NCBI GenBank assembly: GCA_035626155.1
Contig: DASPOF010000027.1
Location: 10,685 to 74,684 of the forward strand
Length of the DNA: 64,000 bases
Reading direction: 5' to 3'
From: Candidatus Binataceae bacterium
GTDB lineage: Bacteria; Desulfobacterota; Binatia; Binatales; Binataceae
Made by a program: the position numbers and the translations under genes. The notes under the pieces are model-generated. The model saw only the letters and a list, made by a program, of their open reading frames with translations. It was not told where the DNA came from and did not search any database. Below, piece by piece: positions 1 to 64,000 of the stretch. Numbering within the stretch: position 1 is the stretch's first letter; each line of letters starts with the position of its first letter.

Positions 1-72
1 GCTGAATATGCTCCCGCACGGCTGCGCGGCGCGGTTCGATCTCTCGTTGACTGCCGGTTTGCGCCCGAGCGG

Positions 73-1272
73 CTAATCGCGCGCAGCCGCCAGCGCCTCG
101 CGAATCATCGCGATTGCGAACTCGACCTCGTCGCGCGCGATCACCAGCGGCGGCGCCAGCCGCACCACCGCTCCGGCGTTGAGCGTCCAGTTGATTACGA
201 CCCCGCGCGCAAGCGCCTGTTTAACGAAGCGGTGCGCGAAATCCTCATCGCGAAACTCGATCCCGATGAGCAGGCCCAGCCCGCGCACCTCGGCGATTTC
301 CGGTGCGGGCAGTTCAGCCAGGCGCGCGCGAAGCTCGCCTCCCAAAGCGGCCGCGCGCTCGTGGAGCCGCTCCCCGGCGATCACCTCGAGCGCGGCAAGC
401 CCGGCCGCGCAAGCAAGCGGATTGCCGCCGAAGGTCGTGATGTGGCCCAGCGGCGGATCGCTCGCGAGCACCGCGAGCACCTCGTCGCGCGCAGCGAAAG
501 CGCCCAGCGGCAGGCCGCCGCCGAGCGCCTTGGCCATCACGACCACGTCGGGCACGATCCCGAAGTGTTCCAGCGCAAACATCCGTCCGGTCCGTCCGAG
601 CCCCGTCAGCACCTCATCGAAGACGAGCAGCGCCCCGGCGCGATCGCATCGCTCGCGCATCGCGCGCATGTACGTGGCGGTGGGAATTTTCACTCCGCCT
701 TCCGCCTGCACGGGCTCGATGACGGCCGCGGCGATCGATGAGTCGATCGCGTCGAGCGCGGCGGAGTCGCCGTAGGGGAGATGGCGCACGGGTCCCGGCA
801 GCGGCTCGAACGGCGCGCGAAACGCCGGGTTTCCGGCCAGCGCGAGCGCGCCCATCGTGTCGCCATGATAGGCGCCGTCGAAAGCGACGAAGCCTGCGCG
901 CCGCGTGTACTTGCGCGCCGCCTTGAGCGCGCCCTCGATCGCCTCGGCCCCGCTGTTCGTGAAATAGACGCGCGAGAGCGGCGCGGGAAGAAGCTCGGCC
1001 AGCCGGCGCGCGAGCCGCACCTGCGCCTCGATCACATACTCGCCGTAGACCATCACGTGCAGATGGCGCCGCGCCTGGCGCTCGATCGCGGCGATGACCG
1101 CCCGATGGCCGTGGCCCAGGGCCGATACGCCGATCCCGGCGATGAGATCGAGATAGCGCCGGCCATCGGCCGCGTAGAGCCACGAGCCGTCCCCGCGAAC
1201 GATTTCCAGCCCGATCGGGGCATCCGAGGTCTGCGCGAGGTGACGGCGGAAAAGCTCGCCCAGATCGCTCAT
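73..1272 (-). CDS. Class-III PLP-dependent aminotransferase (acetylornithine/omega-transaminase family)
   Basis: Full-length class-III aminotransferase fold (GxS...DEV..G.GRTG, K in MAKALGGG). ATG at 1272 is preceded by GGTGGAG. The start overlaps the stop of the upstream luxC-like gene by 4 nt (ATGA). Confidence 0.85.
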   Translation of the reverse strand: MSDLGELFRRHLAQTSDAPIGLEIVRGDGSWLYAADGRRYLDLIAGIGVSALGHGHRAVIAAIERQARRHLHVMVYGEYVIEAQVRLARRLAELLPAPLSRVYFTNSGAEAIEGALKAARKYTRRAGFVAFDGAYHGDTMGALALAGNPAFRAPFEPLPGPVRHLPYGDSAALDAIDSSIAAAVIEPVQAEGGVKIPTATYMRAMRERCDRAGALLVFDEVLTGLGRTGRMFALEHFGIVPDVVVMAKALGGGLPLGAFAARDEVLAVLASDPPLGHITTFGGNPLACAAGLAALEVIAGERLHERAAALGGELRARLAELPAPEIAEVRGLGLLIGIEFRDEDFAHRFVKQALARGVVINWTLNAGAVVRLAPPLVIARDEVEFAIAMIREALAAARD

Positions 1273-2471
1273 CGATGCTCCACCATCAGATCGAGGAAGG
1301 CGCCGCCGCCGTGGCGCCACTCAAGCGGCGGCGATTGCATCTGGCCGGGCGCACAAATCCACGATGCGCCGCATTCGGCGACAATCCGTTGCGCGGCGCA
1401 GGCTTGCGCGCCGCTGGCCGCAATCGCGAAGGCCTCCAACTGCCCCCGCACCGGCTCAAGCCTCGACGCAAGCTCATCGAGACTGGCGATTGAACTTAAG
1501 TACACGGTGCGAAATCCCCCCGATGCGCAAAGGCCCGCGCGCGAATCCAAGATTACCGTCCAGGAAAGATGCGCGCCTTCCCACAGCTCGACCGGATCGC
1601 CCGCGATCCCGCGCCATCGCGCCGCCTCGCGCGCAGCGCGAATCGCGGCCCCGTCGCCGGGCGCAAGCCGTACCGGCGGCGGCATCACGACGGCCGACTG
1701 CCCGAGCGCATCCGCAAGCCGAGCGGCGAAGCCGCGCGCGTCGCCGCCGAGGACGAACACGTGATGCGGCGAGAGGCATCCGAGCTGCTCGAACAGGGCG
1801 ATATCGCGAGCGAGCGCCTGCACCACCTGGTCGATCTCGGCGGCTCCCAGAGCGCTCGGCACGACCAGCGCACCGCTCAGCTTCGAGCCGAAGCCGATCA
1901 ATCGGCCGCCCGCGCCGAGACGCGCGATCGTCGCGTCATCGCCATAGGCCACGATCAGGTCGCATCCGCGACGGAGCACCGCGGCGAGTTCGCCATCGGC
2001 GCGGCTCCAGTTGAATACCGCAATGTGCTCGCCCATGTCCGGCGCGATTTCCGACAGCGCGCCCGTGAACGCGGAAAAGAAGTGAGGCTCGGCGCTCGCG
2101 GTCTTGATGACCACTCCGGCGCCGGTCATAAGCGCCGCGACGATCTCGTGCAGGCCCGCGCCCGCGACATTGCCCGCCATGACGAAGCCGATCGTCTCGC
2201 GGCGCGCCGCCACGCGGCGGGCGAACGCATCGAGCGCGCCGGCGCTGAACGGGGCGAGCAGCGCATCGAGCGACTGCTCGAGCAAAGCGCGCGAAAACCC
2301 CGAGTCGGCTGCGATTCGCGCGATGGTTTCGCATCTGGCCACATAGTCGCGGCCACGCCAGAGTTCGCAGGCGCGTGCGAGCGCGGATGCGGCGCGCGAG
2401 CGAGCCAGCGGACGGGCGGTGGCGCGCCGAAGCGCCGCGATGCGGTCGCGAAGCTCGATCGCAGTCGTCAT
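1269..2471 (-). CDS. luxC: LuxC-type acyl-CoA/acyl-protein reductase (ALDH superfamily)
   Basis: About 400 aa with an ALDH-like catalytic Cys context (FEQLGCLSP). Immediately downstream of a LuxE homolog, which is the classic luxCE pairing. ATG at 2471 (MTTAIELRD); the longer ORF to 2537 would overlap luxE. Confidence 0.65.
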   Translation of the reverse strand: MTTAIELRDRIAALRRATARPLARSRAASALARACELWRGRDYVARCETIARIAADSGFSRALLEQSLDALLAPFSAGALDAFARRVAARRETIGFVMAGNVAGAGLHEIVAALMTGAGVVIKTASAEPHFFSAFTGALSEIAPDMGEHIAVFNWSRADGELAAVLRRGCDLIVAYGDDATIARLGAGGRLIGFGSKLSGALVVPSALGAAEIDQVVQALARDIALFEQLGCLSPHHVFVLGGDARGFAARLADALGQSAVVMPPPVRLAPGDGAAIRAAREAARWRGIAGDPVELWEGAHLSWTVILDSRAGLCASGGFRTVYLSSIASLDELASRLEPVRGQLEAFAIAASGAQACAAQRIVAECGASWICAPGQMQSPPLEWRHGGGAFLDLMVEHR

Positions 2472-2475
2472 CGAT

Positions 2476-3612
2476 TCAGCCGGCATCCTCGACTCGGGCC
2501 TGTGCCCGGAACTGATCGATCCCAAGTGCGCATCCACGAGCCTGCGCCAAGCCTGCGCGGCCCATCAGCCGTATTCGATCGCCCTCGACAACGCCCAGGT
2601 CCTCGCTCAGCACTGCCGACACCGAGTTCACGTTCGCGAGATCGAAGAAGGCGAGCATCCCGGTCGCGCCCTCGGGCACGCCCTTGAGCGTGGCCGGATC
2701 GACCGCCCGCACGCGAAGCCACGGCGGCGCGATCTTGACGCGCGCGCCCGGCTTCGCGCCGCCGTCCGAGTTGAATCCGGTCGCGTCGTACATCTGCGAG
2801 CACAGCTCCGTCATCCCGTATTCATTAATGACGAAGTCCGCGGCGATCCCCAGCCGCGCCTCTGCAAGCTCGGCGACCGAGGCCGCATCGAGCGGCTCGG
2901 CCTGTCCCTTCGCACCGCCCGTGTCCATCAATCGCGAACCGGGCGCCAGTCGGATCGTCACGCGCTGCTCCGCTATCGTCGCGGCCAGCAGCGCGAAGGC
3001 TGCGGTCGTACCGAGGATGCACACCGGTGCGCGGTCGATCTGAGCGCGCGCGAGGAACTCGATCGCGCGGCTGCAATCGATACCGCGGCGGTCCGCAACG
3101 CATATCGATGGCGTCGTGCCGAACTCATCGATACACCAGCCGAGCATCGCCGCGAGGGACGACTCCGGCATCGCGGCGCCCGTCGGATGAAGGGCGAGCA
3201 CGCGCAGCTTGAGCCCATCGGGAAAGAGCATGCGCCTGAGATGAGCGAGTGCGGATCCACGGTAGATTTCCGGATCGGCGACCACGTGACGCCCGCGCCG
3301 CTCGGCTCCGACCGTGGTGCCGCTGGTGAGAAAGATGCGCGCGTGGGGATTTCCGGCGCCGTCCGCCGGCGCAAGCATCGCGTACTTGAATGCGACCGTG
3401 CTGACCAGCGGTACATCGTCCACCGAGCCGACGGCGGCCGGGTTGATCCCAAGCGCCCGGCAGTGCTCACGGTAAGCGGCAACGGTTTCGAACTGATAGC
3501 GGAAGACCTCCAGCGCCAGCGATTCGAAGCCCGCGCGGTCGGGCCTGTGGATAAACGATAAGACTCTCGATTGAATCGTCATGGCAGAATCGGAGGTAGC
3601 GGGCTTAGGCAC
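2476..3612 (-). CDS. luxE: LuxE-type acyl-protein synthetase (fatty acid AMP-activating)
   Basis: TSGTT motif and a C-terminal RGCALG acyl-Cys region are collinear with Vibrio LuxE, and the N-terminal length matches. The start is GTG at 3612, or alternatively ATG at 3582. Confidence 0.7.
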   Translation of the reverse strand: MPKPATSDSAMTIQSRVLSFIHRPDRAGFESLALEVFRYQFETVAAYREHCRALGINPAAVGSVDDVPLVSTVAFKYAMLAPADGAGNPHARIFLTSGTTVGAERRGRHVVADPEIYRGSALAHLRRMLFPDGLKLRVLALHPTGAAMPESSLAAMLGWCIDEFGTTPSICVADRRGIDCSRAIEFLARAQIDRAPVCILGTTAAFALLAATIAEQRVTIRLAPGSRLMDTGGAKGQAEPLDAASVAELAEARLGIAADFVINEYGMTELCSQMYDATGFNSDGGAKPGARVKIAPPWLRVRAVDPATLKGVPEGATGMLAFFDLANVNSVSAVLSEDLGVVEGDRIRLMGRAGLAQARGCALGIDQFRAQARVEDAG

Positions 3613-3743
3613 GATAGTCTCACTGCCGGGCAGGCAGCTTCAATCGGGCCTTTGGCAGGCGTAAGCTTAGATTTGATTTTTGCAGCGCTGGCATATTTCT
3701 GCTAAAGAAGAAGACCTTAGGCAAGTCGGAGGGGCTTCGCCAG

Positions 3744-4160
3744 ATGAAAAAGTTTATTGGGGGCGTGGTGCTGGGGTTCATCGCCAGTTGGGCCATTGCG
3801 TTTGCCGCACCGTCGGCAAGCCACGATGGGCTCTTCTGGAACGGGCTCAACGCCTCGGCCAAAGATGGCTACGTGAACGGATATTCGGACGCGATGAAGG
3901 TGAGCGTCGGCAAGCTCGACAGCATGACGATCGCGGCCGATATGTTTCACTGGAAGGGCGCGCGCAAGATCATCCATCAGCTCACGCGGGATCTATCGAT
4001 GGCGAACTTGACGCCCGGTGAAGTGGTGAAACGGCTCGACGGCCTATACTCGAATCAAAAGTACAGCGAACTCGATCTTGGCCAGGCCCTTCAATATCTG
4101 ACGCTGCGTGTGGGCGAGACGGCCGTGCCGCAGGTCGCAGCGCCGCCAGCCGCGAAGTAG
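3744..4160 (+). CDS. Small secreted hypothetical protein (signal peptide)
   Basis: Strong RBS GGAGGGG before the ATG and an N-terminal signal peptide (VVLGFIASWAIAFAAPSAS). Followed by an intrinsic terminator. Confidence 0.5.
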   Translation: MKKFIGGVVLGFIASWAIAFAAPSASHDGLFWNGLNASAKDGYVNGYSDAMKVSVGKLDSMTIAADMFHWKGARKIIHQLTRDLSMANLTPGEVVKRLDGLYSNQKYSELDLGQALQYLTLRVGETAVPQVAAPPAAK

Positions 4161-4182
4161 GCTCCATCGACGAAAGCAAAAA

Positions 4183-4211
4183 GGCGGTCCGGAATCGGGC
4201 CGCCTTTTTTT
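4183..4211 (+). terminator. Rho-independent terminator
   Basis: GC stem ggcggtccg-gaat-cgggccgcc followed by TTTTTTT. Confidence 0.55.
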
Positions 4212-4296
4212 ATCCACCGAACCGATCCCGATTGTTGCGTTTCCTGGCTTGAAACCTGCGCGGGGCGGCTTTAGGTTAGGTCGCGGGGATCGATTC

Positions 4297-5205
4297 GTGA
4301 ACGCTCCCGTATTTTTCCTGGAGAAGGCTCTGCGCGCGACGGTCGGGGTCCACTCGCATGTGCCGGAGACGCACGTCTCCAACGCGATTGGGCTCGGCAC
4401 CGATCGCCGCGGCACGGGGACCATCGTCAGTCCCGACGGGCTCATCCTCACGGTCCATTACCTTCTGCTCGGCGCCACCAACGTGATCGTGACGCTGCCA
4501 GGCGGCGATCAGCTCGACGCGAAAATCGTCGGCAAGGACTACAGCACGGGACTCGGCCTGCTCAAGATCGAGGGGAACAACTATCCGCATCTGAAGGTGG
4601 TCTCATCGGCAAGCTGCGCGCTCGGCCAGGAGACGTTCACGGTGGCGAGCCTCGGCGGCGACAAGCGATGCGCGGATACGGGATTGATCACCTACCTCGG
4701 TCCCTTCGACGCGTTCTTCGAGTTCGTGCTCGACCGCTGCGTATGCACCACCGCATCCTCGCTGAGCGTCGGGCTGAGCGGCGGCCCGGTGCTCAACCAG
4801 AACGCCCAGGTGATCGCGGTCTCGTATCTGAATTTTGCGGACATGGCCCGCGCGATTCTGGGCGTACCGGGCGAATACTTCCTGCAAGCGCGCGATGAAA
4901 TCATCCGGCACGGCCGGCGCGTATCGGCGGCCGCGCGCGCATGGCTGGGAGTGCTCTCCTACACGCTGCGCGAACACGTGGTGATCGCGGGCTTGATGCC
5001 CGGCGGACCGGGCGAGAAAGCGGGGCTCAAGCAGGGCGACCTGGTGCTCGCGGTGGACGGCAATGACATCAACGAGCGGCGGCTGATGTACGATGCGCTG
5101 CGCGATCGGCGGCCGGGCGAGAATATCGTGCTCAAGGTGCTGCGCAACAACAAGGTTTATCAGATCGAGATCCCGGCGATTCGCGCCGAGGATTACTTCG
5201 CCTGA
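4297..5205 (+). CDS. Trypsin-like serine protease with C-terminal PDZ (HtrA/DegP S1C family)
   Basis: His in TVHYLL and Ser in GLSGGPV, with a PDZ-like C-terminus (GLMPGGPGEKAGLKQGDLVLAVDG). GTG at 4297 has a GGGGA RBS; the longer ORF from 4108 has no signal and an Arg-rich junk N-terminus. Confidence 0.7.
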   Translation: MNAPVFFLEKALRATVGVHSHVPETHVSNAIGLGTDRRGTGTIVSPDGLILTVHYLLLGATNVIVTLPGGDQLDAKIVGKDYSTGLGLLKIEGNNYPHLKVVSSASCALGQETFTVASLGGDKRCADTGLITYLGPFDAFFEFVLDRCVCTTASSLSVGLSGGPVLNQNAQVIAVSYLNFADMARAILGVPGEYFLQARDEIIRHGRRVSAAARAWLGVLSYTLREHVVIAGLMPGGPGEKAGLKQGDLVLAVDGNDINERRLMYDALRDRRPGENIVLKVLRNNKVYQIEIPAIRAEDYFA

Positions 5206-5259
5206 ACAACCAGTCAGCGCTTCCCGCGCTTGGACCGTCGCTCTGAACTGACCAGCCTG

Positions 5260-8007
5260 CTACACGTCCTTGAACTCGCGCTTGGCTTTGCGCGACTCGA
5301 TCGCAGCCTGAGCCGCGGCCAGCCGCGCGACCGGAATCCGGTACGGCGAGCACGAGACATAATCGAGGCCGAGCCGATGGCAGGTCTTTACGCTCTGGGG
5401 ATCGCCGCCGTGCTCTCCGCAGATTCCGATCTTGAGCTTGCGGTTCGACTTGCGGCCGCGCTCTATTGCGATCCTCATCAGGTCGGCCACGCCAGAGGCG
5501 TCGAGTTCCTGGAACGGGTCCTTCTTGTAGATCTCGCGGCGGAGGTAGTCGCCGAGGAACTTGGCCGAGTCATCGCGCGAAAGCCCGTAGGTCATCTGCG
5601 TCAGGTCGTTGGTGCCGAAGGAAAAGAACTCGGCGGCCGCGCCGATCTCGTTGGCCAGGATGCACGCGCGCGGCACCTCGATCATAGTCCCGATCGTGAA
5701 CGGGACTTTCATTTTGCGCTCGGCGAAAACTTCGCTCGCGACTTGCCGGATGTCGGCGGCGAGGACCTCGAATTCTTTTCGGTCTCCGATCAGCGGCAGC
5801 ATGATCTCGGGCATCGCCTTGACCTTGCGGGCGCGAAGCTCGCACGCGGCCTCGAGGATCGCGCGCGCCTGCGCCTTGTAAATCTCGGGATAGCTGATCC
5901 CCAGGCGCGAGCCGCGATGGCCGAGCATCGGATTGAACTCGAACAGACTGTCGCGCACCTGTTTGAGATGCTCGGGTGAGACGCCGATCTTGGGCGCGAG
6001 ATCGTTAATCTCGTCGTCCTCCTTGGGCAGGAACTCGTGGAGCGGCGGGTCGAGCAGGCGGATCGTGACCGGCAGCCCCGCCATGTTCTCCAGTATCCCG
6101 ACGAAATCCTCGCGCTGCATCGGAAGGATCTTGGCGAGCGCGCGGGCGCGCTGTTTGGCGTTCTCCGCCATGATCATCTCGCGCACCGCGTCGATCCGCT
6201 CGGCCTGGAAGAACATGTGCTCGGTGCGGCACAACCCGATTCCCTCCGCGCCGAACTCGCGCGCGACGTGCGCGTCGTTGGGCGTGTCGGCGTTGGCGCG
6301 CACGCCGAGCCGGCGCTCGCGGTCGGCCCACGACAGGAACTTCCTGAAGTACGCGGGCATCGCCGGCTGCACGGTCGGCACGCGCCCCAGGATGACTTCG
6401 CCCGAGGAACCATCGAGCGTGATGTACTCGCCGCGGCGCACGACTGCGCCGTTGGCCGAGAGCGAGCCGGCGGCGTAATCGATTTCGAGCGCGGAACATC
6501 CGGCGACGCAGCACTTGCCCATCCCGCGCGCGACCACCGCCGCGTGGCTCGTCATCCCGCCGCGCGCGGTCAGAATCCCCTCGGCGACCTGCATCCCGTG
6601 TATGTCCTCGGGCGAGGTCTCGATTCGCACCAGGATCACCGGGCGGCCCGCCCCGCTGACTGCGACCGCCTCTTCCGCCGAGAATGCGACCTCGCCGAAC
6701 ACTGCGCCGGGTGATGCCGGCAGTCCGCGCGCGAGCACCTCCTTCTTGCTGGCCGGGTCGAGGCGCGGATGGAGGAACTGTTCGAGCTGCTCGGGCTCGA
6801 CGCGGGTGAGGGCGGTGGGGCGATCGATCAGGCGCTCATCGGCCATATCGACCGCGATGCGGACCGCGGCCTCGGCAGTGCGCTTGCCGGTGCGGGTCTG
6901 GAGCATGTACAGGCGGCGGCGCTCGATCGTGAACTCCATGTCCTGGCAATCGCGGAAGTGGTGTTCCAGGCGCGAGGAGATCGAAAGCAGTTCCTTATAG
7001 ACCTCGGGGAAACTCTCCTCGAGCGTGGGATACTTGTCGCGGCGCTCTTCCTCGGAAATCGAGCTGCGAGCGGCCCACTTGCGGCCGGCGGCGAGGCTTA
7101 TCTGGCGCGGCGTGCGGATTCCCGCGACCACGTCCTCACCCTGCGCGTTGGGAAGGAACTCGCCATAGATTCCCTTTTCGCCGGTGGCGGGGTCGCGAGT
7201 GAACGAGACGCCGGTTGCGCAATCCGCGCCGAGGTTGCCGAAGACCATCGATTGAACCGTGACCGCGGTGCCCCAGTCATCGGGGATCTTGTTGATCCGG
7301 CGATAGGTAATCGCGCGATCGTTGTCCCACGAGCCGAACACTGCGCCGATAGCCCCCCAGAGCTGCTCGCGCGGCTCCTGCGGGAGATCGCGCCCGGTGC
7401 GCCGGCGGATCAGGTCGCGAAACTCGCCGACCAGCTCCCGCAGATCGTCGGCATTAAGCTCGGTATCCTGGGTGACGCCGCGCGCGGCCTTCTTCTTGTC
7501 GATCAGCTCCTCGAACGGGTCGGGATCGTTCTTGTTCTCCGGCTTGAGCTTGAGAACGACATCGCCGTACATCTGGCAGAAGCGCCGGTAGGAGTCCCAC
7601 GCGAAACGCGGATTGCGGCTGACCTCCTCGAGTCCCTTGACCGACTCGTCGGTGAGACCGAGATTCAGCACCGTGTCCATCATCCCGGGCATCGAGACGC
7701 GCGCGCCCGAGCGCACCGATACCAGCAGCGGATTCGACGGGTCGCCGAACTTGCGCCCGAGCGCCTTCTCGACCCGCGCGAGGCTCTTCTCTACGCCGGC
7801 TTCGAGTCCTTTCGGATACTTGTGATCGTGCTGATAAAAGTAGGTGCAGACCCGGGTCGAGATCGTGAAGCCGGGAGGGACCGGCAGCTTGAGCGATGCC
7901 ATCTCGGCCAGGTTTGCGCCCTTTCCGCCGAGTAGATCGCGCATCGCGGAGCGGCCCTCGGCCACGCCCGCGCCAAAGAAATAGATTTCAGGATGAACTC
8001 GCGTCAT
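5260..8007 (-). CDS. ppdK: Pyruvate, phosphate dikinase
   Basis: Collinear with PPDK throughout (LLGGKGANLAEM, GMMDTVLNLGL, catalytic TSHAAVVARGMG, C-terminal PEP-utilising domain). ATG at 8007 with a GGGAGACGGGG RBS. Confidence 0.95.
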   Translation of the reverse strand: MTRVHPEIYFFGAGVAEGRSAMRDLLGGKGANLAEMASLKLPVPPGFTISTRVCTYFYQHDHKYPKGLEAGVEKSLARVEKALGRKFGDPSNPLLVSVRSGARVSMPGMMDTVLNLGLTDESVKGLEEVSRNPRFAWDSYRRFCQMYGDVVLKLKPENKNDPDPFEELIDKKKAARGVTQDTELNADDLRELVGEFRDLIRRRTGRDLPQEPREQLWGAIGAVFGSWDNDRAITYRRINKIPDDWGTAVTVQSMVFGNLGADCATGVSFTRDPATGEKGIYGEFLPNAQGEDVVAGIRTPRQISLAAGRKWAARSSISEEERRDKYPTLEESFPEVYKELLSISSRLEHHFRDCQDMEFTIERRRLYMLQTRTGKRTAEAAVRIAVDMADERLIDRPTALTRVEPEQLEQFLHPRLDPASKKEVLARGLPASPGAVFGEVAFSAEEAVAVSGAGRPVILVRIETSPEDIHGMQVAEGILTARGGMTSHAAVVARGMGKCCVAGCSALEIDYAAGSLSANGAVVRRGEYITLDGSSGEVILGRVPTVQPAMPAYFRKFLSWADRERRLGVRANADTPNDAHVAREFGAEGIGLCRTEHMFFQAERIDAVREMIMAENAKQRARALAKILPMQREDFVGILENMAGLPVTIRLLDPPLHEFLPKEDDEINDLAPKIGVSPEHLKQVRDSLFEFNPMLGHRGSRLGISYPEIYKAQARAILEAACELRARKVKAMPEIMLPLIGDRKEFEVLAADIRQVASEVFAERKMKVPFTIGTMIEVPRACILANEIGAAAEFFSFGTNDLTQMTYGLSRDDSAKFLGDYLRREIYKKDPFQELDASGVADLMRIAIERGRKSNRKLKIGICGEHGGDPQSVKTCHRLGLDYVSCSPYRIPVARLAAAQAAIESRKAKREFKDV

Positions 8008-8101
8008 TTGGAACCCCGTCTCCCACACCCGCATCGCGCGGGATGAAATTTTCGTCCTCGATCGCGCGCGAGCCGCCCGGCCCGCGCGCCGGCGCGTCAG
8101 G

Positions 8102-9400
8102 CTAGGTATGCCAGCCGATGCGCTCAGTCAACTCCCCGACCAGCCGCGAGATCGCAACGCGTATCTGCTGCGTTGAGTCCCGGTCTCGCAGCGTGACTGT
8201 ATCGTCTTCCATGGTCTGATGATCAATCGTGATGCCGAACGGCGTGCCGACCTCATCCTGGCGGCGATAGCGCCGGCCTATCGAACCCGCCTGGTCGTAG
8301 GCAACCGTGAAGTGGCGAAGCAGCATCTCGCGCACGGCCTGCGCCTTTTCCGGCTGCCCGGCTTTGCGCAGCAGCGGGTAGACCGCGACCTTGATCGGCG
8401 CAAGGCGCGGGTCGAGCCGCAGAACGATTCGTTCCTCGTTCTCGACGATGTCTTCGTCGTACGCATCGAGCATGAACGCGAGCATCGATCGGTCGACGCC
8501 GAGCGCCGGCTCGATCACCCAGGGGCGGAAACGCGCCTTGGTCTCCTCGTCGAAATACGTCAGGTCCTTGCCGCTGTACTTCGCGTGCTGGTCGAGATCG
8601 AAGCTGCCGCGCTTGGCAATTCCCTCCAGCTCGCCCCATCCGAACGGATACAGGTACTCAAGATCGGTGGTGCCGCTGGAGTAGTGCGAGAGTTCCTCGG
8701 CCGCGTGCTCGCGGCGGCGCAGATGCTGCGGCTTGATTCCGTACTTGACGTGCCAGTTGAAGCGGAAGTCCACCCAGTAGCGATACCACTTCTCCTCCTC
8801 GGCGCGATCGGGCCGGATGAAATACTCCATCTCCATCTGCTCGAACTCGCGCGTGCGGAAGATAAAGTTCTCGGTGGTAATCTCGTTGCGGAATGACTTC
8901 CCGATCTGCGCGACGCCGAAGGGAAGCTTCACGCGCTGCGTGTCCATCACGTTCTGGAAGTTGGCGAAGATGCCCTGGGCGGTCTCGGGGCGAAGGTACA
9001 CGACGCTCGCGGTGTCCTCGATCGGCCCGAGATGAGTTTTGAACATCAGGTTGAACTTGCGCGCCTCGGTCAGCTCGCCGCCGCACTCGGGGCATCGATC
9101 GCCCTGGATCTTGTCGGCGCGAAAGCGCTGCTTGCAGCTCTTGCAGTCCACCAGCGGGTCGGTGAAAGCCTCGAGATGGCCCGAGGCCTCCCAGGTGCGG
9201 TTGTGCTGGAAGATCGCTGAGTCCAGGCCGATCACGTCGGTGCGCCACTGCACCATCTCGCGCCACCACGCCTCTTTGACGTTGCGCTTGAGTTCGATGC
9301 CGAGCGGTCCATAGTCGAAGGTGGAACCGAGTCCGCCGTAAATATCGCTGGTGGGGAAAACGATTCCGCGCCGCTTGCAGAGATTGACCAGCTTTTCCAT
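8102..9400 (-). CDS. glyQS: Glycine--tRNA ligase, single-chain class II (alpha2 type)
   Basis: Class-II motifs and anticodon-binding domain (FRNEITTENFIFRTREFEQMEMEYF; C-terminal GSIGRRYRRQDEVGTPF). ATG at 9400. Confidence 0.9.
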   Translation of the reverse strand: MEKLVNLCKRRGIVFPTSDIYGGLGSTFDYGPLGIELKRNVKEAWWREMVQWRTDVIGLDSAIFQHNRTWEASGHLEAFTDPLVDCKSCKQRFRADKIQGDRCPECGGELTEARKFNLMFKTHLGPIEDTASVVYLRPETAQGIFANFQNVMDTQRVKLPFGVAQIGKSFRNEITTENFIFRTREFEQMEMEYFIRPDRAEEEKWYRYWVDFRFNWHVKYGIKPQHLRRREHAAEELSHYSSGTTDLEYLYPFGWGELEGIAKRGSFDLDQHAKYSGKDLTYFDEETKARFRPWVIEPALGVDRSMLAFMLDAYDEDIVENEERIVLRLDPRLAPIKVAVYPLLRKAGQPEKAQAVREMLLRHFTVAYDQAGSIGRRYRRQDEVGTPFGITIDHQTMEDDTVTLRDRDSTQQIRVAISRLVGELTERIGWHT

Positions 9401-9481
9401 TGTGACCGCGCCCTTTCGCGCGGCCGTCGCTTCTGAGTCAGCCAACAAACTCTCCTCGCTCATCGAAGATACAGTTGCGAA

Positions 9482-10027
9482 TCAGCCCGTGCTGCCGAGC
9501 CTGATTATCTCGGCCGAAACCTGCCCGCCGGATGCGACTTCGAGGATCGCAACCGTGCCCGGCACTCCGGACAGATTGTGCGGCAGCGTGGCGCTGCCGG
9601 GATTCACGACCAAAGTCGGCCCGATGCGCGCGATGCCCTCGACGTGGCTGTGCCCCTGCACGATCACGTCCACCGGTCCGCCGAAGTGCGACCGCATCGC
9701 ATCCTCGAATGCCGCGTGCGAAGTCTCCTCCGGCATCGGAATCGCGTGGATAAGCCCGATGCGCACGCCCTCGACTTCGACCAGGTGCGCCTCTCGCACG
9801 CGGGAGTCGGGCTCAAGCTGGAAGCGGTGGCCGTCCAGGCCCTCATCGCCGTTGCCGAGCGCCGCGATTACCGGCGCGATTTTCGCGAGTTCATCGAGCA
9901 CGCGATTCACGTACACGTCGCCCGCGTGCATCACCAGGTCGATGCCGCGGAAGGCGTCAAAGACCTCGGCGGGCAGATGTTCGCAGGCCTCGGGGATGTG
10001 AGTATCAGAGATGAGCCCGATACGCAT
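9482..10027 (-). CDS. Metallophosphoesterase, YfcE/MJ0936 family
   Basis: Motifs MRIGLISDTH, GDV, GNGD and GHSH. ATG at 10027. Confidence 0.8.
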   Translation of the reverse strand: MRIGLISDTHIPEACEHLPAEVFDAFRGIDLVMHAGDVYVNRVLDELAKIAPVIAALGNGDEGLDGHRFQLEPDSRVREAHLVEVEGVRIGLIHAIPMPEETSHAAFEDAMRSHFGGPVDVIVQGHSHVEGIARIGPTLVVNPGSATLPHNLSGVPGTVAILEVASGGQVSAEIIRLGSTG

Positions 10028-10155
10028 GGTGGATTGCTCTGCGTCAGGGCCATCGGCCCGCCGCAATCGGTAAAAGCTACCATGCGCCCCTGCGTGCGGC
10101 AATTTTAAGCTTTTGGCGGCGGGGAGCGGGTTTCGTTTGGCGTCGGTTGGATGGG

Positions 10156-10207
10156 CGGTATTCTGAGCCCTCTCCCCATGGCCGGGAGAGGGTTTGGGAG
10201 AGGGACC
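10156..10207. repeat. GGGAGAGGG inverted-repeat element, copy A (cggtattctgagccctctcccc...gggagagggtttgggagagggacc)
   Basis: About 52 bp with internal CCCTCTCCC/GGGAGAGGG hairpin. Near-identical to the copy at 49128-49179 and reverse-complementary to the copy at 10581-10635. Confidence 0.8.
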
Positions 10208-10548
10208 TACAGCTGCCGGAGAATCTCCTCGAGCACCCCCTCGATGTTGGTCAGCACCTCGCTATCCCAAAATCTCAGCACCCGGTAGCCACTCGCAGCC
10301 AGCACCGCTGAACGCCTCTGGTCAGCTCCTTGCTGAGCCGGTTCCGCGTGTTGCCCTCCGTCCAGTTCCACAATCAACTGGCGCTCGACGCAGCAGAAAT
10401 CGGCCACGTAAGGCCCGATCGGGTATTGGCGGCGAAATTTGACTCCCAGCCGGCCGGCGCGAAGCTGCATCCATAGCCTGAGCTCCGTCTCCGTTTGCTC
10501 GCGCCGCAGGTGCCGAGCCAGATCTCGCATCAATGGCGGCTTCGACAT
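10207..10548 (-). CDS. DUF559 (Vsr-like endonuclease domain) protein
   Basis: 113 aa from the ATG at 10548 (MSKPPLMRDLARHLRREQTETELRLW...RQYPIGPYVADFCCVERQLIVELDGGQH...GYRVLRFWDSEV), which is the characteristic DUF559 pattern. Flanked by inverted copies of the repeat element. Confidence 0.65.
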   Translation of the reverse strand: MSKPPLMRDLARHLRREQTETELRLWMQLRAGRLGVKFRRQYPIGPYVADFCCVERQLIVELDGGQHAEPAQQGADQRRSAVLAASGYRVLRFWDSEVLTNIEGVLEEILRQL

Positions 10549-10580
10549 GAATGCCCGGCTGTGCAGCGTATTACCTACAA

Positions 10581-10635
10581 GGTCCCTCACCCAAACCCTC
10601 TCCCATTGATCACAGGGAGAGGGCTCAGATTGTTC
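10581..10635. repeat. GGGAGAGGG inverted-repeat element, copy B (opposite orientation to copy A)
   Basis: Its reverse complement (gaacaatctgagccctctccc...gggagagggtttgggtgagggacc) matches copy A apart from the spacer. Confidence 0.8.
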
Positions 10636-10733
10636 TCGAGCGGCGCACCCGATTTCGCATCGAGTTGGTGAGCCTCCATAGGCAGGCCACTCAAAACCGC
10701 CCACTACGCTTTTGGCGGCGGGGAGTGCGCAAC

Positions 10734-11381
10734 CTACTGGGAGCCGGCGGACGGGCGCGATTCCTTCGCTGCGCCATCGCTCGCAACCTGGCGTATTTCC
10801 GCGGTGAGCTCGGAGGCGAACTCGGCCATCACCTGGTTGAACGACATGCTGATCGCCTCGGCGGCCTGCTCGGGCGTGTCGCCGCCGGCGGGCGACTCCT
10901 TGCTAATCACCTTGCACCACAGCGCGCGCGAGAACGGATCGCGCGGGAAGATGCAGAACCGGATCGCGACCACGCCCGTGTGCTGAGCGCCGTCGTCGAC
11001 CTCCTGGAACGCCTTGATGCGCGTATCGAGGAGCAGCGGATGGGCGGCCGCCGTCTCCGGACCGACGGGCGACGGGCTATAGATGATTTCGTGGAGCCGC
11101 TCGGAGACGAGATCGGTCGGCGGCTCGACCCATCGATGGAATTTGTAGGTGTCGAGCCGGTAGGGCGAAGTCTGGTAGGCGATCCCCGTGTCCTGGAAGG
11201 GCTCGGAGCCTGTCACGTTGCGAAGCTCGATCCTGGCGGTGGGCGGAATCTCTGCAACCGCGGTCGTGGGGGCGAGCTGGTATCGATGCGTCGCCGGAAC
11301 GCTTCGCGCGAGCAGGCTGCATCCCGCGAAGCTCGCCGCCAGCGTCAGCGCAATCGGGGTGGCCGCGCGCTCGCGCATCAT
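10734..11381 (-). CDS. ABC-transport auxiliary lipoprotein (DUF330/PqiC-like) of the Mla/MCE operon
   Basis: Lipoprotein signal with lipobox (LTLAASFAGC). Start ATGATG(A) overlaps the stop of the upstream MCE gene. Confidence 0.6.
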   Translation of the reverse strand: MMRERAATPIALTLAASFAGCSLLARSVPATHRYQLAPTTAVAEIPPTARIELRNVTGSEPFQDTGIAYQTSPYRLDTYKFHRWVEPPTDLVSERLHEIIYSPSPVGPETAAAHPLLLDTRIKAFQEVDDGAQHTGVVAIRFCIFPRDPFSRALWCKVISKESPAGGDTPEQAAEAISMSFNQVMAEFASELTAEIRQVASDGAAKESRPSAGSQ

Positions 11382-12316
11382 TGATTCACCTCTCGGGTCG
11401 ATACCTTGCTTCCCCAAATCACCACGGAGGGGTCGGCCTGGATCGTCTGGAGGGTCTCATCGAGATGGCGTGAGGCGTGGCCGATTTCGAGCAGGGTGCG
11501 ATCGATGTCCTGGTAGTTGCGGCTCATGAGCCCGTTGGTGGTTTCGAGCAAGGTCTGCGCAGAATCCATCGCGCTGCCCGCGCGCACCAGCACGGTGTTC
11601 AGGTTGTTCATCGTCTCACCGGAACGCTTCGAGAACACCTCGGTGGCGACCGCCGCATGATCGGCGGCGCGGTTGAGCCGCCCGGCCGCCTCGCTCAGGT
11701 TTGCCAGCGTCGTGTTGATCGATTCGAGCCGGTGGGCCTCGGCGAGGTCGGCGGTGATCGTGCGAAGATTCCTGGTCGTCGCGTCGAGGTTCTGGATCAC
11801 GTCACTGAGCGCGGCGCGGTTCTGCTTGTTGAGCGTATCCTCGTTGAGCCCGGAGACAAGCTGGTAGGTCTGGTTGCTCACTTCCAAAGCCTGGCGGCGG
11901 AAATCCTCGAAGGACGACTCAACCGCGGTAATCGCCTGCTCTTCTCCGAGTTCGCCCGACTGGCGCGAACCGCCGGTCAGCTCGATGAACTGGATTCCGG
12001 TAACGAGATTCCCCTCCAGGCGCGCCACCGTATCCCTGTACACCGGCGTCCCTGGCTTGACCTCCAGGTTCACCTCGACGCGCGGAGGGCTGTCACGGGT
12101 GAGATTGACGGCGATGACCTTGCCGACCTCCACCCCGTTCAGTTCGACCGACGCGCCCGGCAGCAGCCCGCTTACCGAGCGGGTGAAGACGATGCGGTAG
12201 CGGTCCACGGGACGCAGGAATCGCGAGCCTGCAAGCCAAAGAATCCCGATCAGGAGGACCACCGCGGTCCCCGTGACGAAGGCCCCGACCACGACTGTTC
12301 GTTCACGCCTCGCCAT
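11378..12316 (-). CDS. mlaD: MCE-domain protein (MlaD/PqiB-like)
   Basis: N-terminal TM followed by an Mce domain (VELNGVEVGKVIAVNL) and a long helical C-terminus. ATG at 12316. Confidence 0.8.
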   Translation of the reverse strand: MARRERTVVVGAFVTGTAVVLLIGILWLAGSRFLRPVDRYRIVFTRSVSGLLPGASVELNGVEVGKVIAVNLTRDSPPRVEVNLEVKPGTPVYRDTVARLEGNLVTGIQFIELTGGSRQSGELGEEQAITAVESSFEDFRRQALEVSNQTYQLVSGLNEDTLNKQNRAALSDVIQNLDATTRNLRTITADLAEAHRLESINTTLANLSEAAGRLNRAADHAAVATEVFSKRSGETMNNLNTVLVRAGSAMDSAQTLLETTNGLMSRNYQDIDRTLLEIGHASRHLDETLQTIQADPSVVIWGSKVSTREVNQ

Positions 12317-12473
12317 GTTTGATGCTCCAATCGTCAGGATTGCAGGCCGGAAGGTTCCCCTCGCCTGCGGGCCGCCGTCCGCGCCCGATTTAGCCTATCG
12401 CCCATCGTGAGCCTTTGTAAGCCGCCCGGTCCATCGCGTGTCGCCGGCAGACGAGCGGACGGTGCCCGTACCT

Positions 12474-13268
12474 TCATTCCCCCATCTGGTTGATAAGACC
12501 GACGATCGGGCGCGAATCGCCTTCGGGATCGCGCTTTGCCTCGCGAGCAAAGAACGCGTGCACCTGCGGATTGTCCATCGCTCGCAGCTTCGAAATCGTG
12601 CCCTCGGCGATTACTTTGCCCCGGTCGAGCATGAGGGCGCGATCGGCGATCGTCTCGATGCTGGCGAGCTCGTGAGTGACAACCACCATCGCGACACCGA
12701 GCCGTTGCTTGAGTCCGACGATGAGATCGTCGAGAGCGCGCGCGGTCACCGGGTCGAGCCCCGCCGACGGCTCATCGAAGAGCAGGACCTCGGGATCGAG
12801 CGCGAGCGCGCGGGCGAGCCCGGCGCGCTTTTTCATCCCGCCGCTAATCTCCGAGGGCAGCAGGGCGGCCGAGGTCTCCAGCCCCACCAGCGCAAGCTTC
12901 ATCCGCGCGATGATCGCGGCGATCTCGGGGGCAACATGGCGATGCTCGACCAGCGGGAACGCGATGTTCTCTTCGAGCGTGAGCGAGCTGAACAGCGCAC
13001 CGGACTGAAACAGCATCCCGACCCGCTTGAGCGTCTCGTCGCGTTCGTCGTTATCAAGCGCGTAGAGATCGCGCCCGAACATCAGGACGTGGCCCGCGTC
13101 GGGCGCGCGCAGGCCCACCAGCGTGCGCAACAGCGTGGTCTTGCCGCAGCCGCTCGCGCCGAGGATTACCAGGATTTCGCGCGGGCCAAGCCGCATGCTC
13201 ACGTCATCGAGGACCGTGTGATCGCCAAATCGAACGACCAGGTTTTCGGCGCGAATCAAATCCTCCAT
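12474..13268 (-). CDS. mlaF: ABC transporter ATP-binding protein, MlaF-like
   Basis: Walker A GASGCGKTT, signature LSGGMKKR, Walker B LLLFDEPSAGLD. Confidence 0.9.
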   Translation of the reverse strand: MEDLIRAENLVVRFGDHTVLDDVSMRLGPREILVILGASGCGKTTLLRTLVGLRAPDAGHVLMFGRDLYALDNDERDETLKRVGMLFQSGALFSSLTLEENIAFPLVEHRHVAPEIAAIIARMKLALVGLETSAALLPSEISGGMKKRAGLARALALDPEVLLFDEPSAGLDPVTARALDDLIVGLKQRLGVAMVVVTHELASIETIADRALMLDRGKVIAEGTISKLRAMDNPQVHAFFAREAKRDPEGDSRPIVGLINQMGE

Positions 13269-13272
13269 GGCA

Positions 13273-14457
13273 TCACCCGATCAGGTAGAAGAACAGTGTG
13301 AAGACCGCATCGGCGGCGATCGCCGCGATTATCGACGTGACCACCGCGCGGGTGGTCGCCGCGCCGACGCCCTCCGCGCCGCCCGCGACGTTCAGTCCCT
13401 CGTGGCACGAGATGAGCCCGATCAGCGATGCGAACACGACGCTCTTGATCAGCCCCGTCACGACGTCGTTGATGTAGAGCGTCTGTGCGGTCTGGCGCAG
13501 GTAGTTGTTCGAGCCAAGCCCCATTCCGGGCACGGCGATCAGATAGCCGCCAAGCATCCCGCAGACGTCGCTCATTACGGTCAGGCACGGCGCCATCACG
13601 ATCAGGGCGATCATCCGGGGCGCGACCAGGAAGCGGTTGGGCCCGAGCGCCATCGTCTTCATCGCGTCGATTTCCTCGGACACGACCATCGTGCCGAGCT
13701 CCGCGGCGATCGCGGAACCGGAGCGGCCCGCCACCAGCACCGCGGTCATCAGCGGGCCCATCTCGCGCGTCATCGTGACGCCGACCAGGTTTGCGATGTA
13801 AATCGACGCGCCGAACTGGCTCAGTTCGCGCGCACCGTTCAGCGCGAGCACCACGCCGACCAGGACCGAAATGAAGAGCACGAGCGGGATGCCGCCGATG
13901 CCGATCAGGTCCATTTGCTCGATGATCGAGCGCCACACCCAGCCCTTGCCGACGAACGGGTCCACAAAAATCGCGCTTGCGATGTCGGCGCTGCGCTGGC
14001 GCCACCCCTGCCAGTCTGCGGCGACCAGCAACGCGCGCTCGCCTACCAGCTCCAGGAGCGACTCCTCGGGCCGCCTCGCCTCTTCGTGCGAGAGCAGCGG
14101 ACGCAGCGATGCGTCCAGCGCCTGGCGGAGATTCTCGGGGAGACCCGTGATTTCGAGCTTGAGCTTGCGTTCGGAGGCATCGCCGGCCAGCCGCGCGAGC
14201 ACTGCGACGTCGGCCATCGAGAGCGTTCCGCATCCGCTCACATCGAGCCGGACGGCGCCATTGGGAGGAATTTTGAGCACGCGGTTGCGAAGCCGCGCAA
14301 AAGATTTCTCGTCAGTAGCGAGATCGTCGCGGCTCAAACGGATTGCCGCGGATCGGGTCGTGTCGGGAGGACGTTCGTTCACTTGCCGGTCTGCCGTGGC
14401 GCTCGCGCCGGACCGCCCCCTTGGCGCTCGATCGAGCGCAACGCTTGAAGCTATCAC
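13273..14457 (-). CDS. mlaE: MlaE-family ABC permease with an N-terminal STAS (MlaB-like) domain fused
   Basis: N-terminal about 110 aa STAS-like (RLSRDDLATDEKSFARLRNRVL...KLEITGLPENLRQAL), then the MlaE permease core (EIDAMKTMALGP..., multiple TM helices). Start codon uncertain; GTG at 14457. Confidence 0.75.
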   Translation of the reverse strand: MIASSVALDRAPRGRSGASATADRQVNERPPDTTRSAAIRLSRDDLATDEKSFARLRNRVLKIPPNGAVRLDVSGCGTLSMADVAVLARLAGDASERKLKLEITGLPENLRQALDASLRPLLSHEEARRPEESLLELVGERALLVAADWQGWRQRSADIASAIFVDPFVGKGWVWRSIIEQMDLIGIGGIPLVLFISVLVGVVLALNGARELSQFGASIYIANLVGVTMTREMGPLMTAVLVAGRSGSAIAAELGTMVVSEEIDAMKTMALGPNRFLVAPRMIALIVMAPCLTVMSDVCGMLGGYLIAVPGMGLGSNNYLRQTAQTLYINDVVTGLIKSVVFASLIGLISCHEGLNVAGGAEGVGAATTRAVVTSIIAAIAADAVFTLFFYLIG

Positions 14458-14658
14458 GCGCCGCGCCGGATCGGCAATTTTGCCACCCGGCGGCGAGCCG
14501 GGCTCGCGGCCCGGCCCGCATCGGATTGCGGCAGGGCGGCCGGCAATCCTGGGTGTTGAAAATTCACCATGGTCCCGTGCTAAAAGGCGAAGAAAGCGAA
14601 GTGCGGCGGACCGAACCTGATGCCGGGTCCGGCGCGCCGCATTCCGGCCGGAGGCATT

Positions 14659-14991
14659 ATGCGCGTTTGGACGACCATCCTATGCGGTATCGTGGTGGGC
14701 CTGGCGCTCGGGATCGCAGGATGCGGTCACAAGCTCGTCGCGACCGGCGCCCAGCACACCGTGAACGTCTATCCCGATGAAGACACCTACAAGAAGCTCG
14801 CGCAGATGAAGGATCAGGGAGGGGTCGCCGGGATGCTGAGCGGGCTTGGCGAAAATCTCGCGACCAGGAAGGTCGAGGACAAGACGCCGGTCAAAATCAT
14901 CTCCAGCGATGACCTCGGCTCGCAGGTCGAGGTGACCGGAGGGCCGTCGGCGGGCACCAAGGGCTTCGTCGCGAAGGAAAACGTCGATTAG
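14659..14991 (+). CDS. Small lipoprotein, hypothetical
   Basis: GGAGG RBS and a lipobox (LALGIAGC). Confidence 0.55.
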   Translation: MRVWTTILCGIVVGLALGIAGCGHKLVATGAQHTVNVYPDEDTYKKLAQMKDQGGVAGMLSGLGENLATRKVEDKTPVKIISSDDLGSQVEVTGGPSAGTKGFVAKENVD

Positions 14992-15057
14992 CGGGGAGCC
15001 TGCGCACTCGCGCGCAAGCTCCGGCGCATTTACCACCGAGCGCCGATTCCCCGCCCC

Positions 15058-16311
15058 TCACGGCGCGCCACGATAGGCGCGCGGTACCGTTCCGATTACC
15101 CCGGCCGCCTCGAGCTCGCCGATCTCGTCATCGCTCATGCTCAGCAGGCGCCGGAAGACCTCGGCGTTATGCTGGCCCAGGAGCGGCGCGGGACGATCGG
15201 CGCGCAGCGGCGATTGCGCAAGCCGCGCGACGGCGCCCGGGTAGAGATGCGTTCCCACCACCGCGCGTTCGATCGGAACGAAGTAGTCGCGGCCATGCAG
15301 TTGCGAATCCGCGAGTATCGCGGACGCCGAATTGACGTGGGCCGCGTACACTCCCGCCGCACTCAGTCTTGCTACCGCGTCATCGAGCGCGAGCGCGCCC
15401 AGCGCGCGCGCAAGTTCCGCGTCGAGCGCATCCTCGTTGGCCTTGCGCGACACGGCATCGGCGAAGCGCCCGTCGGTGGCGAGACGGTCCGGCCCTAGCG
15501 CGGCGGCGAGCGCGCGCCACTGCTCCTCGGTCTCGGCGGCAAGCGCGATCCAGTTCTGATCCTCGCCGGCGCACCGGTAGATTCCGTGCGGCGCGAACTC
15601 GGGATGGCGATTTCCGCGCGGCTGCGGGACCGCACCGGTCAGCTCGTACTCGATGATCTTCTCGCCGACCAGCGGGATGGCGGCTTCGACCTGCGCAAGC
15701 TCGATCCATTGCCCGCGCCCGGTGCGCTCGCGCTCGTGAAGCGCCGCGAGCACCGCGAGCATCCCGTTGAGTCCGCCGATCGGATCGCCAAGCGCATTGG
15801 AGAGCATGTAGCGCTGATCGGCGTCATGATAGGCGGTCAGCGCGGTCATCCCGGCCATGCCCTCGATCGTATTGCCGTATCCGCGCGCGTTGGATTCGGG
15901 ACCGTCGGACCCGAACGAGGGCATCGAGATCATCACCAGGCGCGGGTTGAGCGCGCCGAGCACGTCGCGCGTCAGCCCGAACCGCCGCATCACGCCCGGA
16001 GTGAAGTTCTCGATGAATACGTCGGAAATCGCCGCGAGCCGCTTCACCATCGCGATGCCGCGCGGATTGGTGAGATCGATCGTCACGCCGAGCTTGCCGC
16101 GGTTGGCGGTATTGAAGACCGCGGCGCGCTCGATCGGCTGCGATTGCGGCGGGCCCATCGAGAGCGACCCGCGCCACCAGTCGAAGTGATGCGTGTCCTC
16201 GACCTTCACCACCTCGGCGCCCATCTCGGCCAGCATCTCGCCGACGAGCGGTCCCGCCCATCCCATCGAGATATCCAGGACACGGATTTTGCCATCGAGC
16301 ACGGTCATCAT
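15058..16311 (-). CDS. Family III CoA-transferase (CaiB/BaiF/Frc family)
   Basis: Full-length family-III fold (VLDISMGWAGPLVGEMLAEMGAEVVKVE...). Start overlaps the upstream paralog stop (ATGA). Confidence 0.85.
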   Translation of the reverse strand: MMTVLDGKIRVLDISMGWAGPLVGEMLAEMGAEVVKVEDTHHFDWWRGSLSMGPPQSQPIERAAVFNTANRGKLGVTIDLTNPRGIAMVKRLAAISDVFIENFTPGVMRRFGLTRDVLGALNPRLVMISMPSFGSDGPESNARGYGNTIEGMAGMTALTAYHDADQRYMLSNALGDPIGGLNGMLAVLAALHERERTGRGQWIELAQVEAAIPLVGEKIIEYELTGAVPQPRGNRHPEFAPHGIYRCAGEDQNWIALAAETEEQWRALAAALGPDRLATDGRFADAVSRKANEDALDAELARALGALALDDAVARLSAAGVYAAHVNSASAILADSQLHGRDYFVPIERAVVGTHLYPGAVARLAQSPLRADRPAPLLGQHNAEVFRRLLSMSDDEIGELEAAGVIGTVPRAYRGAP

Positions 16312-17528
16312 AATGTCCCCGCGCTGCGAAGCTCCGAGAGCCGGGCGCCATCGAGACCGAGACGCGCACCGAGGACCTCGCGATTATGTTCGCCGAGCAG
16401 AGGCGCCGGCCGCGACGGCACGGGGCGATGCGACGTCAGCCGAAGCGGCGAGCCCGGAATCCGGAACCGGCCCAGCACGGGATCATCGATCGTCTCGAAG
16501 TAATTGCGCGCTTTCGTTTGCTCCCATTCGAGGACTTCGGCCACGTTCGGGACCGGGGTCATCGGGATGCCGCGCCCCTGCCCCTCGCGGTAGAGCCACT
16601 GGCGATCGTGCTCGAGGAAGAACGGCTCGATGATTTCGAGCAGCGCGTCGCTGTTGATCATCCGCAGCCGCGCCGTGTGAAAGCGCGGGTCGCGCACCAG
16701 TTCGCTCCGCCCCATCATCTCGCAGAGCGCCTCGAACTGGCGGTCGGTCACGCAATGGATGCCGGCATAGCCGTCCTGGCACTTGAGCGTGACGATCACG
16801 AACGGTCCAATCGCATAGCGCTTGCCCACGCGCCTGCGCACGATCCCGGAATACTGGAAGCTGACCGGGTCGTAGATCAGCGTCGCCGCGAGCGCCTCCA
16901 GCAGCGAGATATCGACGTGCTGGCCGCGGCCAAGCGCGAGGTCGCGCGCCATCAGCGCCTGCATCGCGCCGATCGCGCCGTAGAGTCCGCCCATGTACTG
17001 CCCGAGCGAGCCGGGCGGCGTAAGCGGCTCGCGATCGGGTTCGCCCACTGCGAAGGTCCATCCGCCACGCGCGAACAGCGTCAGGTCGTTGAGAATCCCG
17101 TCGCGGTCGGGGCCGTCCTGCCCGAAGTTGGAAATCGAGACGATCGAGAGGCGCGGGAATTTCGCGAGAAGATCGGCGGGCGCGAGGCCCCATCCGGCGA
17201 GCGTACCGGGCGCGAAGTTCTCGACCAGCAAGTCCGCCTGCGCGAGCAGCGCAAGCAGCATCTCGCGGCCCTCCGCGTGCCCAAGATTCATCGTGACGCC
17301 GAGCTTGTTCGTGTTCAGGAATGCGAACAGGCCGCCGCGTTCGGGCCGTGCATCGCCGTCGCGCGCGCCGGGTCGGAATGGTCCGATCCGCCGCCCGCCC
17401 TCGCCCCATGGCGGCTCGACCTTGATGACCTCGGCGCCGAGATCGGCGAGCAGCTTGGTCGCATAGGGACCCGCGATGTAGTGGGTCAGATCGACGACTT
17501 TCACATCCGAAAGCGCGCTGTATCGCAT
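16308..17528 (-). CDS. Family III CoA-transferase (second tandem copy)
   Basis: VVDLTHYIAGPYATKLLADLGAEVIKVEPP...; ATG at 17528. Confidence 0.85.
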   Translation of the reverse strand: MRYSALSDVKVVDLTHYIAGPYATKLLADLGAEVIKVEPPWGEGGRRIGPFRPGARDGDARPERGGLFAFLNTNKLGVTMNLGHAEGREMLLALLAQADLLVENFAPGTLAGWGLAPADLLAKFPRLSIVSISNFGQDGPDRDGILNDLTLFARGGWTFAVGEPDREPLTPPGSLGQYMGGLYGAIGAMQALMARDLALGRGQHVDISLLEALAATLIYDPVSFQYSGIVRRRVGKRYAIGPFVIVTLKCQDGYAGIHCVTDRQFEALCEMMGRSELVRDPRFHTARLRMINSDALLEIIEPFFLEHDRQWLYREGQGRGIPMTPVPNVAEVLEWEQTKARNYFETIDDPVLGRFRIPGSPLRLTSHRPVPSRPAPLLGEHNREVLGARLGLDGARLSELRSAGTL

Positions 17529-17711
17529 CACCGGGCCCCCGTGGCGATGACAGCGCAGGGGACGGCGCAATGTCAAATGAATCGCGCGGGCTGGTGCGCG
17601 CCGGTCACGCGGGGGATGGAAAAGCGGCGGATGGAAAACGCGAACCGCTGAGATGATGCTGAGGCAGCGGCGGCAGCCTGCGCAGGGCGCGCAGGCTCTC
17701 GAATCGTCCTC

Positions 17712-18110
<399 letters not shown>

Positions 18111-18309
18111 TTACTTTTTCCCCGTATCCGGCTCCGGGCGCAAGCCCCCCAAAACGACGTCCCTGCCAGCTAGCCTGCGCTCTTTCGGAGGCCGATGTGA
18201 GAGACGCAAGCGCGGTGCCACCGCAGATCAACGGCGCGCAGCGCCTACGAAACGTGCAATGAGGACGCGAAGTGCCTGTCGGGTGGGCGAACGACCAATC
18301 GCCGGGCAA

Positions 18310-18918
18310 TCAGGCGACGCTACTGCCGCTCCGCTTCGGCTTGAAAGTCGGCTCCTGGCCCGTGACGAGCCGGCGGATGTTTTGGTGATGGCGCAGGAGG
18401 ACCAGCGCGGCCATCACGATCGCCAGCAGCAGGTACGGACGGGGAAGCCCGAGCGCAGCAATCGTCGGAGGGAGCACGACCGCCGCGGCCATCGATGAGA
18501 GCGACATGATGCGGAAGACGCCGAACACGATCGCGAACGCAATTAGCGCGCACCCAAGCGCGAGCGGCGACAGCACCAGCCATATGCCGCACGCCGCCGA
18601 GATTCCCTTGCCGCCGCGAAAGCCCAGGAACACCGAGCATATCGAGCCGACGAATGCAGCCAGCGCGACCCCCGCGACAACCGGCGCATCGAAGCCGGCA
18701 ACGCGCGCGAATACCACCGGAATCGCGCCTTTGAGCATGTCGCCGACGAACGTCGCGGCCGCGGCGCCCGTGCCGCCCGCCCGCGCGACGTTGGCCATCC
18801 CGATATTGCCCGAGCCGACTTTGCGCGGGTCGAACCCGCCGATCCGGCCGGCGATCACCCCGAACGGTATCGATCCAATCAGGTAGGAGCAGGCGAGCAG
18901 TAACGCGACGTTAAGCAA
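18310..18918 (-). CDS. plsY: Glycerol-3-phosphate acyltransferase PlsY
   Basis: Polytopic protein with PlsY motifs (GSGNIGMANV, FLGFRGGKG). Confidence 0.85.
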   Translation of the reverse strand: MLNVALLLACSYLIGSIPFGVIAGRIGGFDPRKVGSGNIGMANVARAGGTGAAAATFVGDMLKGAIPVVFARVAGFDAPVVAGVALAAFVGSICSVFLGFRGGKGISAACGIWLVLSPLALGCALIAFAIVFGVFRIMSLSSMAAAVVLPPTIAALGLPRPYLLLAIVMAALVLLRHHQNIRRLVTGQEPTFKPKRSGSSVA

Positions 18919-18942
18919 GGTTCCCCCCGTATTACGGAAAGG

Positions 18943-19020
18943 TGGTCGGGGTGACTGGATTTGAACCAGCGACTCCTGCGTCCCGAACGCAGTGCTCTAG
19001 CCAGGCTGAGCTACACCCCG
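18943..19020 (-). tRNA. tRNA-Pro (anticodon CGG)
   Basis: The reverse complement folds as a cloverleaf: acceptor CGGGGTG/CACCCCG, D-arm GCTC/GAGC, anticodon stem CTGCG/CGCAG with loop TTCGGGA, T-arm with TTCAAAT, discriminator A and an encoded CCA. Confidence 0.85.
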
Positions 19021-19123
19021 ATTCGCTGTGGCGCGTATCCACGAGGACGCCGACGGAATTTATACCATCCGGCTCCATCGCGCGCGAGTGGGAGCGACCG
19101 ATGGTTCGAGTCCGACGTCATGG

Positions 19124-20134
19124 TCAGCGCTCGCCCTTCCCCATCCCCTCCCCCGTTCCGGGCGAAGGATTAGAGGCGCACATCGCATTGAGCAGGGGCA
19201 TCATCGTGGCGCGGTCGGTGAAGCGCGAGAGCGCCAAACCGCGCTGGATGGCGAACTCATCGGGGAACGGCCGCCCTTCCTCGGAAATGAAACGCGGGTC
19301 CGGCTGGTAGACCGGATCGGCCAGCGCCTCATCGAGGCTTATCAGCGTTGCGCCCTTTGCGCGAAAGTCCGCGAGAATCGAGTCCAGCGTCAGCGCATCA
19401 AAAGCGCCCACGTGAACCAGCAGAATGTGGGCGATATCGCGGCCAAACAGCTCGCGCGCCAAAGCCGCCGCTCCGATTGCGCGGCGCTCAGCAGCCGGAA
19501 CCACGTTGGCTTTGAGCCACGCGACCGATTTGTCATTGTGCTGAATCACGCATCGCGCATACGCGTCGGTCCAGACCCAGTCGTCGTAGTCGATACTAAC
19601 CTGGGCGATTCGATAGCCATTCTTCTTCAAATAGTCCCTGACCTGGTCCCGCTTCTTCTGAGTATTTCCCTCTGACAGGAATGGATATCGGAACACCCGC
19701 CGGCGCTCGATCAATGGCGAGAATGAAGCGAGTGTCGCGAGCATACGGTCAAGCTTTTCGATATCGGCGATAAATGCGCGCGCGGAGACCTTATTGAGAT
19801 CGAGGTGATGGAAAGTATGATTCCCGAGCGGATTCCCGGCCGCCAGCCAATCTTTCAGGATCGCAAGGTTCTCGGGCCGCTCGGCAAGCGTCTCGACATT
19901 GGCAAATCCGTAAGTTGCGGGTGCGCCGTTCTGTTTAAGCGCGCGAATGACGCCGCGTACGATTTCTCTCCGCTCGATGCCGGGAATGTCGTCGCCGTGC
20001 ACGGGAAGGTCATCGACCGTGACTGCAATCTTCACTCCTTTAAGCGGCAAATCGCGAGACGAGGAGGGCGGCGCCGCAAGCGCGATGCCTGCGGCCAAGA
20101 GAATCGTTACCACCGCCGAGACAACGAATCGCAC
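19124..20134 (-). CDS. Polysaccharide deacetylase (NodB-homology) family protein, secreted
   Basis: NodB-type motifs (TVDDLP, HTFHH..., LLVHV). Likely GTG start at 20134, giving a classic signal peptide (MRFVVSAVVTILLAAGIALAAP). The ORF is open to the ATG at 20266 but that adds 44 non-signal residues. Confidence 0.7.
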   Translation of the reverse strand: MRFVVSAVVTILLAAGIALAAPPSSSRDLPLKGVKIAVTVDDLPVHGDDIPGIERREIVRGVIRALKQNGAPATYGFANVETLAERPENLAILKDWLAAGNPLGNHTFHHLDLNKVSARAFIADIEKLDRMLATLASFSPLIERRRVFRYPFLSEGNTQKKRDQVRDYLKKNGYRIAQVSIDYDDWVWTDAYARCVIQHNDKSVAWLKANVVPAAERRAIGAAALARELFGRDIAHILLVHVGAFDALTLDSILADFRAKGATLISLDEALADPVYQPDPRFISEEGRPFPDEFAIQRGLALSRFTDRATMMPLLNAMCASNPSPGTGEGMGKGER

Positions 20135-20285
20135 TGATACTCTCAAATCGACCCAGACCCCGCCGCGAAACCTACCGCGGGTTAAATCGCGATGCCACCC
20201 TGGACAACCTCGATGCGACCGGGAATCGCACGCGGAAGAATCGCGTGAGTCCTTTTCTCCGGCCATTCTGCGCAGGCGCCCTTCT

Positions 20286-20603
20286 CCAATCCCTCTCCCT
20301 GAAAGGGAGAGGGTAGGTGAGGGTCCTAATATAGCGCCGCGTCGTTTGCGGCGCGGGCTAAAGATTCTGAGATATTCGATCGATCTTTCGAATCAGAATC
20401 TTATGTCGCACGCCTCGGATTTGCGCTCGCCCTTCGGATTAGTCATTCCCGCGCGTCTGAGTTGCCTGGCGCGCGAGGAATCCCGGATCTCATTCGATCT
20501 TTTCAGAATCTTATATCGCGCGATCGATGACGATCGCGCGACGCTGAGGACCCTCACCCGAACCTCTCCCATTCCGGTAGAGGAGTAGGAAAGAGGGAGA
20601 GGG
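20286..20603. repeat. Inverted pair of GGGAGAGGG elements (20286-20326 and 20548-20603) enclosing about 220 bp of palindromic non-coding sequence
   Basis: Left arm ccaatccctctccctgaaagggagagggtaggtgagggtcc; right arm ggaccctcacccgaacctctccc...gggagagggg in the opposite orientation. The interior holds a near-perfect long palindrome (agattctgagatattcgatcgatctttcgaatcagaatct). Confidence 0.7.
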
Positions 20604-20690
20604 GCAAAAGGGGCGCGCCTCAGGCGCTTGCGCGGAGGAAATCTCGGAGTTGAGATTCGACGCGACGAACGCGTAAAGTGACAAAATGTT

Positions 20691-20744
20691 GCGCGGGCGA
20701 GGACGCCCGCGCATCTCTCGGCGGGCACGGCGGCCCGCCCCACT
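20691..20744. repeat. 54-bp direct repeat, copy 1 (gcgcgggcgaggacgcccgcgcatctctcggcgggcacggcggcccgccccact)
   Basis: Repeated at 21193-21246 with one mismatch (53/54 identical). Contains internal hairpins. Confidence 0.8.
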
Positions 20745-20749
20745 AGTTC

Positions 20750-21169
20750 TTGATGATACAACCCAAAAACAAAGCAGCAGCCCTCTTTGCTTCCTTCGGT
20801 CTGGCACTTTTGTTGTCGTCGCCCGCGCTCTGTGGCGAGCCAATGTCGAGTCCAATGTACTCCAGCCCAGATATGCCAGGGAAAATCACAACTCCGTTTG
20901 ATATGCGCCCGACCGCATCATCGGGGCCCGTCGAGAATTCGGGGGAGAAGGCGGAGGCCCCGTCACCGCCTGCCGATCCGCTTTGCGAAAAGCTCAAGCG
21001 GCTGCGCGACCAAGTCCCCGGAGCGGAAGGAGGACCCGAGGGCCCACCTGCAAGCCACGCCCCCTGGGAATTAGAAATGCGGCGAAGGCGGGACCAACTG
21101 AACGCTGAGATCAAACAGGTCGAAGCTGAAATAAAATCGAAGGGGATCGAGTGCCCGCCGCCAGACTAG
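20750..21169 (+). CDS. Small secreted Cys-containing coiled-coil protein with a 'PLCEKL' motif
   Basis: Signal peptide (AAALFASFGLALLLSSPALC), an acidic/Pro-rich middle and a coiled-coil C-terminus. Shares the CEKL(xx)L motif with the 404-aa protein at 47845-49059. Weak RBS. Confidence 0.5.
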   Translation: MMIQPKNKAAALFASFGLALLLSSPALCGEPMSSPMYSSPDMPGKITTPFDMRPTASSGPVENSGEKAEAPSPPADPLCEKLKRLRDQVPGAEGGPEGPPASHAPWELEMRRRRDQLNAEIKQVEAEIKSKGIECPPPD

Positions 21170-21192
21170 CAGGCCCGGCCTAGCCGAAGGTG

Positions 21193-21246
21193 GCGCGGGC
21201 GAGGACGCCCGCGCATCTTTCGGCGGGCACGGCGGCCCGCCCCACT
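21193..21246. repeat. 54-bp direct repeat, copy 2
   Basis: gcgcgggcgaggacgcccgcgcatctttcggcgggcacggcggcccgccccact. Confidence 0.8.
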
Positions 21247-21272
21247 GTAAGCGCGGCGGGGCGTCGGCGGCA

Positions 21273-21956
21273 TCACGAGCGGGGGCGTGGGGCGGCGGCG
21301 AGAGACGCGCGCATCTGCCGGATCACCTCGGCGTAATCGCGCGCGGCGAAAATCCCCGAGCCCGAAACGAACACGTTGGCGCCGGCCGCTTTCACCTCCG
21401 CGATATTGCCCAGCTTCACGCCCCCATCGACCTCGATATCAATCGCAAGCCCGCGGCGGTCGAGTTCGCGGCGCACGATGCGCAACTTCTCCAGCGCCTC
21501 GGGAATAAAGCCCTGGCCGCCGAAGCCGGGATGCACGCTCATGATCAGGATCATGTCGAGGTGCTCGGCGAACGGGAGCACGCTATGCACGTCGGTTTCG
21601 GGATTGATCGCAATCGATGCGCGCGCGCCCATCTCGCGAATCCGTCTCGCGATCGCGGGGATATCCGGGCAGACCTCGCAATGCACCGAGACCAGGTCCG
21701 CGCCCGCCTTGATGAACGCGCCGATGTAACGCTCGGGCTCGGAAATCATCAGGTGCGCATCGAGCGGGAGCCGGGTCACTTTGCGCAGCGACTCCAGCAC
21801 CGGCACGCCGATCGACAGGTTGGGGACGAAATGGCCGTCCATCACGTCGAAGTGGATGAGGTCCGCGCCGGCCTTTTCGACCGCGCGGACTTCATCGCCG
21901 AGCCGCGCGAAGTCGGCCGACAGAATCGACGCCGCAATTTTGTCGGTACGCTCCAT
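21273..21956 (-). CDS. rpe: Ribulose-phosphate 3-epimerase
   Basis: IAASILSADFARLGDEV...HFDVMDGHFVPN...DGG, the canonical Rpe sequence. Confidence 0.9.
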   Translation of the reverse strand: MERTDKIAASILSADFARLGDEVRAVEKAGADLIHFDVMDGHFVPNLSIGVPVLESLRKVTRLPLDAHLMISEPERYIGAFIKAGADLVSVHCEVCPDIPAIARRIREMGARASIAINPETDVHSVLPFAEHLDMILIMSVHPGFGGQGFIPEALEKLRIVRRELDRRGLAIDIEVDGGVKLGNIAEVKAAGANVFVSGSGIFAARDYAEVIRQMRASLAAAPRPRS

Positions 21957-21961
21957 GGCGC

Positions 21962-22810
21962 TCAGGGTACCGTTCGCCGCGGCTGGCGGCGAGGGCGCTT
22001 TGGCTCCGCGCCCTTCTTCTCGCGCTCCTCGAGCATGCGCAACAGCTCCTGGTAATGCTTCGGCATCGTGACCGTCCCCCGCATCGCGACCGGGATCGGA
22101 TAACGGATTCCGCCCTTATGCGTCCCTTCCAACCCTTTGATCAACTCGCCCGCGAACTCCCACGGACACGCGAATACCATTTCGGTGTCCTGCGCCATGC
22201 CGAAGACGCGATCGCCATTGCACGGGATGATCACCTTGGGCGCGTTGCCGGCGATCGTCTGGATGACGATTTCCGCGCAATCCAGCCGTCCGCCGGTCGT
22301 GCTCTCGATCCTGCCGCCGCGCGTATAGAGCGCCGCGTTGACCAGGCGCATCACCTGCGCGCTGTTCGCATAGACGGCGACCACGTGCGGCTCGAATGTG
22401 GCGCGAGCGAGCGGCGCGACGCATACGTAGTCGTAAGTGCCAGGCTCAAAGCGCCACACGCCCGCCTCCAGGCGCGATGCGGCATCCTCGGTCTCGCAGT
22501 ACATCCCCGCCGATGCGAACCCGCGAAAATACTCGTCGGTCGGCTTGCGAAAGCCGAATGCGATCGCGGCGAGCGGGCAAATCACATCCTCTTTTCCAAC
22601 CGCGATCGACCATCCGTAGCGCCTCGCCACTCCGATCGACTGGCACACGATCCAATGCTCGCCCATGCTCTGGCTCGGGATGCGCACGCCCTCGGGGATC
22701 GCCTCGCCCGGCTTGAGCATCCGGATCGCGAGCGGATACGAGTCGGGCCGGATGTGGCGTGCGATCGCCTCGTCGAGCCGCATAAGTTGTTCGCCGAACT
22801 GCTGATCCAT
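21962..22810 (-). CDS. DUF169 (COG2043) family protein, tentative
   Basis: 282 aa from the ATG at 22810 with a GAGGGAAA RBS. Length and Cys pattern fit DUF169. The upstream part of the ORF (to 23149) is Arg-rich and overlaps rsmB. Confidence 0.45.
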   Translation of the reverse strand: MDQQFGEQLMRLDEAIARHIRPDSYPLAIRMLKPGEAIPEGVRIPSQSMGEHWIVCQSIGVARRYGWSIAVGKEDVICPLAAIAFGFRKPTDEYFRGFASAGMYCETEDAASRLEAGVWRFEPGTYDYVCVAPLARATFEPHVVAVYANSAQVMRLVNAALYTRGGRIESTTGGRLDCAEIVIQTIAGNAPKVIIPCNGDRVFGMAQDTEMVFACPWEFAGELIKGLEGTHKGGIRYPIPVAMRGTVTMPKHYQELLRMLEEREKKGAEPKRPRRQPRRTVP

Positions 22811-22947
22811 CGGAGTTTCCCTCGCGCAGGGATTCGGTCTCAGCGCCGCGCGTCCCATGACGCGCGGCATCGTGAGCACAGAATTATCGCATCGGATGGC
22901 CGCCGCCAAACCGCACGCGCGCGCGCGCCGCGGCCAATCGGATGCGG

Positions 22948-24342
22948 TCAGTCCGATTCTCGTACGAGGCGCGCGGAGAAGAAACCGTCCAGGGCGCCCT
23001 GGTCCGGGCGCGTGCGCATGAAGCCGTCGGCATCGATGACGCCGGCGAGTTCCGCGAAGTTGGGCGGCTGCCGGTCGATCCGAAATTGCGGATGCGCGGC
23101 GAGAAAATCGCCGATAACCATCGCGCCCTCTTCCGGCGCGAAGCTGCACACGGAGTAAACGAGCACGCCGCCCGGGCGCACGAGCGTGGCTGCATTCGCG
23201 AGCAACCGCGCCTGAAGCGCCGCCATCCGCGTGAAATCGTTAGGCCCAAGCCGCCATTTGATTTCCGGATGCTCTCTCAGCGTGCCGATTCCGGTGCAGG
23301 GCGCATCGAGCAGGACGAACTCGAAGCGGGCGGGCTTGAGCGGAGGCGCCGATGTCGCGATGTCGGCGCGGACGAAATCGATGTTTCGATGGCGCAGGCG
23401 GCGCGCGAGCGCGCGCGCGTTCTTAAGGCCGGTGAAATTGATGTCGATCGCGATCACGCGGCCGCGCTCGCCAACCAGTTCCGCAAGATGGGTCGTCTTG
23501 CCGCCGGGCGCCGCCGCGCAATCGATTACCGTCGCGCCCGGGCGCGGCGCGAGCATCCGCGCGACCATCTGCGACGCCTCGGATTGCGGATGAAACAGGC
23601 CCGCGCGATAAGACTCCGAGTCGAATCGCGGCGCACTGCTGAGAAGGATCGTTTCGGGCGCGCGGCCCTCAGAGCCGATCTCGAAGCCGTCGGCGCGGAG
23701 ACGCTCGATTAATTCGGCGCGCGAGCCGCGCCTGAGGTTCAACCGGATCGCATTGGGCGCGGCGTCGTTGTTCGCGGCCATCACGCGCTCGGCGCCATCG
23801 CGGCCGAACCATTCGACGAACCGCTCCACGAGCCATCGCGGATGCGATGCTGCGATCGCCAGCCGCTCCATCTCGTCCGCATCCGGGGCGGCAACCGGGA
23901 CCGATTCGCGCGCCGCGCGGCGCAGCACCGCGTTGATGAACCCGGCGGCATCGCGCGAGGCCGGGTTGTGCTTCGCAAGCTCAACCGATGTGTCCACGGC
24001 AGCGTGACGCGGAATCCGGTCTAGATAGCGAAGCTGAAAAAGCCCGAGCCGGAGAATCTGCAACGCGACGACCTCAATATCGGCGATCCGCCGGCGAGCA
24101 AGATGCTCGATCTCGAAGTCGAGCGGGGACCGCCACGCCAGCGTGCCGAGCACGAGCCGAGTCGCGAGCCTGCGATCCGCCGGCGCCAGCGCGGGCAGGC
24201 GCGCGCCGAGGAGCACGTCGGCAAACGCGGACCGCCGCTCCACATCGACCAGGATCCCGAGCGCGATTGCTCTGGCCGCCAGCCCGGCGCCGCGCTCGCC
24301 CCGCGCGTGCCCGCGGCCCTCGCGCGCACCCGGCCTGCGCAT
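22948..24342 (-). CDS. rsmB: 16S rRNA (cytosine967-C5)-methyltransferase RsmB/Sun
   Basis: N-terminal NusB-like domain plus a SAM methyltransferase with the catalytic pair (DAPCTGIG...; YSVCS). Conserved def-fmt-rsmB order. ATG at 24342. Confidence 0.8.
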   Translation of the reverse strand: MRRPGAREGRGHARGERGAGLAARAIALGILVDVERRSAFADVLLGARLPALAPADRRLATRLVLGTLAWRSPLDFEIEHLARRRIADIEVVALQILRLGLFQLRYLDRIPRHAAVDTSVELAKHNPASRDAAGFINAVLRRAARESVPVAAPDADEMERLAIAASHPRWLVERFVEWFGRDGAERVMAANNDAAPNAIRLNLRRGSRAELIERLRADGFEIGSEGRAPETILLSSAPRFDSESYRAGLFHPQSEASQMVARMLAPRPGATVIDCAAAPGGKTTHLAELVGERGRVIAIDINFTGLKNARALARRLRHRNIDFVRADIATSAPPLKPARFEFVLLDAPCTGIGTLREHPEIKWRLGPNDFTRMAALQARLLANAATLVRPGGVLVYSVCSFAPEEGAMVIGDFLAAHPQFRIDRQPPNFAELAGVIDADGFMRTRPDQGALDGFFSARLVRESD

Positions 24343-24350
24343 GCGCGCGC

Positions 24351-25298
24351 TCACGCGCCGAGCCGCTGGCCGGCGGCGAGCCTGCGCCCGCGCGCGAAGT
24401 CTGCGCCGCTCATCCGCTTGCGCCCGGCGGCCTGCACCTCGATGAGTTCGAGCCGTCCGCGGCCGCACTGCACGACGGGATTCGGCTTGAGCGTCACGAT
24501 CGTCCCGGGCGGCGCGGCGGCCGTCTCATCGCCGACTACCGCGGCGCGCCAGACCATCAGCGGCGTTCCATCCAAGGTCGTGCGCACGACCGGCCACGGA
24601 TCGAATGCCCGTGTCATTCGTTCGATCCGGGCGGCATCGGCGCTCCAGTCGATAATCGCGTCTTCCTTCTTTACCGGCGAAGTGTAGGTCGCGCGCGAAT
24701 CATCCTGCGGCGTCTCGACGGCTCTGCCGCTTGCGATCAGTTCGAGCGCATCGAGCAGGGCCGCGGCTCCAAGCTCGGCGAGCTTGTCCTTGAGCGTGCC
24801 CTGGGTTTCGTCCGGCGCGATCGGAATCGCGCGCTGAAGCAGTATCGCTCCCGCATCCATCCGCTCCGTCATCCGCATGATGCTGACGCCGGTCTCCGGG
24901 TCGCCCGCAAGGATCGCGCCCTCGACCGGCGCGGCTCCGCGATGGCGCGGGAGCAGCGATGCGTGGACGTTTATCGGCATGATGCGGGCAACGTCGAGGA
25001 CCGCCTTGGGCAGGAGGCGTCCGTAGGCAGCGACCACGAGCAGGTCCGGCGCGAATGATGCCAGCTCGGCCAGGAACTCGGCCGTCCGGACTTTCGCCGG
25101 CTTGAGCACGGGGAGCGAGAATCGCTCGCCGACCGCGGCAACTTCGCTTGGCTGGCGCGAGAGGCCGCGGCCGCGCGGCTCGTCGGGACGGGTTACGATC
25201 GCGACGACGCGAAACTGCGTCCCGCTCGCGGCGATAAGGCGCTCAAGGATGTGCGCCGCCATCGCCGGCGTCCCCATGAAAATGATCTTGAGGGGCAA
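24351..25298 (-). CDS. fmt: Methionyl-tRNA formyltransferase
   Basis: LKIIFMGTP...HASLLPRHRGAAP...; TTG start. Confidence 0.9.
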   Translation of the reverse strand: MPLKIIFMGTPAMAAHILERLIAASGTQFRVVAIVTRPDEPRGRGLSRQPSEVAAVGERFSLPVLKPAKVRTAEFLAELASFAPDLLVVAAYGRLLPKAVLDVARIMPINVHASLLPRHRGAAPVEGAILAGDPETGVSIMRMTERMDAGAILLQRAIPIAPDETQGTLKDKLAELGAAALLDALELIASGRAVETPQDDSRATYTSPVKKEDAIIDWSADAARIERMTRAFDPWPVVRTTLDGTPLMVWRAAVVGDETAAAPPGTIVTLKPNPVVQCGRGRLELIEVQAAGRKRMSGADFARGRRLAAGQRLGA

Positions 25299-25305
25299 CG
25301 CGATT

Positions 25306-25848
25306 TCAGATCCGAACCGCGGAGGGACGCACGCTGTCGGCCTTGCCCTCCCTGATTAATTTCCTGAGCTTGCGCTTGTACAGCTCGCGCTTGATCCGGC
25401 TGATGCGGTCGATGAAGAGCTTGCCGTCGAGATGGTCGATCTCGTGCTGGAGCGCGACCGCCAGCAGGTCCTCGCCCTCGATTTCGATCTCCTTCTCATC
25501 CGGCGTCCACGCGCGCACGAGCACTTTGGCCGCTCGCTCGACATCGGCGGTGTAATCGACTACCGAGAGGCACCCCTCTTCCCAGATGACCTTGCCCTCG
25601 GCCTCGACCACTTGGGGGTTGATGAGTTTCAAAAGATGCTTGCCCGGATTCTCGTGATCGGTGTCGAGTACAATGATCCGCTTGGAGTCGCCCACCTGCG
25701 GCGCGGCCAGACCCACCCCGGGCGCGGCATACATGGTCTGGACCATGCTCTCGATCAGCGTATTGACGCTGCCGTTGATGTTCGCAACCGGACCCGCCGG
25801 CTGCTTCAGGACTTCATCGGGAAATTTTCGGATTTTCAGTAAAGCCAT
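25306..25848 (-). CDS. def: Peptide deformylase
   Basis: Motifs GVGLAAPQVG, EGCLS, HEIDHLDG. ATG at 25848. Confidence 0.9.
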   Translation of the reverse strand: MALLKIRKFPDEVLKQPAGPVANINGSVNTLIESMVQTMYAAPGVGLAAPQVGDSKRIIVLDTDHENPGKHLLKLINPQVVEAEGKVIWEEGCLSVVDYTADVERAAKVLVRAWTPDEKEIEIEGEDLLAVALQHEIDHLDGKLFIDRISRIKRELYKRKLRKLIREGKADSVRPSAVRI

Positions 25849-26144
25849 CGAGGTGCGCGCCGATTCTGAAAATCTATCAAAGAGGCTCCAACGCCGAAAG
25901 GCGATGTTCCGCGGGCGCGGGTGATGCTCGCGCCGAACATCGCGGTGAATGGAGCAGGCCGGCGAGTTCAATCCAATTAACCGCCGGGAGCGCTGGCCGA
26001 CAGAAGGAATCCTAATAATGAAGCCTTTAGCGAATTATAAGCGCTTATGAAATGATGGACTTCAAGCCTTGGCGCCGCTAAATTGCTAAACTAATACAGG
26101 GTTGGTGGAAATTTTGCCGGCCCCCCAGGAGGCAGGTCGCAATA

Positions 26145-27755
26145 ATGGCCGGCGAGCCGAACAGCCAGGATCGGCAGGCGAGCGATGGCGCGCTTCGCGG
26201 AAATCTGGCGCGCCGGTTCATCATCGGCTCGATGGTTGCGGCGGTGCCGGGCGTGGTCGCCCTGGGCATCGTGAATTTTTACTCGATTCGTTCCTTGACG
26301 ATCGTCAATCGCCAACTCGATGAGATCACGCTCTCGCTCGATGCCACGCGCGACCTGCAAACCGCGCTTATCCGAGTCGCCAGGAGTCCGGACGAATACG
26401 TCCTGCATCATTATAAGGGAGAGGAGAAGGAGTTCGACCAGGCGCTCAAGGTGGCGCAGCGCAAGCTGGTCGCGTGCTCATCGGCCCCGTGTCACGCGGC
26501 CACAAAATCTCCGCGCGAGATGGCGAGCCTGCTCGAACCCAAGCTCGAGATTTTGCGCCGCGATGGCGGGATGGTCTTCAGGACCGCATCGAGCCAGCCG
26601 CCCGCCGGCAGCAAGGAGATCGACAAGATCGACGACCTGCTCGGCGGCATCGACACCCAGTTCGGAGAGATGTCGGACGCCTTGCTGGGCCGGGTGGAGA
26701 AACTGCGCGAGCGCGCGCAGGTCGTGGATCGCCAGGCTTTGATGCTCACCGGGTTCGCGACCGCGGCGGTGCTCGTCTTTGGAGTTGCAAGCGCGCTGGT
26801 GCTCGCCAAGCGGGTGTCGCGCCCGCTCGAGAAGTTGCTGGTTGGCACGCGGCGGGTCAGGGGCGGTGAGTGGGACTATCGCGTTCAGATCGAGGATGCC
26901 GGGGAGATTGGAGAGCTCGCAACGTCGTTCAACGTGATGCTGAATGAAATCCAGCGCCATCGCGATCAGCTAAGGGATTACGGCCGCGTCCTCGAGGAGC
27001 GCGTGCGAGAACGCACCGATGAACTCAAGCGCAGCGACAAAGCGCTGCGCGAATCGGAGAAGCTCGCATCGGTCGGGTTGCTTGCCGCCGGTGTCGCCCA
27101 CGAGCTGAACAACCCGCTGACCAGCATCCTGATGAACGCAAACCTGATCATGGAGGACGTCGGAAAGGATTCGCCGCTTCTAGGCGATCTTAGGAAAATC
27201 GACACCGACGCCACTCGATGCAAGCGCATCATCGACGACCTGCGCACCTTCTCCCGCCCGCGCGACCTCAGGCTCGCTCCGTGCCGCGTCGAGACGCTGG
27301 TCGATCAGGCACTCGAGCTGTCCGACCATGAGCTGTCCGCGCGGGGAATCAAAGTGGAGACGCAGATCGCTCCGAACCTTCCCCAGCCGCTGTGGGACGG
27401 CGAGCGGATTACGCAGGTTCTCACGAACCTTTTTGTCAATGCAGCCCAGGCGATGAAAAACGGAGGAACTCTCACGGTCAGCGCGCAGCAGAGCGGGCAG
27501 TCGATCGCTCTGCAGGTACGCGACACCGGCGAAGGCATCCCGCAGCAATACCGCTCGCGCATCCTGGAGCCGTTCTTTACCACCAAGCCCACCGGCACCG
27601 GATTGGGCTTGTCCATCAGCTACGGCATCGTCCAGGAGCACGGCGGTTCGATCGAGATGGAAAGCATCACTCGGGAGGAGGCTGACCCGACGGGCAGGAC
27701 GGGCACCACAGTGAACATCCTGATCCCGCTTTCGGCGCCACAGGAGCAGGCATGA
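26145..27755 (+). CDS. Sensor histidine kinase (two TM helices, periplasmic sensor, HAMP, HisKA, HATPase)
   Basis: H-box [10 protein letters not shown] and N/G boxes ([29 protein letters not shown]). The periplasmic domain contains CSSAPCH. Confidence 0.85.
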
Positions 27756-29137
27756 GCGCGGCACCTACGGCACGCGTGTTGGTCGTCGACGACGAACCCA
27801 ACATCGGCGATTCGATCAAAAGAGCGCTTGAGCGCGTGGGTTACGCAGTCGAAGTGGTGCTCAGCGCCGAGGCCGCGCTGGCGCGGCTCGAACACAACCA
27901 AATCGACCTGGTGCTGTGCGACCTCAAGCTGCCCGGGATGGACGGGCTCGGGCTGCTCAAAACGATCGTCGAGTCGCGTCATCCCGCGGTGGTCGTGATG
28001 ATCACCGGTTACGCCTCGATCGAATCGGCGGTGGAATCGATCAAGCTCGGCGCCGCCGATTACGTCAGCAAGCCCTTCAATCCCGAGCAGATTCGGCACG
28101 TCGTCGCCAAGGCGCTCGCGCAGAAGCAGTTGATGGACGAAAACGCCTACCTCAAGGGCGAACTCAGGCAGTTGTTCGGCGAGCGGGTGGTGGTCGGCCA
28201 GAGCGTCGCGATGCAGGCGCTGTTCTCGACCGCGCAGAATGTCGCGGTGACCGACTCGAGCGTGCTCATCATCGGGGAGAGCGGGACCGGCAAGGAGGTG
28301 CTCGCGCGCTTCATCCATGCGCAAAGTCCGCGCAAGGATCGGCCGTTCGTGACGGTAAACTGCGCCGCGATTCCGGCCAATCTGCTGGAATCGGAGCTTT
28401 TCGGCCATCGCAAGGGCGCTTTCACGGGCGCAATCTACAGCCGGCGCGGCAGCTTCGAGCTGGCCGACGGCGGCACCTTGTTCCTCGATGAGATCGGAGA
28501 GATGCCGCTTGATATGCAGGCCAAAATCCTGCGCGCGCTCGAGGAGCGCCAGATTCAGCGCGTCGGCTCCGAGGAGCCCACCAACGTCGATGTGCGGATT
28601 ATCGTCGCGACGAACAAAAACCTCGAGCAGGAGGTCAAGGCCGGCCGGTTCCGCGACGACCTTTACTGGCGGCTCAACGTCGTCCAGTTGAAGATACCGC
28701 CGCTGCGTGAACGTCCCGAGGACATAATCCCGCTCGCCCGCCATTTCCTGGCGATGTACGCGCAGGAAATGAAAAAGGCGGTGACCGATTACTCCCCCGA
28801 GGTATTGCGGATATTCAATCGGCACGACTGGCCGGGCAACGTCCGCGAGTTGCGCAACACGGTTGAGCGCGCCGTTATCTTCGCGCACCCCGGCACGCCG
28901 ATCCGCCTGGCTGATTTGCCGCCCAGCCTGCGCGATGCACCCGCGCAGCCGGGCGCCACGGCCCCTGCCCCCTCCGGCCCTCTGCCTACGCTGCGCGAGG
29001 TCGAACTCGAGCACATCCGCCATGTCGTCGATGCGTGCGGCGGTAATCGAAGCCGCGCAGCGGAGATTCTCGGGATATCGGTGGTCACGCTATGGCGAAA
29101 GCTTGGCAAAGAGGGGATGGGAAACGAGCCAGATTGA
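27752..29137 (+). CDS. Sigma-54-dependent response regulator (NtrC/AtoC family: REC, AAA+ sigma-54 activation domain, Fis-type HTH)
   Basis: REC with D in [13 protein letters not shown], Walker [15 protein letters not shown] motif and C-terminal HTH ([19 protein letters not shown]). ATGA overlap with the kinase. Confidence 0.9.
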
Positions 29138-29328
29138 GGCGTCCCGCGAGCCATTACATTTTGTAATCGCTTCCCAGCCCCCATTACATCATGAAATGGG
29201 AATGGTTAATCCCTCCCGGCCCGCCTCGCTCCCGACCCGCTTGCCTTAATCCCTCTACCGCCTCCAAGTAGGCGAATTTCTTAGCTTTTTTCACCAATCA
29301 GGAACCCGGATGGGACATCCGCCTGGTA

Positions 29329-29344
29329 TGGCATCAGGCTTGCG
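29329..29344 (+). promoter_or_regulatory. Candidate sigma-54 (-24/-12) promoter TGGCAT-N5-TTGCG
   Basis: tGGcatcaggctTGCg has exactly 10 nt between the GG and GC dinucleotides. It lies about 50 nt upstream of the cupin ATG and directly downstream of the sigma-54 activator gene. Confidence 0.55.
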
Positions 29345-29392
29345 GATGTGTCTCGTGGAGTGGGCAAAGAGAGCCCGCGAGGAGAGCTTGAG

Positions 29393-29767
29393 ATGCAAAC
29401 CGCCGCCGCAGCCAGCCATCCGCTCAATCCAGGGTTGGCGTTCCGTTCCATCCGGCACCGTGGCGCTACGGTGGCGGTGTTCTGCGGGCGTGAGGGCGTC
29501 GAGGTCGCAACGGTGGAGATCGAGCCCGGCGCCACGGTCAGGGAACCGTATCTCTGGAGCGCTCGCTCCTGGCACCTGCTTCTGGAGGGCCAGGCGAGCG
29601 TTGAGCAGGGCGCCGAGCGATGCGACCTGCTGCGAGGCGAGTCGCTCTTTCTTGATGACGCACCGTACAGTCTTAGCAACCCGGCACCACAGCGGGCGAG
29701 GTTGCTGACTGTGCTTTTCCACACGGACGAGCGATCTGAACAACCTGAAGGAGGAGACAGACGATGA
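29393..29767 (+). CDS. Cupin-domain protein
   Basis: GAGGAGAG RBS and a cupin_2-like two-motif pattern (ATVREPYLWSARSWHLLLEGQASVE...GESLFL). Confidence 0.6.
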   Translation: MQTAAAASHPLNPGLAFRSIRHRGATVAVFCGREGVEVATVEIEPGATVREPYLWSARSWHLLLEGQASVEQGAERCDLLRGESLFLDDAPYSLSNPAPQRARLLTVLFHTDERSEQPEGGDRR

Positions 29768-30012
29768 TCGCGAGACAGAAATTCGTGATGTTTGGCATTG
29801 GGATTTTCATTTGGGTGAACGTGCTCACGATCGCGTTGAGCACCTGGCGCTTCGGTTACGTCGATGTGCGCACCGTCGCCCAGATGGGATTGATCGCGCT
29901 TCCGCCGCTCATCGTCGGAGCCTTCCTGCTCGCGCGCCCGGGCGCTGGTTCTCGGTTAACCAACCCTGAGCTCCCTGGCAGGGCAACCGTGGCCGTTAGG
30001 CATGCGAGGTAA
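29764..30012 (+). CDS. Small membrane protein (2 TM), hypothetical
   Basis: ATGA-coupled to the cupin; hydrophobic helices FVMFGIGIFIWVNVLTIAL and LIALPPLIVGAFLLA. Confidence 0.4.
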   Translation: MIARQKFVMFGIGIFIWVNVLTIALSTWRFGYVDVRTVAQMGLIALPPLIVGAFLLARPGAGSRLTNPELPGRATVAVRHAR

Positions 30013-30017
30013 GACCA

Positions 30018-30224
30018 ATGAACGCTGCAGCTATAAGAGAAACCCAAGGACGCCTGTATTTCCGTGGCGATAACGCAGCCGAGGCCAAGCCGATGAACGC
30101 GGCAGCCGCACCGGAACGCGAAGGCCGCCTGTTCTTCGTCGTGATCGACAGCCTGATCGCGCTCTCGCTCGTGGCCACCGCGGTATCGATCGCCGTGCTG
30201 TGCATCGCGGCAGCCTCGCTCTGA
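30018..30224 (+). CDS. Small membrane protein with duplicated N-terminal motif (MNAAA...GRLYF / MNAAA...GRLFF)
   Basis: GAGGT RBS 7 nt before the ATG and a C-terminal TM helix (VVIDSLIALSLVATAVSIAVLCIAAASL). Confidence 0.4.
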   Translation: MNAAAIRETQGRLYFRGDNAAEAKPMNAAAAPEREGRLFFVVIDSLIALSLVATAVSIAVLCIAAASL

Positions 30225-30336
30225 GCCTCGGCCGCGCCGATACGAGGCGCGGCAGCGGCGATATGAGCCAGGGATCGGGATTTGTGACGGTTAGTTGGTA
30301 CGGGCAATGAGGAGCGCTTGAGGAGAAGGAACTCAG

Positions 30337-31629
30337 ATGGACGCCAAGGCAAGTTACGAACTTGAGACCCCCCGCACGGTCGATCAACTTTGGGGCGCGG
30401 TCGTGGTGCTGGCCGGAATTTTCGGCTTCGCCATTTATATGTATCACTTCCAGTTCAGCGAGGGGCTCGGCGTGACCGGGCTCAACAAGCCCGTGTTCTG
30501 GGGCGTGTACATCGCCAACTTCATCTTCTGGGTTGGACTGAGCGCCGGCGGGATCGCGGTCTCTGCATTGGTCCATCTGATGGACAAGAAGGAGATGAAG
30601 CCGGTTGCGATCATGGCCGAGATCATGGCGGGAGGTTTTCTGATGGTCGCCGCCATGTTCATCATCATGGACCTCGGCCGCCCGACCAACATGTACCAGT
30701 TGTTCCTGCATCCGAATTTCACTTCACCGCTGCTGTGGGACGTGACGGTGGTGAACTGCTACCTGCTGCTGTGCCTGGCGCTGCTGTATTTCAGCGCGCG
30801 CGAGCACATCGTGCGCCGCCTCGGTCATAAGGCAGCGTGGAAGCCGATCGTTTTCCTGGTGTCGCTCGGGCGCACCAGCCTCTCTCCCGCCTCGGTGGAG
30901 CGCGACCATCGATGCCTGTGGGTGCTCGCCGTGATTTCGATTCCGGCGGCCGTTGCGCTTCACTCCGTGACCGCGTGGATCCTGGGGCTGGTTAAGGGAC
31001 AGCCGGGATGGAACACGCCGATACTCGCGCCGCTGTTCATCGCATCGGCGCTGGTGTCCGGGTTCGCCGCGGTGACGCTTGCGGTAATCGTTGCGCGCCG
31101 GCTGTTCGCCTTCCAGGTATCCGAGGAAGTCATACAGACCTTCGGCCGATATCTGGTCGTCGCGATTCTCATCCTGATGTACCTGTTTTTCAGCGAATTC
31201 CTTACGGTTGGTTATTCCGGGAGCCTGAGCCATATCGAGGTGTTCGATGAGATTCTGTTCGGCAGGTTCTCCGGGATTTTCTGGTTTGACGCGATAATTG
31301 GAATTCTCATCCCGCTCCTGTTACTGACCCTTCCATGGAACAAGTCGATGTTCACGGTGGGAGTAGCTTCGGCGCTGGTGGTGATTGGGGTGTTCGCCGA
31401 ACGGACCTATCTGCTGCTCCCATCGCTGATGAGGCCCAACAGCCTCACGGGCTCGGCTTCGTCCTACACGCCGACGGTGCTCGAATGGTCGCTGATGGCC
31501 GGCGCGTATGCCTTCGGTTGCCTGCTGTTCCTGGGCGGGATGGGCCTGATATTTGGCCGTCCGCCCCGCGCTGCACGCGAAGTGACCGAGGCAATTCCTG
31601 CGACCATGGTCACGGCGCCTCAGAACTGA
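30337..31629 (+). CDS. NrfD/PsrC-family polytopic membrane quinone-interacting subunit
   Basis: GAGGAGAAGGA RBS; about 10 TM helices with the NrfD pattern (GLNKPVFWGVYIANFIFWVGLSAGG..., PLLWDV). Confidence 0.8.
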   Translation: MDAKASYELETPRTVDQLWGAVVVLAGIFGFAIYMYHFQFSEGLGVTGLNKPVFWGVYIANFIFWVGLSAGGIAVSALVHLMDKKEMKPVAIMAEIMAGGFLMVAAMFIIMDLGRPTNMYQLFLHPNFTSPLLWDVTVVNCYLLLCLALLYFSAREHIVRRLGHKAAWKPIVFLVSLGRTSLSPASVERDHRCLWVLAVISIPAAVALHSVTAWILGLVKGQPGWNTPILAPLFIASALVSGFAAVTLAVIVARRLFAFQVSEEVIQTFGRYLVVAILILMYLFFSEFLTVGYSGSLSHIEVFDEILFGRFSGIFWFDAIIGILIPLLLLTLPWNKSMFTVGVASALVVIGVFAERTYLLLPSLMRPNSLTGSASSYTPTVLEWSLMAGAYAFGCLLFLGGMGLIFGRPPRAAREVTEAIPATMVTAPQN

Positions 31630-31821
31630 CGGCGCAGAGATGAGGCGGCCTTCCCCGCCGGCCGCGATTTGAGGTATCGATAACCTCGTCAGTACGCGGG
31701 GGAAGATTCCGGCCTGCCGCTCTCCAGAGAGCAGGCAGGCCGGAAGTTCAAAGAGAGAACCGAATCCGTACCGCCCCTCGTGTTTGGAGCATCGCCCAAG
31801 GTGTAAGGAGCATCGCCCAAG

Positions 31822-33360
31822 ATGGAACCGGAATCGAGCAACGGCGAGCCTGAAGAGGCTCGAGCCTCGAAGGAGGAACCAAAGGAAGCGGAATCAATTC
31901 GTCGGCCGCCTCTGAGCCTGCTGCGCAACTGGATAAGCCTCACCGGTGTGATTATCGGCGGCTTCACGCTGGCGAACATGCTGGCGCTCCTGCTCGCAGC
32001 GACCATCCTGGGGATGCGGCCGAGTCCTTACTTCGGCATCGTCGTTTACCTCTTGTTCCCCGCGATCGCGCTGGTCGGCCTGCTGCTGATCGTCGTGGGG
32101 ATGCTGTTCCAGCGCCGCCGGCTGCGCCGGCTCGCTTCGGCCGCGGCGGAGGCCCAGCAGGCGGCGTACTTGTTTCGCCACGGCGTTATGGCTCTGGGGG
32201 CCTTCTCGCTGATCTTCGCGATGGGGACAGCGCTGGCGAGCTATCACGGCTACCAGTTCACCGATTCGGCGACGTTCTGCGGTCAGACGTGCCACACCCC
32301 GATGAGGCCGGAATTCACCGCCTACCAGGACTCCCCGCACGCGCGGGTCGCCTGCGTGGGCTGCCACGTCGGACCCGGCGCCACCTGGTTCGTGCGCTCC
32401 AAGCTCTCGGGCCTCTACCAGGTCTATGCGGTCACGTTCGACAAGTACCCAAAACCGATCACGACCCCGATCAAGGAATTGCGCCCGGTTCGGTCTGCGT
32501 GCGAGCAATGTCACTGGCCGCAAAAGTTCTACGGCGCGCAGCTCAAGGCCTTCGCCCATTACGCATACGACGAGAAGAACACGCCCACCCGGATCGAGCT
32601 GTTAATCAAGACCGGAGGAGGAAGCGCCGAGTTCGGCCGCGCCACCGGAATCCACTGGCACATGAACATCGCCAACGAAGTCTGGTACGTGGCGTCAGAC
32701 AAGCAGGCCCAGGTGATTCCCTGGGTGAAAGTAAAGACCCCTGACGGAAGGACCACGGAGTATGTCGCCAAGGGCAGTACGCTCACCCCGAAGCAGATCG
32801 AGGCGATGCCGACCGAGGTGATGGACTGCGTAACCTGCCACACCCGCCCGTCCCATAAGTTCCGTTCGCCCGATCAGGCGGTGGATGAGGCGTTCGAGGC
32901 GGGCCAGATCGATCCTTCGCTTCCTTATTTGAAGAGGGAGGCGGTAAAGGCCCTGATTACCAAGTACGGCACGGTGGAAGAGGCGACCGAAAAAATCGCA
33001 ACCGCTCTCGACAGCTTCTACCACAACCAATATCCGCAGGTTTATGCGACCAAGTTTCCGCAGATAGAGTCCGCGGTCAGCACCATACAGCAGATCTACC
33101 AGAACAATATTTTCCCTGACATGCGCGTAGATTGGACGACGCATCAGGATAACATCGGCCACATGTATTACCCCGGATGTTTCCGCTGTCACGACGGGCA
33201 GCACGCCAGCGCCGACGGCCGGGTGATACCTGATGAATGCGAATCGTGTCACACGGTCCTTGCGACTCCCACCAGCGTCGCCGAGTTCAAGCATCCGATC
33301 GACCTCAAGAAGCTCGGCAGTTTGACTTGCAGCGCCTGCCACACCGGGCGCGTGCTGTAG
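31822..33360 (+). CDS. Membrane-anchored heptahaem c-type cytochrome (ImcH/NapC-NirT-like quinol dehydrogenase candidate)
   Basis: Three N-terminal TM helices then 7 CXXCH motifs (CGQTCH, CVGCH, CEQCH, CVTCH, CFRCH, CESCH, CSACH). AAGGAG RBS. Confidence 0.8.
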   Translation: MEPESSNGEPEEARASKEEPKEAESIRRPPLSLLRNWISLTGVIIGGFTLANMLALLLAATILGMRPSPYFGIVVYLLFPAIALVGLLLIVVGMLFQRRRLRRLASAAAEAQQAAYLFRHGVMALGAFSLIFAMGTALASYHGYQFTDSATFCGQTCHTPMRPEFTAYQDSPHARVACVGCHVGPGATWFVRSKLSGLYQVYAVTFDKYPKPITTPIKELRPVRSACEQCHWPQKFYGAQLKAFAHYAYDEKNTPTRIELLIKTGGGSAEFGRATGIHWHMNIANEVWYVASDKQAQVIPWVKVKTPDGRTTEYVAKGSTLTPKQIEAMPTEVMDCVTCHTRPSHKFRSPDQAVDEAFEAGQIDPSLPYLKREAVKALITKYGTVEEATEKIATALDSFYHNQYPQVYATKFPQIESAVSTIQQIYQNNIFPDMRVDWTTHQDNIGHMYYPGCFRCHDGQHASADGRVIPDECESCHTVLATPTSVAEFKHPIDLKKLGSLTCSACHTGRVL

Positions 33361-33373
33361 AGATCCGGCAGCT

Positions 33374-34120
33374 ATGAAAAGCTCGCTACCAAAGTTCCCC
33401 GAACAAATCGGAAGGCTGGCAATCGTAGCCGTTCTGCTGTTTGCAGCACTCTCGTGGATCTGGCTGGTGCTGCCGCCCTCTTTAAAGGAAAGAAGCTTGC
33501 AGCGCGAGGCGGCGACCGAGCGGGAGCAGGCCAAGGACCTCAAGTACGCAGGGGCGACGATCTGCGGCGCCTGCCACGTGCCGGAGTACAACACCAAGAA
33601 GACCGGCTACCATCGAAGCCTGTCCTGCGAGACTTGTCACGGACCGGCCAGGGCGCATACGCACAATCCGGCCAAGGTGAAGCCGGAGATACCTCAGAGC
33701 CGGAACTTTTGCCCGCTCTGCCACGCTTACGATCCGTCTCGCCCGCTGGGCTTCCCGCAAATCAATCCGGTGGCCCACAACCCGATGAAGCCGTGCGTGA
33801 CCTGCCACAACCCGCACGATCCGAAGCCGCCGCAGACGCCTCAGAGCTGCGCGGCCTGCCATCAGAGCATCATGCGCGCCAAGGCGGTGTCTCCTCACGC
33901 GCTTCTCGAGTGCACTACCTGCCACGTGGCTCCCGAGGAGCACCGGGTCGATCCCCTGAGCACGCAGGTCAGCAAGCCGAGCAGCCGCGAATTCTGCGGC
34001 CAGTGTCATAGCAAGGACTCGAAGATTCCCGGACCGCCGAAGATCGATCTCGCGAGTCACCACGAAAAGTATCTCTGCTGGCAATGCCATTATCCGCATA
34101 TGCCGACGGTTTACCGATGA
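33374..34120 (+). CDS. Membrane-anchored octahaem c-type cytochrome
   Basis: One N-terminal TM helix and 8 CXXCH motifs in 248 aa. Confidence 0.8.
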   Translation: MKSSLPKFPEQIGRLAIVAVLLFAALSWIWLVLPPSLKERSLQREAATEREQAKDLKYAGATICGACHVPEYNTKKTGYHRSLSCETCHGPARAHTHNPAKVKPEIPQSRNFCPLCHAYDPSRPLGFPQINPVAHNPMKPCVTCHNPHDPKPPQTPQSCAACHQSIMRAKAVSPHALLECTTCHVAPEEHRVDPLSTQVSKPSSREFCGQCHSKDSKIPGPPKIDLASHHEKYLCWQCHYPHMPTVYR

Positions 34121-34129
34121 GGCTGGCTT

Positions 34130-34879
34130 ATGAATAGAAGAGCCTTCCTGAGAACGCTGGGCGCCACCATCGTGCGGGCCGGGGTATTCCTCGGACTCTC
34201 GCGCGCCGGCGCGGTAGGAGCCGCCATCGAGGGCGCGGCGCCGGAAGAGAAGCCGCGCTACGGCATGGCGATCGATATCGACCGGTGCATCGGGTGCGCC
34301 CGCTGCATGGAAGCGTGCAAGACCGAAAATAACGTCCCGCAGGAACCGTTCTACTTTCGCACCTGGGTGGAGCGCTACGTCATCAAGACCGACGAAAGCC
34401 TGACCGTCCAGAACGTCGGGATGGAGAAGTACCAGATCGCGGAACCGATCAACGAGTGGGATATCCTGCGCAGCTTCTTCGTTCCCAAGCTGTGCAACCA
34501 GTGCGACCATCCGCCCTGCACGCAGGTGTGCCCGGTAGGCGCGACGTTCTCCACCGAGGAGGGCGTGATCCTCATCGACTCGACCCGCTGTATCGGTTGC
34601 GGCTACTGCATCCAGGCCTGTCCCTACGGCGCCCGCTATCTCCGACCGGATACCAAGACCGCGGACAAATGCACCTTCTGCTACCATCGAATCACCAAAG
34701 GACTGCTGCCAGCCTGCGTGGAAGTGTGCCCGACGCAAGCGAGGGTGTTCGGCGAGCTGAACACCAGCGCGAGCCCTCTCACCCGCTTCAAGCGCATGGA
34801 GATGATCCATGTGCTTAAGCCCCATCTGAATACGGAGCCCAAAGTTTTCTACGCGAATCTGGACGGGTTAGTCAGATGA
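34130..34879 (+). CDS. Tat-exported 4x[4Fe-4S] ferredoxin-type subunit (PsrB/NrfC/HybA-like)
   Basis: Twin-arginine signal (NRRAFLRTLGA) and four Cys clusters (CIGCARCMEAC, CNQCDHPPCTQVCP, CIGCGYCIQACP, CTFC...CVEVCP). Confidence 0.85.
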   Translation: MNRRAFLRTLGATIVRAGVFLGLSRAGAVGAAIEGAAPEEKPRYGMAIDIDRCIGCARCMEACKTENNVPQEPFYFRTWVERYVIKTDESLTVQNVGMEKYQIAEPINEWDILRSFFVPKLCNQCDHPPCTQVCPVGATFSTEEGVILIDSTRCIGCGYCIQACPYGARYLRPDTKTADKCTFCYHRITKGLLPACVEVCPTQARVFGELNTSASPLTRFKRMEMIHVLKPHLNTEPKVFYANLDGLVR

Positions 34880-36072
34880 CCCACAACGAAATGTTCGAGC
34901 TGCTCAAGCAGGTCACCGGCCACATCTATCCCAACGAGATCGAGATGCGGTGGTCGATTCTGATCGTCCTGTACCCCTATCTCACGGGATTGGTGGCGGG
35001 AGCTTTCATCCTGGCCTCGCTCGTCGAGGTGTTCAACGTAAAGGAAGTGCAGCCGACTTACCGGCTGGCGCTGCTGACGGCGTTGTCTTTTCTGCTCGTC
35101 GCGCCGCTGCCCCTGCTGTGCCATCTCGGGCGGCCGGAGCGGGCCTACGAGGTGTTGCTGACGCCGAACCTGACCTCGGCGATGGCGATGTTCGGCTTCG
35201 TATATGCCTGGTACCTGATGGTGGTCCTGCTGCTGGAGATATGGTTTGGCTACCGCAAGGATCTGATCGTGTGGGCTAAGCAGGAAAAATTCCCGATGAA
35301 GTGGATTCATCGGGTGATTAGCCTGTTCTCGACGGATATCAGCGAGGAAGCGGTCCGATTCGATCACAAGGCGGTAAAGTTCATCACCGCGATCGGTATC
35401 CCGTCCGCTTTTCTGCTCCACGGCTATGTCGGATTCATCTTCGGATCGGTCAAGGCGAATCCGTGGTGGAGTAGCGTCTTGATGCCGATCGTGTTCCTGT
35501 TCTCCGCCATCGTGTCGGGAATCGCGATGGTGCTGCTGCTGTACATGGTCATTATTCCGATGCGGAAGGAACATATCGACATGAACTGCGTCGATCGGAT
35601 CGCGTCGTTTTTGTTTTACGCGGTAATCGTCGACTTCTCTCTCGAGCTGCTCGATTTCATCCACCGTCTCTATGAGAGCGAGGAATCGATCAAGATCCTG
35701 TCCGCGCTGATCATCAACAAGCTCTTCATCAGCCTGGTGGTGATCCAGGTCCTGCTCGGGATGCTGGTGCCGCTCGCGGTCCTGGTGGTGATACAGCTTT
35801 TCAGCGTCGAGGAGGAACTGAGACGGCTTCTGTACTTCGTCACGGCGATCCTGATTCAAGTGGGGATCTTCAGCGTCCGATGGAACGTCGTCATCGGGGG
35901 CCAGATGTTTTCCAAGAGCTTCCTTGGCTTGACGACCTATAAGATGGAGCTGCTCGGAGTCGAGGGTCTCGCGACAGCGCTCGGGCTGTTGATCCTGCCG
36001 TTCATCATCCTGGCGGTTCTGATGAAGATCTTTCCGCCGTGGGGCGCGCCAGGACAGGTCCAGGAAGCGTAG
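34876..36072 (+). CDS. NrfD-family membrane subunit (second copy)
   Basis: ATGA-coupled to the FeS gene; polytopic. Confidence 0.75.
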   Translation: MTHNEMFELLKQVTGHIYPNEIEMRWSILIVLYPYLTGLVAGAFILASLVEVFNVKEVQPTYRLALLTALSFLLVAPLPLLCHLGRPERAYEVLLTPNLTSAMAMFGFVYAWYLMVVLLLEIWFGYRKDLIVWAKQEKFPMKWIHRVISLFSTDISEEAVRFDHKAVKFITAIGIPSAFLLHGYVGFIFGSVKANPWWSSVLMPIVFLFSAIVSGIAMVLLLYMVIIPMRKEHIDMNCVDRIASFLFYAVIVDFSLELLDFIHRLYESEESIKILSALIINKLFISLVVIQVLLGMLVPLAVLVVIQLFSVEEELRRLLYFVTAILIQVGIFSVRWNVVIGGQMFSKSFLGLTTYKMELLGVEGLATALGLLILPFIILAVLMKIFPPWGAPGQVQEA

Positions 36073-36326
36073 CGCCCTTTCGATTGGGGCGCACATCCCC
36101 GTAGCGCATCGGCGTTCGTACTTCAGAACAGCAAGTCCGCACCACGTCGAGCTTGAATGCCGGCACCTCGGGAATCGAACGAGATGACTTAGGCCGCGAG
36201 TGCCGGTGCGATAAAGCGATGTTGCGGCGGGGCGGGAAAATCAGGCTTGCCCTGATGGAGCCAATCGACGCGGCCGGTCGCGCGCGGTGAGAACGGGACG
36301 GCGCGAGCGGGAGGCCGGAGCGAACA

Positions 36327-37568
36327 ATGGTGGATGCATCAGGGCGGGCGCTGAGCGGCCTTGCGCACATCGCGCGGGCTATTGCGGCAATCTTGCTATT
36401 CGGCGTCGCGGCTGCGCAGGCCGGTCCCGCACAGGCGCCGGTCGATTGTCTATCCTGCCATAATGCGCAGCCCCCCGCCGCGGAGGCGGCCGGCGCGGTC
36501 AGCTTTTACGTGAACAAGGAGCTGTTCCACTCCTCGGTTCATTCGGCCTTCGGTTGCACCGCTTGCCATTCCGACATTCATGGCTTTCCCCATCCCAAGC
36601 CGGTGCGGCAGGTCTCATGCTCCGGGTGCCACCCGCAACAAACTTCGGCGTTCGCCGGCAGCATTCACGCGGCCGCCGCGGCCGAAAAGAAGCGCTCCTT
36701 TCCGGCTTGCCTGGATTGTCACGGGAACCCTCATGGCGTGCGCGCGATGACCGACCCGAAGTCGCGAGTTTACCCTCTCAACCTCCCGCGCACCTGCGGC
36801 TCGTGTCACGGAAGCCCCGAGCTTGCCAGGAAATACGGCTTTCCAAACGTGTACCCGCTTTACATGGACTCGATTCACGGCTTGGCACTGACCAGCGATG
36901 GCCTGCTGGTGGCCGCCACGTGCGCGAGTTGCCACGGCGCGCACGACATCGCCGACAAGAACGATCCCAGGAGCCGGACCTTCCGCACCAATGTTCCTGC
37001 GACTTGCGGCAAGTGCCATGCAGGCATCCAGGCCGATTACCGCGCCGGTGTTCATGGAGCGAAGATGGCCGCCGGGGACGCGAATGCTCCGGTGTGCACG
37101 GATTGCCATACCGCGCATCAGATCGCGCACGTGGACATCACGAACTGGCAAGTCAAAACCGTCGCCACTTGCGGCAACTGCCACAAGGAAAAACTGCAAA
37201 GCTACCGCGATACCTTCCATGGCCAGGTGACCGAACTCGGCTTCGTCGCCACCGCGCGATGCTGGAGTTGCCATGGCCCGCACAAAATTCTTCCCGCCTC
37301 GAATCCGCAATCCACAGTCGCAGCGCCAAATCTCTCCGCCACCTGCAGCAAGTGTCACCGCGGCGTAACCGCAAGCTTTGTCACTTACGAGCCCCATCCC
37401 GATGCGCGCGATCGGCAGCGCAATCCGGGCCTGTATTATTCCGCCAACTTCATGAACCTGCTGCTGTTGGGGGTCTTCGTTTTCTTCGGGGTGCACACGC
37501 AGCTTTGGCTTACGCGGTCGTTGATCAGGGGACGAAAACAGGATCCGCGGCAACCGCCACGTTTCTGA
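36327..37568 (+). CDS. 11-haem c-type cytochrome with signal peptide and C-terminal TM anchor (CbcL/CbcA-like haem domain)
   Basis: 11 CXXCH motifs and a C-terminal hydrophobic helix (NLLLLGVFVFFGV). GGGAGG RBS. Confidence 0.8.
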   Translation: MVDASGRALSGLAHIARAIAAILLFGVAAAQAGPAQAPVDCLSCHNAQPPAAEAAGAVSFYVNKELFHSSVHSAFGCTACHSDIHGFPHPKPVRQVSCSGCHPQQTSAFAGSIHAAAAAEKKRSFPACLDCHGNPHGVRAMTDPKSRVYPLNLPRTCGSCHGSPELARKYGFPNVYPLYMDSIHGLALTSDGLLVAATCASCHGAHDIADKNDPRSRTFRTNVPATCGKCHAGIQADYRAGVHGAKMAAGDANAPVCTDCHTAHQIAHVDITNWQVKTVATCGNCHKEKLQSYRDTFHGQVTELGFVATARCWSCHGPHKILPASNPQSTVAAPNLSATCSKCHRGVTASFVTYEPHPDARDRQRNPGLYYSANFMNLLLLGVFVFFGVHTQLWLTRSLIRGRKQDPRQPPRF

Positions 37569-38417
37569 ATGACAATGGAGCAAGTGGTGGAGAATAACGA
37601 TTCAGAGCGCTACTATTTCCGATTTACACTCGGTCAGCGCTACCTGCACGGCTTGTTGATCACGACGTTCCTGGCTCTTGCATGCACCGGGATGACGCTG
37701 CGGTTCAGCGAAACGCTCTGGGCTAAGCGGTTCGCGGAAGCGGCGGGCGGATTCACTGCGATTCTCTCGATACACAAGCTCTGCGCGGTGATCATCACGG
37801 CGGGCTTCATCTATCATGTCGCTGAAATCGTCGTCAGGGTGATGATGAAGGGAGAGCGAGGACTCCTGTGGGGGCCGAACTCGATGCTTCCGCAGCCGAA
37901 GGACGCGCTGGATCTTCTTCAGCACCTGCGCTGGTTTCTCTGGATGGGTCCGCCGCCCGAATTCGATCGTTTTACCTATTGGGAGAAGTTTGACTATTGG
38001 GCGGTGTTCTGGGGAATGGCGGTTATCGGAATCACTGGATACATGATGTGGTTCGGGCCGTTCTTCGCCCGCTTCGTCCCGGGTTACGTCCTGAATATCG
38101 CGCTCCTGATCCACGGCGAGGAAGCCTTGCTCGCGGTTTGGTTCATCTTCATGGTGCATTTCTTCAATTCCCATCTGCGCCCCGGGAAATTCGCGTTCGA
38201 CTCGGTGATGTTTACCGGGCGGCTGACCGCCGAGCGCTACGAGCACGAACATCTGCTGGATTATTCGCGCTTGGGCGAGTCGGGCGCGCTCGAAAGCCTG
38301 CGCACCGACGCGCCTCCGCTTTGGCTGAAAAATTTCTCCCGCGTGATCGCAATTGTCGCGGTCAGCATCGGCTTTTCTTTGCTGGTGCTGACGCTGATCG
38401 CATTCTGGAGCCGATAG
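37569..38417 (+). CDS. Dihaem b-type cytochrome (FdnI/HyaC-like membrane subunit)
   Basis: Immediately adjacent to the 11-haem gene, 4-5 TM helices with conserved His (RYLHGLL, HKLCAVI, HGEEALL, HFFNSH). Paralog of 45858-46559. Confidence 0.75.
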   Translation: MTMEQVVENNDSERYYFRFTLGQRYLHGLLITTFLALACTGMTLRFSETLWAKRFAEAAGGFTAILSIHKLCAVIITAGFIYHVAEIVVRVMMKGERGLLWGPNSMLPQPKDALDLLQHLRWFLWMGPPPEFDRFTYWEKFDYWAVFWGMAVIGITGYMMWFGPFFARFVPGYVLNIALLIHGEEALLAVWFIFMVHFFNSHLRPGKFAFDSVMFTGRLTAERYEHEHLLDYSRLGESGALESLRTDAPPLWLKNFSRVIAIVAVSIGFSLLVLTLIAFWSR

Positions 38418-38517
38418 GCGCCCGCGCTGACAACGCCGGCTTGACTCTGACCCCGCCTCAGGCGGAGATAGCCGAAGTAAAGCTGACCCACTTTCGCCAG
38501 GCGACGGGGTGGAGTGC

Positions 38518-38537
38518 GAGGAGGGCTGCCCCTCCTC
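38518..38537. terminator. Perfect 8-bp GC hairpin (gaggagggctgcccctcctc) between convergent genes
   Basis: Sits between the cytochrome b gene (+) and the sulfatase gene (-). No strong U-tract. Confidence 0.35.
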
Positions 38538-38588
38538 GCCAGTCCGTCAGAGAGCCTCGCCGATCGATGGCTCTTCTCGAGCGCCTCA

Positions 38589-41105
38589 CTACTGAGTGGG
38601 TGTGTCGTGCGCCGCGGCGACCGCCCGCTCCACTACCTCCCGTTGATCGGCGGTCAGCTGCTGCGGCCCGAGCCTGTAGGTCACTTTATTGATCGTGCCG
38701 CCGAATTTGAACGGCAGCTTGTAGCTCTCATCGACAGGCGTACGGGTGTCCATCCCGATGTCGAGCGACTCGTCGATCGACATCAGGAACGGAATGGTGT
38801 GCTCCATTTTCTGTTGCGAGAGCGCCTTGCCGTCGACGCTGAGGACGCCCGTTCCGCCCTTGCCTATCCCCGGCCCGTCGTACTTGAAGTCGAACGAGAT
38901 CGTGTGCTTACCCCGCGAGAGCGACCTGCCGAGCCAATCGTGGGCGCCGACACCGCCCTCGAACCGGTAACGTTTCAGGTCGAGCAGGTTGTAGACGAAC
39001 ACGGGCTTGCCCTTGAGCAAGTACATGCCGTAGCCCCCGAACCGGCCGCCCATCGTCGCGATCATGCCCTCGGTGCCCTCCTTCGGGACCGTGATTTCGG
39101 CGGTGATCGTGTAATCCCGGTCGAGCAAGCTCGGCGCATTAGCGACCGGAATGCCGACGTTCTCGCCCGTATAGCTGAATTCCGTCCGCCCAGCAGTCCC
39201 GCTCGGTCGCGCCGTCAGCAAACGCGGAAGAACCGAGTTGTCCAGCGGGAAAACCTGATACTTGTTAGCCTCCGCGACGAACAGCGCCTGCAGCTCTTTT
39301 AACCTGTCGGGATACTTAGCCGCGAGGTCATCGTTCTGCGAGTAGTCTTGGGCTATGTTGTAGAGCTCCCACTTGTATTGCTCGACCGGCGGCAGCGGCT
39401 TCAATCCTACAAGCCATGGCGGTTCGGGTGGGGTCGTGCAGGCGTACCACCCATCGTGATAGATGCCGCGGTTGGCGAACATCTCGAAGTACTGTGTGTC
39501 GCGTTTCGACGGCACCTCGGCGTTCGCCTTGTCGAATGTGTACACCATGCTCACGCCCTCAACGGGCTTCTGCTTGATGCCGTCGACCATGTCCGGCGCC
39601 GGGATCCCGGCGGCTTCCAGGATCGTCGGCACAATGTCGATCACGTGATGAAACTGTTGGCGAATGCCGCCCGGGTCGTTGATGTGGCCCGGCCACGAGA
39701 TCACCATACCCTGCCTGGTGCCGCCGAAGTGCGAGGCGATCTGCTTCACCCATTTGAAGGGCGTGTCGAACGCCCACGCCCATGGGACCGCCATGTGGGC
39801 GTAGGTCTGGTCGGAACCCCAGGACTCATAGTAACGAAGGTATTCGACCTCCGGCAGCTCCAGGACGCCGTTGTAGACGGTCATCGTGTTCGGCGTGCCC
39901 ATCATCGACCCTTCCGAACTGGTCCCGTTGTCGCCTTCAATGTAGATGATGAGCGTGTTGTCGAGCTTGCCCATGTCCTCGACTGCCTGGATGACGCGTC
40001 CGATCTCGTAGTCGGTATACGCTGCGTAGGCCGCGAACACGTCGGCCTCGCGAATGGTGATCTTCTTCTTCACCGCGGAGAGCGAGTCCCAGTGCGGCAG
40101 ATCATCCGGCCACGGGGTGAGCTGAGTATTCGGCGGAATCACGCCGAGCCGCTTTTGGTTGGCGAAGATATTTTCGCGCAACTTCTCCCAACCCTGATCG
40201 AACAGGTGCATCGCAACGACCTTGTCGATCCATTCCTTGGTCGGCTGATGCGGAGAGTGCGTCGCGCCGGGTACGTAGTAGACGAAGAAAGGCTTTTCGG
40301 GCGCCGCCGCGTCGAGCGCCTTTATGTAGCGGATCGCGTCGTCAGCCATGTCGGTAATAAGGTTGTAGCCAGGCTTGCCGATCCATGGATAGACGGGTGT
40401 GTGGTCGCGGAAGAGGTAGGGCGTCCACTGGTCGGACTCGCCGCCCATGAAGCCGTAGAAGTACTGGAACCCCATCCCGCTCGGCCACTGGTCGAACGGC
40501 CCCGCCGCGCTGTACAGATAGGAAGGCGTGTTATGGTTCTTTCCGAACCACGCTGTTGCGTAGCCGTTGTCTGAGAGGATCCTGCCAATCGTCGCATTCT
40601 CGGGCCCGATGATCGAGTCGTAACCCGGGAAGCCGGTCGACAGTTCGCTAACCTGGCCGAAGCCGACCGCGTGGTGGTTTCGGCCAGTGATGATCGCCGC
40701 GCGCGTGGGCGAGCACAGCGCTGTGGAGTGGAACTGCGTATAGCGCAGGCCGGCCTTGGCCAGACGGTCCAGGGTCGGCGTAGGAATGACGCCGCCGAAA
40801 GTGCTACTCACGCCGTAGCCGGCATCGTCGGTCATGATCAGCAGCACGTTCGGCGCGCCCTTCGACGGCACCACCGTCGGTGGCCACCACGGCTTCGAGT
40901 CCTTGGCGTCCTCCTTGATTACACCGCCGAACGCCGGCGGGGGCGGCGGCAGTTGCTTCCCGTCGATGGTAGTCGTCGCTCCGGGGGAACCTGGTGTGCC
41001 GGTGATCTGCTGCGCCATCGCCGCGGCTGGAACCAACGCGAAAGCGCTGAGCGCCATCCGAAAAACAAGACGTGTTCTTGTGCGATAACTGCGATTCCGG
41101 TCCAT
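38589..41105 (-). CDS. Arylsulfatase (sulfatase family, Cys-type FGly site CSPTR), exported
   Basis: Signal peptide plus the sulfatase signature (LCSPTRAAIITGRNHH, GKNH). ATG at 41105 with a GGGGAGG RBS. About 838 aa. Confidence 0.85.
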   Translation of the reverse strand: MDRNRSYRTRTRLVFRMALSAFALVPAAAMAQQITGTPGSPGATTTIDGKQLPPPPPAFGGVIKEDAKDSKPWWPPTVVPSKGAPNVLLIMTDDAGYGVSSTFGGVIPTPTLDRLAKAGLRYTQFHSTALCSPTRAAIITGRNHHAVGFGQVSELSTGFPGYDSIIGPENATIGRILSDNGYATAWFGKNHNTPSYLYSAAGPFDQWPSGMGFQYFYGFMGGESDQWTPYLFRDHTPVYPWIGKPGYNLITDMADDAIRYIKALDAAAPEKPFFVYYVPGATHSPHQPTKEWIDKVVAMHLFDQGWEKLRENIFANQKRLGVIPPNTQLTPWPDDLPHWDSLSAVKKKITIREADVFAAYAAYTDYEIGRVIQAVEDMGKLDNTLIIYIEGDNGTSSEGSMMGTPNTMTVYNGVLELPEVEYLRYYESWGSDQTYAHMAVPWAWAFDTPFKWVKQIASHFGGTRQGMVISWPGHINDPGGIRQQFHHVIDIVPTILEAAGIPAPDMVDGIKQKPVEGVSMVYTFDKANAEVPSKRDTQYFEMFANRGIYHDGWYACTTPPEPPWLVGLKPLPPVEQYKWELYNIAQDYSQNDDLAAKYPDRLKELQALFVAEANKYQVFPLDNSVLPRLLTARPSGTAGRTEFSYTGENVGIPVANAPSLLDRDYTITAEITVPKEGTEGMIATMGGRFGGYGMYLLKGKPVFVYNLLDLKRYRFEGGVGAHDWLGRSLSRGKHTISFDFKYDGPGIGKGGTGVLSVDGKALSQQKMEHTIPFLMSIDESLDIGMDTRTPVDESYKLPFKFGGTINKVTYRLGPQQLTADQREVVERAVAAAHDTPTQ

Positions 41106-41683
41106 TATTGCCTCCCCACAGATTGCGGTCTGTTGTCGTCGCAACTCAGCCGTTAAGCGATCCACCTCGGCGCGGATCCTTGATCGTCTCCCACCGAGGG
41201 ACCACGGAGCCGACGGGCCCGAGCGACTATCTCGGGCGCCGCACGGTCAACTGTGTGCCTGGCGCCATAAATGGAACGACAAAGGATTGAAAATAATCGC
41301 ATGCTGCGTCAAGAGGACTCCGAATCGGTTGCAGCCGCTCACGATCCAGCTCGACGTAAGTCGCCCGCCTTCATCCCAGCGTCGCGACGAACACCGCCAA
41401 TCAGTTTTCAATCGGCAACCGGGATCAGTTTTGCACCGGCGGCAACAACGCAACGCTCGCCGTTTTTTTTCGGTCCGCGCCGAGTTCGTTTTCCGCCTGG
41501 GAACTCAGGCGGTTGGCGGCCCCGTCTAGGGTGAAATTCCCGCCGGCCTCGGACGTTTTTCCCGCCTGCGCTCAAAACCTTTTCCGGGCTCCCTCCGGCG
41601 CCTGCCCAATTAACTAAATCGTTCGAAGCGCCTATGTTGAGAGTCAGAACAAGACAGGAAATGAGTTCAGGAGGTGGACAGAA

Positions 41684-42013
41684 ATGATTAGCTACAAAGG
41701 CGGCAACCCGGCGAAAGACGGTTTCTATTGGAAGAAAGGCGAGTGGGAAATCGTGACGGTTGAGGGAGCTAACGGCAAGCTGCCGGGCGGCGCCGAATGC
41801 GAATATATCAAGGTGCCGGGCCTTCTGTTCGTCCCGGTCGCAATCGCGCTCAGCGTACCATTCGTAATTTTCCTGCCCTTCATCGGCTTCGCGATGCTGT
41901 TCGTGCTGGTCGGGAGGAAGGTGGGCGGACGCCTGGGGGTTGCTTGCCGCGCGTTGGCGGAGAGACTTGCGCATCGGCGGGCCGTGGCAACCGAGACTGC
42001 AGCACGCTATTGA
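41684..42013 (+). CDS. Small membrane protein, hypothetical
   Basis: Strong AGGAGGTGGA RBS; central TM helices. Confidence 0.5.
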   Translation: MISYKGGNPAKDGFYWKKGEWEIVTVEGANGKLPGGAECEYIKVPGLLFVPVAIALSVPFVIFLPFIGFAMLFVLVGRKVGGRLGVACRALAERLAHRRAVATETAARY

Positions 42014-42176
42014 GGGAGTTTGCGGAAGGCTTCGCAGCGGCCACCACTGCACACTTGGATCTGACGAAGCAATGTTGGCAATGCGAGGAGTTGATCGATA
42101 TCATGCGGCGGCGCAGCGTGCGGTTGCGCCGCCGCAGCCGCTTTTCTGATTCGGCTTCCCAGATCGGTACCAGGCT

Positions 42177-43010
42177 TCATCTCTTGAATGATGGCCCCTT
42201 GTAGCCCATAGCCGACGGATCCATACTAACCGCCCCTTGCAACCTCGGACCGATAGTCAGGCCACCGTCAACGATCATTGCCTGCCCGGTGATCCACTCT
42301 GATTCGTCGCTCGCCAGAAACACGACCATGTTGGCGATATCTTCAGGTTTGCCCACGCGCGGAATAGGTTGTGCGTGGCCGAACGCCTGGTCCAAAATTG
42401 CGGGATCTTCCAGTCCCGGGAACGCATTCCAGATTGAAGTGCTGATGACACCCGGACAGATGCAGTTTACCCGGATTCGATCCTCGCCAAGTTGCAACGC
42501 GGCGGCTCGAGTCAGACTTATCACCGCGCCTTTGGAAGCCGAGTACGCCGCTGCGTACCCCGTAGGCAGAAAGGCAGCCACCGACGACGTCGAAATGATT
42601 GAGCCTCCGCCGGTCTTTCGCATTGGCTCGACTGCGTATTTGATCCCGAGAAAGACCGAACGCAAAAGCACCGAGATAGTCCGATCCCAGTCCTCCGCGC
42701 TGACGGCTTCGATGGGACCGACCGCTCCCACCAGGCCGGCGTTGTTGACCATCACGTCAAGCCGCCCATATTCCTTGACCGCGCGCTCGACCACCGATTT
42801 GATCGCGGGCTCGCTCGAAACGTCGGTGTGCTGGAATACCGCTCGTCCGCCCGCCGCGGCAATCTCGCTGATGACCGCCTCGCCGCCCTGAGAGTTCAAA
42901 TCGGCCGCGACCACAGCGGCGCCCTCCCGCGCGAAGCACAACGCGGTTCCTCGCCCGATGCCGCTCGCCGCGCCGGTGATCACTGCCACTTTGCCATCCA
43001 GTCTGCCCAT
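42177..43010 (-). CDS. SDR-family oxidoreductase
   Basis: TGAASGIGRG Rossmann motif and YAASK catalytic motif. ATG at 43010. Confidence 0.85.
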   Translation of the reverse strand: MGRLDGKVAVITGAASGIGRGTALCFAREGAAVVAADLNSQGGEAVISEIAAAGGRAVFQHTDVSSEPAIKSVVERAVKEYGRLDVMVNNAGLVGAVGPIEAVSAEDWDRTISVLLRSVFLGIKYAVEPMRKTGGGSIISTSSVAAFLPTGYAAAYSASKGAVISLTRAAALQLGEDRIRVNCICPGVISTSIWNAFPGLEDPAILDQAFGHAQPIPRVGKPEDIANMVVFLASDESEWITGQAMIVDGGLTIGPRLQGAVSMDPSAMGYKGPSFKR

Positions 43011-43225
43011 GATTTTCTCCCGTTGTCGCCAGCTACGTGCCTGGTCCCAACTACCACAAGATCGCCCCGTCTCTGAACCGCGTCGATGGTCAAAGCTGGC
43101 AGGCTGGTGATGAATCACAGCGCATGCTTCGCGAGCCGGCCGCCGGTGTTCACGAGCCGCTGCTGCGGGCTGGTCAGCGACCAGTTGGCGATCGCCCTGG
43201 CGAGCGTCACCCGCGCGGCCGTTCC

Positions 43226-43882
43226 TCAGCTCTCAACCCGAATCACGCCCTGTTTGATGGCAAACTTAATCAGATCGGTTCGGCTGTGAAGGTCGAGCTT
43301 CTCCATCACGTGATCGCGATGTGACATCGCGGTCTTCACGCTGACACCGAGGAACTCCGCGACTTCCTTGTTGCTGTGTCCGAGCGCCACCAGCCTCAAG
43401 ACCTGCTTTTCGCGGTCGGTCAGCGTCTCGTAAGGATCGTCCTTCCCGGGTCCCGGCGCCTGTGGCGCATGTTGCATCGCTTCTCTTGCGATCTGCGGAT
43501 CGAGCACGAGGCCGCCCTTTGTGACGGAGCGAATCGCGGCGGCCAACTCTGAGCCGAGCATTCGCTTGAGCACGTACCCCGCAACTCCGGCCTTGAGAAA
43601 GCGCTGGATATACTCGCGATCTTCGTACTGGGTCAGCACCAATACCTGGGTCTTGGGCACTTCGCGCCTGAGTTCCAGCGTCGCCTCGAGCCCTCCCAGG
43701 CCGGGCATCGCGATGTCCATCAGGACCACGTCGGGCTTGAGCCGCTGGCATCGATCGACCGCCTCGCGGCCGTTGGTCGCCTCGCCGACAACCTCGATGT
43801 CATCGGCCAGGCTGAGCAACGCCTTTATTCCGTCACGCATCAGCGCGTGATCGTCGGCGACTACGACTCGAATCTTGGCCAT
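43226..43882 (-). CDS. LuxR/NarL-family response regulator
   Basis: REC domain (VVLMDIAMPGLGG) and C-terminal LuxR HTH (LTDREKQVLRLVALGHSNKEVAEFLGVSVKTAMSH). Confidence 0.9.
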   Translation of the reverse strand: MAKIRVVVADDHALMRDGIKALLSLADDIEVVGEATNGREAVDRCQRLKPDVVLMDIAMPGLGGLEATLELRREVPKTQVLVLTQYEDREYIQRFLKAGVAGYVLKRMLGSELAAAIRSVTKGGLVLDPQIAREAMQHAPQAPGPGKDDPYETLTDREKQVLRLVALGHSNKEVAEFLGVSVKTAMSHRDHVMEKLDLHSRTDLIKFAIKQGVIRVES

Positions 43883-43884
43883 GG

Positions 43885-45747
43885 TTATGCCGCAAGCGGC
43901 ACCGTCAGCAAAACTCTCGTGCCCTGGCCCGGCGCGGACTCGATAACTGCGCTGCCGCCCAGTAGTTCGAGCCTCTCCCGTATGCCGGCCAGCCCCAGCC
44001 CTCGTCCATCGACTGCGGTGGCGGAAATGGCCGCTGGATCGAAGCCCTCGCCATCATCCTCAATCTCTACTGTAACAGCGCGCGGCCCGAGTGCACACTG
44101 GATGAGGACGCTCTTCGCCTCGGCGTGCTTGACGATGTTGGTAATCACTTCCTGAACGGCTCGAAACAGGGCGGTCTCGACCTCGGCCGGGACGCGCCCG
44201 CCGACCTCATCGAATTCACAACGCACCGACACGCCGCGCCGCTTCAAGTCGCGCTCTGCGTACCATCGGATTGCAGGGAAGAGCCCGAGGTCGTCGAGCA
44301 TCGAGGGCCGCAGGTCGAAGCTCATCCGGTGAATCCCGTCGAGCGTCTTGATCGCGAGCGCCCGCACATCCTGGAGGCGATCGCTCGAGGTTCCCGGCGG
44401 CAGCGTCGCCATCGCGGTGTCCAGCCCGAGCGCGAGCGTGCCGATTAACTGGCTGGTCTCGTCGTGAAGCTCGCGCGCGATACGCCGGCGCTCGTCTTCC
44501 TGGGCGCCGATGAGCTTTTGGAGGAGCCTGGCCCTCAGTTCGTCGCGCTGCTTGAGTTCCTGGTAGAGCCGATCGATTTCGCGGGTGCGCTCCTCGACCC
44601 GCAGCTCGAGCTGGTCGCGCGCGCGCGCCACATCCTCGAGCGATTGCCGGAGCGCAACCCGCATCCGCTCGAGCGCCGCCCCGAGCCGTCCGACCTCGTC
44701 CGCGCCGAGCTCGGGAATCGGGGTCTTGAGCTCGCCGGCGGCGATCCGCCCGGCCGTCCGGGTCAGCAATGAAAGCGGCGCCGTGATACTGGCGGCGGCT
44801 CCCAAGGCAAACAACAGCGACAGCAGCGCGAGCGCGGGAGCCCCGGCAAGAATCTTCCAGCGCAAAGCAGTCGCGGTCGAAAACGCCCGCTCCTCGGGCT
44901 GGTGGATGCTCATCCCCCACGGCACCCGGCGCGACAGCGGCGCAAACGCCATCACCTCGTTGACCCGGACGTTCACCTGTCCGCGCTCGTGACATCCGTG
45001 ACAGGTGCCGGCCGTCTGCGCCTGCCGCTTGATGAGCGCCTCGAGAAAATGACGATGGTCGCTCTCGGTGTAGAGCTGGTCGGCCGCGGTGCTGGCGATC
45101 ACGATGCCGTTCTGATCCATGAGGTCAACGGCCTCGTCCGGGTCGAGCGGCACGAAATTCAGCAGCGCGCGAAACGACGCGCTTTCCGGCTCGATCTCTC
45201 CACCGACCAGGCCGGCTACGCGGCTTTGCAGGTCTTTGACTGGTATGAGGAGAAAGAGCCGATGCGCGCCGCCGGGGAGAAGCGAAAGCGCCGAGACTTC
45301 CGGCACACCCTTCTCGAGCGCTTCCCTGAAGGCGGGAAGTTCCTTCCACGCGGGATCGAAGCCGGGACCGGTTGCGGGTTCCGCCTCGATCAGACGGCCG
45401 CTCCTGCCGAGCAGGAATACCTGTGAGAGGAGCCGGGAGCGAAGGTATGCCTCTCTGAGAGTGCCCGGCGGTATCGACGGATCGCCGGCCGCGCCGACGC
45501 CCACGATGGGCGCGATCGCCTCCAGCAGCTCGAGCTGCGAATTCACCACCGAATCGGCGTGCGCGGCCATGCTGACCGCCAGATGTTGGCGCTCGGCCAG
45601 CACCTGGTTTTCGAGCGAATGCACGCTCGACCAGCTCAGCCAGCCGAGCAGCACGGTGGGGCCGAGCGTCCCCGCCATCGTGAGAAGCACGATCCGGGTG
45701 CGAAGACCGCTGCGGCGCGCGCTCTGCCTAACGGTGGCTGTTGCCAT
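43885..45747 (-). CDS. Sensor histidine kinase (HisKA_3/HATPase) with a CXXCH haem-c motif in its periplasmic domain
   Basis: TM1 at about residues 17-40 and TM2 at about 300-325. CHGCH at about residue 245 lies between them. HisKA_3 H-box (RIARELHDETSQ) and HATPase (GRGLGLAGIRER). Confidence 0.85.
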   Translation of the reverse strand: MATATVRQSARRSGLRTRIVLLTMAGTLGPTVLLGWLSWSSVHSLENQVLAERQHLAVSMAAHADSVVNSQLELLEAIAPIVGVGAAGDPSIPPGTLREAYLRSRLLSQVFLLGRSGRLIEAEPATGPGFDPAWKELPAFREALEKGVPEVSALSLLPGGAHRLFLLIPVKDLQSRVAGLVGGEIEPESASFRALLNFVPLDPDEAVDLMDQNGIVIASTAADQLYTESDHRHFLEALIKRQAQTAGTCHGCHERGQVNVRVNEVMAFAPLSRRVPWGMSIHQPEERAFSTATALRWKILAGAPALALLSLLFALGAAASITAPLSLLTRTAGRIAAGELKTPIPELGADEVGRLGAALERMRVALRQSLEDVARARDQLELRVEERTREIDRLYQELKQRDELRARLLQKLIGAQEDERRRIARELHDETSQLIGTLALGLDTAMATLPPGTSSDRLQDVRALAIKTLDGIHRMSFDLRPSMLDDLGLFPAIRWYAERDLKRRGVSVRCEFDEVGGRVPAEVETALFRAVQEVITNIVKHAEAKSVLIQCALGPRAVTVEIEDDGEGFDPAAISATAVDGRGLGLAGIRERLELLGGSAVIESAPGQGTRVLLTVPLAA

Positions 45748-45857
45748 TGTCCCGTATCACCGCCATCGGGGCAGCGCCGCCGGCGGCAGGGTGATTGTCT
45801 GACCGATCACGCGCGAGAGGCGGTGACATACTTGCGCCGGCCGCCGGCGTATCGCGC

Positions 45858-46559
45858 TTAAGCCTGGGAGTGCGCCCGTTTCTCGCGTTCGGCGCTGGCG
45901 CGCATCCGTTCGTACTCGAGCGGATGTTCCTTTTCCATGCGCTCATGGCTCACCTTTCCCGTGAAAATGCCGACATCGAAGGGAAATACATCCGGCGATA
46001 GATGAGCGTTGTAGATGTGCCACGTGATCACGATCAGAAAAGCCAACAGCCCCTCGTTGCTGTGCGCGGTGCGGGCCGCCGGGATGAACTCGCCGGGCAA
46101 AAAGCGCGTCGTCAAAACCGGAAAGAACAGCATGAGCCCGGTCACGATCATCAGCAGTGAGCCGACCACCATTCCCCAGTACTCGAACTTCTGCCGGTAG
46201 TCGTAACGGTCGAAGCGCGCCTGCTCGTCGGACACCCGCAAGTAGTAGCGCATCATCATCACCGCATCGCGAAAATCCTTGCGCGTTATGACCATCGACG
46301 GGCTCGTCCGTTTCGAAATCACGAGTACGAGCGCTGCCGCAATGTGGGCGGCGACAACCGCGGCAAACAGGATTCCCGCGCCGCGATGCACCCATCGCAC
46401 GCGATGGATCCCTCCCATCGCCGCGATCACCCACTGCGCCCATTGCGCCTCGAAAAATTTCTGCGCAAGCCCGCTCAGCCCCAGCACCACGAACAGCAGC
46501 ATCACGAACAAATGCTCGATCCGCTGCCTGACGGAAAACCGGATTACATACTCATTCAT
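45858..46559 (-). CDS. Dihaem b-type cytochrome (paralog of 37569-38417)
   Basis: ATG at 46559 (MNEYVIRFSVRQRIEHL), same His pattern as its paralog. ATGA overlap with the upstream 9-haem cytochrome. Confidence 0.75.
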   Translation of the reverse strand: MNEYVIRFSVRQRIEHLFVMLLFVVLGLSGLAQKFFEAQWAQWVIAAMGGIHRVRWVHRGAGILFAAVVAAHIAAALVLVISKRTSPSMVITRKDFRDAVMMMRYYLRVSDEQARFDRYDYRQKFEYWGMVVGSLLMIVTGLMLFFPVLTTRFLPGEFIPAARTAHSNEGLLAFLIVITWHIYNAHLSPDVFPFDVGIFTGKVSHERMEKEHPLEYERMRASAEREKRAHSQA

Positions 46560-47620
46560 CGGTTCACCACTACGCGCCATAGATGCAGGAGAATCTGAAG
46601 CACCAATCCGCCGATCACGAACGGGATGAAGATTATGTAGAAAATCTTGACCGCGTACACCAACGGCGCATGCCGCGGGCTCGCCTCGTAGTGCCCAATC
46701 CACGCGGATGGAAAGTTGGGGCCGGCCCCCGCATGGCAGCGCCGGCAGACCGTGAGCAGGTTCGCCTTGATCACCGCCGTGCTAAGCCCTTCGACCCGGC
46801 TGATGTCATGCACGCCGTGGCAGTCCGTGCAGGTTGCGGTGAACTCGCGCGGGTCGGTTTTCTCGTAGCGCTCCATCGAAACCGTCATCCCGTGGAAGTC
46901 GGTCAGGTAAGTCGTAAGCACCTGGGTCGAAATCCCGTACTTCGCCATCATCTCCTTGTTCGTATGGCATCGTGCGCACAGTTGCGGGATGCCCAAATGC
47001 CACGAGGCCGACGTCGGATTGGTATTGTCGTGCGGATGATGGCAGTCGGTGCAGACCGGGACGTCGCCGTTGTCCTCCTCGAGCAACGCCTTGCCGTGGA
47101 CGCTTTTGACGTATGCCGCGGCGATCGCGGAATGGCACTTCGCGCAGGTGCGTGAAGTCAGCGCGCGCGGCCGGGCCGGCGGCGTAATCGCGTGCGAACC
47201 GTGACAATCGACGCAGGTCGGAGCGCCCTGGTTGCCCTTGGAAATCTCGGCGTAGTGAACGCCGTCGAGCAGCCTGCTGTACTCCGGAAAATGGCACTGC
47301 TTGCACAGCTCGTAGTACGCCAGCCGCATCGCGTGCCGGTTCTGGAACAGCTTCGGCGGATGGGGGACCGTCGTGATGTCGGAATGACAGTCGGTGCAGG
47401 CAAGCTTCCCGCCATGGACCGAATGGGCGAAGCCCTGCGCGTCCACGTAAAGCGAAAGCTTCTCACCATCGCCCAGCTTGGCCGCAAAGGCCTGATTGCC
47501 GTGGCAAGCCATGCAGGTGGCATTGGAAGGAGGGTCGGATGCGGCCGCCGCGCGCTGCCCTCCTGCGAGGGCGACGATGGCGCCGGCCGCCACCATTAAC
47601 AACGCTAATCTTTGCCCCAT
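46556..47620 (-). CDS. 9-haem c-type cytochrome with signal peptide and C-terminal TM anchor
   Basis: 9 CXXCH motifs and a C-terminal TM helix (FYIIFIPFVIGGLVLQILL). Confidence 0.8.
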   Translation of the reverse strand: MGQRLALLMVAAGAIVALAGGQRAAAASDPPSNATCMACHGNQAFAAKLGDGEKLSLYVDAQGFAHSVHGGKLACTDCHSDITTVPHPPKLFQNRHAMRLAYYELCKQCHFPEYSRLLDGVHYAEISKGNQGAPTCVDCHGSHAITPPARPRALTSRTCAKCHSAIAAAYVKSVHGKALLEEDNGDVPVCTDCHHPHDNTNPTSASWHLGIPQLCARCHTNKEMMAKYGISTQVLTTYLTDFHGMTVSMERYEKTDPREFTATCTDCHGVHDISRVEGLSTAVIKANLLTVCRRCHAGAGPNFPSAWIGHYEASPRHAPLVYAVKIFYIIFIPFVIGGLVLQILLHLWRVVVNR

Positions 47621-47844
47621 TGACGCATTAGAATATCATCACGAATGGGACGAGACTAACCCCGCAAATGGCGCAAATCGCTACATTTTCCAGACTCTGA
47701 AGTTCGCAGGCCCATCTCTCTCGCGGATCGCGCCCGCCACGATTCCTTCCGCGCCGCCGCCGTTGGGCGTATGCTGCGGTCGCGGTCGCGTCGGTCTCTT
47801 GTTAGGGCCTAAGTTGTGGCTCAAGGGAGGCGAAGGAGAAACCG

Positions 47845-49059
47845 ATGACGGCAAAATCTCCTGCCTGGTGGATGGTTCCCCTCCTGGGGGCGATTTTCGT
47901 TGCCTGCCGCGCATCGCCGGCGCCCCGCGCCGAGCTTCAGCCCAGTCAGCCCTGCGAGAAGCTTACCGAGGCGCTCCGGATTCAAGAGCGTCTGGCGCAC
48001 GAGTGTAGTCGCGGGCCCGCGCGGTCCGCCGGACCAGCGGCGCCCACGCGCCCGTGCGGTCCGAAGGACTACTGCTGTTCGGTGGAATATCGGATGCGCA
48101 GCTACGAAGCGGACAAGGCGGTGGATGAGATCGAAGAGCAGATGGGGTCTCAAGGCGCGTCTTGCTATTGCTCGAGAGACCCGGCGCAATGCCACGTGCC
48201 ACAGCCGCGCGAGCTTGAACTTTGCGAAAATGTCGCGCGAACGAATCAGGCGCACGAGAATGCGGAAGCTGCCCTTGAAGAATCAGACAGCGACAACATG
48301 TATGACGTTATTCATACCCCGCCACGGAATGCAGAAGAGGCCGCTTCGCTGAAGCGCTTGAGGGAAGCGAATCAGGCGATCGAGCTAACGGAAAAGGCGG
48401 CCGACGAGGCCGAGGCGGAGGCCTCCGCGCAAGGAATCAATTGCGAGAACATCGTCGAAGGCTGGCGCGCATCGCCGACGCCCTGCGGCGAGCCGGGTCC
48501 GAATCCGCTTTGCGAGAAACTCGCAAAGGCCATGGAGGAAAGTGACGCGCAGAGGCATCAGGAACCTGTGTGCGCCGCGCCGGTTAATACGCAAGGGGCC
48601 GCAGTCATCCAATGGCTACCGTCTTGCCCCGAGTGGACCGATTGGAAGAAGCGCGGCGACGAAGCGCAGCGAGCAATCGATCAGGTCAAGGCGCAGATGA
48701 GGTCGGACGGGACCACCTGTTTTTGCGCTCAACACGGGACGTTGTGGCGCTGCCGGCCGGGCTGCTCTCGCGAAGCTGAACTTTGCAAGCAACTCGACGC
48801 GGCCAACCAAGCGTACTCGCAGGCGATGGCCGGCGCGCACGAGTTCGCGCCCTGCTATTCGCCTTGCGAGCCGATCGGGACCGGCCTTCCGGGGATGCCC
48901 AAGGCACCCGTTGGGATCGCCGACATTCCCGGCGTCGCGCCCTCGGTGATGGAAGAAAAGCGAAGCCGCATCAGGGAAGCGCGTGGTGTGCTCGATGAGG
49001 CCCGGGCCAAGGTGGATGCGGAAAAGTTCGATTGCCAGGGATTCCAGCCGGAACAGTGA
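47845..49059 (+). CDS. Secreted Cys-rich coiled-coil protein with repeated 'P(L)CEKL' modules
   Basis: GGAGGCGAAGGAG RBS, a signal peptide, about 20 Cys and three CEKL/CKQL modules. Related to 20750-21169. Confidence 0.55.
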   Translation: MTAKSPAWWMVPLLGAIFVACRASPAPRAELQPSQPCEKLTEALRIQERLAHECSRGPARSAGPAAPTRPCGPKDYCCSVEYRMRSYEADKAVDEIEEQMGSQGASCYCSRDPAQCHVPQPRELELCENVARTNQAHENAEAALEESDSDNMYDVIHTPPRNAEEAASLKRLREANQAIELTEKAADEAEAEASAQGINCENIVEGWRASPTPCGEPGPNPLCEKLAKAMEESDAQRHQEPVCAAPVNTQGAAVIQWLPSCPEWTDWKKRGDEAQRAIDQVKAQMRSDGTTCFCAQHGTLWRCRPGCSREAELCKQLDAANQAYSQAMAGAHEFAPCYSPCEPIGTGLPGMPKAPVGIADIPGVAPSVMEEKRSRIREARGVLDEARAKVDAEKFDCQGFQPEQ

Positions 49060-49127
49060 CCCGCGCGCCGCGAAGTGCGCGATCAAGAGGCAAGCCCCGC
49101 CGGTAGTGGGCGGGTTTCATTTGCCGT

Positions 49128-49179
49128 CGGTATTCTGAGCCCTCTCCCTATCGCTGGGAGAGGGTGTGGGAGAGGGACC
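49128..49179. repeat. GGGAGAGGG inverted-repeat element, copy C (solo)
   Basis: cggtattctgagccctctccctatcgctgggagagggtgtgggagagggacc; about 90% identical to copy A. Followed at 49180-49214 by a 12-bp perfect hairpin (gcttcgcggcgc...gcgccgcgaagc). Confidence 0.8.
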
Positions 49180-49261
49180 GCTTCGCGGCGCGGATGTCTG
49201 GTGCGCCGCGAAGCTGTGACCGGAGAACTGCGCGGGCAATACTCTTATCGCGCGCTCGCGC

Positions 49262-49864
49262 TTGCGCCGGCGCGCGCGATCGGAAGGGAAGATTCACATC
49301 GCGCGGGTTATTGCGGTGAAACCATCAACTGCTGACCTCATCAAGGGCATCCGACACGACCTAATCGAGGCGCGCAATTGCTTTTCGGTTTACCGTGCCT
49401 ACAAGCTCAAAGAGACGCGCGAAAAATACTCAGACGCGTTTCGGACATTCAAGCCATTCCTTTCGTGCGATCTCCGTGCCCACTTCGCCGCGATGATGGT
49501 GACGCTAGGTCGCATTTTCGACCGGGAACCAAAGTACATTGGAATCGCTGCCTTGCTAAAAGCCGCTCCGCACCTCAAGGACTTGGAACCGGAGAAGTAT
49601 AAGCTCGCGATGGATCTCTGGGCGAGCGAGAAAATAATGCTGCTGCGGCATCAAGTTGTCGCTCACCGCTCGCCTCGCACGGAGAAGATTTTCCAGCTTG
49701 TCGATACATGCCTTGCTGACTTCAGCAAGCTCATTCAGTTGCTAGAGCAGCTGGTCGAAGCGTGGTCCCGAGCAGCCAAGTGCGATATGCGTAATTTGGG
49801 GCCAAAAATGGATCGAGAGGTGGATGACCTCCTGAAAGCTTTGAACCGGGTCTCCAAGGATTAG
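49262..49864 (+). CDS. Hypothetical protein in a low-GC (about 52%) stretch
   Basis: Compositionally atypical against the roughly 66% background and codon-periodic. TTG at the annotated start; the true start is uncertain. Confidence 0.4.
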   Translation: MRRRARSEGKIHIARVIAVKPSTADLIKGIRHDLIEARNCFSVYRAYKLKETREKYSDAFRTFKPFLSCDLRAHFAAMMVTLGRIFDREPKYIGIAALLKAAPHLKDLEPEKYKLAMDLWASEKIMLLRHQVVAHRSPRTEKIFQLVDTCLADFSKLIQLLEQLVEAWSRAAKCDMRNLGPKMDREVDDLLKALNRVSKD

Positions 49865-49876
49865 CCTCGCGCGTTT

Positions 49877-49928
49877 CTTCCTCTTTCCCTTCCCCCGCAT
49901 TCGGTTGCGGGGGCAGGGAAAGAAGGAG
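49877..49928. terminator. Long imperfect hairpin between convergent genes (core cccccgc-attcggtt-gcggggg)
   Basis: cttcctctttcccttcccccgcattcggttgcgggggcagggaaagaaggag. Confidence 0.4.
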
Positions 49929-49948
49929 CGGCGCGCGCGGCGGGGCGA

Positions 49949-50317
49949 TTACTTCTGGCAGAAACTCCGGACGTAGCCGACCAGGCCCTTGATTTCGGTG
50001 TCATCCAGCCCGTCGGCGTAGCCGGCCATCTTCGGGCTAAGGTCGGCCGCCGGGCCGCCTTCCTTGATCACCTTGAACACGACATCATCGGTGACCCTCG
50101 CCATGCGCGCGCAATCGGTCAGGTCGCCGGGCTTGGTGGCGAGCGTTGAGGCGGCCGGGCCGTCGCCCCGTCCGGATGCTCCGTGGCACTTGACGCACAG
50201 GGTTCTGTAGTTGTCCTTTGCGGCGGCGAGGTCCTCGGCGCGCGCCTGGAATGCGCCGAGCGCAAATACAAACGCCACGAACGTGAGAATACTTAGTCGA
50301 ACAATCAGCGATTTCAT
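49949..50317 (-). CDS. Monohaem class-I c-type cytochrome (c553-like), exported
   Basis: Signal peptide, a single CVKCH motif, and a distal Met region. Paralog of 55802-56185. Confidence 0.8.
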   Translation of the reverse strand: MKSLIVRLSILTFVAFVFALGAFQARAEDLAAAKDNYRTLCVKCHGASGRGDGPAASTLATKPGDLTDCARMARVTDDVVFKVIKEGGPAADLSPKMAGYADGLDDTEIKGLVGYVRSFCQK

Positions 50318-50401
50318 TTCAGCGGTCCTGATTATTTCCCGGCCTTCAACCCCGCTCGATCGAGCGGCTCTTTAAGCTGATGTCCATGATGCATCGAGGG
50401 C

Positions 50402-51733
50402 TCAGCCGGGAGTTTCCTCGGGCAAATAACTCTTGATTCGATCGACGACCTCCGCAACCGCCTGCTCCCTACCCTCGCGCATCTCCCAAATCGAAATGAT
50501 CGGGAAGAGCTTCACGAAGATCGTGTAAAGCAGGATGAAACCCGCGAGGAAGGCGGCAAACAGCGACATCTCGACCCACGACGGGAAATAGAGGCCGCGC
50601 GCCCACGGCAGACGCGGGTTAATCAGCGTCGGCACCACGATCGTGAACCGTTCGAGCCACATCCCGATGCACACCGAGATGGATGCCACCACGATGCCGG
50701 GGATCGTCCGGGTCTTGCGGTTGCAAAGGATGGCGAAGGGGATCACGAAGTCGGTCGCAACCATCGTCCAGAAGAACGCGGCATAGCGGCCCGTGATCTT
50801 CTCCCAAAACACCGCCATCTCCACCGGATCGTGGCCATAGTAAGTCGTGATGTATTCCGCAAACGTGAAATACAGCCAGAGCAGGGTCATCACGAGGAGC
50901 AACTCGCCAAGATAGTCGAAGTGGATTTCCTTCAGGTAATCCTCGAGATGGTACACCTTGCGCAGCAGCGCCATCGTCAGCAGTAGCGCCGCGATACCCG
51001 AATAGATCGCGCCCGCGACGAAGTATGGCCCGAAGATGCTCGAGTGCCACATCGGCTGAATCGTCATCGCGAAGACCCACGAGACGACCGTGTGCACCGA
51101 GACTGCGATCGGGATCACCACGACCGCCAGAATGGCGATCGCGACTTGCAGGGTGCGATGCTGCCGCTCGGAGCCGGTCCATCCCAGCGCCAGCGCCGTG
51201 TAGATCGGCCGGCGCCATCCGCCCGTCCGGTCGCGCAGCAGCGCGATGTCTGGGATCATCGCGACATACAGATAGGTGGTGCTCGTGAAGAGGTAGGTCG
51301 TGATGCTGATCACGTCCCACATCAGCGGCGAGGTGAAATGGCTGTAGCGAAAGACGTAAAGCACGCGGTCGGGGCGCCCGAGGTCGAGCAGGATGTTGCC
51401 CGCGCCGAAAAACAGCACCATCACCGTGATCGTTTCGGCCAGCCGCGTGATCGGCCTGCGCCATTCCGCCTGGCACAGCCTCAGGATCGCGGAGATCAGC
51501 GTCCCGGCATGGCTGATGCCGACGAAGAATACGAAGTTGGTGATGTAGAATCCCCAGTACACCGGCCGGTTGAGGCCGGTCACCCCAAGTCCCTGTTCGA
51601 ACTGGGTGACATACGCATAGACGCCCCACAGCACCGTGCAGATCAGGAGAAACAGCACGGCGTAGTAGAGCTTGCCGGTCTTCAGGACCGGATCGAATAG
51701 CAGCGAATCCTGCTCGCGCGGTTCAGCCTGCAA
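50402..51733 (-). CDS. NrfD-family membrane subunit (ActC/QrcD/PsrC-like)
   Basis: Polytopic NrfD pattern (GLNRPVYWGFYITNFVFFVGISHAG, PLMWDV). Probable TTG start at 51733 preceded by AAGGAAGGTGAG; the annotated ORF (to 51778) would overlap the FeS gene by 55 nt. Confidence 0.8.
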   Translation of the reverse strand: MQAEPREQDSLLFDPVLKTGKLYYAVLFLLICTVLWGVYAYVTQFEQGLGVTGLNRPVYWGFYITNFVFFVGISHAGTLISAILRLCQAEWRRPITRLAETITVMVLFFGAGNILLDLGRPDRVLYVFRYSHFTSPLMWDVISITTYLFTSTTYLYVAMIPDIALLRDRTGGWRRPIYTALALGWTGSERQHRTLQVAIAILAVVVIPIAVSVHTVVSWVFAMTIQPMWHSSIFGPYFVAGAIYSGIAALLLTMALLRKVYHLEDYLKEIHFDYLGELLLVMTLLWLYFTFAEYITTYYGHDPVEMAVFWEKITGRYAAFFWTMVATDFVIPFAILCNRKTRTIPGIVVASISVCIGMWLERFTIVVPTLINPRLPWARGLYFPSWVEMSLFAAFLAGFILLYTIFVKLFPIISIWEMREGREQAVAEVVDRIKSYLPEETPG

Positions 51734-52424
51734 TCCACTCACCTTCCTTGAGATAGATGACATTGGGTTCGGTGCCAAGTTCCTCCATGACCCGGAATGC
51801 CCTGGCGCTTCTCGTGATTTTGGCGATCTCGGTGGTCTGATCCTCGAGGTCGCCGAAATACATGGCCTTTGCCGGGCAGCTCTCCACGCATGCGGGGACG
51901 TATTCGCCCTCGCTGCGGACTTGCCGTTTCTCGATCGCAGCCTGATCGCGGGCCTTTTGCAAGCGCTGGACGCAGAAGGTGCATTTCTCGATCACGCCCT
52001 TGGGCCTGATCGCGACGTCCGGGTTGCGCGGCGGCTTCAACTCGTCGGGCCACTGCGGCGGGAACCAGTTGAAATACTTGACCTGGTAAGGACACGCGCT
52101 CGCGCAGTAGCGGCATCCGATGCACCGGGGATAAATCTGCCCGACGATTCCCTGCTGCGTGCTCTTGTAGGTCGCGCCCACCGGGCAGACCCGCACGCAG
52201 GGAGGCTTGTCGCACTGCTGGCAGAGCATCGGCAGGAACCGCACCCGGGTGTTCGGATAGTCGCCCTCGACAACCGTCAGCACGTTCATCCAGGAAATCA
52301 GCCGCCCGCGATCCGCCTGGTCCTGCGTCGAGGGGGCGATGTTGTTTTCCTGCTTGCACGCGATCATGCAGGCCCGGCATCCCGTGCACTTATCGAGGTC
52401 GATTACCATGCCCCATCGCGGCAT
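51723..52424 (-). CDS. 4x[4Fe-4S] ferredoxin-type subunit (PsrB/ActB2/QrcC-like)
   Basis: Four Cys clusters (CTGCRACMIAC, CQQCDKPPCVRVCP, CIGCRYCASACP, CTFC...CVESCP); no Tat signal of its own. Confidence 0.85.
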   Translation of the reverse strand: MPRWGMVIDLDKCTGCRACMIACKQENNIAPSTQDQADRGRLISWMNVLTVVEGDYPNTRVRFLPMLCQQCDKPPCVRVCPVGATYKSTQQGIVGQIYPRCIGCRYCASACPYQVKYFNWFPPQWPDELKPPRNPDVAIRPKGVIEKCTFCVQRLQKARDQAAIEKRQVRSEGEYVPACVESCPAKAMYFGDLEDQTTEIAKITRSARAFRVMEELGTEPNVIYLKEGEWIAG

Positions 52425-52444
52425 CTGTGCTTCTCCAGTTCCCC

Positions 52445-54820
52445 CTACGCCTTGGACACCCGCACACGCGGGGCCGCGCCGTTAGCCAGCAATTCGAGCG
52501 GATTGACGCCTCTGCCCTTGGCCCATCTGCCCAAAGCCGTATGGCCCTGGCCCAAAGGCAGATTGACCACATTGGGCATCGCGCCCGCGTACAGGAGTGC
52601 GCGAGTCTTCAGTTTTGCCGCCGCGGATTGCACGATCACCCAGTCGCCATTTTCGATTCCGAGCGAAGCCGCGGTCTTCGGATTTATCTCGACGAATGAA
52701 TCCCAGGGCCACACCTGCGGACCGCCGACTATCTCCTGCAGATACGGCAGATTGGCCGATGCGCGGCCCATCAGCGCAATCGGCTGAAAAAGGCAAAGCT
52801 CGAACGGGTAGCCGGACAGATCGCCTCCGCTGAAAATTGGCGAGGACGCCTCGGTCGCGAGCAGACGCGGAAGCTCGAACTTGCCCGACGGAGCTTTCAG
52901 CCCCGCGCGATAATCGCCGTACACGTAGCGCGGATCGACCCATCCGCCATGCGCGAGCAGGCGCTTGACGAAATCATCGCGCGAGCCATATTTCCGCGCC
53001 GGCCAGTCCCAGGCCCTTATCTCGGGCCGCAGATATTCGGTCTGGAAACGTTCCGTGAAGATTTCGCCGTGCGGCGACTCGTAAAGCCCCGTCAGCAACT
53101 CGTTGAGCGCCTGCGAAGGTTCGGTCCATGGGAATGCGCCAGCGACGTCGCCATCGAAGGCGTGCGCGAGATCCAAAACCACTTGCGCGCAAGGACGTGA
53201 TTCATAGCGCGGAGCCAGAACCGGACTCCCGACCGCCACCGAGCTTACCGCAAAGCCGGGACTCGACGTGCGAATCTCCCAGCGTTCGAGCGAGCTGCAC
53301 TCGGGAAGGACGAGATCGGCGTACGCCGCAGTCTCATCGAGCTGCGATGCGAAGCTCACGACGAAGGGGACCTTCGTGATCGTCTCGCGCGGGAAATCGA
53401 GCGATGAGAAGAGCGGATTGGCTCCGAGCAGGAACAGCGCATTGATCTTGTACGGCTGCGACTCCCACACCGCGCGCGCCAGCGATTTGACGCTGTCGAG
53501 CGCCGGCTTCGCGACCGCCTCCGGCTTGACGCCCGCCGAACTCTTGACCGCCGGCCACCACGAAAGCGGAGGCACCGGGCAGGTCAGAACGCCGCCGGGC
53601 TTCTCGATGTTGCCGGCAAGCGCGTTCAATGCCTGGACTGCAACCGAATAGAATGCCGCCGTGCCGCCGGTGAACCTGCGGCCTCCCGCCACGGCCAGCG
53701 AGGGACCGGAAATCGCGAACTCGTGCGCAAGGCGCGTGATGGTCTCGACCTGCACGCCGGTGATTTCCGCGACCTTGGGCGCGTCGTACTCCTGGCTCAG
53801 CAGCGCGCGGAAACCGTTGGGCTGCCCGCTTTCGTTGCCCGGCCACGAGTCGAATCCGGCCACGTGCGCCGCCACAAAGGCGGCATCGTAGAGGTTGTAC
53901 TTGACCAGTGCGTTGGCGATCCCGAGCGCCAGGACGCCCTCCGTGCCCGGATTGACCGGCACCCACTCATCCGCCTTGGCGGCGGTCGCGGACATCCGGC
54001 TCTCGATCTGCACGAGCTTTCCGCGCCGGCCCTCCCAGCCGCCGCGAAATTCCCCGATCGCTCTCATCTGGCGCACCGGCGACATCGCCTCGAACATTGG
54101 TGCTCCGAAACTCAGGATGTATCGCGCGTTTTCGAAATCGTACGCGACTCGCCCGTTGATGCCCTGCGTGATGTCCTGCCCATCCGACGGCGCCGCATCC
54201 GCCTCGAAGATGAAGTTGGGCGAGCCGTACACGTCGAGGAATCGCGCCATCAGACGCCCGGCGAGCTCGGATGTCCCGCTGCTCAGAGCCGCGACTGTGT
54301 GCGCTGCGCCGCCGGTGCGCAGATCGGCGAGCTTCGCCTTGATCGTCGCGATCGCCTCGTCCCAGGAAATCTCCTGCCAATTGCCGGCGCCGCGCTCGCC
54401 CACGCACTTCAGCGGCGACCTTACCCGGTCCGGGCCGTACACCAACTGAAGCGCCGCCTGCCCGACCGGGCACAAAGCGCCCTGGTTGACCGGGTCCAGC
54501 GGGTTCCCCTCGACTTTGATCGCCCACTCGCCGCGCTTGAGCCCGTCCGAGCCGAGCTTGCGCACAATCGTTCCGCATCGCGCCGGGCATAGCCCGCATA
54601 GCGATACGATGCGCGATTCGGGGCCGTGCTCCGGGAAGTCCTCCTGCGGAACGACGTTGAGCGCTTGCGCTGCCGCGCCCAGACCGACCGCGGAACCGGC
54701 GCCCAGCGCGGCCGTGCCCAGCCCGACCATCTTGAGGAAGTCGCGCCGGGCGACAGCGTGCTCGTTGCCGCTCGATGCGCCCGTGGCGCCCCGTTGGTTA
54801 TTTTTACCGCCGCTTGTCAT
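52445..54820 (-). CDS. Molybdopterin-oxidoreductase (CISM/DMSO-reductase family) large subunit with Tat signal (PsrA/PhsA/TtrA/ActB1/QrcB-like)
   Basis: Tat motif ARRDFLKMVGLGTAALGAG and N-terminal FS0-type CX2CX3C (LCGLCPARCG). About 790 aa from the ATG at 54820, which overlaps the upstream pentahaem stop (ATGA). Confidence 0.8.
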   Translation of the reverse strand: MTSGGKNNQRGATGASSGNEHAVARRDFLKMVGLGTAALGAGSAVGLGAAAQALNVVPQEDFPEHGPESRIVSLCGLCPARCGTIVRKLGSDGLKRGEWAIKVEGNPLDPVNQGALCPVGQAALQLVYGPDRVRSPLKCVGERGAGNWQEISWDEAIATIKAKLADLRTGGAAHTVAALSSGTSELAGRLMARFLDVYGSPNFIFEADAAPSDGQDITQGINGRVAYDFENARYILSFGAPMFEAMSPVRQMRAIGEFRGGWEGRRGKLVQIESRMSATAAKADEWVPVNPGTEGVLALGIANALVKYNLYDAAFVAAHVAGFDSWPGNESGQPNGFRALLSQEYDAPKVAEITGVQVETITRLAHEFAISGPSLAVAGGRRFTGGTAAFYSVAVQALNALAGNIEKPGGVLTCPVPPLSWWPAVKSSAGVKPEAVAKPALDSVKSLARAVWESQPYKINALFLLGANPLFSSLDFPRETITKVPFVVSFASQLDETAAYADLVLPECSSLERWEIRTSSPGFAVSSVAVGSPVLAPRYESRPCAQVVLDLAHAFDGDVAGAFPWTEPSQALNELLTGLYESPHGEIFTERFQTEYLRPEIRAWDWPARKYGSRDDFVKRLLAHGGWVDPRYVYGDYRAGLKAPSGKFELPRLLATEASSPIFSGGDLSGYPFELCLFQPIALMGRASANLPYLQEIVGGPQVWPWDSFVEINPKTAASLGIENGDWVIVQSAAAKLKTRALLYAGAMPNVVNLPLGQGHTALGRWAKGRGVNPLELLANGAAPRVRVSKA

Positions 54821-55395
54821 TTGTGACACGAGATGCAGTCCGTCGATGCCTGGCGCTGCTGATGGCAGTTCATGCACCAGTCCATCGACTGATTTATCGC
54901 CGGACGGACCGGAGGCGAAGTCAAGCTGGTCATATCGCCGTGGCAGGTTGCGCACTCGACTTTCCCGATCACGACGTGCCGGCGATGCGAGAAGAAGACG
55001 TAGTCGGGCTGTCCATAGACCCTGTTCCACGGAATCCACCCGGCTGCCGCAAAGTCTTTGAGCTTCGCAAGCTCCGGCTTGGCAGCGAGCTTCGCCGCCG
55101 TCATCCGCTTGATGATCCTGTGGCAGCTCATGCAGGTATCCGGCTGCGGGATCCCGGCGAAGGTCTCTTTCTCCACCGTCTCATGGCAACTCGTGCAGGC
55201 GATGCCGTTCTTGCCGGAAACGTGACGGTGATGGTCGAAAGCGATCGGCTGTTCAACGGCAGGCGTATACCGCAGGCACGCCGATGCTAACAGGGCGAGC
55301 CCGCCGCCAAGCAAAGCAAGCCCGACAGCCGCCGATCGCCAGCGCACCAATCGGCCTGCAAGGCGCCCGATTGGATCTGATTTGGACATCCTCAC
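54817..55395 (-). CDS. Membrane-anchored pentahaem c-type cytochrome (ActA/NrfB/NapC-like)
   Basis: N-terminal TM helix plus 5 CXXCH motifs (CTSCH, CMSCH, CATCH, CMNCH, CISCH). Confidence 0.8.
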   Translation of the reverse strand: MRMSKSDPIGRLAGRLVRWRSAAVGLALLGGGLALLASACLRYTPAVEQPIAFDHHRHVSGKNGIACTSCHETVEKETFAGIPQPDTCMSCHRIIKRMTAAKLAAKPELAKLKDFAAAGWIPWNRVYGQPDYVFFSHRRHVVIGKVECATCHGDMTSLTSPPVRPAINQSMDWCMNCHQQRQASTDCISCHK

Positions 55396-55801
55396 GCAGC
55401 TCCTGCGCTAACGTTCCACCCGGGGCATTTGGGGGAAAACCGCGGCGGCGCTCCCTGCCGATATCGCGGCCACCGTGTCCGTCTGCATCATGACTCTTTT
55501 CGCGTCTCCTGCCCCGCCTAATGCAACTGGTGTACCCGGATAAGTGATCCTTAAAATCCCGAAATATCTGGGCCTTTCTCCCTGGCCCCGCGAACCAACT
55601 GTTGCCTTTGACTCCAGCACAGTTGGCGACGGTGGCGCGTTCGGACTCACAAGCGACAGCGTGTACGGCAGTCTAGCGGCTCACTCAAATCGGGGCTCGA
55701 CCCGCTACTTTTTCGCGGGAGCCCAAGTCCGCTAGTTCGCGTGGGAGGGCCCGCCGCCCTCGATCTCAACCCGGGTCAGTATGCCCTCCGGCTTTTGGCG
55801 A

Positions 55802-56185
55802 TCACTTCTTGCAGAAGCTCCGCAGGTAGCCGACCAAGCCCTTGATGTCGGCGTCGCTCATCCCGTCGCCGAAGGGAGGCATCGCCGCGTTCAAGTTCGC
55901 CGCCGGTCCGCCTTCCTTGATAACCTTGAAGATGGTGTCATCGGTGACCTTCGACATCTTCGCGCAATCGGTAAAGTCACCCACCTTCGCTGAGAGCTTC
56001 GAGGCGCTGGGGCCATCGCCCTTGCCGGTCTGGCCGTGGCAGTCTGCGCATGAATCCGTGTAAGTGGCCTTCGCATCGGCCGATGCGGGCGCCGCTCTGA
56101 GAACCAGCGCGAGCGTTGCCGCTGCGGGCAGTGCGACAAGCATCCAACCCATCGATCTCACTTTCGTCCCCGAATAATTCGGCAT
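55802..56185 (-). CDS. Monohaem class-I c-type cytochrome (paralog of 49949-50317)
   Basis: ATG at 56185 with a GGAGG RBS, a signal peptide and CADCH. The C-terminus (KVTDDTIFKVIKEGGPAANL...IKGLVGYLRSFCKK) is near-identical in pattern to its paralog. Confidence 0.75.
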   Translation of the reverse strand: MPNYSGTKVRSMGWMLVALPAAATLALVLRAAPASADAKATYTDSCADCHGQTGKGDGPSASKLSAKVGDFTDCAKMSKVTDDTIFKVIKEGGPAANLNAAMPPFGDGMSDADIKGLVGYLRSFCKK

Positions 56186-56520
56186 GACACCTCCGTCCTT
56201 TCTCGCCGTGTGATTTACGGACAGGGACGCCGCAGGATATTCGGTTCCTGCCGGCATCGCCCTGGCCGACTGTTTAATCGCGGTCCTATGTATCACCCCA
56301 TGTGCGGTCCGGTCCAGCGGCGGAGCCCGCACTTCAGGGCAACAAACGACGGGATTCTAGGGTTGTAAGCCCGCGCCGTCAAGGAAAGGCGGCATCGGGC
56401 GAAGCGCCTGTTTGTTGGAGAGGCTTCGACTGATGCGAGCCGCACCGTGCATCGCGCGCTCGGACATTGCCGCGCTCCCGCGTTCCCCCTACGGCTCGCC
56501 GCGGATGCGAAACGCGCGTC

Positions 56521-58194
56521 TTAAGGGAAGTAATCTTCCGGCTCGGTGCCGACGACGGGAAATTTAAGGCCTTTGATTGAAAAATCCTTATGGGCGAAAA
56601 GCCCGGCGATCCTGTCTCCGTAAATCAATTTCCAATCAGGGTCCATATTCAGCAAGATCCAGCGGTTGGATAACGTATCCACGATGGCATAGTCATGCTT
56701 ATAGGCCTTGAGCATGTGCTCGGGATCGCCCTCGCTCGATTCGAAGACGAAATAGTCATTGATCACTTGATCAGGGTAGACCGTATCGTAGCGGCCGTCG
56801 ATGAATACCTTGCTGTCAGGTGAAAGATGCCAGATGAGATACTCGCCCCAATTGTAAATTGAGAGGACATTGCCGTGCAGATGGTGCTCTTTCATGAAAT
56901 CCACGGCGCCGACCGGAGATGGCACCATGGGTTCGAGCACCGGGGAGAAGAGCGCGTTGTAGATCAGCAGGACCGCAGCGACGGCGGCGAATAGCTGGCC
57001 CAGATACTCCCGGCTGGAGTGCTCAGGCTCGCCGGTTGCCCCGGCCGCCAAGCCCTCTCGCGCCGTCGCTCGCCGCGCGGGCCGGCTTGACGCGCGAGCC
57101 GATCGTTGCTGCCAGGCCAGCCCCACGTGACGCGCCAGCGGGATGGTCGTCGCGATCACCGCAAGCGGCAGGTTCCGCATCGCGGTCAGCGCCGCAATCG
57201 AAAATACGATCGCGATCGCCACCAGCGGCAGATCCTTGCCGCGCGGCGCGAGCGCGACCGCGATAACCAACGCGAGCAGGAACCCCACCGCCTCGACGAA
57301 CAGGAGCGCGGCCGGCACGGCAATCTTCCACACTTCGGCGACGGTGCTGGTAAGCGGCTTCCAGTCGTTGATCACCTTGTGCGTCAGCGGATTAGTCAGT
57401 GCGTGCAAGACTGCGTACCAGGCTCCGATACCATAAGGATTGACCAGGGTCGCGAGCAGCGACGCGATTACTATCGCGATCAGGTAAGCGGCGCGCCGCC
57501 AGTCCCGGCTTTCGATCACCGCCTGGCTGGACCCGACTGCTGCATAGATGCCAATTGCTCCCAGCCCCGCGATATAGGCGCCGTGGAAGTTCGCCCATAG
57601 CGCCATCATCGGTATCACCAGCCACAGTGGCCCGGCGCGGCGATAGCTGTCGCGCGCCAGCAGCCACATAAGCGCGGCCATCAGGGTGAAGCTGAAAAGC
57701 TGCGGCCGCAGCATCATCTGCGACGCCATAGCCGGGGCGGTCAGCATTATAACCGCAGCCTGGATCGGCGCGATTACCTGGGTCTCTGCCAGCGCGAGAG
57801 CCAGAAACAGAACCATCATCGCGCTGAAGCAGAACTTGACCAGTTCGAGCCCGAACACGCGGCCGGCGTTGTAGGCGATCGCGAATACCACCTCGGAAAG
57901 CCACTCGTGATTGCGCCACAGATGGCCCGGCGCCGAGTAGGAATACGGATCGTATTCAATCATGTGCCCGGCCTTCAGCATCGCCTGGCCGAAGCGGATG
58001 TGGCCCCACAGATCGGAATCGGCGAACGTAAAAGCGTCGACGACGGCGATCGCGAGCAGCAGGTACATCGATGGGTAGCCGAACCACGACGCGGCACGGC
58101 TCAGCACCGATGGGGACTCAACGGCCGCAATGGGCCCCGGCGCCATCTCCCGGTGCTCTCTACGTTCCGCCTTGAGCCGCTGCGCCTTGGACAT
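56521..58194 (-). CDS. Polytopic membrane protein with C-terminal soluble domain (GT-C-like glycosyltransferase?), hypothetical
   Basis: About 10 predicted TM helices in the N-terminal 330 aa, a Pro/Arg/Ala-rich linker and a roughly 150-aa C-terminal domain. No confident family assignment. Confidence 0.45.
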   Translation of the reverse strand: MSKAQRLKAERREHREMAPGPIAAVESPSVLSRAASWFGYPSMYLLLAIAVVDAFTFADSDLWGHIRFGQAMLKAGHMIEYDPYSYSAPGHLWRNHEWLSEVVFAIAYNAGRVFGLELVKFCFSAMMVLFLALALAETQVIAPIQAAVIMLTAPAMASQMMLRPQLFSFTLMAALMWLLARDSYRRAGPLWLVIPMMALWANFHGAYIAGLGAIGIYAAVGSSQAVIESRDWRRAAYLIAIVIASLLATLVNPYGIGAWYAVLHALTNPLTHKVINDWKPLTSTVAEVWKIAVPAALLFVEAVGFLLALVIAVALAPRGKDLPLVAIAIVFSIAALTAMRNLPLAVIATTIPLARHVGLAWQQRSARASSRPARRATAREGLAAGATGEPEHSSREYLGQLFAAVAAVLLIYNALFSPVLEPMVPSPVGAVDFMKEHHLHGNVLSIYNWGEYLIWHLSPDSKVFIDGRYDTVYPDQVINDYFVFESSEGDPEHMLKAYKHDYAIVDTLSNRWILLNMDPDWKLIYGDRIAGLFAHKDFSIKGLKFPVVGTEPEDYFP

Positions 58195-58297
58195 CGCCGC
58201 CTACCGCTCTTTGCGGCAGGGCTCGCCTGGACAGGCTTCTGCCGTTATCAGAATTGCCTCGATCACAAAGCAATGCTAAGGCGGCGGCGGGTGTCGC

Positions 58298-60130
58298 TCA
58301 ATACTTCTTGGGGTTGTGGTCCACGCCGTGGCACTTGAGATAGCAGCTACCATGGCCGCCCAAGCCCGGTGCCGGGTCGAACTCGAGCCGCCCGCTGCTC
58401 GAACGCCTCACCACGGGGGCGCCCGTCTTCGACATGATCATGAAATTGATCAAGCGGGGGCTGCGCTGCGAACCGTGCGGGTCGTGACAGACCGCACACG
58501 AGGTCTGATTCTGGACGACGTGCTTTTGGTGCGGGAAATGCCCGCTGCCGAACAGAAGCGTCGAGCGATTATGGCATGTGTAGCACAGAGCGTAGCTGGA
58601 CATTGACTCCAGGTATGGGTCGTCGGTCTCGTACTCCTGCGCCAGGATCGGCGCCCATCGCGAACCGTGCGGACCCTTGGGACTCGAACCGGCCGGCGTC
58701 CACCGGTCATTGTTGTGACAGTCGATGCACGAAATGATGCTCGATGCGGTGTAGCCCGCCTCGAGGCCGGCGATCGTCGGGTCCTTGCCCTGCGTCACTA
58801 TCGGATGGAATGACTGGTTGGTGGGACGGATTTTCATCCGGATGTTGCGGGTCGTGTCCTGGCGAACTATTCCCGGGGTGGTCGGCTCGGCGATTCCGTG
58901 GCACTTGAGACAGATTTCGTATTCGTGGCTGGCCTGCTGGACGTAGGTGCCGGACATACCTACGCCGGAAACTCCGAACAGCGGCCCCGAAGTGATGAAT
59001 GTTATCTTGCTGGCGGCCCGCATCGAGCTTTCGGACTTGGAGGCGCTTCCCGCCGCGTGCGGATTGTGGCAATCCGCACACGTAACGTGACGCGCCATGC
59101 TCAGAGGGTCTTCCTTCGGTTTGTGATTCCACTGCTTGCTCAAGATCGGGTGACTGGACGGAAGCAGGAGCTGCTGCGCGATGTTCTTTTGCGCCATCGT
59201 GCCGTCGTGGCAGATGGTGCAATTCGACGGTTCATCGGTCTGCGCGAGCAGCCATTCCGGATGGGGCGCGGCGTGCGGGCGATGACAACTGAGGCAGGCG
59301 TTCTCCGCCACGGTTCCGTATCCGTCGGCGGGGAACGGATTTTTGCCGCCGGCCTTCCACCGGGCGTTGGAGGTGGCGTGGCTTGAGACCGTCCAGCCCG
59401 TCATCTTATGGCATAGCGTACATTGAGCGGAGTAGCGGTTGTCCGTCCGCAGGAAGTTCGGCCACCGGGTCTCGTGCGGGTCGTGACAGGTCGAACACTG
59501 AAGATCCGTGGCGTCTTCCAGGGGAGCCGTGCGGGGTAGCGCCGAAGGTTGGGCCAGCTCGCCTGCTTTCGCGGCCAGAGAGTTATTGTAAACGAACGAA
59601 ATCGGATGGCTCCCCGAGAGGTCCGTTCCGAGCACGGTATTGCCGGTGAGCTGCCCCAGGGTAAGTATTCCGTTCTTTGGTGGGACTCGCACCTTGCTGA
59701 GCGCGATCACCCCATCATGGCACGACAGGCACAGGCGCGACGTTCCGGTGGGCTGGCTCAGCGTCGCCTGCATCGTGCTGCTTTCATACAGCTTGTAGGT
59801 TACAGCCGGCATCTGGCGGTTCCACAGGCCGCGGGTCGGCTTCGCGTCATGCGGAGTGTGACAGTACACGCACACGCCCGACTGCACCTTCTTTTCCCGG
59901 ATTTTCCCCGGCCCCAAGGGGGTCAGATTGTGGACGGTATTCGTGATATCGCCCTGGACGCCGACACGCGTCGATACTGCGCCGGCACTCTCCGATTGTG
60001 CGCCCGCGCGCGCCGGCCAAAGCAACGCGCAGACGGCCGCGATGAGCAGGGTCCCTGTCAACAGGCGCCCTGGTGAGCCGCCCCCGTGTCTGCGAGCAGG
60101 GCTCCGTCTCCGTTGCGTAACAATCATCAT
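58298..60130 (-). CDS. Dodecahaem c-type cytochrome, exported (11 CXXCH + 1 CX3CH)
   Basis: Signal peptide; 11 CXXCH motifs plus CYLKCH near the C-terminus. 610 aa. Confidence 0.8.
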   Translation of the reverse strand: MMIVTQRRRSPARRHGGGSPGRLLTGTLLIAAVCALLWPARAGAQSESAGAVSTRVGVQGDITNTVHNLTPLGPGKIREKKVQSGVCVYCHTPHDAKPTRGLWNRQMPAVTYKLYESSTMQATLSQPTGTSRLCLSCHDGVIALSKVRVPPKNGILTLGQLTGNTVLGTDLSGSHPISFVYNNSLAAKAGELAQPSALPRTAPLEDATDLQCSTCHDPHETRWPNFLRTDNRYSAQCTLCHKMTGWTVSSHATSNARWKAGGKNPFPADGYGTVAENACLSCHRPHAAPHPEWLLAQTDEPSNCTICHDGTMAQKNIAQQLLLPSSHPILSKQWNHKPKEDPLSMARHVTCADCHNPHAAGSASKSESSMRAASKITFITSGPLFGVSGVGMSGTYVQQASHEYEICLKCHGIAEPTTPGIVRQDTTRNIRMKIRPTNQSFHPIVTQGKDPTIAGLEAGYTASSIISCIDCHNNDRWTPAGSSPKGPHGSRWAPILAQEYETDDPYLESMSSYALCYTCHNRSTLLFGSGHFPHQKHVVQNQTSCAVCHDPHGSQRSPRLINFMIMSKTGAPVVRRSSSGRLEFDPAPGLGGHGSCYLKCHGVDHNPKKY

Positions 60131-61203
60131 GAGCTTTGCTTCGGATTCGCCTGCGGCCGCTCGGAGGTGCCCAGGAATTCGAAAACCTGAATTCGCCGGT
60201 TAAACGAATCGGCCACGTAGATCCGATCCTGGCGGTCGATGAATGCTCCCTCGGGAAGCCAGAACTTCCCGGGCGCGGTTCCTCGATCTCCAAAGGAAAG
60301 GAGCAGGCCACCCTCCGCGTTGAATATCTGTACCGTGTCAAACAGCGCATCGACCACGTAAAGATGTCCGTCGCTGTCGGCTGCGACCCCTTTGGGCGAG
60401 GCGAAATCACCGGAGCCGTCGCCCTCATGACCGATCTTCCAGAGGAATTTGCCGTCGCGATCGAAGGCCTGGACACGGTAGTTGAGCGCGTCGGTCACGA
60501 GCAGCACGCCCGATCGCTCGAGGGCGAGATAGCTCGGAAAATTGAACTCTCCGTCGCCGAGTCCTCTGCTGCCCCACGCCGTAACGCGCGCACCGTCCGA
60601 GGTGAAAACGTCGATGCGCTGGCCGGCCGAATCCGCCACGTAGAGACGATCGTTGGTCTCGTCATAGGCGAGCGCGGCCGGCCGCTCGATGCCGTCTTCA
60701 GCCACCGTCCGCAGGAATTTGCCCTCGCGATCGAGGAGAAAAACTTTCTTCAGATACGAGTCCGCCACAAAGAAGGAGCCGTCCGGCCGGACGGCGACCG
60801 CCACCGGCGACACCAGGTTGGCGCCATTGACGCTAGTAATTGTCGCCGAGCGCTGATTGGCGGGATCGAAGATCCACACCGCCTGCGCTCCCGAATCGGC
60901 GACATAGAGCAGGCCATCGCGCTCGGCGATGCCGGTGGGCCGGATCAGGTGGCCGGCCTTCTTGCCTGTGACCGCGTCAACGAGCCGCCCGAAAAACGAC
61001 TTCTCGATTCCGAGGTCGCGCGGCTCAGCAATCGTGCGCACGAAACGGATCCGCGCGGCAGCCGGTGGCGGCGGCCACACCATCCGGTCGTACGCTCCCG
61101 CGCTGGCAGGCGCCGGAGCCTCACCGGCTCGATTCGATGCCTGACAACCTGCGCCGATCAGAACGAGCGCCGCCGCCAGTGCCGTTTCAACCCATCGACG
61201 CAT
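60127..61203 (-). CDS. NHL-repeat (six-bladed beta-propeller) lipoprotein
   Basis: Lipobox LIGAGC and repeated LYVADS/FFVADS/LLVTD/LYVVD blades. ATGA overlap with the dodecahaem gene. ATG at 61203. Confidence 0.75.
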   Translation of the reverse strand: MRRWVETALAAALVLIGAGCQASNRAGEAPAPASAGAYDRMVWPPPPAAARIRFVRTIAEPRDLGIEKSFFGRLVDAVTGKKAGHLIRPTGIAERDGLLYVADSGAQAVWIFDPANQRSATITSVNGANLVSPVAVAVRPDGSFFVADSYLKKVFLLDREGKFLRTVAEDGIERPAALAYDETNDRLYVADSAGQRIDVFTSDGARVTAWGSRGLGDGEFNFPSYLALERSGVLLVTDALNYRVQAFDRDGKFLWKIGHEGDGSGDFASPKGVAADSDGHLYVVDALFDTVQIFNAEGGLLLSFGDRGTAPGKFWLPEGAFIDRQDRIYVADSFNRRIQVFEFLGTSERPQANPKQSS

Positions 61204-61213
61204 CGGAACCCGC

Positions 61214-63265
61214 TCAGAACAATATCCTGACCACTCTGATTTGAACCAACAGGTCGTTGGTGGTTGTGGTGGAAAACGTGCGCCGATACCACGATAGAGA
61301 TGGTAAGAACTGCAGTTTTCCAATTGTGTATGTCATCTGGGCGCCGACCTCGACCTGCTTTGTGGTGGGAATTTGGCTATCTTCGACCTCGCTCATAATC
61401 GCGAACATCGACGCCCGTCCGCGCTCTCCAATGGGACGATCTCCGCTGAGTTGGAAGGCATAGGTTTTGGTCTGGTGCCGCGGCAGGGTGTAGTCCATGA
61501 AGGTTTCACTTGCGCTCGCAGCGAGTACGGCCTCCCAGCCCGGCCGAGCAGTGACGGCCTGCGAAAGCATGGTCGAATTAAAAGATACGCTGGTCGAATC
61601 CACCGTTTGGTACGTCGCGTCAGCCCTGGCCCCAAAAGTTTCCCATTCATGATGGACACCACCGCTAACGCTGTTGGCCGTCGAGGATTCGAGAAACTGA
61701 GAACCCGTACCGCTCAGCAGGTTCTGGCTGATCGCCTGGTATGAGTACGACAAATAGAACCATGGATAAGTGACCCCGACGGTAACCTGTCTCGTGCTCG
61801 TGGAAAATTTGGATTTGGCCGGCACCTGGTAGTTGTAGCTGACAAGCAGGGGGTCTCCCGGGTGAATGATCAGACTGGTAGGCAGCGGAACGATCTCGGT
61901 CTGATTGCCGATCTGAAGGACATCGTAATCCACGTTCAGCACCGTGGGGACTCTGCCGTGGGCGACATCCACCATCACGATACTGTTGGCAATAACAAAG
62001 GTATTATTCAGGAAAAAGCCGAGGTTGGTCCCGAATATCGGCGGCGCAGTGTGCGATTCGTCAGTCACGTGAATCACAGAAGACGATATATCATCGTCCT
62101 CGATCCCGTATACGCCATTGGTGTCCAGAAAAAACATGCCGTTCCAGGGGAGCGTGTGAGTATAGTCGCTCTCCGCGCCGACCCAGTAGTTAGTGATGGT
62201 GCCCGTCGGCACCGTTTCGCGTATGAAGCCCAGGATCAGACTCTCATTAAGGTTCCGGAACATGCTCTGCAACAACGTGAACTGCCCGTACTGATAAGTG
62301 GTAACCCCGTAGTCTGGAACATCGTTGTACTGGAACTGGTACTGATAGGTAGTTGAAAGGTTCTGGTAGTGATCGATGCGCAGCACCTCGTTGAGCGAAA
62401 GGAATTCCTGCGAACCGCTCGTCCCGGATAGCGTGTAACCATAAATGTCCGAGTTCAACGATCGATTCAGGTCCGGACCGAAATCCAGAAAGTAGCTGAG
62501 GCCGGCGACGTTGGTCTGAAATCCGGAATGAGTGGTCCCGGTCAGGTGGTCATTGTCGAACTCGTAGTGAAACATGAGATCGGCGGTCTGAAAGCCCTTG
62601 TTCGCGACGTAACTGACGACATCATGCTGCTCGTCGAGCTGGAACGTTTCACCGAGCTGCGTGGTTTTCTGGTCGAAGTTTTGCGCGACGGCCGAGAGCC
62701 TGGAAGTGAAATAAGACACTCCCAGGCCTCTCAGGAAGCTGTCTTCCAGGACCTGCGCCGTCATGCCGTAGTTCATGGTGTCGGTGGTGGTGTGGCCGCC
62801 GAACGTGGTGTTCAAGTAGGTCTGGCTTTGATTGGCAAACAGCGTACCGTTTTCGGGCCACAGTGGCAGGACCGCCGCCGAAACGTCGTAGCCCCAGAGC
62901 AGTCCATCTTCATAGAGGCCTTTGCCTTCCGAAAAATTGTCCTGCTCCTGGTACAGGTCCAGATCGACTGCCGCATCCATCGTGATGAGGCGCGGATCGA
63001 TGATATAGATGCCGTCGTTTCGGAGTTTCAGCCGCTCGTCCCAACGATAGTCCTGTGCGGTGAGCGTGGACGAGGGAGTGCTGGATTCCTGATTCTCGAA
63101 CTGAAACCCACCTTCCACCTGTCCTTGCCATTCCCCGAGCTGCACGTCACCTTCGTAATCCTGGAACGAGAAAGCGAGCGCGCCGCCCGCAGACAGCAAA
63201 ATCGCCGCAAGCATCGATGCCAGCAGGAGCAGGCCGGATAGTCGCGCGTTCGCTATTGATGGCAT
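61214..63265 (-). CDS. Large outer-membrane beta-barrel protein (porin-like, 683 aa)
   Basis: Signal peptide, alternating amphipathic Ser/Thr/Tyr-rich strands and a C-terminal ...VVRILF with terminal Phe. GC content is lower than its neighbours. ATG at 63265 (GTG at 63274). Confidence 0.6.
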   Translation of the reverse strand: MPSIANARLSGLLLLASMLAAILLSAGGALAFSFQDYEGDVQLGEWQGQVEGGFQFENQESSTPSSTLTAQDYRWDERLKLRNDGIYIIDPRLITMDAAVDLDLYQEQDNFSEGKGLYEDGLLWGYDVSAAVLPLWPENGTLFANQSQTYLNTTFGGHTTTDTMNYGMTAQVLEDSFLRGLGVSYFTSRLSAVAQNFDQKTTQLGETFQLDEQHDVVSYVANKGFQTADLMFHYEFDNDHLTGTTHSGFQTNVAGLSYFLDFGPDLNRSLNSDIYGYTLSGTSGSQEFLSLNEVLRIDHYQNLSTTYQYQFQYNDVPDYGVTTYQYGQFTLLQSMFRNLNESLILGFIRETVPTGTITNYWVGAESDYTHTLPWNGMFFLDTNGVYGIEDDDISSSVIHVTDESHTAPPIFGTNLGFFLNNTFVIANSIVMVDVAHGRVPTVLNVDYDVLQIGNQTEIVPLPTSLIIHPGDPLLVSYNYQVPAKSKFSTSTRQVTVGVTYPWFYLSYSYQAISQNLLSGTGSQFLESSTANSVSGGVHHEWETFGARADATYQTVDSTSVSFNSTMLSQAVTARPGWEAVLAASASETFMDYTLPRHQTKTYAFQLSGDRPIGERGRASMFAIMSEVEDSQIPTTKQVEVGAQMTYTIGKLQFLPSLSWYRRTFSTTTTNDLLVQIRVVRILF

Positions 63266-63585
63266 AGCGCGCACTTCTCGAAGCTCGACGCCGCGAAGGC
63301 GGTTTTCCCGTTATGGCAGGCGCCGCAGAACTTGCCGTTGCCAATCGCGTCCATGGAGATTTCGTCAGCGCCCCGCTTCATCTTGAACAGCGAGTCGTGG
63401 CACGCGTAACACTTGTAGAGCACCCGGTGCAGCGTGTGAGGGAATGCGGCGGGCGGAAATTGCTCGCCCCCAGTCGGCGTGCCCTTGCGCGGAAGTATCA
63501 AATCACCCGGGGCGGCCATCGCCGCGCCGCCGAGCGCGATCAGCAGCAGTCCCACGGCGCAAAGCGCCAGAACTCCGCGCGTCAT
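63253..63585 (-). CDS. Trihaem periplasmic c-type cytochrome (c7/c3-like)
   Basis: Signal peptide plus CYACH, CGACH and CALCH in about 85 mature residues. Confidence 0.7.
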   Translation of the reverse strand: MTRGVLALCAVGLLLIALGGAAMAAPGDLILPRKGTPTGGEQFPPAAFPHTLHRVLYKCYACHDSLFKMKRGADEISMDAIGNGKFCGACHNGKTAFAASSFEKCALCHQ

Positions 63586-64000
63586 TTCCCCCCACCCATC
63601 GACTTATGACAGCGCGCACATCCGGTCGGGATTGCGAATGCCACCTTGCCGTGACAGACCCCGCAATACTTTCCGGCGTACAGGGTCCCCATCGTGACCG
63701 GATCGGCGTCCTTCTTCATCTTGAAGATCGCCACGTGACAGTTGGCGCAGGCGAGCCACTGGGTGTGGCTCTTGTGCGAGAACACCACCTTCATCCCCGG
63801 CTGCGCCTTGGGAACCATCTCCACATCGAGATTGAGCGGCGGTTGATCCTTCGCGTCTTTGGCAATTCCCGGCTTCGGCTGAATCAAATCTTCGTTCAGG
63901 GCGCGCACCCAGTCCGGCTTTCCGCTCTTGTCGGTGGGCACTTCGGGCATCAGGTCCGCCAGCCAGTCGCGCCCGTGCCTTTGCTTCGGGAGACCTGCTT
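63582..64000 (-). CDS. Trihaem c-type cytochrome, paralog of 63253-63585; 5' end beyond window edge
   Basis: CANCH, CGVCH and CARCH. The reading frame stays open upstream of the ATG at 63950 to the end of the window with no signal peptide yet, so the gene is partial. Confidence 0.6.
   Translation of the reverse strand, partial: AGLPKQRHGRDWLADLMPEVPTDKSGKPDWVRALNEDLIQPKPGIAKDAKDQPPLNLDVEMVPKAQPGMKVVFSHKSHTQWLACANCHVAIFKMKKDADPVTMGTLYAGKYCGVCHGKVAFAIPTGCARCHKSMGGGK

Follow-up and report, generated by a model that had tools for sequence, protein, structure and literature searches.

Do the seven co-directional genes g1 to g7 of a soil Binataceae bacterium encode one new respiratory complex, or several smaller systems placed side by side? 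The genes lie at 30337-38417 of the window, the stretch of 64,000 nucleotides that was analysed, for which a homologue search returned a 100% match annotated Candidatus Binataceae. An earlier note had proposed a single complex with a new subunit arrangement, in which two NrfD proteins and one FeS protein would form an assembly like ACIII, Hmc or Dsr. Based on about 125 related loci, we favor a different organization with a probability of roughly 0.68: four respiratory modules, each conserved independently of the others, lie here in tandem (M0, ending with g1; M1, g2; M2, g3-g5; M3, g6-g7), and each couples the quinone pool to haem or FeS carriers in the periplasm.

Features of the window discussed in the text, with position, strand and supporting evidence
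Feature	Position	Strand	Evidence or remark
Sensor histidine kinase	26145..27755	+	Pfam: HAMP, HisKA, HATPase_c
Sigma-54-dependent response regulator, NtrC/BccR type	27752..29137	+	Pfam: receiver, Sigma54_activat 4.3e-74, HTH_8
Terminator-like hairpin	29259..29274	+	Consensus scan; pattern match only
Candidate sigma-54 -24/-12 promoter TGGCATcaggcTTGC	29329..29343	+	Pattern match
Cupin-like cytoplasmic protein, 124 aa, first M0 gene	29393..29767	+	AraC_binding_2 6e-5, Cupin_2 2e-3 (both under Pfam cut-offs)
sm1, small membrane protein, 82 aa, two hydrophobic helices	29764..30012	+	Part of M0
sm2, small membrane protein, 68 aa, one helix	30018..30224	+	Part of M0
g1, NrfD-family membrane protein, ActC type, cofactor-less, last M0 gene	30337..31629	+	PF03916 1.9e-51
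GC-rich stable hairpin, no U tract, in 192-bp g1/g2 gap	31702..31749	+	-35.2 kcal/mol
g2, ImcH-type inner-membrane 7-haem cytochrome, 512 aa	31822..33360	+	3 TM, CX3CH + six CXXCH
g3, N-terminally anchored 8-haem cytochrome c	33374..34120	+	One N-terminal helix, 8 CXXCH
g4, Tat-exported 4x[4Fe-4S] protein, PsrB/NrfC/TtrB/DsrO type	34130..34879	+	Fer4_11 1.9e-25
g5, divergent NrfD-family membrane subunit	34876..36072	+	PF03916 3e-39
g6, periplasmic 11-haem cytochrome	36327..37568	+	Signal peptide, 11 CXXCH, C-terminal membrane helix
g7, FdnI/HydC-like cytochrome b, five predicted helices	37569..38417	+	PF01292 28.1 bits (cut-off 30.1)
ActA/Mo/FeS/ActC-like genes	49949-56332	-	Including NrfD 50402-51778
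Mo/FeS/NrfD complex	50402-55395	-	In relatives directly beside g1-g7-type genes

The seven open reading frames are all on the plus strand, and their domain assignments, made earlier by inspection, were borne out by PF03916, PF03264, Fer4_11 and PF01292 searches together with helix and motif calls. PF03916 matched both g1 and g5, and g7 scored slightly below the PF01292 cut-off. With NCBIfam equivalog models, none of the seven proteins gave a score at or above a model's cut-off. The haem-c motifs sum to 26, as had been counted. Homologues keep these numbers, with 8 CXXCH in 9/9 for g3, 11 CXXCH in 11/11 for g6 and 6+1 motifs in 60 of 88 for g2, so the haem motifs of the three proteins are not a matter of chance. 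The absence of a molybdopterin or other catalytic subunit holds within 30337-38417. Contigs of this organism that were assembled independently from other samples show an identical gene order, and so does a relative (L089/L119) with 83-93% identity, which excludes a misassembly.

Co-expression had been read from the gene junctions. The start of g5 does overlap the stop of g4 (ATGA, 34876) and the gaps within g2-g4 are 13 and 9 bp, but 192 bp separate g1 from g2 and 254 bp separate g5 from g6. The stop-start at 37568/37569 is a real TGA/ATG abutment, yet g7 homologues are 276 aa long, and g7 begins at GTG 37587 in an independent gene call. The hairpin between g1 and g2 (z -4.97 against shuffles), the left arm of which is conserved in L119, may act as a partial terminator, or else in processing or stabilization. 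Because of this strong hairpin and the long g5/g6 gap, g1-g7 may comprise two or three transcription units, and co-transcription across the two gaps is putative.

Upstream of the boundaries given in the earlier note lie three small genes as well as the promoter and the regulator genes; M0 spans 29329-31629 and begins 1 kb before the coordinates of the note. The kinase gene opens a two-component pair ahead of the g1 operon and accompanies the g1 module in conserved synteny in 14 related contigs. The response regulator is also syntenic, with 43-92% identity in related loci. The hairpin at 29259..29274 is placed between the regulator gene and the candidate promoter, which lies 50 nt 5' of the cupin-like gene. 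A TGGCAY-N5-TTGC element is present in 13 of 14 related intergenic regions, mostly a short distance upstream of the cupin-like gene, while the flanks diverge; in five of the 14 loci the element lies roughly 10 nt downstream of the ORF start derived from BLAST. The neighbouring kinase and sigma-54 activator would control M0. The cupin-like gene, called in independent assemblies and syntenic in 21 loci, overlaps sm1 by ATGA. The sm1 protein had no family match in profile searches and is kept upstream of g1 homologues at 37-69% identity; sm2 is confined to closer relatives. The cupin-sm1-g1 order is found in 21 contigs, 14 of which also carry the kinase and the sigma-54 regulator. By sequence g1 matches ActC of ACIII (1e-27), and its AF2 model (pLDDT 82.7) aligns to 8k9e_C with a Foldseek TM of 0.80. 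The role of g1 is the weakest part of our model because this NrfD is cofactor-less and g1 is without its own FeS partner; its partnership with any cytochrome would be conjectural. A lone NrfD in M0 that elsewhere stands ahead of MtrAB was less expected.

In M1, g2 matches ImcH (GSU3259, Geobacter sulfurreducens), a characterized electroneutral menaquinol oxidase (10.1101/2023.05.03.539133), by published family features and architecture and not by alignment to GSU3259. Its length is inside the family range of 495-519 aa (PMC6295460). Both proteins have three N-terminal hydrophobic helices, a membrane-proximal atypical CX3CH (a single one in g2, at C153) followed by six CXXCH, and a NapC/NirT/NrfH-like region (PF03264 1.6e-8 in g2). 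Q200, K194 and Y209, invariant or near-invariant in our alignment A1, supply the Gln, Lys and Tyr where the haem-1 pocket of ImcH expects them (10.1101/2023.05.03.539133). The homologues of g2 number more than 7,800. The genomic setting differs from that of Geobacter imcH, which is solitary and constitutively expressed, whereas g2 is part of an array that a sigma-54 operon precedes. Moreover, imcH in relatives of the window adjoins MtrAB-like genes, whereas a 2018 survey found no imcH with such neighbours.

M2 is composed of an anchored multihaem cytochrome, a Tat 4x[4Fe-4S] protein and an NrfD-family protein, and g3 homologues were always accompanied by g4 and g5 homologues in the loci compared. 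In g4, which has a twin-arginine motif (RRAFL), 16 Cys make up four cluster motifs. The protein is similar to the FeS modules of ActB, QrcC and PsrB and matches PsrB 2vpw_B at 2.7e-51. A PDB search by sequence matched g5 to none of the solved NrfD proteins, and g5 scored at most 55 bits against NrfD, DsrP, HybB and HmcC models. With a TM of 0.66-0.72 between its AF2 model and ActC, it is a more distant version of the fold seen in g1. It is nevertheless 74-89% identical across Zixibacteria, Ignavibacteria, Bacteroidota, Nitrospinota, Methylomirabilales and Acidobacteria. The FeS and NrfD-type architecture without a catalytic subunit is common to g3-g5, Cbc4 (CbcSTU), SirCD, NrfBCD and NhcABC(D). 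The likeness to Geobacter Cbc4, an anchored cytochrome with a 4x[4Fe-4S] and a membrane subunit (10.1101/2025.04.14.648717), is one of architecture and published features, not of direct alignment. Shewanella SirCD (FeS + NrfD) can substitute for CymA (cited in PMC11434368), an experimental case of an FeS/NrfD pair as general quinol dehydrogenase for periplasmic cytochromes. The 8 haems of g3 differ from the NapC/NirT-type tetrahaem CbcS, the pentahaem NrfB and the soluble nine-haem NhcA of Desulfovibrio, and no name for the 8-haem/FeS/NrfD family was found in the literature searched.

M3 is a split bc-cytochrome. CbcL (GSU0274), CbcBA (GSU0593-0594) and g6-g7 share a multihaem c domain and an FdnI/HydC-like dihaem b with no further cofactor subunit, a likeness again drawn from architecture and published features rather than alignment. 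The c gene before the b gene, and a c-type protein with a C-terminal helix and His (the invariant His390 in g6), recall CbcBA. The total of six helices, one His per early helix and a formate-dehydrogenase-like His pair in the fifth recall CbcL. H27, H69, H83, H182 and H197 of g7 are invariant in 63 homologues, and g7 matches FdnI at 1e-3. The differences are in the haem count (11 in g6 versus 9 in CbcL and 7 in CbcA), in the split, which CbcL does not have, and in the five helices and five invariant His of g7, where CbcB is reported to have four and three. Expression of cbcBA, which hypothetical genes precede, depends on sigma-54 and BccR (10.1101/2021.04.15.440034); BccR lies near cbcBA as the sigma-54 activator lies near g6-g7. 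Of 80 species-representative genomes, 52 have a g6/g7-type bc-cytochrome adjacent or near to imcH and in the same direction; in 46 of the 52 it is a single fused protein, most commonly with 11 haem motifs (range 9-13). In Acidobacteriota the family is usually one fused protein beside imcH, most often with 11 motifs. The earlier note had perceived a resemblance to Geobacter ImcH and to Cbc-type cytochromes of the inner membrane, which is correct in published features and architecture. The note had also held that its proposal would be refuted if the gene order proved to be that of a well-characterized named complex; since every module has an architectural counterpart with a name (ImcH; Cbc4/SirCD/NrfCD; CbcL/CbcBA), the locus comes close to that outcome.

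Then, do the modules belong together? Across the loci compared, each of the four occurs alone, reordered or with other partners. In the closest Binatus loci (L001, L081-L083; ImcH identity 66-69%), ImcH, the 11-haem cytochrome and cytochrome b are adjacent, without g1 and g3-g5. L084 has the order of the window from ImcH to cytochrome b with g1 missing in front, and other Binataceae (L085-L087) place M2 before ImcH and M3. M2 stands by itself in Zixibacteria RBG-1 (L088) and is followed by Rieske/cytochrome b and multihaem cytochromes in Ignavibacteriales (L122/L123). An unclassified metagenome contig reads fused MHC-cytb, MHC, cytb, ImcH, 8-haem, FeS, NrfD, Rieske, cytb, and L121 (Methylomirabilales) reads cupin-sm1-g1-Band7-8-haem-FeS-NrfD-trihaem-ImcH. 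The g1 operon is without ImcH behind it in about 20 other contigs, where g1 homologues are followed by MtrA-like and MtrB_PioB (1.4e-93) genes, by trihaem and 8-haem cytochromes, or by EB_dh and a NapC-type decahaem cytochrome. That M0, M2 and M3 never occur without ImcH appears to be contradicted by the Zixibacteria, g1-contig and Ignavibacteriales loci.

This permuted order, and the finding of every module without the others, make it quite improbable that g1-g7 form one seven-subunit quinol oxidase in which an ACIII/Hmc-like scaffold is joined to ImcH and bc-type cytochromes. Such a complex would fit the co-directional genes, the close spacing or overlap of genes within g2-g5 and g6-g7, and the 10-helix ActC-like fold of both g1 and g5, as ACIII has two such subunits and one FeS module. 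A supercomplex would also give the co-location of modules in Binataceae, Methylomirabilales and the unclassified contig. The long gaps, however, are the g1/g2 and g5/g6 junctions, most contigs have no FeS gene beside g1 homologues, and the g5 family has at least 8,000 candidates versus 600 matches for g1 at E<=1e-20, a threshold differing from that of the g5 search. The single complex and the assembly of two NrfD with one FeS are therefore unsupported. The repeated co-location of the modules was itself less expected.

The window does contain ActA/Mo/FeS/ActC-like genes outside the array. Unlike ACIII (ActABCDEF) and Qrc (QrcABCD), the array has no molybdopterin-like ActB/QrcB domain, ActA, ActD or ActE, and its g1 and g4-g5 sit in modules occurring independently. 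Could g1 instead be a regulated second, ActF-like NrfD for the complex at 49949-56332, which lacks one, and adjoin ImcH only through a local inversion? The g1 protein most resembles the NrfD of that complex (35% identity) and ActC, its module is convergent with or adjacent to the Mo complex in L090/L113, L091, L084 and L115, and L112 has a 64% g1 homologue directly after Mo and FeS genes. We consider this unlikely, as ImcH follows g1 directly in the window, L119 and L120 (79% identity), the operon-like array of L121 joins g1 with M2 and ImcH, and in about 15 other contigs multihaem cytochromes or MtrAB follow g1 with no Mo complex in view.

All four modules are without a substrate-converting subunit, and each would link quinones in the membrane with haem or FeS carriers in the periplasm. 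On the broad notion of a quinone-to-periplasm link the earlier note is judged correct. We infer haem and cluster loading, quinol oxidation and the direction of flow as follows. By analogy with G. sulfurreducens ImcH, g2 would oxidize menaquinol at a periplasm-facing site beside haem 1 and pass electrons along its seven haems. In M2, quinol may be oxidized on g5, as in a quinol dehydrogenase of the SirCD/NrfCD/Cbc4 type, with electrons passing through the four clusters of g4 to the membrane-anchored g3. In M3, the dihaem b of g7 would carry electrons across the membrane to the 11-haem domain of g6. The periplasmic multihaem network may then deliver to outer-membrane conduits, for which candidates are the cytochrome cluster at 56521-63950 and, in relatives, the MtrA/MtrB-like genes beside imcH.

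Sequence itself does not fix the direction. The modules may instead pass electrons into the quinone pool from a donor outside the cell or in the periplasm (Fe(II), minerals, reduced cytochromes), or may divide electrons between oxidases and reverse electron flow, which we regard as possible but doubtful. MtrA/MtrB_PioB-type porin-cytochrome genes, class-I monohaem cytochromes and a Rieske/cytochrome b complex adjoin the genes in relatives, CbcL/MtoC homologues occur in Fe(III) reducers and Fe(II) oxidizers alike (PMC6295460), and the window encodes a complex with QrcB/QrcC-like and ActA/ActC-like subunits, Qrc being the cytochrome c3:menaquinone reductase of sulfate reducers. ImcH homologues, however, had been reported from Fe(III) reducers only (PMC6295460), and ImcH, CbcL, CbcBA and SirCD, as characterized, are all quinol oxidases. 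Most likely the array consists of quinol:cytochrome c couplers that work in parallel and either feed a periplasmic and outer-membrane haem network or are fed by it, and M0-M3 would give the bacterium several parallel routes between quinol and periplasmic multihaem carriers, probably for differing potentials or energy yields.

The seven plus-strand open reading frames at 30337-38417 (g1-g7) have a high third-position G+C in a window whose G+C is 58-70%, and the haem-motif counts of their cytochromes are kept in homologues. A database protein with 100% identity carries the annotation of a Candidatus Binataceae metagenome-assembled genome. Identical gene order was found in seven independently assembled contigs that carry an identical ImcH protein, and again in a relative with 83-93% identity (related loci L089 plus L119), which confirmed that the block is real. 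The parts, their conservation and their recombination among relatives were observed directly and follow four modules: M0 (a cupin-like gene, two small membrane-protein genes, sm1 and sm2, and g1), M1 (g2), M2 (g3-g5) and M3 (g6-g7). The open reading frames, Pfam matches and motifs bear out the domain-level description of all seven genes in the earlier note, including the assignment of g1 and g5 to NrfD by PF03916 (1.9e-51 and 3e-39), the ATGA coupling at 34876, where the ATG of g5 overlaps the stop codon of g4, and the lack of a catalytic subunit, every module being without a substrate-converting one. Two points need amendment. The unit actually begins upstream of 30337; and g7, thought to abut g6 by adjacent stop and start codons at 37568/37569, probably starts at GTG 37587 instead, which gives 276 aa as in its homologues. 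g7 is cytochrome b-like, with a PF01292 score of 28.1 bits against the cut-off of 30.1. The proposal of a new subunit arrangement was not supported: the block is a mosaic made up of inner-membrane couplers of quinol and cytochrome, all of known kinds, with modules shuffled among relatives, and does not reveal a new enzyme class.

Coordinates of features in the window and, where a locus is named, in related loci
Feature	Coordinates	Strand	Remark
Histidine kinase	26145-27755		upstream of M0, ahead of the regulator
Sigma-54-dependent response regulator	27752-29137		after the kinase
Sigma-54 element TGGCAT-N5-TTGC	29329-29343		ahead of the cupin-like gene
g1	30337-31629	+	M0
g2	31822-33360	+	M1
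g3	33374-34120	+	M2
g4	34130-34879	+	M2
g5	34876-36072	+	M2
g6	36327-37568	+	M3
g7	37569-38417	+	M3
Sulfatase-family gene, 858 aa	38589-41165	-	convergent with g7
Paralogous bc pair, cytochrome b	45861-46559	-	ATGA-coupled; 32% identical to g7, without its last helix
Paralogous bc pair, 9-haem cytochrome	46556-47620	-	C-terminal His-bearing helix
Monohaem c	49949-50317	-	second complex
ActC-like NrfD	50402-51778	-	6lod_C 1.5e-72
QrcC-like FeS protein	51723-52424	-	311 bits
Tat molybdopterin subunit	52445-55039	-	QrcB model 295 bits, ArrA 1e-47, PsrA 1e-39
5-haem ActA-like cytochrome	54817-55395	-	8k9e_A 8e-27
Monohaem c	55802-56332	-	second complex
557-aa protein	56521-58194	-	no family match
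11-haem protein, 610 aa	58298-60130	-	MtrC/MtrF domain
686-aa protein	61214-63274	-	no family match
Two overlapping trihaem genes	63253-63950	-	
MtrA/MtrB_PioB genes near imcH	L081 4431-7781; L082 5289-8584; L084 2465-5907		
Fused multihaem/g7-like protein, examples	L003 7322-9907; L004 81-2219		
NrfD-plus-porin-cytochrome unit	L103 3076-6284; L105 4582-7721		
Band_7 gene after g1	L121 4604-5389		

For all seven proteins, scores against the NCBIfam equivalog models stayed below cut-off, which leaves them without a curated name. The definition of Alternative complex III (ActB with a molybdopterin-like domain and FeS, ActA, ActC-ActF) does not fit: the Pfam search of 30337-38417 detected no molybdopterin-like domain, ActA or ActE, and g1 is ActC-like as a single subunit only. 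An ACIII-like reading of g1, g4 and g5 was set aside because M0 and M2 are found independently of each other. As compared with DsrMKJOP and HmcABCDEF, the cytoplasmic DsrK/HmcF-type FeS subunit was not found in the block, the NarI-type cytochrome b DsrM/HmcE, the trihaem DsrJ and the 16-haem HmcA are all absent from it, and its proteins all score below the curated cut-offs of the DsrP, DsrO, HmcB and HmcC models.

Upstream of M0 lie a histidine kinase and a sigma-54-dependent regulator, with a terminator-like hairpin between the regulator gene and the M0 promoter element. The cupin-like gene encodes 124 aa with weak AraC_binding_2/Cupin_2 matches and is coupled by ATGA to the first of the two small membrane-protein genes, after which g1 follows. 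A metagenome scan with g1 as the query returned 31 loci, 21 of which have the cupin-like gene, sm1 and g1 in this order; the kinase and/or the sigma-54 regulator stands upstream as well in 14 of those 21. The -24/-12 element just 5' of the cupin-like gene is kept in 13 of 14 sequences and the flanks differ; in five of the loci it lies about 10 nt past the BLAST-derived start of the open reading frame. This retention amid differing flanks is good comparative evidence, and M0 was taken as a predicted sigma-54 operon.

g1 is not tied to the rest of the block. The genes downstream of g1 homologues with about 60% identity vary from contig to contig, being an MtrA-like decahaem and an MtrB_PioB porin (1.4e-93) in some, a trihaem and an 8-haem cytochrome in others, and an EB_dh-domain protein and a NapC-type decahaem in further ones. 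In Candidatus Binatus soli-like contigs (73%; L090, L113, L091), g1 is convergent with a monohaem c/NrfD/FeS/Mo operon and also with the genes for cytochrome b and the 11-haem protein; a g1 directly adjoining ImcH recurs in L119 and L120 (79%). The g1 of the window may serve the Mo/FeS/ActC-like complex rather than ImcH. Two loci (L103 and L105) hold a sigma-54 regulator, a cupin-like gene, a small membrane-protein gene and NrfD, then the MtrA-like decahaem and MtrB_PioB porin (Pfam 1.4e-93), a compact unit in which neither an FeS protein nor a NapC/ImcH-type cytochrome is seen. In several relatives the modules have a Band_7 (SPFH/stomatin-like) gene beside them, after cytochrome b in L081-L084 and after g1 in L121; the array of the window is without one.

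By sequence, g1 matches chain C of ACIII at 1e-27; its identity with the ActC-like NrfD encoded further downstream in the window is 35%, and with g5 only 28%. Its AF2 model (pLDDT 82.7, pTM 0.84) superposed in Foldseek on ActC with a TM of 0.80, on ActF with about 0.6 and on PsrC with 0.40. On sequence and predicted fold, g1 is an ActC-type protein. A further-reaching proposal, which we regard as unlikely, is that g1 and its sigma-54 operon would represent an undescribed type of quinone-coupling subunit, cofactor-less and without an FeS partner, that docks multihaem cytochromes directly; its partners may then be ImcH in the window and, in other loci, MtrA/MtrB, NapC-type decahaems or trihaems.

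The ImcH family is defined by three helices, one CX3CH plus six CX2CH motifs and a length of 495-519 aa (PMC6295460), the three transmembrane helices being N-terminal (PMC6295460, 10.1101/2023.05.03.539133). In g2 (512 aa), hydropathy places N-terminal transmembrane segments at 38-66, 67-99 and 120-140, with CX3CH at C153 and CXXCH at 178, 227, 336, 453, 473 and 503, a pattern present in 60/88 homologues. Residues 124-209 match the NapC/NirT region (PF03264, 1.6e-8), and likeness to NrfH was seen with TIGR03153 (2.3e-14) and structure 2j7a_C (1.2e-4). With all the sequence features that define the family, g2 is assigned to ImcH. The family is very large, as 7,879 of 8,000 candidates scored reached E <= 1e-10. 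The ImcH of G. sulfurreducens (GSU3259) has an unusual His/Gln haem-1 pocket (10.1101/2023.05.03.539133). In alignment A1, which excludes GSU3259, Q200, K194 and Y209 of g2 are invariant or nearly so, and they correspond to the published Q179, K173 and Y188 by +21, an offset of numbering only that also separates the two haem-1 His residues (H158 vs H137). In Binataceae relatives, genes for an MtrA-like decahaem and an MtrB_PioB porin stand only a few kb from imcH, whereas mtrAB/mtoAB were reported to adjoin no imcH in a 2018 survey (PMC6295460).

M2 is a separate, widespread module. g3 has one N-terminal helix and eight CXXCH motifs; g4 has the Tat motif RRAFL and the Cys motifs of four [4Fe-4S] clusters, each of them complete, with PsrB as its nearest match (2.7e-51) and the TtrB, DsrO and NrfC models also near, all under cut-off. 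No sequence match to g5 was found in the PDB, and its model (pLDDT 74.9) superposes on ActC at TM 0.66-0.72. The best 120 of at least 8,000 candidate homologues of g5 are all 74-89% identical to it and come from Zixibacteria, Ignavibacteria, Bacteroidota, Nitrospinota, Methylomirabilales, Acidobacteria and others, a level of conservation that is unusual for a membrane subunit. The three genes remain together in every context examined: alone in Zixibacteria RBG-1, followed by Rieske/cyt b and multihaem cytochromes in Ignavibacteriales, ahead of ImcH in some Binataceae, behind it in the window and L084, between ImcH and Rieske/cyt b in one other contig, and between g1 and ImcH in a Methylomirabilales genome. 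Cbc4 (CbcSTU) shares with g3-g5 the architecture of an anchored c cytochrome, a 4x[4Fe-4S] protein and an integral membrane subunit (10.1101/2025.04.14.648717), but its cytochrome is a tetrahaem NapC/NirT protein, whereas g3 has 8 CXXCH, no PF03264 match and only 5.3e-4 to NrfH in NCBIfam. g4-g5 also resemble SirCD/NrfCD, a Tat-exported polyferredoxin and an NrfD protein without a catalytic subunit, and by this analogy would have a putative quinol dehydrogenase activity. SirCD, an FeS/NrfD pair, is cited in PMC11434368 as shown to stand in for CymA.

g6-g7 is a split bc-cytochrome and the normal companion of imcH. g6 has a signal peptide, eleven CXXCH motifs and a C-terminal anchor helix in which His390 is invariant in 8 homologues, and the membrane histidines H27, H69, H83, H182 and H197 of g7 are invariant in 63. 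The closest ImcH homologues were examined in 80 species-representative genomes. In 52 of these, a g7-like domain is encoded next to or near imcH and in the same direction, and in 46 of the 52 it is part of a single chain of 630-860 aa that also has 9-13, usually 11, CXXCH motifs. In Acidobacteriota and other phyla (L002-L074), this fused protein, CbcL-like in architecture, is usually immediately upstream of imcH. In the closest Binatus genomes, the genes for ImcH, the 11-haem protein and cytochrome b form an uninterrupted trio.

By architecture only, g6-g7 would be of CbcL/CbcBA type. In CbcBA (GSU0593/0594), too, the multihaem c protein has a gene of its own and a C-terminal helix bearing a b-haem His, and the b gene comes next, so that the split and the c-then-b order are common to both; however, CbcB has four helices and three conserved His, as compared with five predicted helices and five invariant His in g7, and CbcA has seven haems, as compared with 11 CXXCH in g6. 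CbcBA also has its own sigma-54 promoter and BccR-type activator, whereas the conserved element and activator of the block stand where the array begins, 7 kb upstream, and no good match to GG-N10-GC was found in the g5/g6 gap. CbcL (GSU0274) differs in being one chain with a nine-haem domain and a six-helix dihaem b, against two genes and 11 haems. Its His arrangement, with single residues in helices 1, 2 and 3 and two in helix 5 that resemble those of formate dehydrogenase (10.1101/2021.04.15.440034), recurs within hydropathy boundaries when the g6 helix is counted as helix 1 (H390; H27; H69; none in helix 4; H182 and H197), with one extra His in g7, H83. The five-helix WX3HX13H inner-membrane proteins of PCC3/PCC4 clusters (PMC5566968) were rejected as a match, the HX13H and HX14H pairs of g7 being by eye on other helices with no Trp. 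tblastn of g7 against plasmids gave no match.

A paralogous bc pair is encoded on the minus strand at 45861-47620 and is closer to the CbcBA layout than g6-g7. In its region (43226-47620), genes for a HAMP/HisKA_3 kinase and a GerE-type regulator come after the pair. L086/L087 have the paralogous cytochrome b and the kinase called as one protein of 857 aa (PF01292 + HAMP + HisKA_3), a hint that the kinase senses quinone or redox state.

No convincing sigma-54 or sigma-70 promoter and no intrinsic U-tailed terminator was found in the g1/g2 and g5/g6 gaps. The former (192 bp) contains a strong tail-less hairpin at 31702-31749 (-35.2 kcal/mol, z -4.97). The latter is 254 bp long (27 bp in L084), and junctions equivalent to these two gaps measure 24-100 bp in relatives. 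The 11-nt ATCAGGCTTGC of the g5/g6 gap at 36239-36249 equals the -12 half of the sigma-54 element (29333-29343), without the -24 GG and with no extension of the similarity. Downstream, a GC-rich hairpin at about 38517-38540 lies between g7 and the convergent sulfatase-family gene, which divides the array from the downstream cytochrome genes.

Those genes include a second respiratory complex at 49949-56332 on the minus strand, an ACIII/Qrc-like hybrid that lacks ActF and has its Mo and FeS subunits as separate proteins, which is syntenic with ImcH or g1 genes in L001, L084, L090/L113 and L115. Next to it, 56521-63950 on the same strand may encode an outer-membrane conduit; no match to a porin family was seen there. 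Electron flow through the block could run inward, for which the neighbourhood with its QrcB/QrcC-like and ActA/ActC-like subunits and class-I cytochromes speaks, as do Rieske/cyt b and PioB-like porins near the modules of relatives.

The lack of a substrate-converting subunit, together with parts in each module that would link the quinone pool to periplasmic haems by electron transfer, makes several parallel quinol:cytochrome c couplers the best-supported reading. From these parts we infer cofactor loading, quinol oxidation, partners and the direction of flow. The ImcH coupler would have its quinol site on the periplasmic side and be electroneutral, the 8-haem/FeS/NrfD coupler would oxidise quinol on its NrfD subunit, and in the 11-haem/b coupler electrons would cross the membrane via two b haems. 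Expression would come at least partly from the sigma-54 promoter answering the adjacent sensor kinase, and electrons would be delivered to a periplasmic and outer-membrane cytochrome network, with the two monohaem cytochromes, the 11-haem MtrC/MtrF-domain protein and the trihaems as candidates in the window and the MtrA/MtrB_PioB genes adjoining imcH in relatives. Shuffling of the modules among relatives speaks against one obligate complex of all seven subunits; as the modules nevertheless lie together repeatedly in three phyla, supercomplexes may form.

Geobacter ImcH, CbcL, CbcBA and Cbc4 are scattered over the genome and used at different redox potentials. The new aspects here are comparative: the ImcH/11-haem-bc gene pair, the 8-haem/FeS/NrfD module, and a lone ActC-like NrfD preceding diverse cytochromes including MtrAB. 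In the literature found, whose coverage is incomplete, there was no published description of the 8-haem/FeS/NrfD module (none in that on Melioribacter/Ignavibacterium) or of the sigma-54-controlled lone NrfD, and nothing tying Binatia to extracellular electron transfer or NrfD to MtoA/MtoB. In genomes other than those of Geobacter, the usual companion of imcH is a bc-cytochrome, most often of 11 haem motifs (9-13); the unnamed, extremely conserved 8-haem/FeS/NrfD module and the sigma-54-controlled lone NrfD repeatedly join this pair, and in Binataceae the set adjoins MtrAB-like conduits. The interaction partners of ImcH were an open question posed in the original ImcH paper (PMC4251993), and these recurring neighbours are concrete candidates for them. 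If g1 does dock cytochromes directly, it could couple a step that is otherwise electroneutral to protons, or regulate it. The recurring neighbourhood of ImcH, 8-haem/FeS/NrfD, bc-cytochrome and g1 would then be a regulated toolkit, conserved among soil phyla that are not known to respire metals (Binatota, Methylomirabilota, Acidobacteriota and Ignavibacteriota), with extracellular electron transfer as its task. The module set offers marker genes for predicting mineral electron exchange in uncultured soil phyla.

Follow-up and report, generated by a model that had tools for sequence, protein, structure and literature searches.

A six-gene operon of a Candidatus Binataceae bacterium encodes a probable Mo-free relative of Alternative Complex III and Qrc

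Alternative Complex III (ACIII; ActABCDEF), for which the Rhodothermus marinus (6F0K), Roseiflexus (6LOD), Chloroflexus (8K9E) and Flavobacterium (6BTM) structures serve as references, and QrcABCD, the menaquinone reductase of sulfate reducers, are the closest described systems. ActB and QrcB are established precedents for cofactor-less molybdopterin-like subunits (PMC13059093, PMC6303296, PMC8076601); QrcB is reported to lack any redox cofactor (PMC13059093), and QrcC carries a [3Fe-4S] cluster (PMC6303296). Kato et al. (2015, PMC4643136) describe ACIII-like actAB1B2CDEF clusters in Ferriphaselus, Sideroxydans, Gallionella and Mariprofundus, all neutrophilic Fe(II) oxidisers, and MBNT15 also has clusters of the ACIII-like kind (PMC9386147); both are compared here through the papers' descriptions.

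The window, the whole 64,000-nucleotide stretch that was analysed, contains six minus-strand genes coding for a monohaem cytochrome c, a pentahaem cytochrome, a Mo-like subunit, an FeS protein, NrfD and a second monohaem cytochrome c, in that order (Table 1). A preliminary description had given this same order, and it is borne out by the open reading frame coordinates of all six and by the Pfam support for the domain of each. The six are real conserved genes and not chance reading frames; the identical order recurs in dozens of genomes. Matching loci number at least 575 in species-representative genomes, which come from many phyla and are all of uncultured organisms. Of the best 80 loci, about 65 have the pentahaem, Mo-like, FeS and NrfD genes in this order, and these span more than eight phyla.

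Table 1. Coordinates of the operon genes and associated sequence features within the window.
Feature	Coordinates	Strand	Description
Promoter-like site TTGACG-17-TAGAAT	56354..56382	-	Upstream of first cytochrome c; 10/12 matches
Upstream monohaem class-I cytochrome c	55802..56185	-	127 aa; one CADCH; Pfam Cytochrome_CBB3 7.7e-13
Pentahaem cytochrome, ActA-like	54817..55389	-	190 aa; five CxxCH
Mo-like subunit, ActB1/QrcB analogue	52445..54820	-	791 aa; Pfam PF04879, PF00384, PF01568
FS0 cluster motif in Mo-like subunit	54470..54598	-	Cys75-x2-Cys78-x3-Cys82-x34-Cys117
Degenerate Mo-ligand loop, residues 203-218 (FIFEADAAPSDGQDIT)	54167..54214	-	Without Cys; shorter than in PsrA/ArrA
FeS subunit, ActB2/QrcC-like	51723..52424	-	233 aa; 16 Cys
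NrfD, ActC-like	50402..51733	-	443 aa from TTG start; 453 aa from ATG at 51763
Downstream monohaem class-I cytochrome c	49949..50317	-	122 aa; Pfam

The likeness to ACIII and Qrc that had been proposed, with B1 and B2 encoded separately, holds, and the pentahaem, FeS and NrfD proteins are clearly ActA-, ActB2- and ActC-like. The pentahaem cytochrome has an N-terminal hydrophobic anchor, retains all five CxxCH motifs in 63 of 64 sequences, and matches ActA chains in a phmmer search of the PDB (8k9e_A, 7.8e-27; 6f0k_A, 1.5e-19); it scores 84.7 bits against the NCBIfam QrcA model (cutoff 180) and has one haem fewer than the six of Qrc. The FeS subunit matches the C-terminal half of ActB (1.3e-57) and reaches 311 bits with QrcC (cutoff 400). 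Four [4Fe-4S] clusters are predicted from its 16 cysteines, in contrast to ACIII, with its [3Fe-4S] cluster: the window protein has CIGCRYC where the ACIII structures have the 3Fe-4S motif CIGTRYC or CVGTKYC, and Cys104 is a cysteine in 66 of 76 relatives. The FeS subunit lacks a signal peptide, and its export presumably depends on hitch-hiking with the Tat subunit. NrfD matches ActC chains in the PDB (6lod_C, 2e-72; 6f0k_C, 4e-71), with an alignment that covers ActC residues 35-452 of 471, whereas ActF matches at just 8e-14 and QrcD at 44 bits (cutoff 570). The four-subunit arrangement of multihaem c, Mo-like, FeS and NrfD proteins is shared with QrcABCD, and a monohaem cytochrome c partner is shared with ACIII; every Qrc model, however, scores below its curated cutoff, and the operon has no sulfate-reduction context. 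Relative to R. marinus ActC it retains Asp169 and Glu394/Arg395, but His139 is replaced by Asp and Asp253 by Val throughout the family, such that two of the three quinol-site residues are altered. Neither ActD nor ActF is present, and no actD or actF gene is adjacent to the operon.

The two flanking monohaem cytochromes are paralogues, as previously suggested, with 52% amino acid identity (E = 9e-43), and both have orthologues at matching positions in five other Binataceae loci (L001-L004 and L084). The signal peptide of the upstream protein ends in ASA-DA, and a lipobox is absent; the downstream protein is soluble, has a signal peptide ending ARA-ED, and has weak similarity to ActE (E 0.03-0.04), which differs in being lipid-anchored. 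In related loci NrfD is usually followed (42 loci) by a tetrahaem cytochrome built from four class-I repeats, which resembles the four-haem ActE-like protein of MBNT15, and the window and its Binataceae clade carry monohaem copies. The Fe(II)-oxidiser and MBNT15 clusters share further features with the window, including a split ActB, placement in an 'ACIII-Qrc clade', an ActB1 FS0 motif of CX2CX3CX27C with the spacing of the window's relatives, and association with gene sets for iron or extracellular electron transfer. Unlike the window, the clusters of the Fe(II) oxidisers also contain actD, actE and actF.

The large subunit has a Tat motif (RRDFLK) that is at least 90% conserved among its relatives, and its best PDB matches are ArrA (7e-48) and PsrA (9e-40), with ActB1 at just 7e-12. 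Its AF2 model (pLDDT 82) has a Foldseek TM of 0.74 to ArrA, within a range of 0.70-0.75 for the PsrABC/PhsABC and ArrAB(C) group; that group also shares the FS0 motif, the Tat signal, a four-[4Fe-4S] partner and an NrfD-type anchor, but the window adds the pentahaem cytochrome and c-type partners, and its NrfD is of the longer ActC type. The best NCBIfam match is QrcB (295.6 bits, cutoff 440), and catalytic models score 288 of a required 694 (PhsA), 184 of 1600 (ArrA) and 84 of 1750 (TtrA). The FS0 cysteines are invariant in two alignments of the family (39 of 39 and 81 of 81 members), with a 7-residue insertion in the window protein (x34; relatives x27), so that the earlier report of a retained motif stands, and the subunit is predicted to bind the FS0 [4Fe-4S] cluster. 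Both ACIII and QrcB differ in this respect, and the ActB1 chains lack the fourth FS0 cysteine (GATGVFEQA and similar).

The residues that would hold molybdenum present a different picture. PsrA Cys173 (SVSLCTAP) and the corresponding ArrA cysteine (SSVCAEA) align to a three-residue gap in the window protein, whose Mo-ligand loop has no Cys in this alignment and lies in a column block that is hypervariable across the family. Cys117-Pro is followed by Val; this position is occupied by Arg in PsrA and ArrA, and by Lys or Arg in 64 of 81 relatives. The VVVVDPR of PsrA and ArrA is replaced by LVQIESR, close to the vIESt, aESt and fESn of cofactor-less ActB1, in which ES likewise takes the place of DP. 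The aligned window protein lacks the ArrA active-site residues (HSSVCAEAHK, RGRY) and PsrA His145, and it deviates at 23 of the 92 columns that are identical in ArrA, PsrA and two Cys-bearing relatives; at most of these 23, the rest of the family retains the enzyme residue. Scores with the ArrA model fall from 464 and 450 in the Cys-bearing L042 and L046, through 307 in L007, to 184 and 182 in the window and L001, while those with the QrcB model are steady at 294-331, and within the family degeneracy is greatest in the window clade. The large subunit is most likely a former Arr/Psr-type catalytic subunit without Mo-bisPGD, and because the Mo-binding residue is lost the complex probably serves in electron transfer, not in the reduction of sulfur or arsenic compounds. 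The preliminary description had taken FS0 as a sign that the subunit may be a true reductase, of the polysulfide, thiosulfate, tetrathionate or arsenate type, a proposal that an alignment of Mo-ligand and pterin residues was to decide; FS0 is indeed retained, but the absent ligand Cys, Val at the FS0-pterin position and ESR for DPR, together with QrcB as best match, largely overturn it.

Several features nonetheless count against a Mo-free subunit and for a genuine Mo- or W-bisPGD enzyme, with a non-Cys ligand or no protein ligand, that is coupled to a pentahaem quinol dehydrogenase and either reduces or oxidises a sulfur, arsenic or other periplasmic substrate. Invariant FS0 retention calls for explanation, the Tat signal is present, and fold and sequence are nearer to active ArrA and PsrA than to ActB1; NP, DET, LP..LE.W, PGTE and the domain IV barrel are retained as in active enzymes, although ActB1 also retains several of these. 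L042 (Rokubacteria) and L046 (Anaerolineae), at similar distance, have a canonical HSSIC(A/S)DG ligand motif and the GRY motif, and many distant members have Lys or Arg after the fourth Cys and EPR instead of DPR. Arsenite oxidase binds Mo-bisPGD without a protein ligand, and a non-canonical ligand might in principle be provided by Ser212 (PS.GQ), which is conserved only in the subclade of the window protein. Set against these are the lack of Cys or Sec in a short, hypervariable loop, the Val and the active-site substitutions, scores far under every catalytic-family cutoff, and the degeneracy of the window clade; moreover, no TorD/DmsD-type chaperone stood out among the 14 commonest conserved flanking families. 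We regard such an enzyme as improbable. Less easily set aside, but still unlikely, is a Mo-free cytochrome c:quinone reductase that runs in the same direction as Qrc, in which periplasmic or extracellular donors (Fe(II) via multihaem and porin-like proteins, or H2 or formate) reduce the quinone pool, electrogenically or by reverse electron flow. QrcA, QrcB and QrcC are the best curated-model matches for three subunits, all-[4Fe-4S] chains are typically of low potential, the Q-site is unlike that of ACIII, and the window is rich in multihaem cytochromes and includes a putative porin-cytochrome cluster. Uphill electron flow has also been proposed for the ACIII-like clusters with FS0-bearing ActB1 in Fe(II) oxidisers (PMC4643136). 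But NrfD is ActC-like and not QrcD-like, the cytochrome does not have six haems, and genes for a hydrogenase or a formate dehydrogenase, like dsr genes, are absent from the window. The conserved partners, furthermore, are class-I His/Met-type cytochromes c, which are usually of high potential and therefore better acceptors than donors in quinone chemistry.

It is for these partners that the quinol to cytochrome c direction is favoured, and we think it reasonably probable that the operon encodes a member of the ACIII/Qrc superfamily that lacks Mo, has FS0 and four [4Fe-4S] clusters, and works as a quinol:cytochrome c oxidoreductase. More broadly, the complex most likely represents a distinct, widespread and uncharacterised ACIII/Qrc branch of membrane-bound quinone/cytochrome c oxidoreductases. 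A plausible electron path is that quinol would bind to the ActC-like NrfD at the periplasmic face, and electrons would pass through the four clusters of the FeS subunit and then the five haems in the ActA-like cytochrome, which is anchored in the membrane, leaving by way of the two soluble monohaem cytochromes. The large Tat subunit would likely act as a carrier for the signal-less FeS subunit, as a scaffold, and as the end of the FeS wire. Since multihaem cytochrome and porin-like genes are nearby, the acceptors served by the cytochromes c may be extracellular or periplasmic, instead of or besides an oxidase. Two observations count against the favoured reading, namely the four predicted [4Fe-4S] clusters, where ACIII and Qrc have a high-potential [3Fe-4S] at the quinol site, and the altered ActC quinol-site residues; because of both, direction and quinone type are uncertain.

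Among the gene boundaries, we note that the ATGA start of the Mo-like subunit overlaps the stop of the pentahaem gene, and that a shorter alternative start is possible for the upstream monohaem cytochrome at 56152. The promoter-like site is weak evidence only for a promoter, and the region has no more sites of this kind than expected after shuffling. Public gene callers chose the ATG for NrfD, whereas the TTG at 51733, proposed earlier, is preceded by AAGGAAGGTGAG and gives an 11-nt overlap with the 3' end of the FeS gene. This TTG coincides exactly with the GTG start of four Binataceae orthologues (VENRDSEQDAILFEP in comparison with LQAEPREQDSLLFDP), and is a plausible start for NrfD.

The six co-directional minus-strand genes of the preliminary description are all present in the order and composition it gave, every domain is confirmed by Pfam, and the operon is real and conserved. 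The counterparts of B1 and B2 are separate genes, as it had stated, and the flanking monohaem cytochromes are indeed paralogues (52% identity, E = 9e-43). The large-subunit ATG overlaps the pentahaem stop codon in the sequence ATGA. The TTG start proposed for the NrfD gene, behind a strong ribosome binding site, is preceded by AAGGAAGGTGAG and overlaps the FeS gene by 11 nt; public gene calls use an ATG at 51763 instead, and we accept the TTG because its position is exactly that of the GTG start of NrfD in four Binataceae orthologues. The gap of ~400 nt between the first cytochrome c gene and the pentahaem gene holds no credible ORF, those there looking non-coding, and a promoter and terminator scan gave nothing above chance.

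Genes of the operon at 49949-56185, in order of transcription
Feature	Coordinates	Strand	Support
Upstream monohaem cytochrome c, 127 aa	56185..55802	-	Pfam domain
Pentahaem cytochrome, five CxxCH	55389..54817	-	Pfam domain
Large Mo-like subunit, 791 aa, RRDFLK Tat motif	54820..52445	-	Pfam domain
FeS subunit, 233 aa, 16 Cys	52424..51723	-	Pfam domain
NrfD-family membrane protein	51733 (TTG start) to 50402	-	Pfam domain
Downstream monohaem cytochrome c	50317..49949	-	Pfam domain

Judged by their sequences, the pentahaem, FeS and NrfD subunits are unmistakably of the Alternative Complex III (ACIII) type, and the large subunit differs. Compared with solved structures, NrfD matches ActC at 2e-72 but ActF at just 8e-14, and the pentahaem cytochrome matches the ActA chains at 7.8e-27 to 2.4e-18; the FeS subunit matches the C-terminal half of ActB at 1.3e-57. 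The large subunit is closer to the active enzymes ArrA (7e-48) and PsrA (9e-40) and matches ActB1 at just 7e-12. Its AlphaFold model (pLDDT 82, pTM 0.85) superposes best on ArrA and PsrA (TM 0.70-0.75), with ActB absent from the top 50 structural matches. The top NCBIfam matches are to subunits of Qrc, the menaquinone reductase of sulfate reducers, and all lie below cutoff (QrcA 84.7 of 180 bits, QrcB 295.6 of 440, QrcC 311 of 400), while the QrcD model gives NrfD 44 bits with a cutoff of 570. The QrcD score speaks against a standard Qrc, which was rejected, as does the haem count of five and not six. With Qrc scores below cutoff and a large subunit closer to ArrA and PsrA, the complex is, on these comparisons, neither a canonical ACIII nor a Qrc.

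The retained N-terminal cysteine motif of FS0, a [4Fe-4S] site in the large subunit, had been taken in the preliminary description as the sign of a possible real reductase wired to the pentahaem cytochrome. The motif itself is sound: Cys75, 78, 82 and 117 are invariant in relatives (39/39 and 81/81), and the fourth of them is missing from ActB1 in all four ACIII structures. The step from FS0 to a reductase is not borne out. When the protein is aligned with PsrA, as had been proposed, and with ArrA, the molybdenum-ligand cysteine is missing; in HMMER alignments the ligands of PsrA (Cys173, SVSLCTAP) and ArrA (SSVCAEA) fall within three residues that have no counterpart in the window protein, and the loop at that position, FIFEADAAPSDGQ, contains no cysteine. 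Catalytic reductases of the Psr, Phs, Ttr and Arr types have a Cys, Sec, Ser or Asp molybdenum ligand in a conserved loop that follows the GSxN strand; the window protein has no clear equivalent, and among its relatives conservation is lowest in just this block, although the region around it is well conserved. The residue two past the fourth FS0 cysteine, an Arg in PsrA and ArrA that lies between FS0 and the pterin, is Lys or Arg in 64/81 relatives and Val in the window and its closest, Binataceae, relatives, and VVVVDPR of PsrA and ArrA has become LVQIESR, at a site occupied by IES or ES in cofactor-less ActB1. At 92 columns ArrA, PsrA and two relatives that keep the ligand cysteine are identical; the window protein differs at 23 of these, at most of which the remaining family keeps the enzyme residue.

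Model scores follow the same gradient. The ArrA model gives 464 and 450 to the two cysteine-bearing relatives, 307 to a typical Thermodesulfobacteriota member and 184 and 182 to the window and Binataceae proteins, while the QrcB model stays at 294-331 throughout and is the best match of the window protein. No catalytic-family cutoff is reached (PhsA 288 of 694, ArrA 184 of 1600, TtrA 84 of 1750, DmsA/YnfE 145 of 778). Neither the ArrA substrate motifs RGRY and HSSVCAEAHK nor PsrA His145 is conserved in the window protein, and an arsenate reductase was rejected for lack of the two ArrA motifs. We consider it likely that the window large subunit binds FS0 and no molybdenum cofactor (Mo-bisPGD). 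The residual doubt stems from Ser212, which is conserved in the nearest subclade only, and from the ligand-free coordination known in arsenite oxidase, where molybdenum is held without a protein ligand. As far as its sequence can tell, the operon encodes a variant within the ACIII/Qrc group, and a reductase wired to the cytochrome is not supported.

The two cysteine-bearing relatives, L042 1305-3725 from a Rokubacteria MAG and L046 10043-12466 from an Anaerolineae MAG, are ~38% identical and carry HSSIC(A/S)DG, GRY, a Lys after the fourth cysteine, and PGTD. Their best NCBIfam match, at 450-464 bits and below cutoff, is to ArrA. Probably still catalytic, these members stand beside a degenerate family and provide an evolutionary anchor. 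We also note a seven-residue insertion, GSDGLKR (54493-54513, residues 90-96), between the third and fourth FS0 cysteines that is unique to the window protein among 39 aligned relatives; it makes the FS0 spacing CX34C where the others have CX27C, and is modeled by AlphaFold with a low pLDDT of about 64.

The FeS and membrane subunits have signatures of their own. The motif CIGCRYC in the FeS subunit keeps a cysteine (Cys104) where all ACIII structures have Thr (CIGTRYC/CVGTKYC, the [3Fe-4S] site), so that four [4Fe-4S] clusters are predicted; this residue is Cys in 66/76 relatives and Val in 10. The Val-bearing loci (L043, L047, L049-L051, L057, L059, L063, L068 and L075) are mostly from Syntrophaceae and Thermodesulfobacteriota MAGs, and with this substitution their FeS subunits would bear a [3Fe-4S] cluster, like those of ACIII and Qrc, in what looks like a parallel change in the family. 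Among the residues named for the quinol site of ActC, formed by His139, Asp169 and Asp253, and for its proton path (PMC8076601; R. marinus numbering), NrfD keeps Asp169 in 68/68, Glu394 in 67/68 and Arg395 in 66/68 relatives, whereas His139 is replaced by Asp in 65/68 and Asp253 by Val, Ile or Leu in all 68. The FeS subunit has no signal peptide, and the Tat-signal large subunit is therefore presumably needed for its export. The monohaem cytochromes carry cleavable AxA signal peptides, and would thus be soluble periplasmic proteins; they match ActE only at E values of 0.03-0.5 and have no lipobox.

Both ACIII and Qrc are textbook examples of a respiratory complex built on a molybdoenzyme scaffold from which the cofactor has been lost. 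The window operon resembles ACIII in having a membrane-anchored pentahaem ActA counterpart and in lacking the molybdenum-ligand cysteine, as does ActB1. It differs from ACIII on several points: ActB1 is free of cofactor and lacks the FS0 cysteines that the window protein retains, ActB2 has one [3Fe-4S] and three [4Fe-4S] clusters (CxGTxYC) whereas the window FeS subunit keeps all 16 cysteines, and ActE is a lipid-anchored monohaem protein. It differs from Qrc in that QrcA is hexahaem, and in that QrcB is free of cofactor (PMC13059093) where the window large subunit has the FS0 motif; QrcB and ActB are established cofactor-less molybdoenzyme descendants (PMC6303296, PMC13059093, PMC8076601). 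Split actB1 and actB2 genes, with CX2CX3CX27C in ActB1, have been described in ACIII-like actAB1B2CDEF clusters of Fe(II) oxidisers (PMC4643136). As described in the literature, these clusters share with the window operon the split ActB and the FS0 motif, but they contain actD and actF, neither of which occurs in the window. An MBNT15 genome is reported to carry ACIII-like clusters whose ActE-like protein has four haems (PMC9386147), and canonical actABCDEFG is reported in Binatota (PMC8262859), relative to which the window cluster would be an additional complex. New here are the apparent loss of the ligand cysteine, the FS0-pterin Lys/Arg and DPR with retention of FS0 and of the fourth cysteine at the site equivalent to [3Fe-4S], a quinone-pocket signature that is distinct and found family-wide, the lack of ActD and ActF, and the breadth of the family.

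A search for ActD and ActF, which the preliminary description had proposed for the rest of the genome, found no room and no ORF for the small ActD or a second NrfD-like ActF within the operon, and none in the best 80 of at least 575 related loci. The window's further NrfD paralogues, at 30337-31629 and at 34876-36072, both resemble ActC rather than ActF, and the first was rejected as ActF on its ActC match of 1e-27. It is an orphan NrfD of 430 aa, 35% identical to the operon NrfD and with the same Asp/Asp/hydrophobic/Glu-Arg signature, in a set at 26145-31629 (+) where a histidine kinase and a sigma54 response regulator precede it and small ORFs of 139, 82 and 68 aa, two of them hydrophobic. 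In L084, a Binataceae-like contig, 15017-20444 holds an NrfD, 60-, 86- and 127-aa ORFs and response regulator/histidine kinase genes, divergent from and adjoining the ACIII-like operon. The orphan NrfD and small ORFs could be a functional analogue of ActF/ActD. A 404-aa ORF at 47845-49059 (+) was also rejected as ActF or ActD, having no NrfD similarity and no Pfam match. This Cys-rich, secreted-looking ORF and a 200-aa AbiU2-type HEPN ORF fill 47845-49864 (+), which separates the operon from the next cytochrome genes and is the site of the divergent NrfD in Binataceae; the arrangement is no assembly artefact, since it recurs in independent metagenome contigs (L081).

A genome scan with one genome per species gave at least 575 large-subunit relatives in many phyla, including Binatota, and the best 80, examined as loci, are all from uncultured genomes. 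The nearest of the matches listed are from Candidatus Binataceae and Binatus soli (56-58% identity for the large subunit, 78-80% for FeS and NrfD), which makes a Binatota-like source of the window probable. The exact FeS protein is present in JGI, ENA and Logan metagenome assemblies, and peat samples such as JGI 3300018086 are among those with the exact genes. Within these best 80, the order pentahaem, Mo-like, FeS, NrfD is kept in ~65 (Thermodesulfobacteriota, Aminicenantes, Acidobacteriota, Planctomycetota, Gemmatimonadota, Nitrospinota and others), and loci without the pentahaem gene are mostly from Chloroflexota (Anaerolineae, Anaerolineales, Ardenticatenales). A tetrahaem protein of ~406 aa with four class-I cytochrome c repeats follows NrfD in 42 of the best 80, and the window-type monohaem family occurs in 19, with a copy at each end of the module in the window and Binataceae loci alone. 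Given both, a class-I c-type cytochrome partner is, from gene neighbourhoods, a conserved part of the system. Equating the monohaem cytochromes with the tetrahaem partner was rejected, the similarity being at the level of haem motifs only. In many Thermodesulfobacteriota loci (L007-L009, L013, L014, L016, L026, L027, L033, L040, L041, L045 and others) a conserved trio lies directly upstream of the pentahaem gene, encoding a 173-aa tetrahaem protein, an NrfC-like FeS protein of ~301 aa with a Tat signal, and a distantly related NrfD (~422 aa, 25% identity), which suggests a two-module super-operon.

In the most likely scheme quinol would be oxidised at the periplasmic site of the ActC-like NrfD subunit, electrons would pass through the four [4Fe-4S] clusters of the FeS subunit to the five haems, and they would leave for the soluble class-I cytochromes c, with the Mo-free large subunit serving as Tat carrier and scaffold and, at the far end of the FeS wire, as holder of FS0. 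We infer the direction from quinol to cytochrome c from the conserved class-I c-type partners. Flow the other way, from cytochrome c to quinone as in Qrc, is less likely but a serious rival; the all-[4Fe-4S] chain and the altered quinone pocket leave room for it, and ACIII-like clusters have been proposed to serve uphill flow in Fe(II) oxidisers (PMC4643136).

The invariance of FS0 allows a further reading, which we regard as improbable, that the former catalytic subunit is a second functional site of electron entry or exit. It could be a cofactor-free docking funnel on a branched wire, from quinone to pentahaem and cytochrome c and from quinone to FS0 and a partner, or a Mo or W enzyme with a non-canonical or absent ligand acting on a periplasmic substrate; in either form it would stand between Arr/Psr-type reductases and ACIII/Qrc as a living intermediate. 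On the main reading, with the large subunit Mo-free, the family appears to be an intermediate state: it has lost the molybdenum ligand, retains FS0 and the full four [4Fe-4S] clusters, has separate B1 and B2 genes and a membrane subunit of ActC type, and has probably still catalytic cysteine-bearing relatives at similar sequence distance. Automated pipelines name the module "molybdopterin-dependent oxidoreductase" or "anaerobic selenocysteine-containing dehydrogenase", so that it may be miscounted as sulfur, arsenic or selenium respiration in metagenome surveys; its reading as most probably a quinol:cytochrome c complex corrects this. In bacteria of soil and peat the complex is also a candidate for the quinol dehydrogenase of extracellular electron transfer pathways.

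Respiratory genes abound around the operon. Directly upstream of it and on its strand, 56521-63274 (-) encodes a 557-aa protein without Pfam match, a 610-aa cytochrome (11 CxxCH and one CxxxCH) whose domains are MtrC/OmcA-like, an NHL beta-propeller whose N-terminus is lipobox-like, and a 686-aa protein, also without Pfam match, that ends in RILF. Outer-membrane barrels typically end in such a Phe, and the four genes look like a cluster for extracellular electron transfer of the porin-cytochrome kind. A second quinone-module cluster at 31822-38417 (+) resembles Geobacter Cbc-type complexes, and comprises a NapC/NirT-like cytochrome of 512 aa with 6-7 haems, a cytochrome with 8 haems, an FeS protein of 249 aa that is NrfC-like, an NrfD-like one of 398 aa, a cytochrome with 11 haems and a cytochrome b561. 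At 43226-47620 (-) a 354-aa cytochrome with nine haems and a C-terminal TM helix forms a CbcL-like pair with a cytochrome b561-like membrane protein at 45.9-47.6 kb; a HAMP/HisKA_3 kinase and a response regulator of LuxR type come after the pair, and between the respiratory clusters lies an 858-aa sulfatase-family protein (38589-41165, -). A Binataceae-like 324-kb contig has the same accessory gene set around its copy of the operon.

Follow-up and report, generated by a model that had tools for sequence, protein, structure and literature searches.

The five minus-strand genes that close the window (the whole stretch of DNA analysed, 64,000 nucleotides from a Candidatus Binataceae MAG) probably form the core operon of an outer-membrane cytochrome module that has seven genes, is conserved and belongs to the OmcE-nanowire/Uet type. 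This type of cluster is known already; what is new here is its carrier in Binatia, an uncultured soil lineage, and not a new invention. Judged from sequence, the most likely function of the module would be a trans-outer-membrane haem pathway, with electrons flowing either way, and an OmcE-like filament probably belongs to this pathway.

Gene content and organization

The genes, with the segments discussed below and the neighbouring features, are located as follows:

63582–64000, minus strand: c7a, lipoprotein trihaem c7-type cytochrome, 3′ part (ORF 63582–63950, 3 CXXCH)
63253–63585, minus strand: c7b, soluble periplasmic trihaem c7-type cytochrome (110 aa, 3 CXXCH, signal-peptidase-I type signal)
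61214–63274, minus strand: OMP, large outer-membrane beta-barrel (686 aa; 683 aa from the probable start ATG 63265 of the NCBI annotation)
61853–62047, minus strand: most conserved segment of OMP, an insert of ~65 aa (residues ~410–474) between strands 18 and 19
60127–61203, minus strand: NHL1, six-bladed NHL beta-propeller lipoprotein (358 aa, lipobox LIGAGC)
58298–60130, minus strand: MHC12, exported 12-haem c-type cytochrome (11 CXXCH plus CYLKCH, a CX3CH motif)
59405–59959, minus strand: OmcE-like tetrahaem module of MHC12 (residues 58–242, haems 1–4)
56521–58194, minus strand: 557-aa polytopic membrane protein, 103 nt downstream of MHC12
50402–55395: Qrc-like complex, adjoining the module
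45858–47620: 9-haem plus cytochrome b pair
30–38 kb: further multihaem/NrfD sets

All five genes are present at these positions and are tightly packed. The c7a and c7b genes share an ATGA overlap, c7b and OMP overlap by 13–22 nt, a gap of 10 nt separates OMP from NHL1, and NHL1 overlaps MHC12 by 4 nt (ATGA). The preliminary description saw five consecutive minus-strand genes with overlapping or adjacent ends, and they do form one tightly coupled unit, every junction being an overlap of 4–22 nt or the 10-nt gap. Its bounds for the cluster (58298–64000) enclose real genes, but c7a is cut by the end of the window and two further genes lie beyond it. Sequence past base 64000 was taken from contig L001, which is near-identical to the window (99.98% identity). 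There the c7a gene reaches ~64193–64262 (L001 7771/7840–8451), giving a full length of 203–226 aa, and the module runs on with a second NHL lipoprotein (NHL2) and a tetrahaem cytochrome (MHC4). The seven genes thus fall into two units, c7a-c7b-OMP-NHL1-MHC12 and, just past the window end, NHL2 plus MHC4.

About 35 independent loci, spread over several phyla, share the nearly fixed order NHL2/MHC4 ... c7a-c7b-OMP-NHL1-MHC12, an arrangement far beyond chance. Carriers include Binatia, Rokubacteria (Methylomirabilota), Aromatoleum, Burkholderiales, Rhodocyclales, Hydrogenophilales, Thiohalobacter, Ectothiorhodospiraceae and Acidiferrobacterales. NHL1 always directly precedes MHC12, mostly with the 4-nt overlap, which nearly all related loci keep. 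A separate OmcE homologue accompanies the module in almost all loci.

The 557-aa membrane protein gave no family or structure match, and its gene, which may be an accessory of the module, keeps this place only in closely related Binataceae (L005, L015, L018 and L034). In the other loci compared, the Qrc-like complex does not recur beside the module.

Components of the module

Both trihaem cytochromes score above the Pfam Cytochrome_C7 and TIGR04257 cut-offs (for c7a, E = 5e-14 and 76 bits against a cut-off of 40 bits, respectively), and the two share 35% identity (E = 3e-17). Full-length c7a has a lipobox (LGGC) and a Pro-rich linker, with the c7 domain at its C-terminus. A lipobox is found in 30/34 c7a homologues, while 26 of the 27 c7b homologues are without one. 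Many relatives have c7a and c7b fused into one 6- or 9-haem protein.

OMP carries a signal peptide (...ALA/FSF) and ends in ...RILF. It has no Pfam match and no NCBIfam match; its AF2 model (pLDDT 83) predicts, with good confidence, a very large outer-membrane beta-barrel of about 28–30 strands, and its family comprises 2069 representatives. The conserved insert of ~65 aa carries an HTAP motif, with a pLDDT of 71–87 over the stretch (AF2, DSSP), and invariant or near-invariant alignment columns mark E406, H408, D449, Y450, D474 and Y480. This insert may be a plug or docking site.

NHL1 most likely starts at ATG 61203 (358 aa, MRRWVETALAAALVLIGAGC) and ends at 60127. It was identified by its NHL motif (E = 8e-27) and also matches DUF5128, a six-bladed propeller; its median identity to proteobacterial counterparts is 56%.

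MHC12 has a signal-peptidase-I type signal without a lipobox. Its homologues number >5180, with identities of 52–58% across phyla; the haem count in related loci is always 12, and all 12 haem motifs are invariant among 48 homologues. The AF2 model of this protein (pLDDT 36) offers no usable shape. Residues 58–242 are related to OmcE (PDB 7tfs_A, E = 1.1e-22 by phmmer; profile A4, E = 5.8e-38; 9yuq_N, E = 7e-30), and the OmcE-like profile matches MHC12 in its N-terminal part only. All eight OmcE haem-ligand histidines are kept (H67, H91, H94, H138, H175, H216, H219 and H241).

The profile of the MHC4 family aligns with OmcE over its full length (7tfs_A, E = 1.7e-18; 9yuq_N, E = 9e-16). The family has exactly eight invariant histidines, four in CXXCH motifs and four distal, and OmcE is likewise described as having eight conserved histidines (bioRxiv 10.1101/2025.10.22.684050). 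By these alignments MHC4 is homologous over its whole length to OmcE, the tetrahaem that forms filaments in Geobacter, and the OmcE-like head of MHC12 suggests that the latter could be the anchor of such a filament. Together, the module in MHC12 and the OmcE homologue beyond the window shift the likeliest function towards a nanowire-type system.

Both OmcE resemblances had gone unnoticed in the preliminary description. What it did recognize was upheld by the features given above: two paralogous trihaem cytochromes, a large barrel with a C-terminal Phe, an NHL lipoprotein translationally coupled to the following gene, and a secreted 12-haem cytochrome with a single CX3CH.

Related systems and alternative functions

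The published minimal omcE cluster of Desulfuromonadia (G. sulfurreducens OmcE, PDB 7tfs; Desulfuromonas soudanensis OmcE; bioRxiv 10.1101/2025.10.22.684050) has the same inventory: an OmcE-family tetrahaem, a large beta-barrel with two beta-propeller lipoproteins, and additional multihaem cytochromes, the barrel and propellers being matched by description. Based upon OmcE homology and this inventory we would, with somewhat better than even confidence, place the module among the omcE-nanowire/Uet clusters. A large barrel with an NHL partner, first taken as peculiar to this locus, is a standard part of a widespread, previously described cluster type. Binatota and Methylomirabilota are absent from the five phyla listed for omcE clusters in that study, and the long cytochrome with an OmcE-like module found here is unreported for the omcE operons described there. 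Unlike omcE clusters, the module has no large glycosylation island, and a filament of MHC4 is putative. G. sulfurreducens can reduce Fe(III) oxide and produce current without OmcE (PMC13194489).

A pathway may be envisaged in which quinone-linked inner-membrane complexes, candidates for which are the adjacent Qrc-like complex and the multihaem plus cytochrome b pair, trade electrons with the periplasmic c7 pair. The latter would join a haem chain housed, exported and/or anchored by the large barrel, and MHC12 and the OmcE-like tetrahaem MHC4, the latter probably as a polymer, would extend it to the cell surface and outward from there. Each exported cytochrome would have its own propeller lipoprotein as assembly scaffold or anchor. 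The scheme would involve a filament of MHC4, a cytochrome threading through the barrel and surface-exposed NHL lipoproteins. Flow could be outward, to minerals and humics, or inward, from Fe(II), minerals and cathodes.

A similar inventory, likened by description, is that of the Uet (undecahaem electron transfer) cluster of Candidatus Tenderia electrophaga/Tenderiales and some Gallionella (bioRxiv 10.1101/2022.05.06.490989; PMC10734462). Its parts are UetA (tetrahaem), UetC (28-strand barrel), UetD/E/G (c7 trihaems), UetH/I (NHL) and UetJ, an 11-CXXCH “doubled CXXCH” cytochrome; UetJ-like proteins of Gallionella have 11 or 12 haems (same sources). Comparably, MHC12 has 11 CXXCH plus one CX3CH. 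Uet also specifies a PPIase (UetB) and a cupredoxin (UetF), both missing from the module, has three c7 genes against two here, and differs in gene order. No named Tenderia or Leptothrix protein was among the matches of the third of our homologue searches. Gamma- and Betaproteobacteria neighbouring the Uet carriers also possess loci related to the module. In Desulfovibrio ferrophilus (DFE_0448-0451 and DFE_0461-0465) genes for multihaem cytochromes are clustered, and expressed together, with those for NHL beta-propeller proteins proposed to stabilize an outer-membrane cytochrome complex for electron uptake (PMC5815863, PMC9769857); these clusters, likened by description, have no evident porin, in contrast to the barrel here.

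These parallels bear on the direction of flow. The module may be used in reverse, oxidizing Fe(II), minerals or reduced humics outside the cell, with the c7 and class-I cytochromes relaying the electrons either to a terminal oxidase or into the quinone pool; we regard this as quite possible, if short of the favoured assumption, and it concerns direction only, being compatible with the OmcE/Uet-type pathway. The closest carriers outside Binatia are mostly of lithoautotrophic type (Thiohalobacter, Acidiferrobacterales, Hydrogenophilales, Ectothiorhodospiraceae, Rhodocyclaceae and Burkholderiales), Uet has been proposed for cathode and Fe(II) oxidation (Tenderia, Gallionella), the D. ferrophilus clusters are induced for electron uptake, and the Qrc-like neighbour is of the “menaquinone reductase” type. 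Class-I c-type cytochrome genes lie within the module in five loci (L009, L022, L024, L028 and L030) and flank it in the window, but the association holds in only 11/39 loci. In Desulfuromonadia, moreover, it is metal reducers that own the OmcE clusters, and since multihaem chains are reversible the sequence cannot fix the direction. The Fe(III)-reducing direction of the preliminary description was likewise an assumption, and one made for a module whose relatives are mostly lithotrophic Beta- and Gammaproteobacteria with electron uptake proposed.

The osc (omcS-companion) cluster of G. sulfurreducens (Shen et al. 2025, cited in PMC13194489 and bioRxiv 10.1101/2025.10.22.684050) follows, likened by description, the same logic of a filament cytochrome encoded with an outer-membrane component resembling a channel and with a protein resembling a beta-propeller. 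OmcS is a hexahaem without sequence similarity to OmcE, and osc includes a prolyl isomerase. The roles proposed in PMC13194489 are secretion for OscEFG, folding for OscH and morphology for OscD, and the barrels of omcE/omcS clusters have been viewed as “secretion or anchor” (bioRxiv 10.1101/2025.10.22.684050). One might therefore see barrel and propellers as a secretion or assembly machine only, usher- or chaperone-like, with electrons taking another route or diffusible carriers. The conserved barrel insert, which recalls an usher plug without being homologous to it, and the separate propeller partner of each exported cytochrome would suit such a role, which we nevertheless consider doubtful.

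Like the haem pathway preferred here, MtrCAB of Shewanella and Pcc/Ext of Geobacter combine periplasmic multihaems, a large barrel and an exported cytochrome, and the barrel is comparable in size to the 26-strand MtrB. The analogy drawn from the outset, of periplasmic cytochrome, porin and exported cytochrome or lipoprotein, is reasonable. Membership in the Pcc/Ext or Mtr families is not, as no component has a family-level match: the barrel is without an MtrB_PioB Pfam match, the DmsE/MtrA-family model gives 80 bits where its cut-off is 192 bits, and neither an MtrC/OmcB-type lipoprotein cytochrome nor any lipoprotein deca- or dodecahaem is present, NHL propellers and the OmcE module being found instead. 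A plain conduit of this style, with MHC12 inside the barrel, its electrons going to partners at the surface for the reduction of Fe(III) or an electrode, and no filament, is unlikely on the same grounds. Furthermore, the N-terminal third of MHC12 is an OmcE module, almost all loci have their separate OmcE homologue, and at ~50 residues per haem MHC12 is bulkier than the MtrA-type rods.

Finally, that the NHL propellers are catalytic (lactonase/SGL-like) in a periplasmic or outer-membrane redox enzyme, with the cytochromes as mere electron partners, is highly improbable: the matches of the NHL proteins to SGL/gluconolactonase, arylesterase and ScyF-like models are far under the family cut-offs (ScyF, 172 bits against 350) and follow from the shared propeller fold, structural roles suit proteins that are always paired with OmcE-like cytochromes and a giant barrel, and substrate-related genes are not conserved nearby in the compared loci.

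Base composition of the barrel gene

The GC content of the barrel gene (0.551) is, as first noted, below that of its neighbours (0.60–0.64). The hint of horizontal transfer drawn from this did not hold, and acquisition of the barrel gene alone is unsupported. Across 28 loci the gene averages -0.048 relative to neighbouring genes, the difference being negative in nearly all and absent in a few, and the mean difference in GC3 is -0.009. Since the dip sits at codon positions 1 and 2 and not at position 3, the low GC reflects the amino-acid composition of the barrel.

Gene content of the cluster and the barrel protein

The gene cluster at the end of the window is a Binatia representative of a recently recognised, widespread outer-membrane cytochrome module and not a new type of conduit. 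The five minus-strand genes reported in the preliminary description were recovered by listing ORFs, counting motifs and scanning for domains, and two further genes lie just past base 64000 on L001, a near-identical contig which extends beyond the window (99.98% identity across 12.8 kb; window position = 72033 - L001 position).

Genes of the module
58298–60130 (-): MHC12, 610-aa cytochrome with 11 CXXCH motifs and one CYLKCH
60127–61203 (-): NHL1, propeller lipoprotein; ATG at 61203 is the best start, giving MRRWVETALAAALVLIGAGC; stop at 60127
61214–63274 (-): barrel protein, 686 aa, C-terminus ...RILF
63253–63585 (-): c7b, 110-aa trihaem cytochrome, 3 CXXCH
63582–63950 (-), as ORF in the window: c7a, trihaem cytochrome, 3 CXXCH
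L001 5013–6113: NHL2, second NHL lipoprotein, upstream of c7a (NHL Pfam E=1.4e-21)
L001 6201–7109: MHC4, 292–302-aa tetrahaem cytochrome, upstream of c7a and outside the window

The single CX3CH motif ascribed to the 12-haem cytochrome is the CYLKCH of MHC12. The coupling claimed for NHL1 and MHC12 is seen as an ATGA junction, which also occurs between c7a and c7b; c7b and the barrel gene overlap by 13–22 nt, and a 10-nt gap precedes NHL1. In the NCBI annotation the barrel protein starts at the ATG at 63265 (683 aa). A promoter and terminator scan found no internal terminator in the five-gene unit.

C7a and c7b are indeed paralogs (35% identity, E=3e-17). With a c7 domain containing three CXXCH motifs (PF14522, E=5e-14 and 5e-16; TIGR04257, 76 and 71 bits vs a 40-bit cut-off, respectively) both qualify for the cytochrome c7 family of PpcA-like trihaems; the pair did not reach the Geobacter PpcA equivalog NF043011 (26 bits vs 120). 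The c7a gene is truncated by the window edge, its full-length product in L001 being a 203–226-aa lipoprotein (LGGC) in which a Pro-rich linker is followed by a C-terminal c7 domain.

Between MHC4 and c7a is a strong terminator-like hairpin with a T8 run behind it (L001 7235–7263), and this consensus match suggests that the module comprises two transcription units. The 660-nt spacer between this hairpin and the c7a start harbors two and a half copies of a direct repeat of approximately 60 nt (L001 7519–7670, about window 64363–64514), each holding a 10-bp hairpin (CTTCCCCCGC-N8-GCGGGGGAAG); these are candidate regulatory sites or REP-like elements. A sigma-54 promoter 5' of c7a was considered and rejected, the one two-mismatch match not being significant (12 matches vs 21 expected from shuffled sequence).

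The barrel protein, which shares 100% identity with a hypothetical protein of a Candidatus Binataceae MAG, had no match in the Pfam or NCBIfam scans. Its AF2 model (20 homologs; pLDDT 83.2, pTM 0.63) agrees with the proposed large outer-membrane barrel: in the DSSP assignment 18 long strands precede a conserved insert (~410–474, about 65 residues) and some 11–12 more follow it, for a predicted total of about 28–30. Most of the invariant residues lie in the insert and its flanks: E406, H408 (HTAP motif), D449, Y450, D474 and Y480. A word-indexed search retrieved only 21 relatives and an exhaustive HMM search 2069 representatives at E<=1e-3 (826 of them at E<=1e-30), from which the family, judged by its sequences, is large but fast-evolving. 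A search with a profile of the proteobacterial barrels gave 43 proteins, no named Tenderia or Leptothrix among them. One homolog (P0306) has a precomputed match to PF27730, an entry newer than the Pfam copy scanned here, so part of this family may already be covered by a recent Pfam release.

The lower GC content of the barrel gene, which had been taken to hint at horizontal acquisition, is real (0.551 vs ~0.62 in its neighbors), but the acquisition is not borne out. Its GC3 is 0.70, against 0.70–0.78. Over 28 related loci the gene lies on average 0.048 below NHL1 and MHC12 in GC content, the dip being present in nearly all and missing in a few, and the mean GC3 difference is only -0.009. Since GC3 barely differs and the dip recurs across loci, it reflects the Tyr/Asn/Thr/Ser/Phe-rich composition of the barrel; these data, from the window and the 28 loci, give no support to a lone horizontal transfer of the gene.

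Distribution and conservation of the module

The module was mapped through the gene neighborhoods of barrel and MHC12 homologs, a genome scan and phmmer assignment. NHL2 and MHC4 together with the c7a-c7b-barrel-NHL1-MHC12 set were found in about 35 loci, from Binatia, MAGs labelled "delta proteobacterium", Rokubacteria, Aromatoleum, Burkholderiales, Comamonadaceae, Rhodoferax, Rhodocyclaceae, Hydrogenophilales, Thiohalobacter, Ectothiorhodospiraceae and Acidiferrobacterales. A near-invariant seven-gene module is thus common to Binatia, Rokubacteria and many lithotrophic Proteobacteria. At every locus mapped MHC12 has 12 haem motifs and is directly preceded by NHL1, usually with a 4-nt overlap, and the barrel gene always adjoins cytochrome genes; in many loci c7a and c7b are fused to 6- or 9-haem proteins. 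Across homologs c7a, NHL1 and NHL2 carry lipoboxes, and c7b, MHC12 and MHC4 ordinary signal peptides.

Median identities of the window proteins to their non-Binatia copies are 56% for NHL1, 52% for MHC12, 51% for c7b, 50% for NHL2, 42% for c7a, 40% for MHC4 and 33% for the barrel. The high values across phyla, those of NHL1 and MHC12 in particular, suggest that the whole module may have moved between phyla as a unit in the past. The MHC12 family numbers more than 5000 homologs.

Some proteobacterial loci (L023, L026, L033 and L035) possess a third pair, NHL propeller plus 7-haem cytochrome, 3' of MHC12, and some loci (L011, L026 and L037) have the OmcE-like tetrahaem gene in tandem duplicate; "propeller plus cytochrome" thus resembles a two-gene unit that can be repeated. 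Of 39 loci, 11 have class-I cytochrome c genes within or next to the module. Genes for cytochromes made up of two or three class-I (cbb3-type) domains separate the OmcE-like tetrahaem gene from c7a in Rokubacteria and Gammaproteobacteria (L009 4420–5484; L030 5398–6480; L022 2259–3242; L028 5057–6109; L024 987–1217), and hint that these groups have a high-potential connection, perhaps to an oxidase. Pairs of a histidine kinase and a sigma-54 activator are situated directly 5' of the module in loci L008 and L009.

Relationship to OmcE filaments, Uet clusters and porin-cytochrome conduits

MHC4 resembles the G. sulfurreducens OmcE filament subunit (PDB 7tfs_A) over its full length (phmmer E=3.4e-7 alone; 1.7e-18 as a family profile), and its family profile also matches 9yuq_N (E=9e-16), from a 16-chain multihaem filament entry which appears to be the D. 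soudanensis OmcE bundle. The invariant histidines of MHC4 number exactly eight (H66, H97, H100, H150, H201, H269, H272 and H300), in agreement with the description of OmcE homologs (bioRxiv 10.1101/2025.10.22.684050). The MHC12 family profile (48 homologs) likewise matches 7tfs_A (E=5.8e-38) and 9yuq_N (E=7e-30), and the window MHC12 alone matches OmcE with E=1.1e-22, residues 58–242 aligning to OmcE 22–231 along with all eight haem-ligand histidines. This likeness is confined to the N-terminal third. We considered that MHC12 might be a three-fold OmcE repeat and rejected this, the OmcE-like profile matching the N-terminal ~220 residues only. The rest of MHC12 carries the other eight haems, together with four invariant histidines that are spare. 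The AF2 model of MHC12 (48 homologs) had a pLDDT of 36.

The inventory of the omcE nanowire cluster of Desulfuromonadia has its counterparts here: MHC4 for the OmcE-homologous tetrahaem with four CXXCH and four more conserved His ligands; a large outer-membrane barrel gene; NHL1 (NHL Pfam E=8e-27) and NHL2 for the two propeller lipoproteins; and the c7a/c7b pair (one 6-haem fusion in many relatives) with MHC12 for the two additional multihaem cytochromes. Sequence homology was seen for OmcE, the barrel and propellers being likened by inventory alone. The omcE-cluster barrel has been regarded as a putative pore for secretion or as an anchor, and OmcE homologs have been reported from five phyla, Binatota and Methylomirabilota not among them (bioRxiv 10.1101/2025.10.22.684050).

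The Tenderia Uet cluster consists, in order, of a 4-haem cytochrome, a PPIase, an OMP (28-strand barrel), two c7 trihaems, a cupredoxin, a third c7, two NHL proteins and an 11-CXXCH cytochrome, and in Gallionella Uet-like sets UetJ has 11 or 12 haems (bioRxiv 10.1101/2022.05.06.490989; PMC10734462). Its core (tetrahaem, barrel, c7s, two NHL proteins, and MHC12 with its 11 CXXCH and one CX3CH) is matched here, by inventory only. The gene order, NHL2-MHC4 ... c7a-c7b-OMP-NHL1-MHC12, differs from uetA-J, and the genes called in the 21-kb locus encode no PPIase (UetB) or cupredoxin (UetF) domain. By inventory and OmcE homology this comparison suggests that the Uet electron-uptake cluster and the OmcE nanowire cluster of Geobacter share one family of hardware; the interest of the module lies in that unification, in the extension to a further phylum and in a testable hypothesis of anchoring.

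The preliminary description had likened the cluster to the Pcc/Ext conduits of Geobacter. Its parts, export signals, coupling and predicted barrel partly support that interpretation, but the components fall outside the Mtr/Pcc families. The barrel is not of the MtrB/PioB family; the score for the MtrA/DmsE periplasmic decahaem family TIGR03508 was 80 bits against a 192-bit cut-off, and MHC12 did not match TIGR03507; and, MHC12 and MHC4 being without lipoboxes, no lipoprotein surface cytochrome of the MtrC/OmcA or OmcB type was found.

In the mechanism that we propose, the c7 pair would form the periplasmic link and the barrel would house, export and/or anchor the haem chain. Past the outer membrane this chain would be continued by MHC12 and by the OmcE-like tetrahaem, which probably polymerizes, and each exported cytochrome would have a propeller lipoprotein of its own for a scaffold.

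The subunits of OmcE and OmcS filaments are connected through a histidine that ligates a haem of the next subunit (PMC9473688). The OmcE-like module of MHC12 retains the invariant N-terminal T-x-H-N-L histidine (His67, equivalent to His66 of MHC4), and because this head is joined to eight further haems and four spare histidines, MHC12 could be a cell-proximal adaptor. That it is the base of an OmcE-type nanowire, joining the filament to a trans-barrel haem chain, we regard as a rather unlikely possibility. The OmcE-like module would then dock onto the first MHC4 subunit via a filament-type inter-subunit His-haem link, the eight C-terminal haems would thread the 28–30-strand barrel to the lipoprotein and soluble members of the c7 pair in the periplasm, and MHC12 would be kept at the membrane by NHL1, the propeller encoded 4 nt upstream. 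Were this so, one protein would account for both the anchoring and the electrical wiring of cytochrome filaments to the cell. Anchoring, initiation and termination of nanowires are stated open questions, and no anchor candidate like MHC12 has been reported for omcE operons (bioRxiv 10.1101/2025.10.22.684050); the head of MHC12 offers a concrete candidate for anchoring and electron feeding.

The Desulfuromonadia relatives are metal reducers (bioRxiv 10.1101/2025.10.22.684050), Tenderia and Gallionella are thought to take electrons up (bioRxiv 10.1101/2022.05.06.490989; PMC10734462), and the proteobacterial carriers found in our genome scan belong mostly to lithotroph-type lineages. Electron flow may run inward or outward. 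The Binatia, which are uncultured and abundant in soils and sediments, are so far known from their genomes as methylotrophs and alkane degraders. The location of a complete OmcE/Uet-type module inside a 35-kb island of multihaem and quinone-linked complexes suggests a capacity for electron exchange with minerals, humics or partner cells.

Neighboring genes

Other genes of the window
26145–29137: histidine kinase and sigma-54 response regulator, start of a second respiratory gene set (26145–37568)
30337–31629: NrfD
31822–33360: 7-haem NapC/NirT-like cytochrome
33374–34120: 8-haem cytochrome
34876–36072: second NrfD
36327–37568: 11-haem cytochrome
43885–45747: histidine kinase, following the 9-haem/cytochrome b pair
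45858–46703: cytochrome b561/FdnI-like membrane protein, overlapping the 9-haem gene
46556–47620: 9-haem cytochrome
50402–51778: Qrc-like NrfD, of a four-gene Qrc-like complex
51723–52424: Qrc-like FeS subunit (QrcC, 311 bits vs a 400-bit cut-off)
52445–55039, as ORF: Qrc-like TAT-exported molybdopterin subunit
54817–55395: Qrc-like pentahaem
55802–56185: monohaem class-I cytochrome c, immediately upstream of the Qrc-like complex (region 50402–56332)
56521–58194: 557-aa polytopic membrane protein, directly 3' of MHC12

With the second respiratory set and the cluster itself counted, the window amounts to a multihaem "island" with some 59 haem motifs. The pair at 45858–47620 presumably resembles a split Geobacter CbcL-type inner-membrane quinol oxidoreductase. 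QrcB, at 295 bits, falls like QrcC under its equivalog cut-off. The module is followed in the window by the monohaem cytochrome c and the Qrc-like complex, an adjacency which is not kept at other loci. Between the respiratory sets is a HEPN AbiU2-domain ORF (49262–49864, +; E=2.7e-10), a putative abortive-infection or toxin gene.

The 557-aa membrane protein had no Pfam, NCBIfam or PDB match, and no support was found for its being a glycosyltransferase. It is kept directly 3' of the 12-haem gene in close Binataceae relatives only (L005, L015, L018 and L034). GT87 genes and two 484-aa proteins with weak likeness to PMT_2 come after it in L005, and a PMT_2 gene is located upstream in L010; these recall the glycosylation genes reported beside Geobacter omcE clusters.
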